From IMG/VR virus record IMGVR_UViG_3300039239_000037, positions 6,152-70,151 of that record: 64,000 nt of DNA; one strand, written 5' to 3'. Shown here one piece after another: positions 1 to 64,000 of the stretch. The position numbers were made by a program, and so were the translations under genes. The first letter of the stretch is position 1; each line of letters opens with the position of its first letter. A model generated the notes under the pieces. It was not told where the DNA came from. It worked only from the letters and a program-made list of their open reading frames with translations, and made no database searches. The DNA comes from a virus.

Positions 1-1
1 G

Positions 2-661
2 GAGGCCCAGGAAGGCTTCGATCTCGTTGTCGAAGCCGAAGAGCGCCCCAAGCTCCAGGCCTCCGTCACGATCTTCCTCGACGAGCCCACCGGCAAGAAG
101 CTCGGCGGCACCGAGCCGAGGTTCCGTGTCATCAGCGGCGTCCGGATGCCCGACGGAGAGCGCCGCTGGGGTGTGATCGGCGAGATCGCCGACCTGGCGG
201 AGAAGCGTCAGCGACTCATCAAGGCCGGTGCCTCCGAGGAGGACGCCGAGGTGCTCGACATCGACGAGCGCGTGAACGAGCTTCTGGAGCGAGCTTCGGA
301 TCTCCAGCGCAAGCTCGCCAAGTCCGCGCGCACGATCCACCTCCAGGGCCTCCCCCGCGTCATCCTCGATGATGCCCGGGGAAAGGCTCGCGAGCACCTG
401 GCCATCGCCGTCGGCGCAGAGGTCCCCGACGACAAGGCGGAGGCGCTCGAGAAGCGCTACGCCGCTGAAATCCTGTCGCGCGCCGTGACGGGGATCGAGG
501 CTCCCAACGGCGCCAAGGGCCGCCTCCTCGACGTCGACCGCGCCGAGAAGCTGCAGGGTCAGCTCCCCGACTCCGAGTATGCGCGCATCGCGTCGAAGAT
601 CAGCGAGCTCCAGTACCAGACCTCGATCGCCGAAGGGGCTGTCGACAACGCGGATTTCTGA
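2..661 (+). CDS. Tail assembly chaperone (gpG-like), 5'-truncated by the window edge
   Basis: Frame 2 is open from position 2 (EAQEGFDLVVEAEERPKLQ...) to TGA 659-661. It lies directly upstream of the tape measure gene and ends in a slippery-like G GAT TTC TGA. Confidence 0.75.
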   Translation, partial: EAQEGFDLVVEAEERPKLQASVTIFLDEPTGKKLGGTEPRFRVISGVRMPDGERRWGVIGEIADLAEKRQRLIKAGASEEDAEVLDIDERVNELLERASDLQRKLAKSARTIHLQGLPRVILDDARGKAREHLAIAVGAEVPDDKAEALEKRYAAEILSRAVTGIEAPNGAKGRLLDVDRAEKLQGQLPDSEYARIASKISELQYQTSIAEGAVDNADF

Positions 662-1089
662 GTGAGTACCTGGCTTCCGGGCCGGGGGCCAGGTATCTCC
701 ACCTCATCCGCGCGGCCATCACGGCCGGCATCCGGCCCTCCTCGCTGATCTTCCGCACCCAGCCGACCGAGCCGTGGACGGATCGCGACTTCCTCCTCCT
801 CGAGGCCTACCAGATCCTCGAGGATGAGCGCTGCTCCTGCGGCTACCCCGTCTACATCTGCCGCAGCGACGACCCCGACCTGCAGTTCCGCATCAACAAG
901 GTCACCTGTCAGGCCCAGAGCGCCATCGAGCGTGAGCGCGAGCGAATGGGCGACAAGAAGACCCCTGGCCTGGAGATCCGCGCCGAGGCATTCAGCGTGT
1001 CCGGCGCGCCGCTGAGCTCCTTCCGACGCCCGTACTACGAAGCCGAAGCCAAACGCCGCCAAGCGATGAACGATGATCGACACCCCTAG
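655..1089 (+). CDS. -1 frameshift extension of the tail assembly chaperone (gpGT-like)
   Basis: Start-less frame-1 ORF FLSEYLASGPGARYLHLIRAAITAGIRPSSLIFRTQPTEPWTDRDFLLLEAYQILEDERCSCGYPVYIC...DDRHP* ending TAG 1087-1089. Codon usage is phage-like and it is entered by a -1 shift at 652-658. Confidence 0.75.
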   Translation, partial: FLSEYLASGPGARYLHLIRAAITAGIRPSSLIFRTQPTEPWTDRDFLLLEAYQILEDERCSCGYPVYICRSDDPDLQFRINKVTCQAQSAIERERERMGDKKTPGLEIRAEAFSVSGAPLSSFRRPYYEAEAKRRQAMNDDRHP

Positions 1090-1103
1090 ACTCCGCGGCC
1101 ATG
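1087..1103 (+). promoter_or_regulatory. TAGACT-N8-ATG late promoter (putative leaderless)
   Basis: TAGACT 1087-1092, CCGCGGCC, ATG 1101. Same geometry as five other sites. Confidence 0.6.
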
Positions 1104-1145
1104 AGCGCGCCGATCACTCCTGAGTCCCTGCGGGGAATCTCGTGA
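1101..1145 (+). CDS. 14-aa upstream ORF (MSAPITPESLRGIS) whose stop overlaps the tape measure start
   Basis: ATG 1101 to TGA 1143-1145, with a GTGA overlap on GTG 1142. Confidence 0.4.
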   Translation: MSAPITPESLRGIS

Positions 1146-4100
1146 TCGAGGGCCTCAACCAGGAAGCACAGCTCAAGCTCAAGGTCGTCCTCGACGGCAT
1201 CCGTGAAGCGCGCCGAGACCTCGACGACCTCGGCGAACAGGTCGACAAGGACCTCCGGAAAGACTTCGAGCGCGCCACCAAGAAGATCGTCGAGATGGAG
1301 GAGGCCCTCGACGGCCTCGGCTCCAGCGGCAAGAAGGCCGGCGCGGACGCCGCGGCCGGTGCGAAGACCGCCGACGACGCCTGGAAGAAGGCGCTCAAGA
1401 CCGCCCGCGACGCTCAGGACGCGTTCGCGAAGAACGCGCAGGGTAAGGTCACCGGCTCTTTCGAGAAGGGCTCCCGGCCGCTCAGCGACTTCGGCGACGC
1501 CGAGAAGCAGCGACTCCTCGACATCGACGACGCCTCGCGCGCGAACATCATCGGGGCGATCCGTAAGGAGCGCGCTGAGCGCGACAAGCTCGCGACCGAG
1601 ACGGTCACCGCCGAGGCGCGCATGGAAGCGGCCATCAACCGCACCGCCGAAGCGGAACGCGCCCGCGCGCGCGCCCGTCGCCGCGCCGACGAGAAGACCG
1701 CGTCGCAGTCCTGGGACCAGAATTTCAAGACCCTCAGCGACGACACCGCCAAGACCGAGGCCGAGAACGCGCGCGCGATCAAGGACGCTGCGGCTGCAGA
1801 AGCGAAGGCCGAGGCGGCCACCGCCAAGCGGGCCGCCGCCGAGCGTCTGCTGAATCGTCAGCGCATCGCCGCCGAGAATAGGGCGGCCGCCAAAGCGTTC
1901 GACGACGAGTTCAAGGCGCTGTCGAACGCGACGGCCGCCGGCTCGAAGCACACCGAGAACCTCATCAGCCAGCGCTACGCGCTCTACGACGTCTCCACCA
2001 CGGCCACCGTCGCCGGCGTCGGACTGCTCGGACTGGTCACCGCCTACGAGGCTGTCGCGATCGCGCGCCAGCGCGCCTTCGCGGACGTGCGCCGCACGAC
2101 CGGCTTCGACGTGGACACCGGGCAGATCGGCCAGCTCACGGAGCTCCGCGATCAGCTCGTTGGACTGACCTCCAGCATCCCCGAGAACTTCGGCAAGATC
2201 GCCGAGACCGCTGCGGTCGGTGGACAGCTCGGCGTCGCCGCGGATGACGTCGCGAAGTACACCGAGTCCGTCACGAAGTTCTCCACCATCTCGGGTATCG
2301 CCGCCGAACAGTCGGGCCTCCGCCTGGGCCGCCTGGTCAACATCCTCGGCCTGAACGCCGACGGCTACGAGCTGCTCGCCCGCTCCATCTCGTTCGCGGG
2401 CACGGAGTCCGCGGCCACTGAGGACCAGATCCTCTCGGTCGCCGCTGAAATTGCACCCTACGCGCGCCAGGTCGGCTTCGCGGCGACGGAGACCGTTGGC
2501 CTCGCGACCGCGCTCGCCTCCCTCCAGGTCCCGCCGGAGCGCGCCCGCTCGGCGATCCAGGACATGTTCCGCTCCATCGACGGCGCGGTGACCTCGGGTG
2601 GCGAGAAGCTGCGCAACTACGCCGCGATCTCGGGCATGACCGTCGACCAGTTCGTCGCGGAATGGAAGTCCCGCCCCTCGGAGGCCCTCCGCGCTTTCAC
2701 CGAGGGCTTTGCGGGCGTCGACAACGCGACCCTGTCGCTGCGCCAGCTCGGCCTCGACGGTCAGCGTGTCGCGCCCGTGCTTCTGTCGCTGGCCAACAAC
2801 TCCGACCTCGTGTCGAAGTCGTTCCAGGATGCCGCGGACGGCGTCAACAACGGCTTCCTCGACGAGGCGTTCGCAGTCACCGTCGGCACGGTCGCTGCTC
2901 AGATCCAGATCCTCGTCAACGAGCTGGCCAACTTCGCTGATGCCGCGGGCGGACCCACCCTGCAGGCACTTCTGGGTTTGGTGCATCAGGCGCAGGGCGT
3001 TCTGAGAGTTCTCACTGAGATCGCCAAGACCCCCGCTGGACAGGTCTTTGCTGCAATCGCCACCGTCGTGCTGACTGTCATTGCCGTTCTGGCCCTCCTA
3101 GCGGGTGGTGCCGCCGCCGGGGCGGCGTCGCTATTTGCCCTTCGCACCGCTGTCGCCGGCCTGGATGGTCAGCTCCATCCGGCTATCGCCAAGATCTTGA
3201 ACTACGGCCTGTCCCTGTTCAACCTGCAGGTCCAGGCGCGTGAAACCGCTCCCGCATTGGCCGCCGTGGGCACCGGGGCTGCAGCGGCGGGTGCCGGTCT
3301 CGAGAAGACTGGCATCGGCGCACGCGCTGCACGCGTGGGCATCGTCGGGCTTCTCGGGGCAACCGGCATTGGACTCTTGCTCAGTCTGTTCGGCACTATG
3401 GCGGCAGAGGCTTTGAACGCCGCCACCTCGCAGCAGCAGCTCTCTGACGAGATGGCCAAGACCAACGACGCCACGAGCGAGCAGGCCGGCCTCATGCTCG
3501 AGGACGCCGATGCGATCCGCGCCGCCGTCGACGCCGCCAACGAGTTCGCACTCTCGCAGGCCGACCTGGAGGGTTCGCTCTTCGCGCTCGGCCAGTCGAT
3601 GCAGAAGAACGGCCGCAACTTCACCGCCTACAGCACCGGCGGCCGCACGAACATGAAGGCGCTGCAGGACGCCATCCGGTCCGCGACGGCAACCGCGGGT
3701 GGCGACGCGCAGCTCCTTGCCAACCTCCTTCTCGGGATCCAGCAGCAGCTCGTGGCCACCGGGGCGAGCTCCGGCGCCATAGAGATGGTTCAGCGTGCAA
3801 TCGAGGCGACCGGCAAGGCCGCCACCGACGCCACCATCACCTCCAACTCCCTCGCGGTGGGACTGGAGAGCGTCGACGCCTCCTCCCGCAAGGCGAGCAA
3901 GGGTGTCAACGAGCTCGGCGAGAAGGTCCGCACCGTCTCGGACTACGCCCGTGACCTCGGCTCCGTCCTCTCCGACTCCGTCACCTTCCGATTCGGCAGC
4001 AGCATCGCCTACGACAAGGTGCTCTCGCAGTACAGTCGCATGCGAAAAGAGGCGGCGGACGCCACCAAGTCCGTCGACGACCTGCGCCGCAAGATCCGAG

Positions 4101-5233
4101 ACACCGAAGCGGAGCTGACCGGCCTCGGCGCCGACCGCACCGGCCTGGAATACTCCCTCTCGATCGCGTCCCAGTACGGCGACACGATCCGGGCATCTCA
4201 GCTCGCCAGCCAGATCGCGAAAATCGACTCCGACGCCGCGGCAAAGCGGTCCGAGCTGGGCACCCTGAACGGGCAGCTCATCACGGCGCAGGACGCTCTC
4301 AACTACTCCCTCGCAGGGAACTCGGAAGCCGCCGTCAACGCGCGGTCGAACGTCATGGCGTTGGTGACCGCCTATCAGGAGTACCTGACCGCGCTCGCAA
4401 ACAGCGGCATGGGCCAAGAGGAACTGCAGGCCAAGGCGGCGCAGCTCCGCGCAGAGTTCGAGTCGCAGCTCGCACAGATGGGCTACTCCTCGGCCGAAGT
4501 GAGCAACGTCTTCTCCCCCGCGTTCCAGGGGTTCAGCGACATCATTGAGCGCTTCCCCCGCAACGTCACCCTCGACGCGAACGTCGACCCCGCCCAGCGC
4601 GCCCTCGATGAGTGGCTGGCGAAGAACGCTGAGCACAAAATCGACGTCGACATCGAAGCGGATGCCAACGAGGCGCAGGCGCAGGGAACCCAGGCGGGCG
4701 AGGCGCTCGGGCGCGGCGTCCAGGAGGGCATCAAGAAGAGTGGCCGCGATCGAGCCGGCGGCGGAACCTTCACTACCCCGAAGGATGACCCGTGGGGCTA
4801 CATGGCACGCACGTTCTGGAGCAACCTCTGGAACTGGGACCAGGACCTCAAGAACCCCTTTGCCGGCTTCGCCGACGGCGGCTACACCGGCGACGGTGCG
4901 AAATACGACGTCGCCGGACCTGTCCACAAGGGCGAGTTCGTCTTCTCCCAGGAGGCGACCCGCTACTACGGCGTCGACAACCTCGCACGGTGGCACGCCG
5001 CCGGACGCTCCGGCGGCGGCTACGCGAACGGCGGCAGCACGGGCAGCAGCGCGGGCAACTTCTTCGGCGCCGGCCCCGGGGGCCTCGGAACCATGCCGGT
5101 CTCCCTCACCCAAGACACTGTCGAGCGCATCGCAGACGCCGTCGCGCAGCGCCCGGCGGTCCTCTGGGGTGACGGCCGCGAGCTGGCGAAGACGGCATCC
5201 GCTGGCAACGCCAGCATCTCGAGAGGAATCTGA
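1142..5233 (+). CDS. Tape measure protein
   Basis: 1363 aa, Ala-rich helical, with a TP901-type core, a hydrophobic mid-segment and a C-terminal FADGGYTG...GPVHKGEFV motif. Follows the chaperone pair. Confidence 0.95.
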   Translation: MIEGLNQEAQLKLKVVLDGIREARRDLDDLGEQVDKDLRKDFERATKKIVEMEEALDGLGSSGKKAGADAAAGAKTADDAWKKALKTARDAQDAFAKNAQGKVTGSFEKGSRPLSDFGDAEKQRLLDIDDASRANIIGAIRKERAERDKLATETVTAEARMEAAINRTAEAERARARARRRADEKTASQSWDQNFKTLSDDTAKTEAENARAIKDAAAAEAKAEAATAKRAAAERLLNRQRIAAENRAAAKAFDDEFKALSNATAAGSKHTENLISQRYALYDVSTTATVAGVGLLGLVTAYEAVAIARQRAFADVRRTTGFDVDTGQIGQLTELRDQLVGLTSSIPENFGKIAETAAVGGQLGVAADDVAKYTESVTKFSTISGIAAEQSGLRLGRLVNILGLNADGYELLARSISFAGTESAATEDQILSVAAEIAPYARQVGFAATETVGLATALASLQVPPERARSAIQDMFRSIDGAVTSGGEKLRNYAAISGMTVDQFVAEWKSRPSEALRAFTEGFAGVDNATLSLRQLGLDGQRVAPVLLSLANNSDLVSKSFQDAADGVNNGFLDEAFAVTVGTVAAQIQILVNELANFADAAGGPTLQALLGLVHQAQGVLRVLTEIAKTPAGQVFAAIATVVLTVIAVLALLAGGAAAGAASLFALRTAVAGLDGQLHPAIAKILNYGLSLFNLQVQARETAPALAAVGTGAAAAGAGLEKTGIGARAARVGIVGLLGATGIGLLLSLFGTMAAEALNAATSQQQLSDEMAKTNDATSEQAGLMLEDADAIRAAVDAANEFALSQADLEGSLFALGQSMQKNGRNFTAYSTGGRTNMKALQDAIRSATATAGGDAQLLANLLLGIQQQLVATGASSGAIEMVQRAIEATGKAATDATITSNSLAVGLESVDASSRKASKGVNELGEKVRTVSDYARDLGSVLSDSVTFRFGSSIAYDKVLSQYSRMRKEAADATKSVDDLRRKIRDTEAELTGLGADRTGLEYSLSIASQYGDTIRASQLASQIAKIDSDAAAKRSELGTLNGQLITAQDALNYSLAGNSEAAVNARSNVMALVTAYQEYLTALANSGMGQEELQAKAAQLRAEFESQLAQMGYSSAEVSNVFSPAFQGFSDIIERFPRNVTLDANVDPAQRALDEWLAKNAEHKIDVDIEADANEAQAQGTQAGEALGRGVQEGIKKSGRDRAGGGTFTTPKDDPWGYMARTFWSNLWNWDQDLKNPFAGFADGGYTGDGAKYDVAGPVHKGEFVFSQEATRYYGVDNLARWHAAGRSGGGYANGGSTGSSAGNFFGAGPGGLGTMPVSLTQDTVERIADAVAQRPAVLWGDGRELAKTASAGNASISRGI

Positions 5234-6132
5234 TGGGCAGCACCATCTACTTCGGCAACCGCCAAAAGCAGGTCTTCATCCCCGCGCCCGACGTAGGCAT
5301 GTCCTGGTCCAACGTCAAGCGGTCCAACCTCATCGCCCTCGAGGGCGGCGGGGTCTACGTCGACGACTCCAAGGCGTCCCACCGCGAAGGCGTTGCCGAG
5401 TGGTCCACCCAGAACCCCGCGAGCTTCCGGGTCGTCAAGGAGTTCCTCGACGGAGTCTGGGGACCCGGGCCGTTCTACTGGGTCGACCCCTTCGCGGCGG
5501 ACACCAACCTCCTCTCCCCCGCGTGGGCGACGCCCGGGATCATCGCCGACGGCGACTGGCCCGACATCTACACCACCCCCCGAATCAGCACGCCCACCGC
5601 CACCCCTGGCCTACTCGGACTCCCCACGCGTACGGTGACCTACGCCCCGACGAACCTGAGCACGGAGGCAACGCCGACGCGCCGATTCACCATCCTCATC
5701 CCGCCCGGCTACCAGCTCGCCTTCGGATGCCATGGCTGGCGGACGGGCTCGGGCGTCGTCGCCCTTCGGGCCACCATGGCCGACGGCACCCAAGCGACGA
5801 CCACGTTCGCCCCCGTCGAGACTTTCGGCACGCTCTCCCTCCAGGCCACGAACCTCTTCGCCTACTCCGCCGGACACCGCCTGGTCGACATCTTCCTCGC
5901 CCGCACAGACGCCACCAACTCCACGATCTCCCTCGCCGCCATGCGAGCAATCATCGTCCCCGAGGGTGCGACGATCGTCGCGGAAAATCAGCCCTTCGTG
6001 TCGGGGGAAGGAGCGGGGGGTCTGCGCTTCGCAGGCGGAATCAACGAAACGCTCAACTACGCACCCCGTGATCCGTCCCTGCGATCCAAGGGCTTCTCGG
6101 TGAAGCTCGTTGAGATCGGGGACTGGGGATGA
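5233..6132 (+). CDS. Minor tail protein (distal-tail-like)
   Basis: 299 aa, beta-rich, immediately after the tape measure gene with an overlapping stop/start. Confidence 0.75.
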   Translation: MGSTIYFGNRQKQVFIPAPDVGMSWSNVKRSNLIALEGGGVYVDDSKASHREGVAEWSTQNPASFRVVKEFLDGVWGPGPFYWVDPFAADTNLLSPAWATPGIIADGDWPDIYTTPRISTPTATPGLLGLPTRTVTYAPTNLSTEATPTRRFTILIPPGYQLAFGCHGWRTGSGVVALRATMADGTQATTTFAPVETFGTLSLQATNLFAYSAGHRLVDIFLARTDATNSTISLAAMRAIIVPEGATIVAENQPFVSGEGAGGLRFAGGINETLNYAPRDPSLRSKGFSVKLVEIGDWG

Positions 6133-8384
6133 AGGCCACCAACGCGGGTAGCGGCAGCTTCGGCGTCATCGAGGACTGGTCGGTTACGGAGACGGTCACT
6201 CCGATCGTTGTCAGCGACACCACCACCTCCATCGGTGACGCAACCCTGAGCGTCACCCGTAACGCGGACACCGACCTCATGGACGGCAACCGCCTCGGCC
6301 TGGAGCATCCCGTCCCGGGGTTCGACATCGCGCTTCCGGTCACCGTGAACCGCGTCGGGATGACTAGCCCCGCCCAGGCCAGTCTCAACGCGGACTCCGC
6401 CTTCGGGGCCTTCATCTCGAGCCGGATGCAGATTCCCGGCATCGAAACCGGCCTGCCCCTCAGCGCTCTCGACGTCGCATGTCAGGCCGCGGGCATCACT
6501 CGGCAGACCGGCCCCAACGTGACCGACGATTACTGGTCCCTGCAGGGTCACACGGTCGGCGTCTCCAGCTCGGGTGACATCCTCCAGCCCGAAACTGTGG
6601 ACCGCACCCTGATCTCCGCGAACGGGTCGCCCGACTACGCCAGCGGGGGCGGCGAGACGGTCCTTTACCAGGAGATCAGCCGCCACGTCGCGGCCGACAA
6701 CTGGACGCCCGCAGGACTTCCGCGCCGCGTGATCGGCGGAACGATCCAACATCGGCGCGAGCGGACCTACATCAAGTTCACGATCGCCCCGTTCTCGGCG
6801 ATCGCCTCGGCGAGCTTCTCAGTGGCCTTCGGGCCCAGCTTCCGCAAGATCGGGGACACCTACAACGTCGCCAACCCCACCACCGTCACGGTCACCGCCT
6901 CCCTCACCACCAACACCGGCGCCCTGACGGCCTCGATCATCCACCAGGATTCCGCGGCAGCCACCCAGACCGCCACGGCCACCACCGGCCAGATCGCACC
7001 CCTGGCGCGCACTCGACCGGTCACGGTCTGCATCGAGATCACCGCCGTCGACGGCGCGCTCCGCGTCCGGGTGGCGGGCATCTCGAGCGCCGGCTCCTCT
7101 GCCACCATCACCGCAACCTCGGCACCCCTGGCTGGCGAGCTCGCCACGCTCTACTCGAAGCAGTGGGTCATTCAGCAGGCCAACGCGGGGCAAGGTATCC
7201 GCGATCTCGTGGTTGCACGATCGACGTCCGACCGGTGGGCATCCTGGATCAGCGCCGACTACGCCCTCGGGCCCGCAGTGACCGTCGATGCTGGAGCCAC
7301 CTTCCCCGCCGGGTCGCCGATCGCCCCATTCGACGGCGAACTGTGGGACTACGTCAAGCAGGTCTGCTCCGCACGCGGGGTCGAGCTCGCATCCACTCCT
7401 GCCGGGATCATCGCGCGCCGCCCCGGTACACGCACGATCGACCTCGCGCACCGCGCAAGCGCCAGCCGCGCCATCTCCGGCGCTTCGGCCGCGCGTGCAG
7501 TGGTCGTTACCAATCACCGCACGAAGGCCCTCGACATCGTCGGCGCCGAGGCCTGGCGGGCGACGTCGATCTACTCTGTCGATGTCGGCCAGACGACCAT
7601 CGTCAACCTGCCGGTGCCGAAGGGCGTCCGCTTCCTCGCATCCCCGCGACCCTGGTACAACACCAAGGTCGCCCGCGGTGTCATCATCCAGCAGCCGCAA
7701 TACCTCGACGGGTACGCCGAACTCGAGGCTGGCACCGCGGGGCGGTACTACATCACGGCGCAGGACGGCTACCTGGTCAGCCCCGTCCAGTGGACCAACT
7801 ACGGCGGCCGCCTCACCGTCTCCGTCGTCGATGGCGTCGCCACGATGAAGCTCACGGGACCCAGCCGAGCAATTCCGGGCGTGGCGGGCCCATTCCGCAT
7901 TGGCGAGTCGAGCAACAGCAGCGATTACGCGGTGCTCCGCCTGTTCGGAACGGGCGTGTCGACCAAGCCGACCGACGTCACGCTCCCCTCCGGCGCGAGT
8001 CCGCGCGAAACCCGGGTCGAGACCGGCAGCACCGTCACCAATATCGCGATCGGCAACATCGGCGAGGTCTACAACGCCGCCGCCTGGGTCGCCCAGCGCA
8101 CCTCCGGCCCCTCCGTCACACTCACCGCTCGGATGCCCATGGGCGCCCTCGGCGGGTGGGCCGTGGCGCCCGGCTCCCTCATCACCTGGGAGGGCAACGT
8201 CTTCCGCGTCGACAGCGTCTCGTACGCGAGCGGTCTGGGCACGCTGACCTGCTCTAAACTCACCCGCCTCAGCGACATGCCTGGGACGAACCGCACGCTC
8301 GCGCAGTACGCCTCGGACTACTCGGGGCTGACCTGCCACGACTACGCGATCCGCCCGCTCGCCCTTACTGCCCCCGCTGTCTGA
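6129..8384 (+). CDS. Minor tail protein (baseplate hub/Tal-like)
   Basis: 751 aa, Thr/Ser/Gly-rich, ATGA overlap, expected position in the tail module. Confidence 0.75.
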   Translation: MKATNAGSGSFGVIEDWSVTETVTPIVVSDTTTSIGDATLSVTRNADTDLMDGNRLGLEHPVPGFDIALPVTVNRVGMTSPAQASLNADSAFGAFISSRMQIPGIETGLPLSALDVACQAAGITRQTGPNVTDDYWSLQGHTVGVSSSGDILQPETVDRTLISANGSPDYASGGGETVLYQEISRHVAADNWTPAGLPRRVIGGTIQHRRERTYIKFTIAPFSAIASASFSVAFGPSFRKIGDTYNVANPTTVTVTASLTTNTGALTASIIHQDSAAATQTATATTGQIAPLARTRPVTVCIEITAVDGALRVRVAGISSAGSSATITATSAPLAGELATLYSKQWVIQQANAGQGIRDLVVARSTSDRWASWISADYALGPAVTVDAGATFPAGSPIAPFDGELWDYVKQVCSARGVELASTPAGIIARRPGTRTIDLAHRASASRAISGASAARAVVVTNHRTKALDIVGAEAWRATSIYSVDVGQTTIVNLPVPKGVRFLASPRPWYNTKVARGVIIQQPQYLDGYAELEAGTAGRYYITAQDGYLVSPVQWTNYGGRLTVSVVDGVATMKLTGPSRAIPGVAGPFRIGESSNSSDYAVLRLFGTGVSTKPTDVTLPSGASPRETRVETGSTVTNIAIGNIGEVYNAAAWVAQRTSGPSVTLTARMPMGALGGWAVAPGSLITWEGNVFRVDSVSYASGLGTLTCSKLTRLSDMPGTNRTLAQYASDYSGLTCHDYAIRPLALTAPAV

Positions 8385-8397
8385 CCCAGGAGGAACC

Positions 8398-8532
8398 GTG
8401 GCACTCAAAGGAGCCAACGCCAATCTCGGACCCGAATCGAAGGAGTGGGAGCGCAAGCTCGAGGAAGTCATCGTGGACTACGAGCGCCGCATCATCGCGC
8501 TCGAGCTCCAGCTCCAGGCGGTGACTCGATGA
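8398..8532 (+). CDS. Small coiled-coil tail-region protein (44 aa, not in ORF track)
   Basis: RBS AGGAGG then GTG 8398; MALKGANANLGPESKEWERKLEEVIVDYERRIIALELQLQAVTR*. Stop overlaps ATG 8529. Confidence 0.65.
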   Translation: MALKGANANLGPESKEWERKLEEVIVDYERRIIALELQLQAVTR

Positions 8533-9212
8533 TCACACTCCCCAACGGCGTCAAGGTCCCGGACGCGCAGGATCTCGTCGACCCGGCCAAGCTCATGCAG
8601 GACGTGGCCAAGTCCTTCTCTGACGCGATCGGCGGTCTCGGAGTCGGCAAGCGGCAGCCGAAGAGCTACACCGTCGCCAATCAGACGGAGAAGACGGATC
8701 TCGCCACCACCACCCCGCCCATCAACGGCGACGAGGTCTTCGTGGAGGACACCGCGTGGTGGGAGATGTATGACGGCGCGGCCTGGAAGGTCGTCCGCAC
8801 GACGAGGCCGATCGCCTGGCCCCTCGCCCACACTGGCATCAACAACGGCAACGGCGCCTCGAACTTCTTCTACAGCGTATCGGGCGACATGATCACCCTC
8901 ACCGGCAGCTTCACCCTCGGTAGCTCGACGACGATGCCCGCCGGCGGCTCGAGCGCCCGTCTAGTGCTCCCGTTCCCTACGTGGATCAACGGCTCGGTGT
9001 CCATCATCGGAACCTGCTCCGCCTACGACGCCTCGACCGGTAACCACTATTCCGGGGCGGTGGTCGGCACGGGAACCAGCCCATTCACGCAAGCGGCGAC
9101 CATGTTCGACACCGCCACCACGGCCGCGCTGGCCTACCTCCAGTCCGACCAGCCGTTCGTCTGGGCCGCGCCCGACGTGCTCAGCCTCAATCTGCGGTGG
9201 CGGCGGGGCTAA
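8529..9212 (+). CDS. Minor tail / receptor-binding-like protein A
   Basis: Starts MITLPNGVKVPD; beta-rich C-terminal half; paralogous to the next gene. Confidence 0.65.
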   Translation: MITLPNGVKVPDAQDLVDPAKLMQDVAKSFSDAIGGLGVGKRQPKSYTVANQTEKTDLATTTPPINGDEVFVEDTAWWEMYDGAAWKVVRTTRPIAWPLAHTGINNGNGASNFFYSVSGDMITLTGSFTLGSSTTMPAGGSSARLVLPFPTWINGSVSIIGTCSAYDASTGNHYSGAVVGTGTSPFTQAATMFDTATTAALAYLQSDQPFVWAAPDVLSLNLRWRRG

Positions 9213-9925
9213 TGGGCAGCATCCTCCCCAACGCGGTCTGGCTTCCGGGGCCGGAAGACCCGATCGACTGGCACATCACCGCATCCATCATGGGTGCGGC
9301 CGCAGATGCCGCACTGTCCGGCCGAAGCGACGGCGCACGCACGCGCCGCAGGTTCGTGGCCACGGCCAGCGACGTCGACGCCGTGAAGGCCATCGAGGGC
9401 CTTGCCCCGGGCGATCAGATCTACCGAAGCGACACTCGCGTCATCGAGACTCTTGAATCGACGGGGTGGCGTGTCACGAGAACATTCGTCGCTCTGAGCT
9501 TCACTCCTGACTGGGCCACCGACAGCGGCCAGACCTTCCGACCGGGAAACGGGCAGCAGGCGTGGTGCTACTGGGTGGACGGCAAGGTCATCACCGTGTC
9601 GGGCGTTCTCGTGTTCGGCTCGACCACCGACTTCGGAAGCAACGGGTACGGCCCGTTTCTGCCCAATGTCCCGGGCTACCCCGCAGGCCGCCTCCTCACG
9701 ACGAGCTTATGGGGAGCCGGCGAGGCGATCGCCCAGATCAGCGGCGGCCTCTACCGCGGCACTGTCACAAGTGCGCCCCTGCCCTCCCCGTTGAGCACCC
9801 CTCGCCACCAGCTCATCTTCCGCAACACTCAGCGCCAGACCCGATGGATGGGGCCCACCTTCCCTGCCACGTGGGGGCAGAACTCCGTGCTCTCCGTTAC
9901 ATACCAGTACGAGACCACGGCCTAG
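9212..9925 (+). CDS. Minor tail / receptor-binding-like protein B
   Basis: TAATG overlap; starts MGSILPNAVWLPG; shares motifs with 8529..9212. Confidence 0.65.
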   Translation: MGSILPNAVWLPGPEDPIDWHITASIMGAAADAALSGRSDGARTRRRFVATASDVDAVKAIEGLAPGDQIYRSDTRVIETLESTGWRVTRTFVALSFTPDWATDSGQTFRPGNGQQAWCYWVDGKVITVSGVLVFGSTTDFGSNGYGPFLPNVPGYPAGRLLTTSLWGAGEAIAQISGGLYRGTVTSAPLPSPLSTPRHQLIFRNTQRQTRWMGPTFPATWGQNSVLSVTYQYETTA

Positions 9926-9953
9926 GGAAGCGCGGTTCGTTTCCAGCCACCCC

Positions 9954-9967
9954 TAGACTCCGCGCCG
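9954..9967 (+). promoter_or_regulatory. TAGACT-type promoter upstream of the lysis cassette
   Basis: TAGACTCCGCGCCG, followed by a leader with RBS AGGAGAGG. Confidence 0.55.
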
Positions 9968-9989
9968 CACGGACAGGAGAGGAAACAAG

Positions 9990-18692: not shown

Positions 18693-18714
18693 GCGGGGAG
18701 TGGGGGCTCCCCGC
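18693..18714 (-). terminator. GC-rich hairpin between the SSB-like stop codon and the tRNA-like 5' end
   Basis: GCGGGGAG-tggggg-CTCCCCGC; 7 nt from the RNA 5' end; possible terminator or processing signal. Confidence 0.5.
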
Positions 18715-18723
18715 CCGGGTGAA

Positions 18724-19734
18724 TCAGTACCCGCCCTGGCCCACGGCGGCCTGCGCGGCACCGGCGACCGGCCCGGCCCATGCGGCGGGGACGGTGCTGG
18801 GCACCTGGACCTGCGCGGGCTGCGCGAGGGGTGCGCCGGGGGCCTGCGGGGCGTCCTGCGGGACGACGTGACCGGGGAAGGCACCTCCGGCGGCATAACC
18901 CGCGGGCGGGGCGGCCTGGTGTCCCGTGGGCGCGACACCGGCGTAGGCCGGTACGCCGCCGGGCTGGGGCGCGTAGCCCGTCTGCAGCGGGGCGACCTGG
19001 GGCGCGACACCGGGGAGCTGCGGCACGCCGCCGCCAACGGCGGGGACGCCCGCGCCGGGGATGCTGGGCACGCCACCGCCGAGACCGGGGACGGCCCCGC
19101 CACCGAGGCCCGGGACGGCTCCACCCTGCGCGGGCGGCGTCCAGTTCGGGTTCAGCCCGCCCTCGGGGGTGAGCCAGGCGGCGACGGTCGCGCCGGGCTG
19201 CAGGACGGGGGTCTTCGAGAAGTCGTCCTCGGGGGCGTCGACGCCGTCGATCTGGTTGGAGCCGAGCGGGTTGTACTGGTCCGGCGCGATGGGCGCACCC
19301 ATGATGATCGTCAGGCGGCGACCCTCGACGTTGGAGGGCAGGGGCTTCTTCGCGAGGATGTCGTCGAGCGGGACGCCCATGACGTTCTGGAAGAAGTTGA
19401 AGAACATGCGCGCGGGGGCGCCGATCGTCTTCGCCTCGTCGTTCTTCGCGTTGGGGTTGGGCGCGAAGCGGGAGAACAGGGGGACGCGCACGAAGAAGTG
19501 ACGACCGGCGGCGGTGGGGCTGTTCTGGAGGATCTGGACGTGGAGGTTGACGACCTTCTTGCCGAAGTTGGCCTTGGTCTGGTCCTTCGTCAGCTCCTCG
19601 ACGCCGCGGTTCTCGAGGATGATCGCCTGGTAGGCGCCCTTCGGGACGGGCGGGAAGTCACCGCTGGGCAGCGCCTCGGCGGCCTTCTCGGCGGCCTGGG
19701 CGGCGTAGTCGTCGATCTCGGGGGTGAAGCTCAT
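18724..19734 (-). CDS. ssDNA-binding-like protein (DUF669-like OB fold) with long Gly/Pro/Ala/Gln tail
   Basis: DFPPVPKGAYQAII N-terminus; follows the recombination ATPase; C-terminal low-complexity region of about 130 aa. Confidence 0.6.
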   Translation of the reverse strand: MSFTPEIDDYAAQAAEKAAEALPSGDFPPVPKGAYQAIILENRGVEELTKDQTKANFGKKVVNLHVQILQNSPTAAGRHFFVRVPLFSRFAPNPNAKNDEAKTIGAPARMFFNFFQNVMGVPLDDILAKKPLPSNVEGRRLTIIMGAPIAPDQYNPLGSNQIDGVDAPEDDFSKTPVLQPGATVAAWLTPEGGLNPNWTPPAQGGAVPGLGGGAVPGLGGGVPSIPGAGVPAVGGGVPQLPGVAPQVAPLQTGYAPQPGGVPAYAGVAPTGHQAAPPAGYAAGGAFPGHVVPQDAPQAPGAPLAQPAQVQVPSTVPAAWAGPVAGAAQAAVGQGGY

Positions 19735-19757
19735 GGCGGGGTTCCTCTCTCTGGGGT

Positions 19758-20660
19758 TCAGGCCGTCGCCGCGAGTGCGGCGGGCTGGGTCTGGGCCGCG
19801 GCTGCGGCGATGTCGGTCGGGATGGTGGGGACTTCGGGAGCGGCCGCGTCGAGGGTGATCTCGCCGCGGATGAGGCCATACAGCAGGGGCATCGAGAAGT
19901 TCTCGAGGCGGTTCGGGAGGAAGGAGGAGTACCGCTGCTTGGCGATCGCCCCCTCTTCGCCGCTCATGTCGGCGACGATGTTCGTCGCCCCGTTCTCGGC
20001 GGTCTCCTTCGTCATGTAGATCACGATGGAGGGGATGCCGGCGGCGGTGTCCTTGACAGAGCCGGCGTACTTCGGTTTGAGCGTGGCGGTGCCGGTCTTC
20101 TTCTGCTCGGCCTCGTCGACCTTGGTGTGATTGACGGTGATGCCGAGCATGGTGGGGTGGTTCTGCAGTGCCCAGAGCATGTCGGCGGTCCACTTCGCGA
20201 CCTCGCCCCACGCTTTGCGGGTGTCCAGCGCGGTGCCGGCGTCGTTGTAGGTGTTCGCGAGGAACCATTCGGCGGCGACGTCCTGCGCGACATCGGCGGT
20301 GTCGACGATGAACGCGTTGAAACCGTACGCGGCGCCGTTGGCGATGATGTCCTTGAAGTAGTTGTGGAACTTCAAGAACGCGTCGGGCTTGGTCTTGTCG
20401 ATCTTGATGATCGTGATGAGCCCCTGGGCATACCGCTGGCGCAGCTCGGGGTCGTTGAGCAGCACCTCGGTTCCGTTGTCGATGTCGAGGACGGCGATGC
20501 GCTCGAAGCCGCGGACCTTGGCGATCGTGAGGGCGGCGCGGGACTTACCCTGGCCGGGCTCGGCGTGGATCAGAATGGAGCCGGGCTCACCGAAGTCTTC
20601 GGTGGCGGCGACGTCGGCGGCCCAGATGGGCTGCGGAAGCTGGGTGACGTTGTCGGTCAT
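19758..20660 (-). CDS. AAA ATPase (Sak4/RecA-like recombinase)
   Basis: HAEPGQGKS Walker A, FIVDTAD Walker B, NHTK motif; start MTDNVTQ after RBS GAGAGG. Confidence 0.75.
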   Translation of the reverse strand: MTDNVTQLPQPIWAADVAATEDFGEPGSILIHAEPGQGKSRAALTIAKVRGFERIAVLDIDNGTEVLLNDPELRQRYAQGLITIIKIDKTKPDAFLKFHNYFKDIIANGAAYGFNAFIVDTADVAQDVAAEWFLANTYNDAGTALDTRKAWGEVAKWTADMLWALQNHPTMLGITVNHTKVDEAEQKKTGTATLKPKYAGSVKDTAAGIPSIVIYMTKETAENGATNIVADMSGEEGAIAKQRYSSFLPNRLENFSMPLLYGLIRGEITLDAAAPEVPTIPTDIAAAAAQTQPAALAATA

Positions 20661-20723
20661 GGTGGGAGTTCCTCTCTCCGTGGGCGGGAAGTCTATGGGC
20701 GGTTTGCACACAAAATGCGTGCA

Positions 20724-21743
20724 TCATGCGACGAGTTGGGCGACGACCTCCTCGGGGACCTCGATCGGCGCGCCGAAGACGTCGGTGAAATCGAGGTCGG
20801 GGACCCGGTTGAGATCCTGCGTGGCTTCCTTGCAGAACTTGCAGTGAGTGGCGGACTTGAACTCGTGGACGGGCTTGCCCGACTGCACGAGCTGGAAGAT
20901 GTCGCCGGCGCGTTCGAGGAGGGCATCGGCGTAGTCCGCGTCGTACGCGAACGAGAACACATTGATGTCGTGGACGGCGGTGGGGTCGTCGTACCGGTCG
21001 TACTGGGGGTTGTCGAAGAACCCGGTGCCGTCTCGGCTGATGACGACGACGGAGCCGCGCCGTGCCCCGATGCCGCGCTGGTAGAGCACGTTCTGGCCGT
21101 AGTAGTGCTGGTAGGTGTGCTCCACCTCGAGGAGCAGCTCGGCGTACTGGCGCTCCGAGAGGGAGGTCTTGGCGACGCGGCGCGTGACCTGCACCCACTC
21201 AGGTCCCGTCTTCGGGTTCAGTTCGAGGTAGACCCACTCCCCCGCCTGTTCGATCTCCTTGTGGCTGCGGCCGTAGATGGGCTCGCGGCCAGCCTGAATC
21301 TCGAGGAAGTCGACCATCGCGAGCGCCGACTGGCGCTTGAGGAACTTCCAGTCGAGGACGTGGGCGCCCGTGGGGGCGAGGTCGAAGTGGCCGGGGATGG
21401 GGCCGTATCCGGGGGCGATGCCGCAGATCACGGCGTCCTCGGCGCGAGCGCCCGGGTAGAGCTTGCGCGCGATCTCCACGCGCTCCTCCATCCCCTTGTG
21501 CGAGAGGGTGCCAAGCGCGCGCCCGAAGTAGGGCCGCTCCCAGAACAGCATGCTGCGGTTGTGGCCGGCGAACTCGGCCGCCAGGCAGTTGTCGCACGGG
21601 TTGGAGATGTTCGAGGCTCCGAGCTGCACCTGGCGGTCGCGCTCGGTCTCGGCGTTGACCATCTGGACAGTGAGGTAGCGCACGTCCTGGTCCGTGAGGA
21701 CCCTGTCGGAGGAGCGCGTGGGGGCGCTGGTCAGCGTGTCCAT
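20724..21743 (-). CDS. Cas4-family / PD-(D/E)xK exonuclease
   Basis: ASNISNPCDNC, GHFD...LDWK and C-terminal HCKFC; no CRISPR context. Confidence 0.75.
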   Translation of the reverse strand: MDTLTSAPTRSSDRVLTDQDVRYLTVQMVNAETERDRQVQLGASNISNPCDNCLAAEFAGHNRSMLFWERPYFGRALGTLSHKGMEERVEIARKLYPGARAEDAVICGIAPGYGPIPGHFDLAPTGAHVLDWKFLKRQSALAMVDFLEIQAGREPIYGRSHKEIEQAGEWVYLELNPKTGPEWVQVTRRVAKTSLSERQYAELLLEVEHTYQHYYGQNVLYQRGIGARRGSVVVISRDGTGFFDNPQYDRYDDPTAVHDINVFSFAYDADYADALLERAGDIFQLVQSGKPVHEFKSATHCKFCKEATQDLNRVPDLDFTDVFGAPIEVPEEVVAQLVA

Positions 21744-21856
21744 CGGCGCTCCTTGTACTTGGGGTGGTTGCGGGTGGTATTGCCGCGGAATGCGACGCCG
21801 GCCGGGCGCTTGGCCGCGCCCTTCCTCCTCCTGGAAAGTCCACCTGTCTTGCTCAT
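21731..21856 (-). CDS. Small highly basic peptide (41 aa, not in ORF track)
   Basis: RBS GAAGGAG, MSKTGGLSRRRKGAAKRPAGVAFRGNTTRNHPKYKERRWTR*; overlaps the Cas4-like start. Confidence 0.45.
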   Translation of the reverse strand: MSKTGGLSRRRKGAAKRPAGVAFRGNTTRNHPKYKERRWTR

Positions 21857-21907
21857 TCGATCACTCCTTCACCTTTGGGGATTTGCACCGTATTTGGTGA
21901 TGATTTG

Positions 21908-21937
21908 ACCATATACGTGTCTACGCGGCGAGGTCAA
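21908..21937 (-). promoter_or_regulatory. SigA-like promoter TTGACC-N18-TATGGT
   Basis: -35 at 21937-21932 and -10 at 21913-21908 on the minus strand. TTGACC/GGTCAA also form an inverted repeat (21905-21910 / 21932-21937). Confidence 0.55.
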
Positions 21938-22247
21938 GGCTCTGGGTCGAAACCTTCCGACGGAGGTGGACCTGCCTGCCGTTGTCCCAAACGATGCCGC
22001 CATGAACGCCCCACTTCGGCTTTTCGTGTAGGGCGCTCCTTCGGCAGAGGGCGAACAGGTCGCACTTCTCCGACGGCTTATCGCCTTCACACAGGCGGCG
22101 CGCCTCGGCGCGAGTCGGCGGCACGTCGCCGGTGTAGGACTCCGGATCGCGGGTCGCGCAGAGCGGTTGCGGCGCGCTCGGGTCGTGGCGGGCGAGGTCG
22201 AGCGCGGCGGCGAACTCCGGGAGGCGCTGTTTCGCGGGCATGCTCAC
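21921..22247 (-). CDS. whiB: WhiB-family transcription factor
   Basis: Four Cys (C...C-x8-C-x5-C) and a WGVHGG turn. Confidence 0.8.
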   Translation of the reverse strand: MSMPAKQRLPEFAAALDLARHDPSAPQPLCATRDPESYTGDVPPTRAEARRLCEGDKPSEKCDLFALCRRSALHEKPKWGVHGGIVWDNGRQVHLRRKVSTQSLDLAA

Positions 22248-22471
22248 GAGAGCACCCCCCGCAGCTTCTCCGCCAGGCCGGGGCCGGCGGCCTCGAACTC
22301 GTCCGCGAGGATGCTCTCGACGGCATCGAGCTGCGCGAGCCGCGCGACGGTTGTCAGATGGTCACGCCACGCGATGAGATCCTCCTCCAGGGCGTTCTCC
22401 CGCCCCTGCACGCGCCGCCAGGTGAGGAACGCCTGGACGGCATCCACCGAATTTTGCACGCTACTGAACAT
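22244..22471 (-). CDS. Hypothetical protein
   Basis: Short ORF packed between the HTH and WhiB genes; start uncertain. Confidence 0.5.
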   Translation of the reverse strand: MFSSVQNSVDAVQAFLTWRRVQGRENALEEDLIAWRDHLTTVARLAQLDAVESILADEFEAAGPGLAEKLRGVLS

Positions 22472-22476
22472 CAGAA

Positions 22477-22887
22477 TCAGACCTCTCGTTTGGGCGCGAA
22501 CTCATCGTGCAGCGCGCGCAGGGCGGGGTTCTTGAGGATCGTCGGCCAGACGCGCTGCCACTCCTTGAGCTCTACATCGCGTTGGGGCAGCTTCGCCGCC
22601 GCCCACTTCGAGGTGCTCTTCTGGCTGTGCGGGGTGCCTTCGGCGGCCCACGGGGCGGGCATGCCGTGGGCCAGCGAGTCGATCACGCCCGGCGAGAGGG
22701 AGTCTCGGAACCGCGCGCTCGGCGCCGGCGCCTCCATCCCCCACCCAACCACCCAGCGACGGACGGTGCGGTCGCTCACGCCGAAGTGTTCCGCGATCGC
22801 AGACGTGCGGCCGTCGTACCTTCGCAGGGCAGCCCGAACCGACCGGCGCGTGACGCCACGCGTTCTCGGCTGCTCAGTCGGTCTCAT
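22477..22887 (-). CDS. HTH DNA-binding protein
   Basis: TSAIAEHFGVSDRTVRRWV helix-turn-helix. Confidence 0.75.
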   Translation of the reverse strand: MRPTEQPRTRGVTRRSVRAALRRYDGRTSAIAEHFGVSDRTVRRWVVGWGMEAPAPSARFRDSLSPGVIDSLAHGMPAPWAAEGTPHSQKSTSKWAAAKLPQRDVELKEWQRVWPTILKNPALRALHDEFAPKREV

Positions 22888-22938
22888 GCCGGCTTCCCCT
22901 CGGTACTCGTATAAGGGTGCCCTGCCGGAGCCAACGCG

Positions 22939-24953
22939 TCAAGAGTCGGGTTCAGCATCGGGCTCCAGAACATTCGATCTGGTCACCACGACGCGTCCGT
23001 CCCCGGTGGCCGGCATCAGGCCCGACCCCATGACTTCCAGGACGGGCGCGCGGAGGCATTCCTTGACGGTCCATTGCGACCCGACGAACGCGGGGCCTCC
23101 GTCGGCGCGCACTAACTCCCACGACCACGCGCCCTCCGTGCGCTGCCAGTAGCCCGCGTAGGTCCGCTCGATCCGGTACTCACCGGGCGAGATGAAGCCC
23201 TCGGCGATGAGTCGCGCGATGAGCCGTTCGCTCAGCTTCGCCATCACAAGCCACCGTTCGTGTGGTTGGTGGGTCTGCGCCGGTCGCGCCCTTCCTGCTC
23301 CTGACACAGGTCGCGTCGGAGTTGGTCCCGCTCGTCCGCGATGCGGAGCAGTACGTCGATGTCGGGGATGCTCAAGGTGACGGTGGTGGGCGATTGCGGG
23401 TGCCGGTTTGCGCGCCATGAGCGGATGTCGGCGAGGGTGCGGGCGTCGCTCTCGGCGCTCACGACCGGGCCTCCCTCGCGGCAGCGGATCGCGACATGAG
23501 CCACTTGTAGACCTGCGAGCTTGTGCGACTGACGGCGTGCACGTAGGCGTACGACTCAGCGAGGTCCGCGATTATCTGGGCCTTGGTCTCGGCGTCGTCG
23601 GCGTCGGTGACTGTCCCGCGGGGGAATATGCCCGCGGCGATCGCTTCGAGCGTTGCGAGGCACGCGGCATCCGCTCGCCCTTCGTTGCGGACGATCTCGT
23701 CTCGAACTGCGAGGAGCGCTTCACGCGTGGCTTCGGTCGGCTCGGTGACCGTCCCGCGTAGGCGAACCTCGAACCGGGGATCGGACAGGATGGCATCGGC
23801 CACGACGGAGGCATCGAGCGAATCCCAATCGGCATGACCATTGCGCAGGAGCACGGCCATCAGTTCGCCGCGTACGTCGTCGGCGGGCGCTCCACCGGTT
23901 GCGTTCATCCAGTCCGGGTCGCCTGCGAGCATGGCGGACGCACGCGCATAGCCACCCCCGAAGCGGTGTCCAGTGTGCGCAGGATGCACGTCGTCGGCGG
24001 GCGGGGAAGATAGGGCAGCGAGCAGGTGCTCCAACTCTGCGGCGACCCCGGGCGCATGGCGCAGGTAGTGGTCTCGGCGGTCCTGGCCGTGGGCGAGGAA
24101 GTCGTCCCGGCCCCACCGAGAACGCTCCTCGTCGGTGGCCGATGGGGCGCCCCTGAATCGGGCCAGCGCATCACGCGCCGGCTGCAGGTCGAGCGTCATG
24201 CGGTCACCTCCCAGGCATCCTTCGACTGGAAGGTGATCCGCGAGATGATCGTCGCGGCGTGCCCTTCGGCCTCGTTGGAGATCGCGAGTGCCTCCGCGCC
24301 CTGGAAGGAGCGGGCCGGCATCTCGATGGTGCGCTCCGAGTCGCCGCCGACCGCGACGTCGACCGCCCAAACCTGCTCGGCGGTCAGCTCGATCGCGGTC
24401 TGCAGCTCAAGGTCGGAGACGAAGAGGCTGTGACCGTTCGGCGGGTAGACGGGCTCCCCCGCGGCCCAGCCGCGCGTGCCGTCGTGGCGCGGGGCGCGCT
24501 CCCCGTTGAAGACGACGACGACGTTCCAGCCGCCACCCCGCCCATCGGCCATCTGGTACGGGACCATCACCTGATCGGTGCGCGGGAAGTAGAGCAGCTT
24601 CCCCTTGAGGTCGTGGGTGTACGTGCGCTGCTGGGGGAGGGCGAGCAGTCTGGCAGCCTGCGACCCCGGCTCAGCCTGGATGTCTCGCGGATCGCGGCTG
24701 AGGGCGGCGAAGTCGACCATCAGCCCTTCTCCCCCGCCGCGGCCGCCAGCTCCTTCGCCACGGCGCGCTTGCACGCGGCGCAGTCCTCCTTCGAGTCGCT
24801 CGCCTTGAGGCCGCCCGGCGAGATCTCCCCGAAGTAGAACATGAAGTTGCCGCAGAGCGAGTCGGTGCCGCGGATGTAGTGGTACTTGGCGCGGGGCGTG
24901 TTCCAGCTCTTCTCGCCCTGCCAGCCCTCAGTAGGGCGTTCGTTGTCGGTCAT
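22939..24953 (-). CDS. Five packed hypothetical genes (approx. 22939-23244, 23244-23462, 23459-24199, 24196-24720, 24720-24953)
   Basis: Overlapping start/stop junctions and GC3-rich codons; no recognisable motifs. Confidence 0.55.
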
Positions 24954-24975
24954 GGGTGATCCTTTCGTTTGCGTA

Positions 24976-26787
24976 CTAAGCGGCGGTCGCCGCGGTCATG
25001 GAGGCGCGCATGTTCCACGCCTTGCCGATCAAGGCCTGGAAGCTCTCGACGTCGACGGAGTCGCGCATCAGGATGCGGGCGTGCTCGAACTCGTCGCGGC
25101 CGTTGCGCATCAGGCGGCCGGGACGGAGGTAGCGGCGGATCGCCTGGTCGTTGAGCGCGGGCGAGCCTTCGACGTCGGAGATCCAGGCGACCTTGTCGCA
25201 CACCTTCTGTAGACCGTCGATGCCGACGCCGAAAGACTGGATGGTGGAGATCAGGACGCGGAACTCGCCGCGGATGAATGCCTGCTTGAGCTTCTCGCGC
25301 GCGCCGCGGGACAGGTCGCCGGACCAGACGCGAGCGTCGACGCCAGCGCGCTGCAGGCGGGCGGCCATCCAGTGTGCCCCGATCTTCGAGTCGGTGTAGA
25401 TCCCGACCTGCTGGCTAGCCCAGCGCTCCTCGAGCAGGTAGCGCAGTGGGGCACCCTTGGCGAACGCTCCGTTGGGCGCGAAGTCCACGGCTCCGTCTGC
25501 GCGCGTGAGGGAGAGCTCGCCGATCGTGACCTGTCGCATCCGAGTGTGCAGCTCCGCCGGCATGTTCACCACGAGAGGCTCCTCGGTGCCTTCGTGGGAC
25601 CACACCCAGGTCATCAGGTCGCGCTTGAGGTCCGCGATCTGCTCGGCCTGGGCGGGGCTGGGGTCGACGTACAGCTCGAGCGGCGCCGGGATCGGGTCGT
25701 CGGCCTCGCGGCGGATGTAGCACGGCAGAGTGGCCACGAATGCGCCCGGCTCCTTCTCCCCCGTGGTGCTCATGACGGGGGCGAGCTTGCCGTTGTGGTC
25801 GCGCCGGTAGAGCACCTCTCCGTCGGCTTTGAGGACGGGGGTGGTGGTGAGGTACGTGGCCTTCCACAGGGCGTGATTGCTCTCGATGTACTTCTGGCCC
25901 GTGGCGGGGTCCTCGCCCGGCCACACCCAGCGGGTGACGGAGTGCATGTTCTCGGGGTTGTTGAGGAACCACGTTCCGCTCATCGCGAGCTTGAACGAGT
26001 CCCCCATCGACAGGAGCGTGCGGCGGGCCTGTGAGTGCTTGTTGGCGATCACCTGGCACTCGTCGAGGCCGATGAAGTCGACGGGGTGCTTCTTGAGCTT
26101 CGCGCGGAACGTCGCGAGGTGGTGCGACTTGGTGAGCTGGATGGGAGCAGCTGCCGGGCCGATCTCGTCGTCGCCGCGCTCCTTGAGCTTGGGCCACCCG
26201 GTCTTGGAGTCCATCTTCCAGACGGGCTTGCCCGTCTCGCTGTCGAACTCGGGGCGGCTTTCGAAGTCCTGGGCGACGAGGAAGTGGGAGCCTGCGATGA
26301 AGACGCCGGGCTCGCCCTTGAGGAAGGCGGCGAGGTTGAAGCGGCCTGCGATCGTCCCGTTCATCAGGCGAGGGAGGATCGCGCCCTCGGACTGGGCGTA
26401 GATGCGATCGCGGAGCTGGAGGTGGGTGTCGGGTAGGCCGACGACGAGCGCTCGCTGGAAGCCGCCGCGGATGAGCACCTCGGCGAGCTGGCCAGACTTG
26501 CCCACGCCCATGTCGTCGGCGAGGAGCGCGCCCTGGGAGCCTTCCGGGTTGGCGTCGGTGCGGCGCTCCTCGAGGATGCGCTGGATCGCCCACTCCTGGG
26601 CGGGAGTGATGCGACCGTGCTTCTTCGCCTCGCGCTCATCGAGGGAGGGGTCGCACGGCAGGAACTTGAGGATCTCGCGGACCTTCCGCCCCTCGTGCAG
26701 ATGCACGAACCGCAGCATGATCTCGGGGAAGTCGTCGTGCGGCTTCCACAGGGATGCGCCACACGAGGGGCAGAGGTCGTTGTGCAT
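24976..26787 (-). CDS. SF2 (SNF2-like) DNA helicase
   Basis: LLADDMGVGKS, LDECQ, MSGT, GIDGLQ and QAIRR motifs. Confidence 0.85.
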   Translation of the reverse strand: MHNDLCPSCGASLWKPHDDFPEIMLRFVHLHEGRKVREILKFLPCDPSLDEREAKKHGRITPAQEWAIQRILEERRTDANPEGSQGALLADDMGVGKSGQLAEVLIRGGFQRALVVGLPDTHLQLRDRIYAQSEGAILPRLMNGTIAGRFNLAAFLKGEPGVFIAGSHFLVAQDFESRPEFDSETGKPVWKMDSKTGWPKLKERGDDEIGPAAAPIQLTKSHHLATFRAKLKKHPVDFIGLDECQVIANKHSQARRTLLSMGDSFKLAMSGTWFLNNPENMHSVTRWVWPGEDPATGQKYIESNHALWKATYLTTTPVLKADGEVLYRRDHNGKLAPVMSTTGEKEPGAFVATLPCYIRREADDPIPAPLELYVDPSPAQAEQIADLKRDLMTWVWSHEGTEEPLVVNMPAELHTRMRQVTIGELSLTRADGAVDFAPNGAFAKGAPLRYLLEERWASQQVGIYTDSKIGAHWMAARLQRAGVDARVWSGDLSRGAREKLKQAFIRGEFRVLISTIQSFGVGIDGLQKVCDKVAWISDVEGSPALNDQAIRRYLRPGRLMRNGRDEFEHARILMRDSVDVESFQALIGKAWNMRASMTAATAA

Positions 26788-26788
26788 G

Positions 26789-28216
26789 TCAGACTCCGGG
26801 CTTGAGGGTGTCGACGAGCGCGGCGACGCCGGCTTCGGTGAGGGCGAGGACGGCGACCGGTTCCGCCGTGAGGCCGCGCGGGCCTCCGGGCCAGAGGAGC
26901 AGGTCCGTCACATAGCCACCCATGACCTCGTGCCGCTCGACGGTCCAGTCCGACCCGAACGAGTAGTGGGTCTCGCGGTCCTCGCGGTCCTCAGTCACGG
27001 CATCGACGATGCCCTGCCAGATTGCGCGTTCCTCGGGGAGCGTGGGCTCCTTGCCGAGAACCGCGGTGGCGATCTCCTGGGGGGTCTTCACTTCGACTCC
27101 CCTCGGATGATAGCCAGGACCGCCTCGATGGCGCCGTTGTTGCCCTGGCGCTCCCAGTCCTCCTCGTCGAACACGCGAGGCGGCTTGGTCTCATCCAGCA
27201 GCTTCTCGATCGCTTCGACGAGCTGCGCCCGGTCGGCCTCGATGGCTTCCACGGCCACGTCGCGCGCGAAGAGCGGCTCGGAGGACGTGGTCTTGGGAAA
27301 GTCGCTGTACCCGCTCTCGCGAATGACGGCGGTGGCGATCTCCTGGGGCGTCTTCATCACGCGGCCACCTTACTTGCCCACTCGACGATCCGGTCCCGGT
27401 AGGTCGAGTCTTCGCCGATGACGAGCGCAACGACCGGGTTGCGCCCCTCCTCCGCCGTCCACGCCTCCGTGAGCGGGAGCACGCGCCCGTCGGCGATCTC
27501 GAAGTCGGCCCAGAACGCGCGGCCTGCTCCGTCGATGTCGAGCATGCTGAGCAGCGGTGCGAGGGTGGCCGCGGCCGGCTGGACGCGGATGACGCCGGGC
27601 TGGATCCACTCGAACTCGGACACCACCTCATCGGCGGCGCTGACGACCGTGGGGCTGTCGCCGGCGAGCTCCTCGCCGCGCGCGAGGTAGCGGTAGACGG
27701 TGGCTCGACCCTCGTGGCCGAACGCCTCCCGCGCGATGCGGGTGGGGCCGAGGCCGGCCTGGCGGGCGGCGTAGGTGGCACGAGCGACCTTGTCGGAGGC
27801 TTCCTGGACGCGCTCGGCGATCTCGGCGCGCACGGTGGCCTCGACGGCCTTCCGGAAGGCGCGGTACTCGTCGTCGGCCAGCTTCACGGCCTGGAGCGCG
27901 AGGGTCTGCTGCACGGTGATGGTCACAGCGCAGCCCCGATCTCTGCGGGCCGGTCGTGGGCGACGAATGCCTCGCCGAACACGTCGGGGTCGATGTCGAG
28001 GCGGTCGAGGACGCGCGGCTCGACGTAGCGGGCCCAGGTGTGCTCGTCGTCGGGGTCGGGCCAGCCGCCGCGCTCGCTCTCCTCGTGGAGGGAGGTCACG
28101 GCGCTGGCGATCGCGAGGTCGACGTCGAGCTCGTCGACGGTGATGCCGCGAGCGGCCAGGCGTTCGACGGTCTCGTGGGTGCGGTAGGTGTAGACGGGGA
28201 CGACGGTGGTATTCAC
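26789..28216 (-). CDS. Four small hypothetical genes (26789-27091, 27088-27360, 27357-27926, 27923-28216)
   Basis: Packed operon. The first two share the N-terminus MKTPQEIATAV; 27357-27926 has an HTH-like segment (PTRIAREAFGHEGRATVYRYL). Confidence 0.55.
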
Positions 28217-28226
28217 GGGGCGCTCC

Positions 28227-28709
28227 TTAGCAGTGAGGAAGGTAGGTGGTGAGGGATTCGTCCGCGCCCCAGGCGACGGCGGCGGCATCCGCCTCGCATT
28301 CGTCGAGGGGCACGCCGTGGCGGTGCTGGCGGACGTGGGCGAGTTCGTGGAGAACGATGTAGGTCAGGGCCGCGCCCTCCAGGTCCGGCGACAGCACGAT
28401 GGTCTCGGGGTGTTCGGGGTGGAAGCATCCACCCGATGTGCCGACCGTTAGCCCGCAATTCACGGCGGGGTCGGTGGAGTAGAAGACCTGGACCATCGGC
28501 TCACCGCGCTCAGCGAGGATGTCGTAGGCGTCGAGGGTGGCGGGTGCAGGCGGCGTGGTGGGGGCGACGGTCGGTGTGGGCTGGGCCTGGGTGTGCGGGT
28601 CAGGCTCGATCTTGACGGCAGTCGGCTGCGCCGCAGCCGCGGCGACGTTGATGGCGGCGAAGGCTGCGACGATGACGACGGCTCCCACGATCGCTCCCGA
28701 CGACTTCAC
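28227..28709 (-). CDS. Exported/membrane-anchored HExxH zinc metallopeptidase (SprT/MPTase-like)
   Basis: N-terminal hydrophobic signal, Pro/Thr linker, VLHELAHVRQH and ECEADA. Confidence 0.7.
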   Translation of the reverse strand: MKSSGAIVGAVVIVAAFAAINVAAAAAQPTAVKIEPDPHTQAQPTPTVAPTTPPAPATLDAYDILAERGEPMVQVFYSTDPAVNCGLTVGTSGGCFHPEHPETIVLSPDLEGAALTYIVLHELAHVRQHRHGVPLDECEADAAAVAWGADESLTTYLPHC

Positions 28710-29202
28710 GCGGCCACCGCTTCCCCGCCGAGCCAGCCGCGCTCCAGGCCGTACCGGAACAGCCGGTCGTAGGCCCGCGCGAGGCGCGCGACGGCAGGGT
28801 GGGGGCTGATGTACCGCTCCCCCGCCTCGTTCTCGAGCGTGTACGGCTCAAGCTTCTCCTCGAGCGCTTCCTTCTCGTCCTGCCATTCCGAGCGGGTCAC
28901 GGCGCGCCTCCTTCCCACGCGTCCCACGCTCGCAGCGCTTCTCCGCGGGCGACACGGGCGGCGTGATCCCGGGTGCGGAACGTGCCGAGGTCTTCGTGGC
29001 CGACGATCTGGAAGCGACGCGCCGGGGTGGTCCGGATTCGGACGGTCTCGCCGTCGGGGAAGACGACGCCCAGCGCCCGCCAGTAGACGCCGGACCGCTC
29101 GAACCGGGGGTACCAGTCGTCGCGGGCGAGGTTGGCGCGCATGGCGCCGAGACGGACGCCGGCGCGGCCGGGGGCGAAGGTGGCGAAGGTGGTGTCAGTC
29201 AT
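28706..29202 (-). CDS. Two small hypothetical genes (approx. 28706-28900, 28897-29202)
   Basis: Packed ORFs. Confidence 0.45.
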
Positions 29203-30445
29203 CGAGCTTGCCTTCCCTGATGGTGAAGCCGACCTGGCGGCTACCGTCGCGGTCGCGCTCCATGAGCACGGTGTAGCCGCGCTGCTCGGCGATCGCGCGG
29301 ACCCGTTCGAGGGAGGTGTCGTCGAGCATGTCGCCGGTGCGGATGATGACGAGCTTGATCTCGGGGTTCTCGGCGGTGGCGACGGCGAGGGCGACCTGGA
29401 GGCGGGCGGCAGTGTTGACCTGCCCGAACGGCACGCCGTCGAACGTGATGCCGGTCTCGTCCACGCCGAGGCCGGGGACGGGGAAGTTCGCGGCGGCGAG
29501 CCCGTCGCGCTTCTGCTGCTCGATCCGGTCGATGATCGCCTGCTGTGCCTCGTGGCGGGAGCGCGCGGCGTTCAGCTCACCCTCCAGCTTGAGGCGCTCG
29601 CGGGCCGCGCGGACGTTCGCGTTCACCGCGTCGACGGACGCGAGCTGCGTCTCGATCCCGGTGGTGTCCACGAGGGTCTGGGCCGCGTGCTCGCGGGCCT
29701 GGGCGAGCTGCGCGGTGAGGGCTTCGCGCTGGGCGCGAGCCTGCTCCAGCGCGGCGAGGAGGCGCTGCTCCTCGGCCTCCCACTGCCCGATTGCTTCCTC
29801 GATCGCGTTCGCCTGGCTCCGCGACTGCGTGATGGACGTGTTCCAGTCGCGGGCCTGCTGGAGGTCCGCGAGGAGGCCGAGGCTGGTGACCTCTTCGGTG
29901 GGCGTGCCGGCGGGGACCTCGGGGGCGCTGGCGAGGGCTCCTTCGAGGCGCTTGACGTCGCGGCCGGCTTCGCGGCGAGCGTCCTCGGCGTTGACCTTCT
30001 CGCGGTCGATGGCGTCGAGGTCGAACGGGAGGGAGACCTTGGCGAGCAGGGCGTCGCGCTGCTTGCGCGCGTCGAGGTTGAGGAAGGTCACGGGATCGAA
30101 GATGACGCCGCCGGTGAGCTTGGCGACGACGTCGGACGGCTTCGGGAAGCGCGTGCCGTCGAGGCTGACGACCTCCAGCTTGCCGCCGTCGTCCTTCTTC
30201 CAGGTGCGGGTGATGCGGATGCCGAGGTTGGTGTCGACGAACTCGGCGCGCGCCTCGTCCTCGCCGTCCCGGATGGGCTTCGGGGTGAGCTTGGTTCCGC
30301 GCGCGTCGAAGAGTTCGCAGATGCCGTCGATGAAGCTGGACTTGCCCGCTCCGTTGGCTCCGGCGATGACGACGAGGGATCCTTCCGGCTGGAGGGTGAT
30401 CTCCTGGACGCCCTTGTAGTTCTTGACGGTGAAGGTCTGGCTCAC
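29195..30445 (-). CDS. SMC/RecF-like P-loop ATPase with coiled coil
   Basis: GTG 30445 MSQTFTVKNYKG..., GANGAGKSS, a long coiled coil and a degenerate C-terminal ABC signature. Confidence 0.8.
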   Translation of the reverse strand: MSQTFTVKNYKGVQEITLQPEGSLVVIAGANGAGKSSFIDGICELFDARGTKLTPKPIRDGEDEARAEFVDTNLGIRITRTWKKDDGGKLEVVSLDGTRFPKPSDVVAKLTGGVIFDPVTFLNLDARKQRDALLAKVSLPFDLDAIDREKVNAEDARREAGRDVKRLEGALASAPEVPAGTPTEEVTSLGLLADLQQARDWNTSITQSRSQANAIEEAIGQWEAEEQRLLAALEQARAQREALTAQLAQAREHAAQTLVDTTGIETQLASVDAVNANVRAARERLKLEGELNAARSRHEAQQAIIDRIEQQKRDGLAAANFPVPGLGVDETGITFDGVPFGQVNTAARLQVALAVATAENPEIKLVIIRTGDMLDDTSLERVRAIAEQRGYTVLMERDRDGSRQVGFTIREGKLDD

Positions 30446-30732
30446 GGTGTGTTCTCCTGTTCTGCGTCGTACCAGATCGTGTACGTCTGGCCGGTGATGG
30501 TGGTGAGGTAGTCGCGGATCGCGGCGGCGGCGTCGAAGTCGGTCTCGAAGACGTCGAGTTCGTCGTCCCGCTCGATGCCGTAGTCGCTGTTCACGGGGGC
30601 GAAGACGCCGTGAGGCAGGGCGCCCTCGTAGGGGGTGAGGTCGACGGGTTCGCCGCTCGCGTCGACTAGCCAGATCGACCCGCCGAACGCGATGCGCTCC
30701 TCGCCGGTGCCGAGGTACTGTCGGGCGGTCAC
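30442..30732 (-). CDS. Hypothetical protein
   Basis: Starts [10 protein letters not shown]; 4-bp overlaps. Confidence 0.5.
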   Translation of the reverse strand: MTARQYLGTGEERIAFGGSIWLVDASGEPVDLTPYEGALPHGVFAPVNSDYGIERDDELDVFETDFDAAAAIRDYLTTITGQTYTIWYDAEQENTP

Positions 30733-31496
30733 TGGACGGCATCCCATCGGGTGGCGGTCGCCGTTCCGAGAGCGAACAGCGCATCGTACTGCGCCACCCA
30801 CACTTCCTGCGCCGCTTCATCCGCGTGCCAGTTCTGTCGCCGGTTCTCGACCTCCGCGCGCAGACTGTCGAGCATCCCCGTCCAGCAGCCGACGTTCAGC
30901 AGATGACCGGTCGCCGTCCGCACGAGCGTCGCAGTGACGTTCTCCGACCCGATCGGGCCGACGGCGATGTAGTCCCATGTCGACTCGACCTGGGCGTTGC
31001 CGAAGACCTGGGCGTTGCCGGAGACCGGGGCGTTGCCGTAGACCTGGGCGTTGCCGGAGACCCGGGCGTCGCCGGAGACCCGGGCGTTGCCGAAGACCTG
31101 GGCGTTGCCGAAGACCTGGGCGTTGCCGGAGACCCGGGCGTTGCCGAAGACCTGGGCGTTGCCGGAGACCTGGGCGTTGCCGGAGACCCGGGCGTCGCCG
31201 GAGACCCGGGCGTTGCCGAAGACCTGGGCGTTGCCGGAGACCCGGGCGTTGCCGAAGACCTGGGCGTTGCCGAAGACCTGGGCGTTGCCGGAGACCCAGG
31301 CGTTGCCGGAGACCCAGGCGTTGCCGGAGACCCGGGCGTTGCCGTTCGCCAGCTCGGCCGACTCGATCCATCCGCCGACGTCGCCGGCTTTCACTCCGGC
31401 GCGTGGGATGTCGCGCGTTGCGCGGATCTGCCGCACGGTGTAGCCGAACGGGTTGACCTTCTCGACACCTGTGAACTCGAAGCTGTAAGTGGTCAT
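30729..31496 (-). CDS. Hexapeptide-repeat (left-handed beta-helix-like) protein
   Basis: 20 consecutive G[ND]AxV[SFYE] repeats flanked by conserved-looking N- and C-terminal domains. Confidence 0.75.
30984..31343 (-). repeat. 18-bp coding tandem repeat, 20 copies
   Basis: Units such as GGCAACGCCCAGGTCTTC / GGCAACGCCCGGGTCTCC on the minus strand. Confidence 0.9.
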
Positions 31497-34400
31497 GTCA
31501 AACTCCATTCCTGCCCGGTCTCCGGGTCTCCGTCGTAGATGCGGCCGTCGTTGATGTAGACGCGGATCCGGCCGATGTCCGTGGGGGTGTCGATCTGCAC
31601 GATGAGGATGGGGGCCTCGGGGGTCTCGTCGTCGGAGCGCACCACGTCCTCCCCGCGCGGGGTCCAGTCGTAGGCGTAGAGGCTTTCGAGGCGGCCGAGG
31701 GGCTGGGCGCGGTCAGCCTTGATGGCGGCGCTGATCCACGCCACCACGTCCGCTTCATGGACGTCTCCCGCTTCGATCTTCTCGAAGGGTGCATACAGCG
31801 CGTCGAGCGCCCCTGCGCCCGCTTCCAGAACGGCGTTTGCGATCTCTTCGGGGGACTTCATCGGCTCAACTCCCCCTCGATGCGAATGACCCAGTCCTTG
31901 ATCTCCTCGACGTCGATGCGGAGGTCGTCGAGGTCGTATCCGTCGGCGCTGCCGTCGAGGGCTCGGTTCACGCGGTCGATGGTCTGCTCCATGTCGGAAA
32001 AGTGCATGGCGGTGTCGCCGGGGAGGTCGTCCCAAGTCAGGCTCATGCGGAGGCTCCTTCCGGATCGAGAGCGTCGAGGAGGGCCATGATCGCTGCGCCA
32101 CCGCCGTGCAGCGGCATGGTGATGTCGCCGTTCTTCGGGTCGCGCCAGATGCTCTTGCGCGCGTCCGCGATCAGGTCGGGGAGGTTGGCGGGAACGAGAG
32201 CGCTCACCTTGCGCACCTCTCGCACCTCCGCGCCGTTCTCGTAGACGCTCACCGACTGCCCCACCTCGTCGTCGTCCCACTCCTCGTGATGGGTGATCCG
32301 GCCGGTGGTCTTCGACAGTTCGATCAGGGCTTCGATCGCGTCGTCAGCCCGCCATTTGCTGTGCCCGCTGATCTTGATGACGCCGTCGGGGTCGGCGTCG
32401 CGCCCCTTGATCTCGTATCCGAGCGGACTCATGCGGTCCGGGAAGCCGACGCGAGTGTCGTCCTCGTCGCGGCCCTCCCAGATTTCCCCGTCGCGGGTGA
32501 GGGCATCCGGCAGGGTGTCGAGCGTGAGCGCGCCGGGGCGCTCGATGGTGATGACGTTCCAGGTGCTCATGCGTTCTCCTTCGTTTCGGGGGCCGCGACG
32601 ATGCCGGCGGCGTAGTTCAGGCCTGTGATGATCTGGCCTGCGGTGGGGTTGGATGCCCAGTGGCACGCTTCGTTCAGCGTGAACGCGCGCATGAAGGTGC
32701 TGCGGTCGAGGCGAATCTTCTTGGCATCCGCCCATGCGGCCGGATGCTGGCTCTCGGCGGCGTTGGCGATCCGGGCGCGCTCCTCGGTGGACAGGCTGGG
32801 GAACAGCGCGAGCGCGTCGAACAGACGTGCGGCGTCGTCGTGGTGCAGGCTCACCGCTCAGGCCTCCCGCTCGACGACGAACCGGTTCGGGTCGTCCGGG
32901 TCACCGAACAGGAAGCCGTCCGCTTCGTGCCAGTCGCTCACGTCGAGGTCAGCGGCGATCTGGTCGAGCGCGTCATAACGACCCTGGTCGTCCGCCCCGT
33001 CCGCCCAGTCCTCGGGGTAGTGGTCGGTGCCGTCGGGGTCGCGGTAGGCCACGACGGAGAGGCGCGGCGGGTCCGCGTCGTTCAGTTCGATGACGAGGGC
33101 GGCGATTCCCTCCGGCATGAGGCGGATCATCTCGGCCTGCGCGAGGTCGCGGAAGTCTTCTTGTGCGCGCCAGTAGCTCGCGCGCTCGGCCTCGTAGGTA
33201 GCGCTCGGTTCGATGGTCACGGGGTCACGCTCCATTCGGCCACGGGGCGGCCCTCGATCTTCTGGACGCCGCTCGACGGCGGCGGGGTGAGGCCGTCCAC
33301 GTTGTTCGCGAAGTGGTCCGCGACAGCATGCAAAACGGCGGCGATCTGGTCGCCCGACTCGGCGGCGGGCATCGTGAGGGTGAATGCGGGGGCGCTCATG
33401 CGGGGGTCTCCTGTTCTGTGAAGCGAGCGAGGCGGGTGAGGACGCGGCGGGCGTGGTCGGCGTGGTCGGGCGTGAACGTGGCGATGCCGAGGGCGGGGAG
33501 GATACCCACGGTGCTCTTCCAGTGGGTGAGGATGTAGCGGGCGGCTACGGGACTCCATCCCGATCGCGTGGCTTCGCGGTGCCAAAGGAGGATCGGGTTC
33601 GGCTCGTTGTGCTGGGGGTGGTCGTACTCGGGGCGGGGGTCGAAGGTGACCGGGTGGGTCCGCGGGTTGTCTTCCGCGTGCTCGTAGCGCTCGAAGTCGG
33701 GGGCGCTGCTCGCGTACGGCTCGGGGTCGCTGTTGAGGTCGTGGGGCGTCTTGCTGGCGAACATCATGCGAGCACCGCCGCCCCGTCGCCGCTCAGCACG
33801 GCGGCGGACTCCTTCGCGTACTGGCGGCGAAGCCACGAGTCGGGCCGGTCGATGACGCGCTGAGTGGACGGCAACCCGGCGCGCTCGGCCTTGCGCGCTC
33901 GGGCGCGCTCGCGCTCCTCCTTCTCGGCGACCACTGCCGCCCAGGGGCGGCAGTGGCGATAGACCCCACCCTCGACGGGTTCGCCCGCGAAGTAGCGGCG
34001 CGCGTCCTCGTAGAGCTTGCCGAAACGACCTTCAGGGCGAATGGACAACATAGCCTCGCGCTTGGTGCTGAACGACTCGGCGGGGTAGGTGGAATCGGTG
34101 TGGATGCGAACCTGCCAGCGCACGCGCGACCCTTGCTGAACGCGCGTCACGCGCCACGACTCGGGCGGGTTTGCCGCGTGCTGTTCCGGCGTGCTGAACG
34201 TTGCAGAGCCCATTACGCGCTCACCCTCAGGCGGCGGGCGATCCACTCGGCGGCGAACTCCGCGAAGGTCACCGCGGCGTCATCGCGGGCGTAGTAGGCG
34301 TCGGCGGGCACCTCGAGCCCGGTCTCCTCCTCGCGCTCGCATGCGGCGGCGAAGTCGGCTTCGGCCTCGCGCCACGCCTGCAGGGCCTTGCGCATGTCGG

Positions 34401-34964
34401 CGTTGGCATCCTCGGAGGTCTCGCGGACGGTGAGGGGTTCGGCCCGGGCGCCGGTGTCGTATGGGGTGAGTGCGTGGGTGCTCATCGTGCGTTCTCCTTC
34501 TCGGTGAGGGCTTGCAGGACCGCGGCCACCGCGCGGCGGCGGCATTCGGTCACGGTGTCGGGTTCGGTGCCGTCGTAGGGGAAGTGCTCCGCGGCGATCC
34601 GCTCCGCGCGAGCGCGGCTCTCGGCGTCCGTGGTCTTCGGGTGGATGGTGACGAGCGTTCCCTCGTACTGTGAGCCGGTTTCGGCTTCGACGTACCATTC
34701 TTCGCTCGGCTCGCTAGCGAAGTAGCCGCCGCCTTTCGCGGTATCGGTGATCGTGATGACATGCCCGAGCATGCCGGCTTCCAGCCAGCTCGGGCCGATG
34801 AGCTGGACGTGGTCGCCCGGGGTGAATTGATCCGTGCCCGTGGCGACGGCGTGGACCGCGCGCCGTTGCGGGGGCGTGAGGGTCAGCGCGGCAATCGCGG
34901 CGTTGTGCTCGGCGGTGCGGGCGTTGAAGGTTTCGCGGGCGTTGGGGGCGTAGTGCGTGGTCAC
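31493..34964 (-). CDS. Cluster of about ten small early genes (31493-31861, 31858-32046, 32043-32570, 32567-32854, 32858-33235, 33217-33399, 33396-33767, 33764-34213, 34213-34485, 34482-34964)
   Basis: Tightly overlapping ORFs with AGGAG-type RBSs; no recognisable functions. Confidence 0.55.
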
Positions 34965-35059
34965 GGTGTGGTGTCCAATCTCGGCGTGTGCCGTATACGT
35001 GTATCTAGTTTGACGGTCTTTGGTACGCACCACAAGAGGCGCGCGGGGGTTTTTGCGTG

Positions 35060-36772
35060 CTAACGGCGGCCGGGGTGAGTGGACGCAGCGACCGCCGGCC
35101 AAAGGAGGTCACCGAACGGCACGCGGTTGAGGGGCCGACCCGTGACGCTCACGTTCTGGGGGTGCGGGTCGCGCAGGTGGAGGGCAATGAGGTCACCGCT
35201 CACGGGGTACTCGCTCGGCTCGGCGGCGAATGAGCGCGGGTCGGGGTCGGCGATGACGTGCCCGCTCACGCGCTCACCTCCTGCCGGAACACGTGGACGT
35301 AGGCTCGATCTTCATCCTTGACCGTGAACGTCCGACCGTCCGCGAGAAACACGGTGACATCGAATTTCTCGCCGTGGGCGGAAATGTCGGGGTGCTCCGT
35401 GTGGGTGTAGTTTCCGTTCTCGCCCGCCTGCCAGCCGAGGTCTCGGGGGCCGTAGTCGAAGTGCCCGCGGTCCTCCGTGAATCCGGCGAGCGTGCCGACG
35501 TAGGTCCGCGCGTCCAGCCGGGTCGCGCCGGTCGGGCCGAAGTCACGGCGTGCGTAGTGGTCGATCATTACGAGTTTGCCGACGTGCTCGGGCATGAGCG
35601 TGGCCTCATCGAACCAGAATCCATCATGAACGACGGTGCGGGCGGTAGCGTTCACGCGGCGACCCCCTCGGGTGCGGTGCCGTCGAGCATGGCGGGGAGG
35701 TTGGGCGTGCCGTACTCGAAACCGGCGGCGGTCTCACGGGCGTAGGTCTCGCCGTAGTGGCCCCAGCATTCGATCTGGATATCCCAGGTGTCGCCGTCCG
35801 GGGTGACGTCCCGCAGGCTCACGGGCGTTTCGTTCGTGGTGCGGGTGGGCATGGTGGCATACCCGACGCCGAACACGTCACCTTCCATGTACGCGGCCCA
35901 GGTCGCGCGGTCTCCGTCGAGATAGGCCGCGTCGAGCGCCGGATCGGTGCCGAGTGCGGGGGTGCCCATGTCGGCGCGATAGCCGGGGGTGTCGAAGATC
36001 AGCACGCGGCCATCCACGCCGTAGGACGCGCCGCGCCGGTCGATCTCGACAACCTGCGTGCCGTGGAAGATGCGGAGCCAACGGGCGAGAATGTCGGTCT
36101 GTTGCACGCGGCGCGGGGCGTACTCGTAGCGCGGGAGCAAGTAGCCGGGGTTCGTGTCGCTGTTCGGTCGGTGGGTCACGCGGTATGCGAACCGTTCGAG
36201 CGCGTCGGCGTAGCGCTCCGCGATGTTCTCCGCGTCGTCGTCCTGCCAGGTGTGGCCCGCGGGGCTCACGGTGTAGGCGCTGCGGTACTCGATCCAGAAT
36301 GCCGGCGCGTCGGCGTCGCCGTCCGGGGCGTCGGCCATGTCGTCGCGCTGAATCACGGCGAGAATGCGCGGGTCGGACGTTTCGGCGTACTGCGTCGAAT
36401 ATTCGTCGTCGTCGTGCTGCCAGGGGCCGACGATGGCCGGGGCGCTCACAGGGTCACCGCCACGTCGTCGCTGGGGGCCATGGGTGCGGGGAGGATGACG
36501 GCCCAATCGAACGCGTCGCCGCGCGGGCCGCGGGAGTGCAGCGTGACAGTGGCGGCGGGGTTGATCTTGCGCGCGAGGGCAAGCGCTCCCGCGCGGTGGG
36601 CATCCTCGACTGTCCCGATCGGGACCGTTCCGGTCTGCGTCTGCGTCGTGAGGGTGCGGGGCCGGGTTGGGCCGTGCGTGCGGGCGCGGACCTTCCAATC
36701 CGGGCGGGCGTCGGTTCCGATCCGGTAGGGGGCCGTGATCGTGGCGGTGTCGGGCGTGTGCGTCGTGTTCAT
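35060..36772 (-). CDS. Four early hypothetical genes (35060-35269, 35266-35655, 35652-36449, 36446-36772)
   Basis: Packed ORFs with overlapping start/stop codons. Confidence 0.5.
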
Positions 36773-36827
36773 GGGTGCTCTTTCTGTGAGGGTGACGCGG
36801 GCGCGTGTGGGAGGGTCGGGGGCCGGG

Positions 36828-37505
36828 TTACCGGACGTTGAGCATCGGCTGAAGCATGGTCACCATGCGCTCCCCGAGCGTGGCGCGAACGGGGGCGTTC
36901 TTGTGACTCCTGCGGGGGTCCGGGAGCTGAAACCGCCATGCGGCGTTTCTGCCGACGACGCGCGCCAGGGCCTTACCGGCCTTGACGAGCTGATCCAGAC
37001 GGTCGGTACCGATAGCGAACGGCGACACCTCCACGGCGTCTGCGGACGGCTCGGAAATGAGACGTTCGACGGGCGGGAAGTTGAGATGCATGGGCTCGAA
37101 TTCGAGCGCCGATTCCACGTCATCCGGCGACCAATTGACCGTCACGGACCCGGCCGTGATGTTCAGTACCTGCCCGCCTGTCGGCTTGAGCTTGCCGACC
37201 CATTCGACCGCCTCGCGCGGGAGCAGAACGGCGAAATCGGGGAGCGTCGGGCCGTCCTCCCCGTGGCGAGACACACTCTCGTCGTACGTCGTGTGTTCGT
37301 AGCGTGCAATCGCGTAGCGATCGGTCGCGGTGAGGTAGCGCTGACTCACCCGGACCGTGGTGAGGACGAGCGAAACGGCGTCCTTACTCGCGAACGGGAG
37401 GACGGCGCGGAATGCGGCGGTGAGGTCCGCGGTGAGGGGAAGGGCGATGCACTCCCCTGCCGTGGTCGCGGACTCGGGAGCGGTGAGGGTGGCGGTAGCG
37501 CTCAT
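36828..37505 (-). CDS. DNA polymerase III beta-clamp (DnaN)-like protein
   Basis: AVLPFASKD...LTTVRV...LTATDRYAIA and NFPPVERLI resemble DnaN domain II/III motifs; only 225 aa. Confidence 0.65.
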   Translation of the reverse strand: MSATATLTAPESATTAGECIALPLTADLTAAFRAVLPFASKDAVSLVLTTVRVSQRYLTATDRYAIARYEHTTYDESVSRHGEDGPTLPDFAVLLPREAVEWVGKLKPTGGQVLNITAGSVTVNWSPDDVESALEFEPMHLNFPPVERLISEPSADAVEVSPFAIGTDRLDQLVKAGKALARVVGRNAAWRFQLPDPRRSHKNAPVRATLGERMVTMLQPMLNVR

Positions 37506-37589
37506 GGGGTGCCTCTTTCGTGGGCGGTGGGTGTTGAGATAGTTAGGCGGGGGGTGTGCGGGGGCGTGGGGGCCGTTGCACGTATTCTG

Positions 37590-37870
37590 CGAGAGGGTGT
37601 CTGAAATGGTGTCTCAAGGGGGTGTACGTCTCACGGAATTGAACCGGATATACGGGCCTTTGGTGCGGATTCTTGAGACGTATTGAGGGTTGGTGCACGG
37701 TTTTAGGGGTGGTGTCACCAAATATGTATTTGGTTCCCCGGAATCATGCGGAAAAAGTCAGATTCTGAGTTTGACTTAGACTATGAATGTATATATGTAT
37801 TATCGTCTAATACTGGAATACACACTCTAGGTAGTGGGGTGTGAGAGGGCCGTTTCCTATGAGTCGGAGA
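37590..37870. other. AT-rich non-coding region with inverted repeats (candidate origin, genome end or early promoter)
   Basis: Includes ACGTCTCA...TGAGACGT, CCAAATA-TG-TATTTGG and TTAGAC-TATGAATGTATATATGTATTATC-GTCTAA. Confidence 0.6.
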
Positions 37871-37904
37871 TAGCTAGGTTCGGGGCGTGCTCGGGGTGGC
37901 CGAG

Positions 37905-38854
37905 CTAGACGAACCGGGGGCGACCGGACACGGTGACAGGCTGGGCGTGCTTCACGGCACGGGCGCGGCGTCGGCTGAGGGTGTTCTGTCGGGCGGTGCG
38001 GGTGCGGGTGTTGTCGCGGGTGTTGTTCGGGGTGCTCATGGGGGTGTCTCCTGTCTGGGTTGGTTTGGTGGGGTCAGCGTTCGATGAATCGGAGGTCGGA
38101 GCCGGTGCGGGCGTCGGGGTTTTCGCGACGAACGCGCACGCGATGACCGGGGCCACGTTCTCCGCGCATGTCCATTTCGTCGCGGATGAGTGCGCGGGCG
38201 ATCCGTTCGGGGTTGTCGCGGTCGGCGGGGATGACGGCGTGCCATGTGCCGCACCCGTCCGCGTAGGCGTAGGGCGTGTTCGCTGCTTTGCGTTCGCGGT
38301 TGTGGGGGTCAAGTCTTTCCGCGGTTCGTTCGGGCGTGGGGTAAGCGGTGGGGGCGGCCATTGTGTGTCCTTTTGCGTGCTATCGGGTCTACAGGAACAG
38401 GTACGCGAGGGGGACGATGCTCAGGAGCGCGGTGACGCTCAGGCATGCGAGCCAGTCGCCTAGGGTGCGGGGGATGAGGGGGGTGCGGGAGGTCATCGCG
38501 GGGGCTGCGCTAGTAGGCGCATTCGGGGGCGTAGGCCGACACAAGCGCACGGGATTCAATGGTGCCACGGGCCAAACCGTACACGAATGACGCCAAGTCC
38601 ATACACGCGGTGCGTACGGCGGCGAGGGCGTACCCGTTGGGCATGCCGGCGACCTCCGTCAGGTGGAGGACTTCGCGGGCTACACGAATGCGTTCCCTTA
38701 GTTGGGTTTCCCGTTCGGCGCGGAGCTCAGCGACGATGCGGGTGGGGCGTCGCCTGGCATGCGCTCGCACCAACACGGGGCATTCGGGAGCTAGCTCAAC
38801 CGAATGGGTCACATTGAGGGTAATCGGGCGGTCGAGTACAATGACAGTCATCAT
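37905..38854 (-). CDS. Small leftward early genes (approx. 37905-38039, 38074-38361, 38510-38854)
   Basis: RBS-preceded short ORFs in a G/T-skewed region. Confidence 0.45.
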
Positions 38855-39059
38855 TCAGTCCTTACCTGGATGGTCATGCCCCCGGCCGGTTGCACCCGGT
38901 GCGGGGGTCTCTCTGTACCTAAAGTGTACCACAGAACGCGGCATCTGATACACCGAAATAGCCAGGTCAGACCAGAAAACCACTCGAATTCTGACCCACC
39001 AGAACAGGGCAAGGTACCGCCGGGCTGCACCCGCACACAAGCCACCCCCTCCCCCGGAT

Positions 39060-39407
39060 TCAGCCCCCTGTGGCCCCGCTCCTGCGAGCCTTCTCGTCGC
39101 GCACCCACTGCCTTACCGCCTGGATGCTCGCACCGAGGGCCTCACTCACCTCTCGCGGGGTCATGCCCTCGTCGAGAACCATCGCGGCTCCGCGCAGCCG
39201 ATCCTCCAGGGTCGACTGACGGGACTTCGCTGGCCGCTCGTTCACCCAGGACTGCAGCGTCGCCGCGGGCATGCCGAACTCGCGCGCGACTGGCCTCACG
39301 AAGCCCGCCCTCCCGGGATAACCCTGGGATCCACCCACCGCCTCCAGCTCGCGCACACGCGCCACCGCCGCGGCCCTGAATTCCGCCGAATACCGCGTCC
39401 TACCCAT
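39060..39407 (-). CDS. Double-HTH protein, IS3 OrfA (HTH_Tnp_1)-like
   Basis: MGRTRYSAEFRAAAVARV...VAREFGMPAATLQSW plus a second HTH PREVSEALGASIQAVRQW; no adjacent transposase. Confidence 0.65.
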   Translation of the reverse strand: MGRTRYSAEFRAAAVARVRELEAVGGSQGYPGRAGFVRPVAREFGMPAATLQSWVNERPAKSRQSTLEDRLRGAAMVLDEGMTPREVSEALGASIQAVRQWVRDEKARRSGATGG

Positions 39408-39518
39408 ACGCCTATCAGACCACGCCCCGAAACCCCTCACCAGACACCGACACCCCACCCCCGTTCCACCGCCAGAAGATTTTCCTCCCCAGAAACCCGC
39501 ACCCACTACCCTGTGCCC

Positions 39519-39776
39519 ATGAGCTCGAGCACCCCCGCCGGCTGGTACCCAGACCCGAAGCACCCCACCCAGCCGTGGACCAACAAGGCCCTCATCCCCC
39601 AGCGCTACTTCGACGGCACCGACTGGACCGACCACGTCCAACTCCCCCGCCCCGTCGCACCCACCGACCCCGGCCAATACACCGGCAGCGCCTCCAAGGC
39701 GATCGGGATCCTCGCAGGCATCGCCGCCGTCCCCATCGTCATCGCCCTCATCGCGATCCTGGCCACACCCCGCTGA
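39519..39776 (+). CDS. DUF2510-like membrane protein
   Basis: PAGWYPDP...RYFDGTDWT motif and a C-terminal TM helix. Confidence 0.7.
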   Translation: MSSSTPAGWYPDPKHPTQPWTNKALIPQRYFDGTDWTDHVQLPRPVAPTDPGQYTGSASKAIGILAGIAAVPIVIALIAILATPR

Positions 39777-39850
39777 GACCCGCGCGACACCCACCCACAC
39801 GCCACCCTCAGCCCAGCCACCGCGAACACGTATACCCCCACACCCCGCCC

Positions 39851-39864
39851 TAGACTCCGCCCCA
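39851..39864 (+). promoter_or_regulatory. TAGACT-type promoter at the start of the rightward arm
   Basis: TAGACTCCGCCCAC. Confidence 0.45.
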
Positions 39865-40077
39865 CGGCCCCCGGCACGCTGCTCCTCTCCAGTGCGCCGG
39901 GGGTCGACCACGTTCAGACGCCAACGCCCCATGCGGCCCACGAGAACCCCAGACGCACCTAGGCGCGTCCCAGCCGACCGAGGTCGCTCCCTCCCAGCCC
40001 TACCGCGCCGCCAGGCCCCTCCCCCGCGTACCAAAAACCCCTCAAATTGGTGCAGAACCGGGGTGAAAAGCTCTCGA

Positions 40078-40130
40078 TTAGTACGCAAAACACCGCTAGT
40101 GTTAAACGTGTAAGGCCGGTAGCACACAAA
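40078..40130. promoter_or_regulatory. Pair of operator-like motifs flanking a TAGTGT -10-like hexamer
   Basis: TTAGTACGCAAA 40078-40089 and GTAGCACACAAA 40119-40130 around TAGTGT 40097-40102. Confidence 0.5.
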
Positions 40131-40224
40131 ACAGCCGGACAGTCACTCGGAGCCCACAAGGCCGGAAGTGGCTCGGAACGCCCGGCGGGCGTGGACATCG
40201 CACTAATCGAGAGGAGCGGCGAGC

Positions 40225-40626
40225 TTGAGGACTTGCTCTCTCGACTGGTGTGACCGGCGCCACTACGCGCACGGGTACTGCAAGCTCCACTACGACCGCG
40301 ACCGACGTGGCTATCCGCTCGACGCGCCGCACTGGGCGCAGCATTGCGGCGAGTGGGGACCTTGGTACCTGACGAACCGAGGCTACGTCTCGCGTTCGCT
40401 TACCCACAATGGCAAGCGGATGGCTCAACTCCAGCACCGTTTCGTCATGGAGCAGCACCTCGGCCGCCCCTTGCTTCGATCCGAAGAGGTCCACCACAAG
40501 AACGGCGTCCGCCACGACAATCGGCTCGAGAACCTTGAGCTGTGGTCGAAGTCACAGCCGGCCGGACAGCGCGTAGAGGACAAGCTCGCCTGGGCCCGCG
40601 AGATCATCGCGCTCTACGGGAACTGA
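40225..40626 (+). CDS. HNH endonuclease (HNH_3-like) with N-terminal Zn finger
   Basis: HRFVMEQHLGR...VHHKNGVRHDNRLENL; N-terminal C..C...H...C..HY. Confidence 0.85.
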   Translation: MRTCSLDWCDRRHYAHGYCKLHYDRDRRGYPLDAPHWAQHCGEWGPWYLTNRGYVSRSLTHNGKRMAQLQHRFVMEQHLGRPLLRSEEVHHKNGVRHDNRLENLELWSKSQPAGQRVEDKLAWAREIIALYGN

Positions 40627-40698
40627 TTCCCGCCGGGCTCCGGCCTACCCCGAACGACTCCCCCGCAGCGCCCCGCGCTGCCCGCAGAGAGGAGCACC

Positions 40699-40755
40699 AT
40701 GCTCGAGTTCAGACCTTTCCCGAAGATCGCCCGGCTCAAGAAGGCCGCCGCATGA
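40699..40755 (+). pseudogene. 18-codon remnant resembling the N-terminus of a phage RNA ligase
   Basis: Strong RBS GAGAGGAG then MLEFRPFPKIARLKKAAA*; stop overlaps the next start. Confidence 0.35.
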
Positions 40756-40934
40756 TCCTCTACCTCTTCGTCGCCCTCTGCTGGTCCATCGCGATCGGCG
40801 CGGTCGCCTGGGCCCAGAAGGACCGGACCGCCGCGATCCTCGCCCTGCTCGGCATCGTTTGGCCGCTCGTGATCCTCGCCGCCCTCTTGATCGGCGCGTT
40901 CCACGTCGCGCGACTGGCGGTGTTCGACCGATGA
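40752..40934 (+). CDS. Small membrane protein
   Basis: Two hydrophobic helices (MILYLFVALCWSIAIGAVAW...). Confidence 0.6.
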   Translation: MILYLFVALCWSIAIGAVAWAQKDRTAAILALLGIVWPLVILAALLIGAFHVARLAVFDR

Positions 40935-41815
40935 GCCTCCCCGTCATCCCGCAGCTCGACCCCCGCGACACCACGCCCACCGGCTACACCGGCACCACCC
41001 CGCCGGTCGTCGGCTCAGGCGAGCGCGGCTGGCACGAGATCGCGAGCCTCGCCGCCCTCGGCGCAGCATCCGTCGAGTCGACGCCGGCCGTCATCCCGAA
41101 TCCCGCGCCCGACGACAGCGCAGGCCGCGTCATCGGGACGTCGACGCCCGACGACCCCGCGAGCCGCATCCTGCAGGAGTTCGCTGCCTCGATCCCGCCC
41201 GAGAAGCCCCGAGCGCCGCGCAAGCGCACGACCAAGCCCGCCGCCGAACCGGCTGCGCCGGTACAGGAAGCCCCGACCCACCGCCGTGCGAAGACCGGCG
41301 CCGGCGCGCGCTTCAACGGGGACGCTCCGTGGCTCTACCACGCCGTCAACATCGGCGTCGCCGTCGTCGCCATGGCGATGATCGCTGTGTCGTGGCAGGG
41401 CCTCACCGCGGTCGGCGCGTGGCTGCTGCTCCCGCCGCTGCTGACATTCCTCGTGCCGATGTCGATCGACGTCGCCCTGATCGTCCTCACCCTCGCCCGC
41501 TTCCCCCGGAAGACCCGCGGCGAGTCGACGTGGATCCTCACCGTCTCCGCCGTCGGGCTGGCGTGCATCTCCGCGGCCGCGAACTTCTTCCACGTCTGGG
41601 AAGACACCCCCGACGCCGCACCCGCGCTGCAGAGATACACCGGAGCTTCGCTCGCCGCACTCATGCCGTTCCTCGCGCTGCTGATGACCGAGGTGCTCGG
41701 CATGCTCTCCACCAAACCGACCCGCCTCGAGCGCGCCCAGGCCCGCCTCGCCGCCCAGAAGGCCGAGGCCGCCCTCAAGAAGCCCGCGCCGCGCAAGAAG
41801 CGGCCTGCGCGATGA
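40931..41815 (+). CDS. DUF2637-like multi-pass membrane protein
   Basis: ISWQGL...VPMSIDVALI...AANFFH...ASLAALMP TM pattern. Confidence 0.6.
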   Translation: MSLPVIPQLDPRDTTPTGYTGTTPPVVGSGERGWHEIASLAALGAASVESTPAVIPNPAPDDSAGRVIGTSTPDDPASRILQEFAASIPPEKPRAPRKRTTKPAAEPAAPVQEAPTHRRAKTGAGARFNGDAPWLYHAVNIGVAVVAMAMIAVSWQGLTAVGAWLLLPPLLTFLVPMSIDVALIVLTLARFPRKTRGESTWILTVSAVGLACISAAANFFHVWEDTPDAAPALQRYTGASLAALMPFLALLMTEVLGMLSTKPTRLERAQARLAAQKAEAALKKPAPRKKRPAR

Positions 41816-42772
41816 GCCGGGCGAGCAACTTCACCCAGCGACGCGTCGGCGCGTTCGACATGGGCGGCCCGAACACGAACCTCGCACCGCGGAGAAGGCC
41901 GCCCGTGACGCAGGAAGAGATCGACTTCGTGCTCACGAAAGCGAGAGCGGTCCCCGACATCACCAGCAGAAGCCTCCGCCGACTCGTCCTCCGCAACTTC
42001 GGCGTCAGTCGCGCGGAGCAGACCCTCGAAAAGTGGGTGGCCGAGGACCGTGCCGGCAACACTCCGGTCGCCATGCCACCCGCAACCAAGCCGACATCGC
42101 GGCGCACGCTCGCCGAGATCCGAGCCCGCGGATGCTCCGTCGACGGCTGCCCGAACCCGCACGGCTCAAAGGGCCTCTGCAAGACCCACTACGTCCGCCA
42201 ATGGAAGGCCGAACAGGCCACCGCCACACCGAAGGAGACCACCCCGTGAGTATCAGAATCACCGTTGACGGCATCACCGAGACCGTCAACGAGGCCCAGC
42301 CGATCGAGGTCCTGACCCTCCTTCGCGACAGCACGCTCGATCGTATCAAGCGCAAGACCGCCGAGAAGGAGCGCTACGAGAACGCCGCGATCGCCGCCGG
42401 GTCCGACGTCGAGGCGCTGGCGGACACCCTGCACCGCTACAACGCGACCCTCCTGGCGATCGAAGCGACCAGCGCGCCGGCCCCCGTGGCGACCTTCGAG
42501 GAGCAGGCCCCCGGAATCGAGGCGGCCGCAGCATGACCGCTCTCGAACGCGGCTCCCTCGTCGAGCTGACCGGCAACGGCTGGAACGCCTTCGGCGTCGT
42601 CGGCCTCCAGGCCGGCACCCGCCACAAGATCACCGACTTCTGGTACGACGACACCCCCGTCATCCAGGACACCAGCGGCGAGGAGTGGGCCGTACATCTC
42701 CACTCCCCCGAAGAACCCGCCCCCTTCTGGGGCGCCACGCTCGTCCCCGCCCCCACCGAGACCACCGACTGA
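41812..42772 (+). CDS. Three small genes (41812-42249 with C-terminal Zn finger, 42246-42536, 42533-42772)
   Basis: CSVDGC...GLCKTHY motif in the first; operon packing. Confidence 0.55.
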
Positions 42773-42783
42773 AAGGACCCACC

Positions 42784-43215
42784 ATGAACACCACGAAGAG
42801 AAGGACCATCCGCGGCATCGCCGCGGCCGCCGCCGTCGTCGCCGGCCTGACCATCGGGCTCACCGCCTGCACGACGGACGCCGACACCGCCTCCCGCAAC
42901 ATCTCCACCGCCGCCGAGCAGTTCGAGATCGAGCGCCGCATCACCGTCACCACCGGCTTCGGCGCCGAGGTGGCCCTGCAGGTCGAAGGCCGCTGCTCGC
43001 TGGAGTCCGCCGACTCCTTCCTCGCCGGCGCCCTCGAGGTGACCTGCAAGATCGGCCCCGACCAGTACACCAAGCACTTCGTCGTGAAGGGCGACAACGA
43101 CATCGTCACCGTGCAGCAGCTCGGCACCATCGACGTCAGCGTCTACCACCACCGCGTGCTCATCAAGCCTGAGAACCTCCTCCCCGAGTTCGACTACGAG
43201 GGGGGCGAGCAGTGA
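42784..43215 (+). CDS. Lipoprotein
   Basis: Basic N-terminus, hydrophobic stretch and lipobox LTAC. Confidence 0.7.
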   Translation: MNTTKRRTIRGIAAAAAVVAGLTIGLTACTTDADTASRNISTAAEQFEIERRITVTTGFGAEVALQVEGRCSLESADSFLAGALEVTCKIGPDQYTKHFVVKGDNDIVTVQQLGTIDVSVYHHRVLIKPENLLPEFDYEGGEQ

Positions 43216-43823
43216 CCTCTAAGCGCCAAATCTGGGCCGATCTCCAGCGGGCCCAGGCCGAAATCAACGCCCTCACCCACGCCATCCTCCGCCACGTCGA
43301 CGAGGCCGAGGGTCTCGGCCACGAAGCGCCGTCGCCGATTTCGTGGCCCTGGCAATCGCTCGCCGACCGCGCCCTGGCGAGCCTCGAACTGCTTCGCCTC
43401 GCCAACGTCAACGCACTCCAGGCCGACAACGCCGAATTGCGTGCAAAGCTGGCCACCGCGGAGGATGCGGCCGCGGAGGAGCGCGTGGTGATCGGCGTGG
43501 ACTACGCGACGCCCGCGCGCAGTGAGGCGGAAATCCGCCGCGACACGCTCGAGAAGGTCATCGAGGCGCTCGAGCTGAATGAGTACCGGGACGGCACGTT
43601 CACAATCTTCGGCAACCTGTTCACGAACGGGCCCGAGCGCGGATCCGACCGCTTCTGGGCTGACATCACCACCGCGCTCCGCGTGCGCGCCGAGGATGCC
43701 GAGGCCGAAGCCGACGAGGCCGCCGAAGCGCGCATCGCCGCGATCACCCGCCCGGAGCGCACCACCGACGAGGTCTACTCGGCCGGCGAGACGATCATCG
43801 ACTCGAGCGGACGCGATCAGTGA
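43212..43823 (+). CDS. Hypothetical coiled-coil protein
   Basis: 203 aa with 4-bp overlaps; contains an operator-like motif at 43436. Confidence 0.55.
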   Translation: MTSKRQIWADLQRAQAEINALTHAILRHVDEAEGLGHEAPSPISWPWQSLADRALASLELLRLANVNALQADNAELRAKLATAEDAAAEERVVIGVDYATPARSEAEIRRDTLEKVIEALELNEYRDGTFTIFGNLFTNGPERGSDRFWADITTALRVRAEDAEAEADEAAEARIAAITRPERTTDEVYSAGETIIDSSGRDQ

Positions 43824-44371
43824 TCGTCACGCCCGGCTCGGTCGTCCTCGTCGACATGGACGGCGTGCTCGCTGACTGGTACGGCAGCATGTTCGACTGG
43901 CTCGAAGAGGGAGGCGTCGACCCCGAGGGCCTGGACGAGACCCGCTGGGATCTCGGCGCCACCGAGATGCAGCGCAAGGCCATCCGTGCGATCCAGGCCA
44001 CCCCCGGCTTCTACGCCGGGCTCAACCCGATCGGCGGGGCCGTGGAGGGCATGTACCTCCTCCGCGACCTCGGCGCGACGGTGAAGCTCTGCTCCACCCC
44101 GGATGCCACGAACCCCACGTGCGCTTCCGACAAGGTCGACTGGGTCGCCAACCACCTCGGTACCGCGTGGGTGAAAGACCTCATCCTCACCCATGACAAG
44201 ACCCTCGTGCGCGGCGCGATCCTCATCGACGACAAGCCGGAGATCACCGGCGCCGTCGTCCCTGAGTGGGAGCACGTCCTCTTCGATCAGCCCTACAACC
44301 GACACATCACCGGCAAGCGCATCCTCGCTGGATGGGGCGCGCTCGACACCCTCAAGGAGAAGGCCGCATGA
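43820..44371 (+). CDS. 5'(3')-deoxyribonucleotidase (HAD, NT5C-like)
   Basis: VDMDGVLAD, DKVDW, LIDDKP and FDQPYN motifs. Confidence 0.85.
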   Translation: MIVTPGSVVLVDMDGVLADWYGSMFDWLEEGGVDPEGLDETRWDLGATEMQRKAIRAIQATPGFYAGLNPIGGAVEGMYLLRDLGATVKLCSTPDATNPTCASDKVDWVANHLGTAWVKDLILTHDKTLVRGAILIDDKPEITGAVVPEWEHVLFDQPYNRHITGKRILAGWGALDTLKEKAA

Positions 44372-44736
44372 CCCGCATACTCAGCGAGATCCAGGTCGGA
44401 GACCGGATCCGCCTCGCGCCCGGACGGAACAGGCGCGCGTGGTGGACCGTGACCGCCCGAGATCACGATCACATCGTGGCCGTACGTCAGGCGGCCTTCC
44501 AGTCCAAGGGAACCGTCGAGTACACCATCCTGGCGACCATCGACTACCGGTACAACGCCGCTGGACCCGGACTCATCCGCACCACCGTGAACACCATCGA
44601 CGGAGGCTGGGACCTGGGAGGGCGAGTCAAGGAGGGATCCGAGGAGATCATCGCGGCCCTGGCGAGCGGGGACTGGGAGCTCTCACTCCGCCGCCTCCTC
44701 GGCGTCGCCGTCGTGGAGCGCGAGGCCAAGGCATGA
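44368..44736 (+). CDS. Hypothetical protein
   Basis: 122 aa, operon packing. Confidence 0.55.
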   Translation: MTRILSEIQVGDRIRLAPGRNRRAWWTVTARDHDHIVAVRQAAFQSKGTVEYTILATIDYRYNAAGPGLIRTTVNTIDGGWDLGGRVKEGSEEIIAALASGDWELSLRRLLGVAVVEREAKA

Positions 44737-45320
44737 CCGTCATCGGACTCGGCGGCAAGCTCCGCGCAGGAAAAGACGAAATCGCCGATCATCTCGTCAG
44801 GCACCACGGCTACGTCAAGATCGGCATGAGCGACGCCCTCCATGAGGCGATGCTCGCACTCGACCCCTTCGTCGAGGTGATCCGGGAGCACGAACCCGAA
44901 CGCTACTCGGAGATCGTGCGCCAGCTCGGCTACATCGAGGCCAAGAAGATCCCCGAGGTCCGCCGCCTCCTGCAGGCGCTCGGAACCGAGGTCGGCCGGA
45001 AGATGATCGGCGAGGACACCTGGACGAACATCGTCCGCCGACGCATCGACGAGCTCGAGGAGAAGGGCATCCCGGTCGTCCTGACCGGCCTGCGGTTCCC
45101 GAACGAGCTGCAGCTCATCACGGGCAAGTACAGCCCGACCGCCTGGCTTCTCTGGGTCGAGCGGCCCGGAGCGGAAGCACCGTCGACCGCGACAGCGGCG
45201 CACTCGAGTGAGAACAGCGTCGGCGCGGACGATTTTACGTTCGTCCTCCACAACGACGGCACGCTCGAGGAGCTCTACGCCAAGGTCGACGAGCTCGCAC
45301 GATTGGCGGCGAGCCTGTGA
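44733..45320 (+). CDS. Deoxynucleoside monophosphate kinase
   Basis: IGLGGKLRAGKD P-loop, RRLLQALGTEVGR, LRFPNE and HSSE. Confidence 0.85.
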   Translation: MTVIGLGGKLRAGKDEIADHLVRHHGYVKIGMSDALHEAMLALDPFVEVIREHEPERYSEIVRQLGYIEAKKIPEVRRLLQALGTEVGRKMIGEDTWTNIVRRRIDELEEKGIPVVLTGLRFPNELQLITGKYSPTAWLLWVERPGAEAPSTATAAHSSENSVGADDFTFVLHNDGTLEELYAKVDELARLAASL

Positions 45321-45445
45321 CCGCTTTCCGACCGGACGACGATGGCTCCCCGCTCGCCGGATGCCTCATCATTGCGCTCGCAGTCGTGATGTCATTCCTT
45401 CCCATTTTGGGCTTCGCGGCGATCTACAAGGTGACGCTCTGGTGA
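45317..45445 (+). CDS. Small single-pass membrane peptide (42 aa, not in ORF track)
   Basis: MTAFRPDDDGSPLAGCLIIALAVVMSFLPILGFAAIYKVTLW*; GTGA overlaps at both ends. Confidence 0.55.
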   Translation: MTAFRPDDDGSPLAGCLIIALAVVMSFLPILGFAAIYKVTLW

Positions 45446-47116
45446 GCGTCTTCTACCCATCCATCGGCGACACCGTCGCGCTCACGGGCCCCGGCTGGGC
45501 GCAGCTCTCCCACCCCGGGGAGCCGTCGATGAACATGATCGGCGTCGAGGCCACCGTCACCGACCTCCCCGCGGGCATCGGCACCGAGCTGGTCGCCTTC
45601 GAGGTCGACGGCGAGCCGTTCATCGCCCCCACCCGCCCCGGCTCGACCTTCCAGGTCGAGCTACTCCCCACCACCGATCGAGAGGACACACCATGAGCAC
45701 CAAGATCCGCAAGGCCCGCAAGAAGAACCAGCGCGCGCTCCGCCAGGCGACCGAGCTGACCGGCAACCCGACGTACGCCGAGACCGCCCGCGGCCTGTAC
45801 TCGAAGAAGACGAAGGAGCCCACGCCGGTCATCCTCCGCGCGTTCGTCCAGGAGCCGGTCATCCGCACCAAGGGCGACCTGTTCCCGCAGGACTCCGTCA
45901 GCCGCGGCCCCCTCGCGCGCGTCTTCGGCGTCTCGAGCGCCCGCTCGGCGAACCGCATCGCGAGGTTCATCGCCAACCGCGGCACGAAGCGCGGCAACCT
46001 CCCCAAGGAGGTCCAGCAGTGAGCCGCCCCACCCTTCCCGCGACCATCGCGATCCGCGTCCGCGAGGGCGTGCCGAACGAGCTGGCAGCCTTCGACCTCC
46101 GCTACGAGCCGTCTCTCACGCAGGCCGCAACCTCGGACGCCGCCGACGGCGCGAAGTTCACCCACGAAGTCGTCAGATCCGACATCCTGCGGGGGCTGGC
46201 CATCGCCTACCGGGTCCTCGCGCGGCAGGAGTGTGCGGGCAAGGGTGACCCCGAGACGGTCGAGTACCTGGCCTACCTCGACGACTGGGTGGAGTCCCAC
46301 GCCGCCCCCGACGAGGACTCGCCCGAGGCGGTGCGCACGTGAGCCGCCACATCACCGTCGACCGTACGGTCGCCCTCTCCGAGGGCACCACCGCGGCCAC
46401 GATCGCACTGGAGCTCTCGAGCGCGGTCACCTCCCTCGAGAACAAGGTCATCGACCACGACCGCGTCGCGATCTGGGACACCCTCGAAGTCGCCACCTAC
46501 ACGGACAAGATCGAGCACACCAGCTTCGCATCTGAGCGCGAGCTCATCGAGCACCGCACCATCACCCTCTCCGTCCTCACCATCAGCCGCCAGGAGGCAT
46601 CCGCATGACCGACGACATCGACGCCCTCGAAGCCTCGCTCACGCAGCGCTCCATCGAGCTGAGCATCATGGTCGACGGCACGACGTACCGCGAGTTCGTG
46701 CCGATCAAGGACGGCTTCCCCACTCGCTACGTTGACGAGGATGAGGCCGTGATGATCCTGGCATCCCAGGTGGGAGGCATCGCCCTGCAGGTCATCGCGC
46801 AGCACTTCGCGCCCGGCCTGATCGAGTCCGTCTCCGCCGAGTTCACGAAGGAACTCGACGAGATCCGCGACGGCGGGGCCGGCGGCGAGGAGTGAGCCCG
46901 GTCACCAGCGACCACAGCCTCGTCGAGGCGCTGGGCGCGCCGCCCCGCCCCCACACCCCCGACGAGGTCGCCGCGGTACAGGATCTTCTGGATCAGGGCA
47001 CCGGGAAGCGTTGGTCGCTGAACGAGCGTGGTGAGATGGAATCCATGCTGTTCGACGACACCACGGTCGCCGTCGCCCCCGCCGCCGCTGCCTGGCATCC
47101 GAAGCACGAAGGGTAA
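45442..47116 (+). CDS. Six small hypothetical genes (45442-45696, 45693-46022, 46019-46342, 46339-46608, 46605-46895, 46892-47116)
   Basis: Chain of 4-bp start/stop overlaps. Confidence 0.55.
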
Positions 47117-47119
47117 CCC

Positions 47120-47857
47120 GTGAACATCGAGCCTCTTTGCTTCGACCTGGAATCCACCGGCCGTGATCCTCTGCCCGCGCGCATCGTGACCGCCTACCTC
47201 GGGGTTTTGCGTGCAAACGGCGAGATCGCGTACGGCATGGACTGGGTTGTCGACCCCGGGGTGGAGATCCCGGCCGAAGCGGCGTCGATCCACGGCTTCA
47301 CCAGCGAGCGCGCCCGCTCGGAGGCCACCAGCACTCCGGTCGAGATGATCGCCCAGCTCCACGCGATCATCGAGGCCGAGTGCATGGCCTCCGGGCGGCC
47401 GCTCGCCGGCTACAACCTGCAGTACGACCTCACGCTCCTCGAAGCCGAACGCCGTCGCACGGCGCCGTGGCTGAGATCGTTGACTTTTTGCACACAAACG
47501 GAACCGGCGGGCGTCGCCGTCCTCGATGGCTACGTCATCGACAAGGCGATCGACCCGTACCGGAAAGGTTCGCGCAAGCTCCAGTTCACCTCGGCGCACT
47601 ACGGCGTCCAGCTCACGGACGAGGAGGCGCACGGGGCTCAGGCGGACGCGGTGGCCGCAGGCCGCATCGTGCAGGCCCAATTCCGCAAGAAGCGCCTGCA
47701 GGGTATGAGCCCGCGCGACGTCCACATCGAGTCGATCGCCTGGAAGGCCGGGCAGTCCGCCTCCCTGCAGAAGTGGCTTCGCTCCAAGGGCGGCGAGCCG
47801 AACGCGGTCGTCAACCCCCACTGGCCCCGACAACAGAGAAGCGAGGAAGCAGCATGA
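47120..47857 (+). CDS. DnaQ-like DEDDh 3'-5' exonuclease
   Basis: FDLESTG, GYNLQYD and AHGAQADA motifs. Confidence 0.9.
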   Translation: MNIEPLCFDLESTGRDPLPARIVTAYLGVLRANGEIAYGMDWVVDPGVEIPAEAASIHGFTSERARSEATSTPVEMIAQLHAIIEAECMASGRPLAGYNLQYDLTLLEAERRRTAPWLRSLTFCTQTEPAGVAVLDGYVIDKAIDPYRKGSRKLQFTSAHYGVQLTDEEAHGAQADAVAAGRIVQAQFRKKRLQGMSPRDVHIESIAWKAGQSASLQKWLRSKGGEPNAVVNPHWPRQQRSEEAA

Positions 47858-49139
47858 TGCTGACAGCACCCCGGGAACGCACCACCGCTCGAGCACAGGC
47901 GCTCCTGCAGAAGTGGGGCATCGACCCGGCCGAGGTTTCCGTCGACAACCTCAACCACGAGGGTTACTGGCGGCTCGCGCGCAACACCGTCCACTCCTCC
48001 CTCCTCCCGAGTCGCCTCGCGAACAGCCGCTACGAGCGCATCTGGACGCGCTGGCCCGACGACTTCCCCGCCGACGAGTTCCTCAGCCTCATTCCCGCAA
48101 GCCACCGATGACCACCCACCATAAGGAGAACACCATGAACGAGAACACCGCCAACCAGGACCCCGACGAGACCGCGGCCACTCCCGCAGCCACTCCCGCG
48201 GCCCCGACCCCTGCGGTCGTCCCTACCGCTGACACCCGGATCGAGGCTGAGTCCCTCAGCGTCCTGGACGCCGAGCTCGAGGAGCTCATCGCCAAAGAGG
48301 CCACGGTCAATGCAGCCGTCGACATCCTCCTGAACGCGATCGAGCACGAACGCGGCGTCGAACGAAAAGACATCGCGGAGGTCACCCTCCACGCCAACGG
48401 CGCCGTGCGCCTGCTTACGCGCGGCCGGGTTCGCCGCAGCCTCCGGGTCGACCCCTTCGCGCCCGCCGAAGCCACCGGAGACAGCGAGTGAGCGTCGTCG
48501 CCTCTGGCAGCGGCGAGGTCACCCTGGCCTTCACCGACGGCGAAGAGGGCCAGGTTCACGTCGCTGCCCGCACGCAACGCGGTGCCCAGGACATCCTCGT
48601 GCGGGGCTGGTTCGATCGCGACGCGCTCGAGGACGCCCTGACCGGGTCCAGGAACAAGGACCGTGCGCTCATGATGGAGCCGGCCGCGTGACCGCCGCCG
48701 TGGAGACCCCGCTTCGCTTCCGCCTGGTCGTACAGAAGCGCGGGGCGACGTGGGGCCGCTCTGCCCTGACCGGAAAGCGCGAACTCGTCCGCGACCAGGA
48801 GCGTTACAAGGCGCTCCCCGACACCCCGCCGGGCTTCGTCGAGCGCGAAGGCACCTACGGGGAGATCTCCCACCTCGCCGAGCGCGCCAACAAGGGTCAG
48901 CTCGAGAACTGGGACGGTCACGGCGAACGCCTCGACTACCTGTTCTCTCCGGACCTCGTGCCGGAGGAGGCGGGCGAACCCGCATGACCGAGGCGTTCGC
49001 CGCAGGCGAGCGCGTGATGGTCGAGTCAGTCGTCCCGGTCGTGGTCCAGGAGGATCACGCCGGGGCGACTGTCCTCGTGCTCACACGCGCAGGCCGTCCG
49101 GTGCGGGTGGAGCGAGATCGACTACGTCGGTCGGAGTGA
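47854..49139 (+). CDS. Five small hypothetical genes (47854-48111, 48135-48491, 48488-48691, 48688-48987, 48984-49139)
   Basis: Packed ORFs with RBSs and overlaps. Confidence 0.5.
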
Positions 49140-49335
49140 CCACGCCGTCCCCCAACAGCTCGCCGATCGAAATCACGACGTCGAGCCCCAGCTCCTTCCG
49201 AAGAGCATGCTCGAGCAACGCTCGATCGAACTCCAGGCAGAAGCCCTTCCCCGAGATGAATACACTGCCGTCCCTCGAAGTGGCGTCGAGCTGGATTTCC
49301 CTGGCTCCGTCGACGTCACGCACACGCGTGGTCAT
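49081..49335 (-). CDS. Small hypothetical protein (84 aa) divergent from the DGQHR gene
   Basis: RBS AGGAAGGG then MTTRVRDVDGAREIQLDATSRDGSVFISGKGFCLEFDRALLEHALRKELGL... Confidence 0.5.
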   Translation of the reverse strand: MTTRVRDVDGAREIQLDATSRDGSVFISGKGFCLEFDRALLEHALRKELGLDVVISIGELLGDGVVTPTDVVDLAPPAPDGLRV

Positions 49336-49494
49336 AACCGCGCGACCCTTCCTGTTCATTTTCGGGTGAACGGGGGCCCGCCGGCGGTTTCGGGTCGCCG
49401 ACTTCCCCCCAATTTGCGACTTTAGACTATGCTTCCGACATAGCGAAACGTCTCCCGGACCGGCGGGAGCGACGCATTGTATGGAGAGGACACG

Positions 49495-50907
49495 ATGGAC
49501 ATCCAGGTCCAGCCGTCGACGTTCACGCCGTCGGCCTATCAGACAGATCAGCAGTTCTTTGCCACCAAGTATCAGCAGGGAACGCGCACGGTCTACGGCC
49601 TCGCCGCCACACCTGGCGAGCTTGTGGGCCTCGTGCCGCGCCCCGATCCGGCTGTTCCCACCGAGGGAAACCGTCGCATCAACGCGTCGCACGCCGAGGC
49701 GTTTGCGCGCTACTTCATCGAGAACGAGAGCTGGGTCATCCCCGGCATCATCCTGCGCGCAGTCAACATGTTCCACTTCGAGTCGGTGCAGGAGATCCCC
49801 TCGGCGGCGTTCGGCGTGATGTCCTACCCGAAGCGGCGCCAGGGTGACATCCACATCCTCGACGGGCAGCACCGCATCCTCGGGTTCTTCATGGCGCTGG
49901 ACAAGCTCGACGCAGAGATCGAAAAGGCCCGCTCGTACAAGGCGACCGTGCGGCGCACCATGCCGGACGACAAGCGGGCCGAGATGGACGCACAGAAGGA
50001 GATCGACCGCCTCGAGGGGGCGCGCGATCGCTTCTACAAGCAGCGGGTGGCCGTGGAGATCCAGGTCACCGACGACATCGACGAAGCCAAGCAGATGTTC
50101 TTCGACATCGCCGAGAACGCTCTGGGCATCACCGCGTCGACTCGCGCACGCTTCGACAGTCGCAAGATCGTCAACCGTGCCCTCCCGATGGTGCTCGAGC
50201 ACCCGCTCCTGCTCAACCGGGTGGATCTGGACAAGGACCGCGTTCAAAAAAACAGCCCGTTCTGGATCCCGGCCTCCAAGGTTGTCGAGATCATCCGCAC
50301 CATGCGGAAGGGCTTCGAGGGGCGGGTGTCCCGCAAGGACAACGAGGCGTGGAAGGGCGAGGAGGCCGCGATCGCTCGCGAGACCAACGAGTTCTTCGAC
50401 CTGCTGGTGAAGACGATGCCCCCGGTGAACGCCCTGCTACACAGTCAGATCACCGCCGGCCAGATGCGAGACACGATGCTCCTGGGTGGGCAGACGTTCA
50501 TCCGCATCCTCGCGGGCGTCTACTACGAACTCCGCAAGGATCGGAAGTGGTCCGCGAAGCAGGTCGAGGAGTTCTTCACTGCGCTCGGACCGCACGCGGC
50601 TGGCCGCGCCCACGCCAACTCCATTTGGAAGCAGCACGCGCCCGAGCACCTGTTCAACCTCAACGGCGTCGGACCGTCCGGTCGCCGCGCCGACTCCGTC
50701 GAGCTGATGAACCTCATCACGGATTGGGCGATCGCACGGGCACCTTTCGTCTACGCCGCCCCGGTGCCGGCGCCCGCGGTCGACGCCGATCCCGACGAGG
50801 GAATCGACTTCGCCCCGTCGCACTCCACGAAGCAGCTCGAGCTGGAACTCGAACTCGAGAACGCCGAGATCGCGCAGGAGTCGAAGGCGCGCGCCGCGGG
50901 GAATTAG
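49495..50907 (+). CDS. DGQHR-domain protein (DndB-like, ParB/Srx superfamily)
   Basis: GNRRINASH, ILDGQHR and QMFFDIAENA motifs; own TAGACT (49423-49428), RBS GGAGAGG and downstream hairpin. Alternative start TTG 49477. Confidence 0.8.
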   Translation: MDIQVQPSTFTPSAYQTDQQFFATKYQQGTRTVYGLAATPGELVGLVPRPDPAVPTEGNRRINASHAEAFARYFIENESWVIPGIILRAVNMFHFESVQEIPSAAFGVMSYPKRRQGDIHILDGQHRILGFFMALDKLDAEIEKARSYKATVRRTMPDDKRAEMDAQKEIDRLEGARDRFYKQRVAVEIQVTDDIDEAKQMFFDIAENALGITASTRARFDSRKIVNRALPMVLEHPLLLNRVDLDKDRVQKNSPFWIPASKVVEIIRTMRKGFEGRVSRKDNEAWKGEEAAIARETNEFFDLLVKTMPPVNALLHSQITAGQMRDTMLLGGQTFIRILAGVYYELRKDRKWSAKQVEEFFTALGPHAAGRAHANSIWKQHAPEHLFNLNGVGPSGRRADSVELMNLITDWAIARAPFVYAAPVPAPAVDADPDEGIDFAPSHSTKQLELELELENAEIAQESKARAAGN

Positions 50908-50920
50908 TTCCCGACCACAA

Positions 50921-50961
50921 CGAACCCCCTTCGCGAGCCAACCGGCGGCGAGGGGGGTTCG
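50921..50961 (+). terminator. Terminator hairpin after the DGQHR gene
   Basis: CGAACCCCCTTCGC ... GCGAGGGGGGTTCG. Confidence 0.7.
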
Positions 50962-50976
50962 TCTCGTGCGCGCCCG

Positions 50977-50993
50977 TAGACTGCGCCGCCATG
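50977..50993 (+). promoter_or_regulatory. TAGACT-N8-ATG leaderless late promoter
   Basis: TAGACT 50977-50982, GCGCCGCC, ATG 50991. Confidence 0.65.
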
Positions 50994-51497
50994 AACCAGA
51001 TCCCCATGGCCCGCGGCAAGTCCGTGGATGACCAGCTCATCGAGCTGGCGGCGATGGAGATCAGCGCAGAGGAGATCTCCCGCCGTCTCGGCGGAGCCAT
51101 CACGCCTCCTCGCGTGCGGCAGCGCGTCAGTGACCTCCTCACCGCAGGCGACTGGCTCACCGATGTCCAGAAGGAGCGGGCACTCATCCGCATCCTCCAC
51201 ATGAACCTGATGGCGATGCGCGGCGACGAGCTGAACGTCGACAACGCCAAGCTGCAGCTCCAGTACGCCAACGTCCTCCTCGACCGGCTCGATAAGCGCC
51301 AGGCGGTCACCAGCGAGCAGCTCGAGACTTATAACTCGAACGTCGGTCGCACCCTCGGCGAGGTCGTGATCCATGCGCTCGCATACATGAAGGGAGCGCT
51401 CTCGGGCGAGATTGACTCCCAGCGGTGGGACATCCTCGTCGAGGAAGCCATGCTCAGCGCCCGCCAGGCGATCGCTGCGAAGCAGGTCGATTCGTGA
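50991..51497 (+). CDS. Putative terminase small subunit
   Basis: N-terminal HTH-like (ISAEEISRRLG) and helical body; first gene of the packaging operon. Confidence 0.55.
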   Translation: MNQIPMARGKSVDDQLIELAAMEISAEEISRRLGGAITPPRVRQRVSDLLTAGDWLTDVQKERALIRILHMNLMAMRGDELNVDNAKLQLQYANVLLDRLDKRQAVTSEQLETYNSNVGRTLGEVVIHALAYMKGALSGEIDSQRWDILVEEAMLSARQAIAAKQVDS

Positions 51498-52066
51498 CCG
51501 ATTGCAGCTTTGGTGAGTGCGCTCGCCCGCGCTACGCCCGCTCTCTCTGCAATGCCCATTGGCAGCAGGACCGAGACGGAAAGCCGCTGACCACGCTGCT
51601 CGTCCGCACCCCCGGGCGCGCGTGCGACGTCACCGACTGCGGACGCCCTCACTCTCGACGAGGCAAGTGCCAGACGCACGCGCGCCGCGCGGGCGACGCA
51701 ATCGCCCCGAAGAACGCGCAGAACGCCCAGAACTGCGGCGTCCCCCACTGCGAGAAGCTCGCCGCCACGGTCGGCATGTGTCGACGCCACGCGCGGCTCG
51801 TGTCGCAATACCGTCTCACCGCAGCTCGGATCGAGGAGCTCTACGCGAACCCGCACTGCGGAATTTGCGAAACGACGGATCCCGGCAAGCGCGACTTCCA
51901 CATCGACCACGACCACTCCTGCTGCCCCGGCGGCATGGCCCAGAAGTGCGGCCAGTGCGTCCGCGGCCTCCTCTGCGCCTCATGCAACCACGGCCTCGGC
52001 AACTTCCGGGACGACCCCGCGTTGCTCGAGGCCGCAGTGCGCTACCTCGCGAGGGGTGGCGAGTGA
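51494..52066 (+). CDS. Endonuclease VII-like HNH nuclease
   Basis: CGIC...HIDHDH...VRGLLCASCNHGLGNFRDD plus N-terminal Zn-finger repeats. Confidence 0.85.
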   Translation: MTDCSFGECARPRYARSLCNAHWQQDRDGKPLTTLLVRTPGRACDVTDCGRPHSRRGKCQTHARRAGDAIAPKNAQNAQNCGVPHCEKLAATVGMCRRHARLVSQYRLTAARIEELYANPHCGICETTDPGKRDFHIDHDHSCCPGGMAQKCGQCVRGLLCASCNHGLGNFRDDPALLEAAVRYLARGGE

Positions 52067-53772
52067 TGCTCGACCCCAGAGTCTTCGACGCGGCGATGCA
52101 AGAGATCGCGGAGCGCTCGAAGAAGGCCATCTACCAGCGTGACTTCCCCGCCTGGCAGTACGACATCCTCGGTGAGCGAACCTACAAGAAGATGGAGGAG
52201 ATCGGCCAGACCGCCCTTCTCTCACCGAAACCCCGAACGCTGATCCGCTCCGCGAACGGTACGGCCAAGACCTACCAGGCGTCCCGCTGGGGAATGTGGT
52301 GGGCAACCGCTTTTGACACCGACCAGTCCCTCGTCATCCTCACCGCCCCTACCCTCCGTCAGGTCGAGGGCGGCCTCATGATGTACATGAAGGAGCGGTA
52401 CGGCTACGTCAAGCGCGCCGCGATGGCCCAGGGCAAGCGGATGCCCTGGCCGGGCTGGATCTCCGAGCAGAACGAGTGGAAGTACGCCACCCCCGGCGGA
52501 AACATGAAACTCGTCGTCGGCCGAGTCCCCGCGGCCGCGGATGCGGTCTCCACCCTCCAGGGTGAGCGAAAGACAGGTGGCCGCAACCTCATCATCTTCG
52601 ACGAGGCCGGCGGCGTCTCCCGCGACATCTTCACCGCCACCGAAGCCCTGATGACATCGGGCGACTCGCGCATGATCGGCATCGGAAACCCCGACCGCCG
52701 CGCGACCGCCTTCTTCGACGCGTTCAATAGCCCCACTGAGGCCGCGGAGTACAACCTCTTCACCATCTCCGCCTACGACCTCCCGACCATCACGGGCGAG
52801 CGGGTCTACGGGCCGGGCGAAGACGACAAGGAGGCCCTCATGCTCAAGGGCCTCACGTCGGCGGAGTGGGTCGCTCACAAAGAGCGCGTCTGGATGACCG
52901 GCGGCGAGGAATACTACGACGAGAACCTCGACGTCATGCGACGCCGCGGCGGCACGCCCAACGGCCGATTCCGCGCCAAGGTGCTCGGCGAGTTCCCCGG
53001 CGATGCCGACAACACCTTCTTCGCCGAGGAAGACATTCTCAACGCATTCGGCAACGAGATCACTCCCCCCGACTCCATCCGCCCCGTGCTCGGCTGCGAC
53101 ATCGCCACCACCGGTGAGGATGAGTCGGTCGTCTACGTCAACCACGGCGGCCGCGTTCGCCTGTTCGACAAGACGATCTCCTACATGGATGGGGACGAGC
53201 AGCGTGAGACCACGGGGGTCTGGACGAAGGAGGACACGCTCACCGCCGCCCGCCGCATCAACGCGATCGCCCGGTACACCAATGCGCGCGAAGTCCGCGT
53301 CGACGGCACCGCGGTCGGCGAAGGCGTCACCACCGATCTCATGCGCCTGCCCGAGTTCGCCGAGGATCGCAAGCACTACAGCGTCGTCAGCGTGAAGGGC
53401 GCTCGTCGATCGAGCGACAAGACTCGCTGGAAGAAGTGGCGCGACGAAGTTCACGACCACCTGAACACGTTGATGAAGGACGGCAGGATCGACCTCGATC
53501 CGGCCGACACGCAACTCCGCGACGAGCTCATGCTCATCACATACAAGCTGCTCGATGGCGCGATCAAGATCGACCCTAAGGCCGACATGAAGACGCTCCT
53601 CGGCGGCTCCCCCGACCGCGCCGACGCGTGCATGTACGCCACCCTCGAGGTCGTCAACCCGCCGGACGACGACCCCCTCAGCCAGCTCGAACCCGGTCAG
53701 GCGGTCCTCATCGACCCGAACGACTTCATCGCCGAGCGGTACCAGCGCGACAGCGACACCTACCCGCTGTGA
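52066..53772 (+). CDS. terL: Terminase large subunit
   Basis: RSANGTAKT Walker A variant, IIFDEAGG Walker B, IGNP, LGCDIA nuclease motif and C-terminal SPDRADA. Confidence 0.9.
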   Translation: MLDPRVFDAAMQEIAERSKKAIYQRDFPAWQYDILGERTYKKMEEIGQTALLSPKPRTLIRSANGTAKTYQASRWGMWWATAFDTDQSLVILTAPTLRQVEGGLMMYMKERYGYVKRAAMAQGKRMPWPGWISEQNEWKYATPGGNMKLVVGRVPAAADAVSTLQGERKTGGRNLIIFDEAGGVSRDIFTATEALMTSGDSRMIGIGNPDRRATAFFDAFNSPTEAAEYNLFTISAYDLPTITGERVYGPGEDDKEALMLKGLTSAEWVAHKERVWMTGGEEYYDENLDVMRRRGGTPNGRFRAKVLGEFPGDADNTFFAEEDILNAFGNEITPPDSIRPVLGCDIATTGEDESVVYVNHGGRVRLFDKTISYMDGDEQRETTGVWTKEDTLTAARRINAIARYTNAREVRVDGTAVGEGVTTDLMRLPEFAEDRKHYSVVSVKGARRSSDKTRWKKWRDEVHDHLNTLMKDGRIDLDPADTQLRDELMLITYKLLDGAIKIDPKADMKTLLGGSPDRADACMYATLEVVNPPDDDPLSQLEPGQAVLIDPNDFIAERYQRDSDTYPL

Positions 53773-53777
53773 ACGCG

Positions 53778-53814
53778 TTTGCGTGCTAAGCGCGCCGTAG
53801 ACTCCGCCGCCATG
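53778..53814 (+). promoter_or_regulatory. Operator-like motif plus TAGACT-N8-ATG promoter for the portal gene
   Basis: TTTGCGTGCTAA 53778-53789, TAGACT 53798-53803, ATG 53812. Confidence 0.65.
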
Positions 53815-55344
53815 TCAGCCCAGAACGCCGTCCTCGTTGAGATCTCCGAGGCGATCGCCGAGGCATCCGCCCTCGGGACAGAGGAGGGCGCTCGCGCCGT
53901 CGCTGTGCTGGCCGAGTCGTACGATCGGATGCGCACCATCCTCGCCCGCGAGGACAAGGGCTGGGTCCGCCTCTACGACCGCGGCGCCGACTCCCAGTTC
54001 GGTCTCCGCCTGCAGGACCTCAAGGACTGGGGCCGCAAGCTCGAAGAGTCCGTGCCCGGAGCGCCCTGGATCGGCCGCGGCTTCCGGGTGCGCGCGAACT
54101 TCATCCTCAAGGACGGCATCCAGCACGGCAAAATCCCCGCCGGCGGAAGCCAGGGCGTCCCGGACGTCCAGAAGTTCATCGACGACCCCGACAACCAGGA
54201 GAACTACTTCGGCCCCGCCGCGCGCCGCAAGCGTGAGCACAACCTCTACACGCAGGGCATCGCGTTCTGGATCCTCGACGAGCGCACCAAGAAGATCGAG
54301 GCCATTCCCCTCCGCCAGATCACCGGCGAGCTCATGCACCCAGACGGCATCGGCGTCGTCTGGGCGTACCTGCGCGAGTGGACGCACGTCAACCTCGAGA
54401 CCGGCAAGTCGTACCAGATGAAGATGTGGTATTTCACCGACCTCGCCAAGAGCAAGCGATCGCTCAACATCACGTCGCCGCACAACCGCGAACGCGTCCC
54501 GGTCTCGCAGACCTCCATCATCTTCGCCCAGCACGCCAACCCCGTCGGCGGCCTGGCATACGGCACGCCCGACGCCCTCGCCGCGTGGATCTGGAACGGC
54601 ATCGCCCGCGACGCCTACATGGACGGTCGCTCCGTCACCGAGGCCCTCACGCGGTTCGCCCTCAAGGCGACCGCGAAGAACAAGCCGGCCGCCGACAACG
54701 TCGCCATGCAGTACGCCTCCGCGCACACCGCCGGCGGCATGGCCGTCGTCGGTGGAGCGAATGACATCCAGGTTCTCCAGGGTGCTCAGAAGGGTTACGA
54801 CTTCAACACCCTGCGGCCGCTGCTCGCCGTCATCGCCACCGCGCTCGATATCCCGACCACCGTCCTCACGAGCGACACCGGCGACGACAGCTACGCCTCG
54901 ATCTCCTCCCTCGACCTGCCTACCCGCCTCGCGATGCAGGCGCGCCGCGACGAGCACGTCGCCTTCGAGAAGCGGGTGCTGAGGCAACTCGGCGCCGCAA
55001 ACGCCTCCGTCAGCTTCGTCCCCTACGACGCCGAGGACGAGGTGTACCGCAAGGTCCAGGCCGCGATCCTCGACTACCAGCAGGACACGATCACCCGCCA
55101 GGCTCTCGCCAACCGCATCGCCGACATCTACGGCCGCCCGCACGAGGACGTCCCCGCCGAAGACGAGCGCCCCTCCGTTCTCCTCGCGAAGGCGATGGCC
55201 AAGGCCGTGCCGAAGCCCGCTCCGGCGGGCGGAGACTCGTCCGGCAACACCTCGGTCGCCTCCCCCGCGCAGGGCCGCTCGAACGGCACCGGCGGAATTT
55301 CGGGAGGCTCGGCCTCAAATGACATCCGACGCGACGGCAAGTAG
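53812..55344 (+). CDS. Portal protein
   Basis: About 510 aa directly after terL; IATALDIPTTVL and ISSLDLP portal-like motifs. Confidence 0.85.
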   Translation: MSAQNAVLVEISEAIAEASALGTEEGARAVAVLAESYDRMRTILAREDKGWVRLYDRGADSQFGLRLQDLKDWGRKLEESVPGAPWIGRGFRVRANFILKDGIQHGKIPAGGSQGVPDVQKFIDDPDNQENYFGPAARRKREHNLYTQGIAFWILDERTKKIEAIPLRQITGELMHPDGIGVVWAYLREWTHVNLETGKSYQMKMWYFTDLAKSKRSLNITSPHNRERVPVSQTSIIFAQHANPVGGLAYGTPDALAAWIWNGIARDAYMDGRSVTEALTRFALKATAKNKPAADNVAMQYASAHTAGGMAVVGGANDIQVLQGAQKGYDFNTLRPLLAVIATALDIPTTVLTSDTGDDSYASISSLDLPTRLAMQARRDEHVAFEKRVLRQLGAANASVSFVPYDAEDEVYRKVQAAILDYQQDTITRQALANRIADIYGRPHEDVPAEDERPSVLLAKAMAKAVPKPAPAGGDSSGNTSVASPAQGRSNGTGGISGGSASNDIRRDGK

Positions 55345-55361
55345 ACGTGTAGCATATTTGC

Positions 55362-56192
55362 GTGATTTCGACAGGCTGCGATAGCACCTACGGCAAGGGA
55401 TGCCGGTGCGACGCGTGCAAGGAAGTCAAGCGCGCCAAGGACCGGGCCTACTACGCAGCCAACCGCGACGCAATGAAGGCCAAGATGGCCGAGTACCAGC
55501 GGACCCACCGAGCCCAGCGCAACGCCTATCTCGCCGAATGGCGCGAGGCGAATCGCGAGCATCTTCGGGACTATCACCGCCAGTGGTCGACGGCAAATCG
55601 CGACTTGGTGCGGGCTAGCGGCGCCCGCACCCGAGCGAAGTCAGGCTACTCGGAGCGTCGACTCGCCTATCGCACGGCGAACCGCGAGGCGGAGCGAGAA
55701 CGTCTGCGTCGTTGGCGCGCGGCCAACCCGGAACGCTTGGCCACGCATCGCGCGACCTATCGACTGCGCCACGCAGACTCTCTGCGAGAGAAGTCTCGCC
55801 TGTACTACGCGCAACACCGATCCGAACTGCGAGCCCGAGCCAAAGCTAAGTGGCCACAGGTGCGCGAGTGGCATGCCGAATGGCGATCAGGACCCGGTGC
55901 AGCATCCCGCCGCGCCTCGCACCTACGCCGTCGCGCACGCCTACGCGATCGAGACCATGGGTGCGTCACTACTGACGCTTTGCGTCAAATCTGGGCCGCG
56001 GCCGACGGAGCCTGTGCCTACTGCGGTGACCCCGGCGAGCACATCGACCACGTCATCCCGCTCAACGGCTTCGGCGCGCACTGCGTCACCAACCTGGCCG
56101 TGGCGTGCGCTGCATGCAATCTTGAGAAGTCAGACAGCATCATCCCGGAGGCGGAGCGACCCACGATTCTCGTGGCTTGCGCAATTCTTTGA
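55362..56192 (+). CDS. HNH endonuclease
   Basis: CAYC...EHIDHVIPL...NLAVACAACNLEK; Arg-rich helical linker. Confidence 0.85.
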   Translation: MISTGCDSTYGKGCRCDACKEVKRAKDRAYYAANRDAMKAKMAEYQRTHRAQRNAYLAEWREANREHLRDYHRQWSTANRDLVRASGARTRAKSGYSERRLAYRTANREAERERLRRWRAANPERLATHRATYRLRHADSLREKSRLYYAQHRSELRARAKAKWPQVREWHAEWRSGPGAASRRASHLRRRARLRDRDHGCVTTDALRQIWAAADGACAYCGDPGEHIDHVIPLNGFGAHCVTNLAVACAACNLEKSDSIIPEAERPTILVACAIL

Positions 56193-56223
56193 GGTCGAAG
56201 TGATGTTCCCCCGGCCGCGTCCT

Positions 56224-56240
56224 TAGACTCCGCGCCCGTG
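56224..56240 (+). promoter_or_regulatory. TAGACT-N8-GTG leaderless late promoter
   Basis: TAGACT 56224-56229, CCGCGCCC, GTG 56238. Confidence 0.65.
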
Positions 56241-57440
56241 AAGAACGAAGCCCAGGCCGCCGCGAACGGCGTCGTCGTCCGCGAGAGCGCGTACCGCCAG
56301 GGCACTCGCGCGGTCACTCCTGAGAGCCAGGGCCAGAAGTTCCGAGTCCGCCTGATGGGCTGGGCTCCCGGCGCGACGGTCGTCGAGGGCTCCTCTGCGG
56401 ACTACCCCGTCCCCGCCATCGTCCGCGACTTCGCCGAAGCGTTCCCCGCCGGAACCCGCATGCGCGCCAACCACGACACGATGTGCGAGGCCGGCGGCGA
56501 CGTCCGCCGCATCTTCGCCAAGACCGTCTCCGAACCCGTCGAAGAAGAAGACGGCATGTACGCCGACGCCGTCGCCGCCGAGGGCGAAGCGAGCAACTTC
56601 ATCCGACAGTTCGCAGACGTCATCGGCACCTCGATCACGGCCTCCGTCGAATACGAGCGGGAGTACCTCACCGACGACAACGGCCAGCTCAAGTTCGACG
56701 AGGACGGCAACCCGGTAATGGCGATCCGGAAGGGCCCGCGCGGCCTCCCCATCGTCGAGCGCTTCCTGTCGATGAACGAAGCCCCGTACAACTCGGTCGA
56801 CTTCGTGGAGGTCCCCGGCGCGGACGGCGCAGTCGTCTCACTCGCCCTGGAAAGCGCCAAGCGCATCGTCGACCAGACGATCCTCCGCGAAGCCGCGGGC
56901 TTCGCTATCGGTCTCGCCGGCAAGCGCGAGAAGTCTTCCCTCGGCGTCGCCGAGGGTGCCCAGCCTGGCTCCACCCCGGCGCCCGGATCCACCCACCAGA
57001 AGGACATCAGCATGGACGAGAAGGCCATCAAGGCCATCACGGAGGCGCTCGGCGCCAACGTGGTCGCCGCCCTCAAGCCGCTGACCGACTTCGTTCAGGA
57101 GCAGAAGACGGCCGCCGAGGCTGCCGCCGCCGGGGCCAAGCCGGCCGACGCTCCGAACGCCGTCGAGTCGGCCATCACCGCGCTCGAGTCGATCAACAAG
57201 ATCGACGGCATCGAGCTCGTTCCCACCCTCAAGGAGGCGCTCATCACCGACCTCAAGGCCGGCAAGGACGTCACCGAGGGCATCAAGCTCGCCACGTCCG
57301 TCGCGGCCGAGGCGAAGGCCGCCAAGGGCGCACAGACGCCCACCGCAACCACGACCCCCGGCTCGTACGTCGCCGCCGAGGCCGCCACGGGCGGATCCCC
57401 CGTGAAGAGCTGGTCCGTCGCCGGACTCGGAGGTAAGTGA
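56238..57440 (+). CDS. Capsid maturation protease / scaffold fusion
   Basis: MRANHD, IGTSITA and SVDFVEVPGADG protease-like N-terminus; Ala/Glu/Lys-rich helical C-terminus. Confidence 0.75.
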   Translation: MKNEAQAAANGVVVRESAYRQGTRAVTPESQGQKFRVRLMGWAPGATVVEGSSADYPVPAIVRDFAEAFPAGTRMRANHDTMCEAGGDVRRIFAKTVSEPVEEEDGMYADAVAAEGEASNFIRQFADVIGTSITASVEYEREYLTDDNGQLKFDEDGNPVMAIRKGPRGLPIVERFLSMNEAPYNSVDFVEVPGADGAVVSLALESAKRIVDQTILREAAGFAIGLAGKREKSSLGVAEGAQPGSTPAPGSTHQKDISMDEKAIKAITEALGANVVAALKPLTDFVQEQKTAAEAAAAGAKPADAPNAVESAITALESINKIDGIELVPTLKEALITDLKAGKDVTEGIKLATSVAAEAKAAKGAQTPTATTTPGSYVAAEAATGGSPVKSWSVAGLGGK

Positions 57441-57442
57441 CC

Positions 57443-57910
57443 ATGGCCAAGGCAACCATCGAGGTCTTCGCGCACAGCGACGAGGCCACCGAGATCTGGT
57501 ACTTCGACGCCCCCACCCCGCAGTACACCCTGGCCGTCCAGAACGGCGTGGCCGCGATCGTCCTCACCGACACCGAGGGCGTCGCGGGCACCTCCATCGT
57601 CTACGGCCCCCACACCGTCAGCGGCATCGTCCGACCCGGCGTGTCGAACCGTGACGCGACCGCAGGCGGCGCCGGCAAGTACGCCGCCGGCGTCACGCTC
57701 GACGGTACCTGGGGGTTCGAAGACGTCGTCAGCACGGGCACGACCCCCGCTCCGACCACCACGACCCAGGGCACCAAGGTCTACGTCACCGCCGGTGGCG
57801 CGCTGACCCTGGAGGCCTCCTCCAACACCCTCGTCGGTCGCGTGAACTACACGGCCGACTACACCAAGGCCGCAGGCCGCCTCCCCGTCAAGCTGATCGG
57901 AGCACGCTGA
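57443..57910 (+). CDS. Capsid decoration / minor capsid protein
   Basis: Lies between scaffold and MCP; GTKVYVTAGGALT decoration-like motif. Confidence 0.6.
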   Translation: MAKATIEVFAHSDEATEIWYFDAPTPQYTLAVQNGVAAIVLTDTEGVAGTSIVYGPHTVSGIVRPGVSNRDATAGGAGKYAAGVTLDGTWGFEDVVSTGTTPAPTTTTQGTKVYVTAGGALTLEASSNTLVGRVNYTADYTKAAGRLPVKLIGAR

Positions 57911-57912
57911 CC

Positions 57913-59061
57913 ATGAGCACCCTGCTCGAGAACTACCAGAACCCCATCACGCTCGATGGCAAGCTGGAAGTCCACCCCCTCGTCACCGAGGCAAAGCTGG
58001 CGCGCGCCAAGGAGCTGTTCGAGAAGGCTCTGGCCGGCGACCGCATCGCCGACGCCACCCTCGCCGAGCTGTTCACCAGCTCGTCCATCGGGTTCTCGCT
58101 GACCCACCTCATCAACATGCAGGTGATCCCCCAGCTCCCCGAGGACGAGAAGCAGGTCATCGACGGCCTCGTGACCACGCGCACCGTGCGCGACTTCAAC
58201 CCGGTCACCCTGCTCGACCTGATCGGCCTCGGCAAGCTGAACGGCCCCGGCATCAACTCCCGCGGCGCCCTCGCCGTCGTGCCGGAGGGTACCCGCTACC
58301 CGATCGTCACCGTCAAGGGCAACCAGGACTCGATGTACGAGAAGCTCGGTAAGCGCGGTGCGCGGTTCGAGTTCACCTGGGAGTCGAAGATCAACGACTC
58401 CCTCACCGGCCTGCTCGAGCAGATCCCGGACGCCCTGCGCGACACCCAGCGCGACACCACGTACGAGGAGATCTTCGACGCCCTCGACGAGGCCGCGCTC
58501 CCCGCCTCGGCCGTGACCCTGCCCGACGGCACGATCGTTCCCCCGAACGCTCCCCTGTCGCCGGAAGCGATCATCGCGGCCTCAATGTTCCACGAGCTCG
58601 TGAAGATCAACAACCGCAAGATCGGCATCATCTCGGCCTACAACCTCTTCCTGCCCACCGGCGGCAAGAAGAAGTGGGACTGGATGGTCGAGCGGTTCAA
58701 CTCCGTCATCGAGGAGCAGGAGGGCTCGCTGCGCCTGCGCCCGGCGCCGCTCGGCAAGCTCATGCCGAACCTGACGGTCGTGGAGTCCGACCGCATCCCC
58801 ACCGGCACCTGGAAGCTCGTCCCGAAGCCGGGCACGACCAAGGGCCGTCCGGTCTGGGAGCTGCTCAAGCTCCGCGGCTACGAGGACATCGAGCTGCGCA
58901 TGAAGTCGGACGCCGGCTTCTACCCCGGCGGCGGCACGGTCGACGCGTTCGAGGGCTCCTACGAGGCCGACACGATCTCGATGCGCGCGCGCCTCGTGCG
59001 CGGCTCCGTCCTCTGGGACGACCGCTGGATCGTGGCGTCGAACGGTTCGGGCCAGGCGTGA
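57913..59061 (+). CDS. Major capsid protein (HK97 fold)
   Basis: 382 aa; VPEGTRYP, KRGARFEFTWE and DTISMRARL...G features; followed by a small gene and terminator. Confidence 0.85.
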   Translation: MSTLLENYQNPITLDGKLEVHPLVTEAKLARAKELFEKALAGDRIADATLAELFTSSSIGFSLTHLINMQVIPQLPEDEKQVIDGLVTTRTVRDFNPVTLLDLIGLGKLNGPGINSRGALAVVPEGTRYPIVTVKGNQDSMYEKLGKRGARFEFTWESKINDSLTGLLEQIPDALRDTQRDTTYEEIFDALDEAALPASAVTLPDGTIVPPNAPLSPEAIIAASMFHELVKINNRKIGIISAYNLFLPTGGKKKWDWMVERFNSVIEEQEGSLRLRPAPLGKLMPNLTVVESDRIPTGTWKLVPKPGTTKGRPVWELLKLRGYEDIELRMKSDAGFYPGGGTVDAFEGSYEADTISMRARLVRGSVLWDDRWIVASNGSGQA

Positions 59062-59285
59062 GCAAGCCCAAGCCGATCTCTCTGAGCCGGGGCAGTGCCC
59101 CGGCTCCGGGGGAGAACACGCCTCAGCCCTTCGCCGTCGTGGGCGACCTGCCCGTGGCAACCCCGACGATCACCGGCGGCGTGAAGAAGGGTGTCGCCGT
59201 GGCCAACGCCACGGATGCCGCCTCCACCCAGGCCCGCCTGAACGACCTGCTCGCCTCCCTCCGCACTGCTGGCGTCATCTCCTGA
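59058..59285 (+). CDS. Head fibre-like small protein
   Basis: ATPTITGGVKKGVAVANA...LNDLLASLRTAGVI pattern. Confidence 0.6.
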   Translation: MSKPKPISLSRGSAPAPGENTPQPFAVVGDLPVATPTITGGVKKGVAVANATDAASTQARLNDLLASLRTAGVIS

Positions 59286-59298
59286 CGCCCGCCGACGT

Positions 59299-59322
59299 GG
59301 CCCCTGCCTTCGGGTGGGGGCC
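59299..59322 (+). terminator. Terminator hairpin after the capsid genes
   Basis: GGCCCCTGCC-TTCG-GGTGGGGGCC (cUUCGg tetraloop). Confidence 0.75.
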
Positions 59323-59341
59323 TTCGTCGTTGGCGAAGCGA

Positions 59342-59378
59342 ATAGCGTGCAATCTCAGCCGTAGACTCCGCCGCCATG
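59342..59378 (+). promoter_or_regulatory. Operator-like motif plus TAGACT-N8-ATG promoter
   Basis: ATAGCGTGCAAT 59342-59353, TAGACT 59362-59367, ATG 59376; spacing identical to the portal promoter. Confidence 0.65.
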
Positions 59379-59774
59379 ACCGCAGGAGCCTTCCCCATCG
59401 ACCCGACTACACCCGTCGGGCAGCTCCGCTACCTGCTCGGCGACACCACTGCGACAGCGTCGCCGCAGGCGCCCGCCGGAACCAAGCTCTTCGCCGTCTG
59501 GTCCGACGCGGAGCTCATCGCGGCGATCGCCAACGCCGGAGGAAACGTCCTGCGCGCCGGCGGGCTTCTGGTCACCCAGCTCGCCCTGTTCTACGCCCAG
59601 CAGGGCCAGATGAGTATCAAGGCCGACGACCTCGGCCTCACCATCGGCGCCAAGGGCAGCGATCTCAACACCATCGCACGCACCCTCTTCCAGGAGGCCT
59701 CCGACCGCGACGCAGCGGAAGCGGACTCCTTCTTCGTCGCCGCACCTCTGCGCTCGGCAGGAGCCTGCCTGTGA
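59376..59774 (+). CDS. Head-to-tail adaptor
   Basis: VGQLRYLLGD...WSDAEL...AA adaptor-like pattern after MCP. Confidence 0.75.
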   Translation: MTAGAFPIDPTTPVGQLRYLLGDTTATASPQAPAGTKLFAVWSDAELIAAIANAGGNVLRAGGLLVTQLALFYAQQGQMSIKADDLGLTIGAKGSDLNTIARTLFQEASDRDAAEADSFFVAAPLRSAGACL

Positions 59775-61531
59775 CCCTCGTACGCCTCCGCGGCCGCGTC
59801 CCCGGCTTCGGCCAGCTCGAAAACCTCGCCTCCGGAATCATCGCGCTCGAGCGCTGGAACGGGGAGGGCCCCGTGTCCCTCGTCGCGGGCCAGGACTACA
59901 TCCCCGACACGATCCTGCGCACGAAGATCATCGACGGCCAGCCCGTCGACCTGCTCGACATCCTCCCCACCGACGGGACGTTCTGCATCCGCTGGACGAT
60001 CGCCGCCACTGGGGCCGACCACTCCGGGACCCCGCTGGTCCGCTTCACCACGATCCCGACCTCCGACGAGGTGAACTTCGCCGACCTCCCCGACGTCGAC
60101 CCGTCGACCTTCTCCCCGCTCGTCCCACTCCCTCCGTCCGCACAGCAGATCTTCGATGCAGCCTCCGAAGCGGTCCAGGAGGCTGCAGGCGAGGCGACCG
60201 ACGCCCGCACAGCCCGCGTAGGTGCCGAAACGGCGCGCACGGGAGCGGAGACCGCTCGCGCCAACGCGGAGACCGCCAGTACGGCCGCCACCGGCGCGCG
60301 CGACACTGCTGCCCAGGCGAATACCGACGCGCAGGCCGCGCGCACCGGAGCCGAGACGGCGAGAGCGGGCGCGGAGACTGCCCGGACTGGAGCGGAGACC
60401 GCGAAGACCGCGGCCGAGACCGCGCGCGACCTTGCCCTCGCCGGACAGTTCGCCGGCACCGACCTCCTCACGACCGACCTCAACACGGTCTACCTGCCCG
60501 GCGTCTACCGGCAGCCCAACACTGCATCCGCACAGATCGCCCGGAACTATCCCGTAGAAGGCGTGTCGGGCATGCTCGTCGTGCTCAGTCGCAACAGCCT
60601 CGGCGCCACGGGCGGCCGCGCCGTCCAACAGTTCTACCCGCAGATCGGCGCCAACCTCACCGACGCCCGGCTGCACTACGAGCGCGCCTCCAACTCCGGC
60701 GGATGGACACCTTGGCGCGTCTTCCACAGCACTCGTGTCGACTCCCCCACGGGGCAGCCTGGCGCCGCGGCATACCTCTGGAACGACGTGAATAACGTCG
60801 AGCTCCAACTCGCCCCAACGATGATTAACCTCGGCACCACCGACCTCAACACGGTCACGTACCCCGGCACCTACCTGCAGCCGTCCACTTCGCAGAGCAC
60901 CTTCGCCCGCAACTATCCCATCGAGAGCGTGACCGGCGTGCTCGAGGTGGCCCCCTCCAGCTCCGTCCTCGCCGTCGTCGTCCAGCGCTTCACAGTCTCC
61001 GGCGGCAACTGGGGCGCGGTCCGCGGCGTCCACACGCGACGCCTCACCGGCGGCGTCTGGGGCGCCTGGACCTTCATCCCGCAGCAGCGCGTCGACAACA
61101 CCGCCGGCCGCGCGATGTATACGTGGGACGACACGACCAACCGCGAGCAGCTCTTCTACGGCGACACGGGCTGGCGCGGGGTGACCGGCCCCCTCCTGAA
61201 CGGCTGGACGATGGGCTCGTACCGCATCCGACGAGTCGGAAGCCTGGTCTCCTTCGTGATCGGATCGCTCAACGGATCCGCCGCGACATCGCCGCAATTC
61301 GAGACACTGCCCGCCGGCTTCCAGCCATACTCCACCGAGGGCTTCACCCTCTTCTTCGAAGGCAACTCCCCCACGAGCGTTTACCGCGCGTACGTGGGCT
61401 CCTCGGGTCAGATGACCACAGGCACGCCGATCCCGGCTGTCAACATAGGCGGCACGATGACGTGGCTGACCTCACAGGCTTGGCCCACCACACTGCCCGG
61501 TACCGCACTCGGAGGAGTCCCCGTCGCATGA
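59771..61531 (+). CDS. Fibre/receptor-binding protein with Ala/Thr heptad shaft and tandem pyocin-knob-like domains
   Basis: AETARTG repeats (approx. 60205-60435); two DLNTV..PG.Y.Q...NYP units and a C-terminal beta domain. Confidence 0.7.
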   Translation: MTLVRLRGRVPGFGQLENLASGIIALERWNGEGPVSLVAGQDYIPDTILRTKIIDGQPVDLLDILPTDGTFCIRWTIAATGADHSGTPLVRFTTIPTSDEVNFADLPDVDPSTFSPLVPLPPSAQQIFDAASEAVQEAAGEATDARTARVGAETARTGAETARANAETASTAATGARDTAAQANTDAQAARTGAETARAGAETARTGAETAKTAAETARDLALAGQFAGTDLLTTDLNTVYLPGVYRQPNTASAQIARNYPVEGVSGMLVVLSRNSLGATGGRAVQQFYPQIGANLTDARLHYERASNSGGWTPWRVFHSTRVDSPTGQPGAAAYLWNDVNNVELQLAPTMINLGTTDLNTVTYPGTYLQPSTSQSTFARNYPIESVTGVLEVAPSSSVLAVVVQRFTVSGGNWGAVRGVHTRRLTGGVWGAWTFIPQQRVDNTAGRAMYTWDDTTNREQLFYGDTGWRGVTGPLLNGWTMGSYRIRRVGSLVSFVIGSLNGSAATSPQFETLPAGFQPYSTEGFTLFFEGNSPTSVYRAYVGSSGQMTTGTPIPAVNIGGTMTWLTSQAWPTTLPGTALGGVPVA

Positions 61532-61701
61532 GCCCCGTCGACGTCCACAACACCGCAGCCGGCGGCCACGAGCTCGTCGACGTCGACCCCTTCCTCCCCA
61601 CAGGGATCTGCGCGATCTGCGAAGGCGTGGCGCTCGACGAGCGACCGCCGGAGGATCGCGGCCCCGACAACCCGTACGATCCCGCGCTCCCCGCCGACTA
61701 G
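61528..61701 (+). CDS. Small hypothetical protein (CxxC)
   Basis: MSPVDVHN...CAIC; ATGA overlap. Confidence 0.5.
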   Translation: MSPVDVHNTAAGGHELVDVDPFLPTGICAICEGVALDERPPEDRGPDNPYDPALPAD

Positions 61702-61910
61702 AGCAGCCCCTCCGCGCGGTAGTGCTCCACCCGCTCGAGGAACTCCAGCCAGCGTGTCCGCTGGTACTCCGTCTGTAGCTCCGGCTCAAGGCGCACGTCA
61801 CGGCCGCCGCGGTGCGGAACCTCCCACGGAGGCTCCATGCCAGCGCGGAGGTAGGTCAGCTCGCGAGTCTCGTCCACGCCGCCGAGGCGCGCATCGGATC
61901 TTGGATCCAT
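61698..61910 (-). CDS. Small antisense-oriented hypothetical protein in the late region
   Basis: 70-aa ORF convergent with 61528..61701. Confidence 0.4.
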   Translation of the reverse strand: MDPRSDARLGGVDETRELTYLRAGMEPPWEVPHRGGRDVRLEPELQTEYQRTRWLEFLERVEHYRAEGLL

Positions 61911-62115
61911 CCGCGGATCATACCGGCTGAAACTGACGCGCGGCGGGCCCGAAACTCCCGCCGCGCGCGGGGGCCCAAGACCCCACTCGGTCCGGGGCTC
62001 AGGGAAAACCGACGGTCCTAGCGATCAGACTATGGGCCGGAGCTTTCGTTTTCGGGCCCATTTTGGGGCCACGACACCACCTCGGAGCGAACGCATATTG
62101 ACCGCCGCTCGGACC

Positions 62116-62132
62116 TAGACTCCGCGCCCGTG
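62116..62132 (+). promoter_or_regulatory. TAGACT-N8-GTG leaderless late promoter
   Basis: TAGACT 62116-62121, CCGCGCCC, GTG 62130. Confidence 0.65.
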
Positions 62133-62339
62133 AAGAGTGACCGTTACCTGGACCTGCGAACCGGCAAGACCGGCGCCTACGACGGTGGCCACGCTCGCGT
62201 TTTTCGCCAGCTCGAGAAGCTCCCCGACGACGTCACTGTCGTCCAAGGCGGCGACGCTGCGCTGTCCGAAGGAGTGGACGCCGTCTTCGCGTTCTCGACG
62301 GATGCAGACGCCGTGATCCTTCGCGGGGGCGGTGCATGA
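62130..62339 (+). CDS. Small hypothetical virion-region protein
   Basis: Starts exactly at the N8 position of the promoter. Confidence 0.55.
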   Translation: MKSDRYLDLRTGKTGAYDGGHARVFRQLEKLPDDVTVVQGGDAALSEGVDAVFAFSTDADAVILRGGGA

Positions 62340-62983
62340 CCACCGAGATCAAAGCTCGCACCTTCCAGCGCGTCGCCGCGGCCGCTGAATGGACGTCCGT
62401 CAATCCGATCCTCGGGAACGGTGAAATCGGCGTCGACGTCACGTACAACCAGTTCCGCGTCGGCGACGGAGTGAAGCGCTGGCTCCAGCTCCCACCCGTC
62501 GGCGTGACCGTCGGCCAAATCGAGGGCCTCATCGACCAGTACCTCGCGGCCAACCCGCCCGCTGGCGGTGGCGGTGGCTCCAACCTCACGGTCGCGCCGC
62601 ATCCCACGATCGCAGGCGCGGCCATCATCACGGTGAGCGGGTCCAGCGGTGGCGGCGACAACTCCACCGGCCTTCCCGTCATCACTGCGCACCCCCTCCC
62701 CGCCTCTCGTCGGGACCTCCAATCTCCGTACCCGAACCCGATCAGCTACTCGGTCGATTTCACGGCCAACCCCGCTGCGACCGTGCAGTGGCAGCACTCT
62801 CCCTACCCGGACCAGCCAGAAGTCGAGTCCGGCTGGGTGAACGTTCCGGGCGCCACCGACAAGACGTACACGTTCACGATGACCCAGGACTACCAGGGCG
62901 CATTCCGGGCCGTCGTCACCAACGCGCTCGGAAGCGTCAAGAGCAACTTCGCCATCATCACCGGCGTCTACATCACGGACTGA
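62336..62983 (+). CDS. Mtd_N-like fibre anchor plus Ig-like domain protein
   Basis: WTSVNPILGNGEIG...FRVGDGVKRW, Gly linkers and VQWQ...W.NVPGAT..TYT...FRAVVTN Ig pattern. Confidence 0.7.
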   Translation: MTTEIKARTFQRVAAAAEWTSVNPILGNGEIGVDVTYNQFRVGDGVKRWLQLPPVGVTVGQIEGLIDQYLAANPPAGGGGGSNLTVAPHPTIAGAAIITVSGSSGGGDNSTGLPVITAHPLPASRRDLQSPYPNPISYSVDFTANPAATVQWQHSPYPDQPEVESGWVNVPGATDKTYTFTMTQDYQGAFRAVVTNALGSVKSNFAIITGVYITD

Positions 62984-62987
62984 GCCC

Positions 62988-63554
62988 ATGACGATCATCT
63001 TCCCCACCGTGGATCCCGGAACCGCCAAGATTCCCGCCTCCCTCATTCCGAACGCCGTGCCGAACGGCGGCGGCACAGGTCAGATGCTCGTCAAGACCGG
63101 AGGTGCCGACGGCGCGCTCGGGTGGGCAACCCCCACAGGTGGAAGCGGTGGGGGTGGTGCGGGGTCGGGCCTGCAGTCGACCGTGTGGTTCTTCCCCGGC
63201 AACGTTTCCGTCCGCACGTCCGGCGCCGCACTGGTGATGCCGCCCTACGGAACCTTCGAGCTCATCGGAGCGTCCCTCCTGGTCCAGGCCGCAGGCGTGT
63301 CAGTCGCCGGGAACACGGTGGTCCGCTTCACTGCAGAAGGCTCGGTCGTCGGCTCCATCAGCCTCGGCCCAACGGAGCTGCAAACCCGCGGCTGGCACAA
63401 GGCTTCAACGGATACTGCGAAGCAGATCTTTGCAACGGCCCCCGTCCTCTCACCCGAGACTGTCATGCGGTGCGAGATCCAGCAGATCCCCTCGGGCGGC
63501 GGCACGCTCCCCCAGAACCTCAGTGCGCAACTCTGGTGGAAGTGGACCGAATGA
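62988..63554 (+). CDS. Minor structural / fibre-like protein
   Basis: GQMLVKTGGADGALGW, Gly linker and a jelly-roll-like C-terminus. Confidence 0.55.
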   Translation: MTIIFPTVDPGTAKIPASLIPNAVPNGGGTGQMLVKTGGADGALGWATPTGGSGGGGAGSGLQSTVWFFPGNVSVRTSGAALVMPPYGTFELIGASLLVQAAGVSVAGNTVVRFTAEGSVVGSISLGPTELQTRGWHKASTDTAKQIFATAPVLSPETVMRCEIQQIPSGGGTLPQNLSAQLWWKWTE

Positions 63555-64000
63555 TCCTCGAGGAGAGCTCCGCTTCCTTCATCACCCGACCAATCTCCGG
63601 ACCGCGCGGACTGGGCGGCCAGGAGGTTGTCCAGGCGGCCAGCACGCCCTACGCGAGCGCGTCGATTCACCTCACGACCGCACTGAATCGCATCCCGGCT
63701 AGCCTGTGGCCGCTCGAGGAGTGGACCGCCCTTCTCGGCGGCCCCAACGTCGCCGGGGCTAAGGTCATGCGGCCGCGCTACTTCGCTGGTATCCCCGCGA
63801 CCAACGAGATCAAAGCGCGCCTGTTCGCTCTCAACGGCCTCAACCCCGACTACTCCAACTGGGTCGGCCTCACCGTCGGACGCGGAGCCACCCTCCTCAA
63901 CGCCGCCAACTCCGACATCTGGGTTCACGAATACGGCCACTTCGTCGACTCGCAGCTCGGACGCATCCAGGACCAGTACAAGGCGACGTGGAACGCCACC
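63551..64000 (+). CDS. HExxH zinc-metallopeptidase-like protein, 3'-truncated (not in ORF track)
   Basis: ATGA overlap; 150 open codons to the window end, including IWVHEYGHFVD. Confidence 0.6.
   Translation, partial: MILEESSASFITRPISGPRGLGGQEVVQAASTPYASASIHLTTALNRIPASLWPLEEWTALLGGPNVAGAKVMRPRYFAGIPATNEIKARLFALNGLNPDYSNWVGLTVGRGATLLNAANSDIWVHEYGHFVDSQLGRIQDQYKATWNAT

Follow-up and report, generated by a model that had tools for sequence, protein, structure and literature searches.

What does a DndB-like gene do in a prophage, between the early arm and the packaging genes? The window, by which we mean the whole 64,000-nucleotide stretch analysed, is a Microbacterium prophage, and the gene in question (P0002) runs on the + strand from an ATG at 49495 to a stop at 50907. 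A sequence-only reading of this DNA had described a DGQHR-motif protein of about 470 residues with a small divergent neighbour, inserted as a stand-alone cassette. The protein is 470 residues long, with its start at 49495 rather than 49496, and it is flanked by the small divergent ORF and terS. Proteins with a DGQHR motif take part in the Dnd and Dpd modification systems, and databases name this one "DNA sulfur modification protein DndB".

The protein belongs to the broad family but fits neither the true-DndB nor a DpdB model. It scores 93.5 bits against Pfam DndB PF14072 (cut-off 29.1) and 65.2 bits against TIGR03187 DGQHR (cut-off 58.85), bearing out the likeness claimed earlier; against TIGR03233, the true-DndB equivalog, it reaches 26.6 bits versus a cut-off of 328. 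At E ≤ 0.01 DndB is the sole Pfam listing, with no ParBc (PF02195), and at E ≤ 1 the two TIGR models are the sole NCBIfam matches, with none to a DpdB model. PADLOC, applied to the two cassette proteins, returned one weak DndB match (35 bits, for the DGQHR protein), and PHROG matches of the family are near-threshold. No nuclease, methylase or other effector domain was found in Pfam, NCBIfam, PADLOC or PHROG. Across 50 homologues, with identity down to 25%, P50, R60, Y73, D123, Q125, H126, R127, G130, F202, D221 and R325 are invariant; the motif itself (HILDGQHRILG) occupies residues 120-130, and its G124 is at least 90% conserved. The copy in the prophage of Microbacterium sp. T32 is 95% identical, and it differs at 78 synonymous and 27 non-synonymous codons. 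Searches of deposited phages gave no match, either by tblastn of the family against ~50,000 records (E ≤ 1e-5) or by megablast, and a family-profile sequence search of the PDB gave chance matches only. The 71-kb record as a whole encodes no DndC, DndD or TGT/DpdA (PF01702), which extends the earlier observation of missing dnd genes beyond the window. Two assignments are rejected on these grounds: true DndB, by the equivalog score and the absence of DndC and DndD; and DpdB of the Dpd system, by the lack of a DpdB model match and of PF01702. The protein is an orphan member of the DGQHR/DndB family, neither a true DndB nor a partition ParB.

The AF2 model (pLDDT 94.1) predicts: an N-terminal ParB/Srx-like domain at residues ~20-235, in which the DGQHR motif is followed by a long helical hairpin (125-182); a C-terminal helical domain at ~236-430; and a flexible acidic linker followed by a terminal helix (446-469). 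In VIA-align the N-domain aligns to SspE (6jiv_A, Z 6.7 over 148 residues), in the region that forms the ParB-like NTPase domain of SspE, and to PadC (6ryk_B, Z 6.4 over 99 residues). These scores are low, and the matches are consistent with a ParB/Srx nucleotide-binding fold, the class to which the model points. BFVD matches were DndB-like, GmrSD-N and ParB-like proteins; Foldseek against the PDB gave no match at E ≤ 0.001. The C-domain, modelled with a pLDDT of 95.6, has no clear solved match (best Z 4.3), and no HTH or other DNA-binding fold is recognisable in the protein. An ordinary partition ParB is ruled out by the lack of a ParBc match, the lack of a detected HTH and a distribution that is accessory rather than common to all relatives. 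A restriction enzyme of the GmrSD/SspE/BrxU type is rejected as well, P0002 having no DUF1524/HNH nuclease domain and a helical C-domain without a nuclease match.

Homology to DndB, the repressor of dndBCDE (PMC4507180), raised the possibility, put forward in the sequence-only reading, that a phage-borne copy represses or jams host phosphorothioation (Dnd/Ssp). The lysogens argue otherwise: DndC is absent from all five lysogen genomes carrying DGQHR-family members, and DndD is above cut-off in none of four (the five without G664). Nor did the literature searched hold an account of phage-borne DndB. Since the phage record has no dndC, dndD or TGT gene and none is above cut-off in the lysogen genomes tested, jamming is unsupported and, given also the equivalog score, scarcely credible. 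Because the phages and tested hosts lack phosphorothioation genes, the database name is probably wrong for the actinobacterial phage, plasmid and sigma-fused clade. One could alternatively picture a helper of a phage DNA-modification pathway, in a DpdB-like role, working with the NT5C-type 5'-nucleotidase and dNMP kinase of the early arm, in line with the service of DGQHR proteins to such pathways. Those two genes, however, lie 4-5 kb from the cassette in another operon, and the missing modification genes and DpdB match weigh against this reading too. We judge such a role very improbable; a further point against it is the identity of the gene's one constant partner.

That partner is the small divergent ORF (P0001, 84 aa, 49081..49335, − strand). 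Its GC1/2/3 of 0.71/0.44/0.76 is coding-like, and its 3' end overlaps the last early ORF (48984-49139, +) by 59 nt. It has no Pfam, PADLOC or PHROG match, its NCBIfam search gave one chance-level row (E 0.011), and an Atlas search gave no usable match. Homologues nevertheless form a family, with 27 database proteins of 56-93 aa, all unnamed and none with a Pfam domain. The N-terminal ~55 aa of the ORF are a conserved core, whereas its tail varies, and in an alignment of 15 homologues from the loci G10 and R12 are invariant. This family-level conservation rules out a chance ORF; the small ORF is a real gene. In 25 of the 30 distinct loci where this could be tested, the HMM places a member of its family divergent from the DGQHR gene and immediately upstream of it, across a spacer of 150-290 nt; the DGQHR gene has no other constant partner. 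The two genes are thus a conserved two-gene module, as had been suspected from the window.

The position of the module is equally constant. The pair is directly upstream of, and co-oriented with, the terminase genes in ~25 of 31 distinct loci (terS was seen in 23), and it holds the same slot even where TerL is only 25-30% identical. The earlier picture of a one-off insertion is contradicted by this recurrence. In the window, terS (168 aa; 50977..51497 with its promoter, +) has no family match and is recognised by synteny and conservation; it is followed by TerL (51517-53772), which matches phrog_2, and by the portal gene downstream (53779-55344). The accessory character of the cassette was borne out: the DGQHR family occurs in 4 of 301 and 7 of 401 sampled genomes, and the cassette is absent from four phages whose TerL is 38-45% identical (L052, L055, L056, L075). 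Distant plasmid homologues of the DGQHR protein sit among defence genes; one on a Hoyosella plasmid has type I R-M, Pycsar and toxin-antitoxin genes as neighbours.

Such proximity invites a packaging role. ParB-like nuclease domains are often annotated near terminases, and a ParB-like protein could bind near the pac/cos site or aid terminase, as do HNH proteins beside terminases. In ~27 of 31 distinct loci the DGQHR gene is a neighbour of terS/TerL; in two of these (L040, L041) it is divergent from TerL. Phages with related terminases manage without the cassette, however; in two loci (L039, L042) the pair persists and no terminase was detected in its flank; the plasmid and sigma-fused relatives are unrelated to packaging; and the gene is a transcription unit of its own, with a strong hairpin insulating terS from it. 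A packaging accessory is therefore improbable.

This hairpin (50920..50962, +), 3' of the DGQHR stop, is GC-rich and terminator-like, with a 15-bp main stem. Its dG is -39.6 kcal/mol (z -4.8), and none of 200 shuffles was as stable; most related loci have a hairpin of this kind behind the DGQHR gene. At the other end, the divergent control region (49336..49494, 159 nt, unstranded) has a GC of ~0.60 versus 0.66-0.70 in the flanks, confirming the lower-GC spacer noted from the window. Its elements are a -10-like TAGACT (49423-49428), the inverted repeat CTATG-N7-CATAG (49427-49443), another small hairpin, located in the 5' leader of the DGQHR gene, and the RBS GGAGAGG (49483-49489). Compared with the T32 prophage, 146 of 160 positions are identical, and a conserved block of ~55 nt runs uninterrupted around TAGACT from TTGCGACTTTAGACT onward. 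The claim that the gene has its own -10, RBS and terminator holds for the three elements as such, but a two-hexamer sigma-70 scan finds no promoter at the cassette, so that TAGACT 49423-49428 is a candidate promoter only, and the hairpin is without a U-tract.

The same hexamer opens the late operon. The terS promoter consists of TAGACT (50977-50982), an 8-nt GC-only stretch and then directly the ATG at 50991, making terS leaderless. In total, 6 sites have TAGACT followed by a CCGCsGCC-type 8-mer and a start codon, and a further 3 have only the core. Most relatives, and two of three cassette-less phages, carry a -10 element ~6-11 nt ahead of the terS start. L052, L055 and L056, which lack the cassette, retain the terminator hairpin and then the -10 element before terS, and terS is leaderless in L055 and L056; Pfam scans of the ORFs upstream of terS in the cassette-less phages found no alternative known regulator. 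The pair is an accessory cassette, dispensable for the late-promoter architecture.

Two explanations make use of this arrangement. The main rival, which we judge rather unlikely but well ahead of those above, is a moron for defence, superinfection exclusion or counter-defence: the pair, expressed from the prophage by promoters of its own, would protect the lysogen, or aid the phage against host immunity, through sensing of DNA or nucleotides by the DGQHR domain. The layout fits, with a possible promoter of its own, a strong terminator hairpin and slightly lower GC, and so does the sporadic occurrence, down to absence beside related TerL genes. Members of the DGQHR/DUF262 superfamily are, moreover, frequent in the Dnd, Ssp, GmrSD and BrxU systems, structure comparison puts SspE and BrxU first, and the Hoyosella neighbourhood described above is one of defence. 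Yet neither gene has an effector domain, the PADLOC match is a weak one, and the slot is fixed beside a late promoter rather than in a typical cargo hotspot. Two further observations tell against a moron: the sigma-70 fusions of close relatives, and an operator-like phage palindrome before the DGQHR gene in some of the loci.

The fusions were found among long homologues of 743-900 aa, from Promicromonospora, Cellulomonas and metagenomes; they include WP_419705846.1 of Promicromonospora sp. NFX87 and WP_051681729.1 of Cellulomonas sp. HZM. In all eight examined, the whole two-domain module is fused, N-terminally, to a full-length sigma-70 factor, with regions 1.2, 2 and 4 present in all eight and region 3 in seven. 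They match the 470-residue protein at 1e-27 to 1e-42 with 29-36% identity, and they are nested in the DGQHR family as a single clade (support 98). Their existence points to transcription rather than DNA modification. Neither the fusion alignment nor the fusions' stand-alone sisters (P0180, P0190), when used to scan viral contigs, brought up a fused form or a new locus; in a metagenome scan with the fusion alignment, the sigma pattern returned housekeeping RpoD genes only. A sigma factor encoded by the phage itself is absent: there was no region 2 match, and a 13-bit region-4-like HTH at window positions 39105-39176 was the only trace. One speculative extension, which we regard as unlikely, is that the stand-alone protein is a split form of these DndB-sigma70 fusions: an NTP-gated partner of the host primary sigma that would bring RNA polymerase to the -35-less leaderless promoters and 12-bp operators, or keep it away from them, with the small ORF as antagonist. 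If so, this would be a case of ParB-fold sigma appropriation, or of a phage immunity switch without an HTH repressor.

The operator evidence is mixed. In four loci (L015, L017, L020, L024) an operator-like TTTAGTCCACTA element precedes the DGQHR gene, which suggests control by the phage circuit, and the terS promoter of L024 and L030 contains the element as well. Here, the DGQHR and terS promoters of the window share no operator beyond TAGACT, and the string TAGACTATG with upstream ACTT is common only to the control region and a site at 37777. Over 23 loci, the DGQHR-upstream region and the terS promoter of the same locus share hardly more than cross-locus controls do, and only L024 and L030 show a clear case; across 28 upstream regions, k-mer enrichment was not above shuffled maxima. 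Exact TTAG-N4-CTAA is absent from the window, where four sites with at most one mismatch are not above chance. Since several DGQHR-bearing loci (L014, L018, L022, L025, L028) have no palindrome of this type within 8 kb, the link of the 12-bp operator to the DGQHR protein is unproven.

The explanation we favour, tentatively and at a little short of even chances, is that the pair is an accessory module consisting of an NTP-gated, DNA-binding transcription regulator of ParB/Srx fold and a small partner. It would be a two-gene regulatory module of temperate Microbacteriaceae phages, with a constant place between the end of the early arm and the leaderless terS promoter. The proposed mechanism would involve: binding, and probably hydrolysis, of ATP or GTP by the N-terminal DGQHR domain; gating by the NTP state of DNA binding, of contact with the sigma subunit of RNA polymerase, or of both; and antagonism or co-factor activity of the small ORF, giving a switch-like pair. 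Likely targets would be the pair's own divergent promoter region and phage promoters; the TAGACT late promoters, which have no -35, or the 12-bp TTTGCGTGCTAA-type operators spread over the genome may be among them.

Several lines are consistent with a regulator. Judged from sequence, the lack of effector domains and a partner of only 60-90 aa would suit one, as would the switch-like divergent layout with its ~55-nt block, the operator-like elements of the four loci and the place directly upstream of the late operon. The conserved motif and the alignment of the N-domain to the SspE NTPase domain and PadC would fit the nucleotide step. By analogy, DndB/DptB binds the promoter of its adjacent operon and represses it (PMC4507180); nucleotide binding is reported for a DndB-like protein (ATP and GTP) and for a ParB-fold-Sigma70 fusion that may not belong to this clade (ATP; PMC12704722, PNAS 2025). 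Against the regulator stand the late-promoter layout kept by cassette-less phages, the lack of a recognised DNA-binding fold in the model, the lack of an operator common to the two promoters in the window beyond TAGACT, and the company of defence genes kept by the plasmid homologues.

Any function found would be new for phage biology, given the absence of tblastn matches in deposited phages and the near-threshold PHROG scores. If the module is a nucleotide-gated switch, it would help to explain the control of -35-less leaderless late promoters in temperate actinophages, and DndB-type proteins would join KorB of RK2 and VirB of the Shigella plasmid, nucleotide-gated ParB-fold transcription regulators on mobile elements, of which KorB works with a small partner, KorA. 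The resemblance, a ParB-fold protein with a small partner on a mobile element, is one of analogy only: KorB and VirB are canonical ParB/HTH CTPases with parS-like sites, whereas the window protein has no detected HTH and belongs to a DGQHR/DUF262-like branch.

Among the remaining known systems, RinA, ArpU and LtrC activate late genes in temperate phages of Gram-positive bacteria and are encoded immediately upstream of terS. They occupy the same early/late junction but have no sequence or fold similarity to the window protein, and related phages that share the late-promoter layout lack the module. The N-terminal DUF262 (DGQQR) NTPase domain of SspE, BrxU and GmrSD is the best match in structure, 7p9k_A aligning to both the N-domain and the helical domain at a low Z of 4-6; here, however, DUF1524/HNH is missing and no PT or BREX genes lie nearby. 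DndB/DptB shares the Pfam family, the DGQHR motif and a position upstream of an operon that each could regulate, whereas the window protein is ~100 aa longer, is paired with a small divergent ORF and is phage-encoded just before terS, with no dnd genes in the phage or the tested hosts. The ParB-CTPase-fold-Sigma70 fusions surveyed in PMC12704722 offer a further comparison, since close homologues of the window protein are fused to sigma-70; in the stand-alone window protein, the acidic linker and terminal helix take the place of the fusions' linker and sigma.

The DGQHR gene (49495-50907, + strand) encodes a 470-aa protein containing HILDGQHRILG. TAGACT lies ahead of it at 49423-49428 (+), an RBS-like GGAGAGG is placed 5 nt upstream of its ATG (+), and its stop codon is followed by a hairpin with a 15-bp stem and no U-tract (50920-50962; dG -39.6 kcal/mol, z -4.8). 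The divergent small ORF (49081-49335, - strand; 84 aa) has a coding-like GC pattern. As all of these features are present, the cassette described in the sequence-only reading is confirmed, with its coordinates slightly corrected. The DGQHR/DndB-like identity proposed there also holds: the protein scores 93.5 bits against Pfam DndB (cut-off 29.1) and 65.2 bits against TIGR03187 DGQHR (cut-off 58.85). The DndB equivalog TIGR03233 gives just 26.6 bits against a cut-off of 328, PADLOC returns a weak DndB match, and PHROGs yields only near-threshold matches to function-unknown families (best E 0.001).

Members of the family are ~410-480 aa, are usually named "DndB" at NCBI, and come mainly from Microbacterium, Agromyces, Cryobacterium and metagenomes. 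At E <= 1e-3, 368 clusters (50% identity) match. The distribution is sporadic: of the genomes sampled, 4 of 301 from the host family and 7 of 401 from the host order contain a match. None was found by tblastn (E <= 1e-5) in ~50,000 deposited phage records. Our literature search found no paper on this phage module. As already noted from the sequence, phosphorothioation partners are missing: the 71-kb record encodes no DndC, DndD or TGT/DpdA. The suggestion that the protein interferes with host phosphorothioation now appears unlikely, as DndC is absent from all five genomes examined that carry family members, and DndD does not exceed its cut-off in any of the four of them searched for it. Help with DNA modification is likewise an unlikely role. 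Elsewhere in the phage, early-arm genes at 43820-45320 specify an NT5C-type 5'-nucleotidase and a dNMP kinase-like protein. Together with an HNH gene (40225-40626) and one for a Phage_VG64 protein, they hint that nucleotide metabolism is unusual or that the DNA is modified.

Scanning IMG/VR with a profile for the DGQHR gene returned 36 loci, 31 of them distinct. In ~25 of the 31, the order is small ORF (-), DGQHR (+), terS, TerL, portal, with everything 3' of the small ORF co-oriented, and this order is kept even in loci whose TerL shares only 25-30% identity with that of the window. Recurring in the same slot, the module is not a one-off insertion. In two loci (L040, L041) the DGQHR gene adjoins TerL in the opposite, divergent orientation, and in four loci the flank shows no terminase. 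For 25 of the 30 loci that could be tested, an HMM places the small ORF divergently and immediately upstream of the DGQHR gene, with a spacer of 150-290 nt between them; two of these have no terminase nearby (L039, L042). The pairing of the two genes is therefore tighter than their link to the terminase; a role in packaging, which the position before terS might suggest, is unlikely. The 27 database homologues of the small ORF are short proteins, none of them named. A prophage of Microbacterium sp. T32 encodes a DGQHR protein 95% identical to that of the window; the differing codons comprise 78 synonymous and 27 non-synonymous changes, and the spacer retains an unbroken conserved block of ~55 nt around TAGACT. 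In this closest relative a gene for a 224-aa HNH endonuclease (L012:9519-10193), missing from the window, separates the DGQHR gene from terS.

Two further observations concern the record itself. The TerL ORF (51517-53772) is 751 aa long, compared with 548-621 aa in relatives, and homology begins around residues 130-185; either translation really starts further downstream, or there is an extra N-terminal segment or a small gene between terS and TerL. The start of the window (1-12600) is occupied by tail-type genes, among them a 1363-aa tape-measure-like ORF, and its end (50991-64000) by head and packaging genes, so this 71-kb "provirus" record, of which the window covers 64 kb (~67% GC, Microbacteriaceae type), appears either to be circularly permuted or to have boundaries that interrupt the structural operon. 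Among the ORFs scanned, none was recognised as an integrase.

In related loci a GC-rich hairpin regularly comes after the DGQHR gene, and then a -10 element, usually 6-11 nt ahead of the terS start codon, making this a leaderless late promoter. Within the window, TAGACT followed by a GC-only 8-mer (CCGCsGCC type) and directly by ATG or GTG precedes six late genes (1087, 50977, 53798, 56224, 59362, 62116), with further sites at 9954, 12611 and 39851. The putative DGQHR promoter (49423) instead has ACTT..TAGACTATG in common with position 37777, which falls in the AT-rich central region. The module is absent from four phages whose TerL is 38-45% identical (L052, L055, L056, L075). The first three of these keep a terminator hairpin followed by a -10 element; terS lacks a leader in L055 and L056 and has one with an RBS in L052. 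Because this junction persists without it, the module is a dispensable, self-contained cassette that occupies a fixed slot, and a role as core late-gene activator is rejected. A DnaQ-like exonuclease is encoded slightly upstream in both L055 and the window, and L056 carries a putative tRNA-like sequence (~5310-5390) directly 5' of its terminator and leaderless terS promoter.

The 12-bp motif TTTGCGTGCTAA occurs 14 times in the window (<=2 mismatches), against 1.4 expected, between 12955 and 59353 (e.g. 24968, 35052, 40078, 53778). Copies at 53778, 59342 and 20703 lie ~8 nt upstream of TAGACT at 53798, 59362 and 20695(-), respectively. Homologous TTAG-N3/4-CTAA palindromes are present in related loci, as an operator-like copy ~30 nt 5' of the DGQHR start in four (L015, L017, L020, L024) and inside the terS promoter in L015, L020, L024 and L030. 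The flanks of five DGQHR loci (L014, L018, L022, L025, L028) have no such palindrome, the putative DGQHR promoter of the window has no full operator, and module-less phages carry different palindromes. Given these mixed results, binding of such palindromes by an orphan DndB-like protein is only possible. Another candidate binder of the 12-bp motif is a small protein (39060-39410, -) with a weak sigma-70 region-4-like or transposase-type HTH, encoded within a 2-kb AT-rich region between divergent early operons.

In the AF2 model of the DGQHR protein (pLDDT 94.1), residues ~20-235 form a probable ParB/Srx-like domain, into which a long helical hairpin (125-182) is inserted behind the DGQHR motif. 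The closest solved structures are the SspE DUF262 NTPase domain (Z 6.7, 148 residues) and PadC (Z 6.4); Foldseek against the PDB gave nothing significant, and BFVD gave weak matches to viral DndB-like, GmrSD-N and ParB-like proteins. Modelled alone, the helical C-domain (236-432; pLDDT 95.6) has a top match of only Z 4.3, and its second-best match is the helical middle region of BrxU. Neither an HTH nor a nuclease domain was found in the protein. Actinobacterial plasmids carry two distant family members (30% identity) as stand-alone genes, one adjoining an integrase and the other surrounded by genes of type I R-M, Pycsar and toxin-antitoxin systems. That the cassette is a defence or exclusion moron is a serious rival explanation, if the less likely one.

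The link to transcription comes from long homologues (743-900 aa). In all eight examined (P0185, P0187, P0210, P0213, P0222, P0226, P0228, P0245), from Promicromonospora sp. NFX87, Cellulomonas sp. HZM and metagenomes, the complete two-domain module forms the N-terminal part of a fusion whose sigma-70 factor contains regions 1.2, 2 and 4 and, in seven, also region 3. The fusions form one clade (support 98) nested in the family beside stand-alone members. The phage encodes no sigma factor of its own. We tentatively favour, at somewhat short of even confidence, an NTP-gated DndB-type transcription regulator that would work with its small partner and act at phage promoters or via the sigma subunit. 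Among known systems, a ParB-fold-Sigma70 fusion is reported to bind ATP and a DndB-like protein ATP/GTP (2025 survey, PMC12704722), and DndB itself is a promoter-binding repressor of the adjacent operon (PMC4507180).
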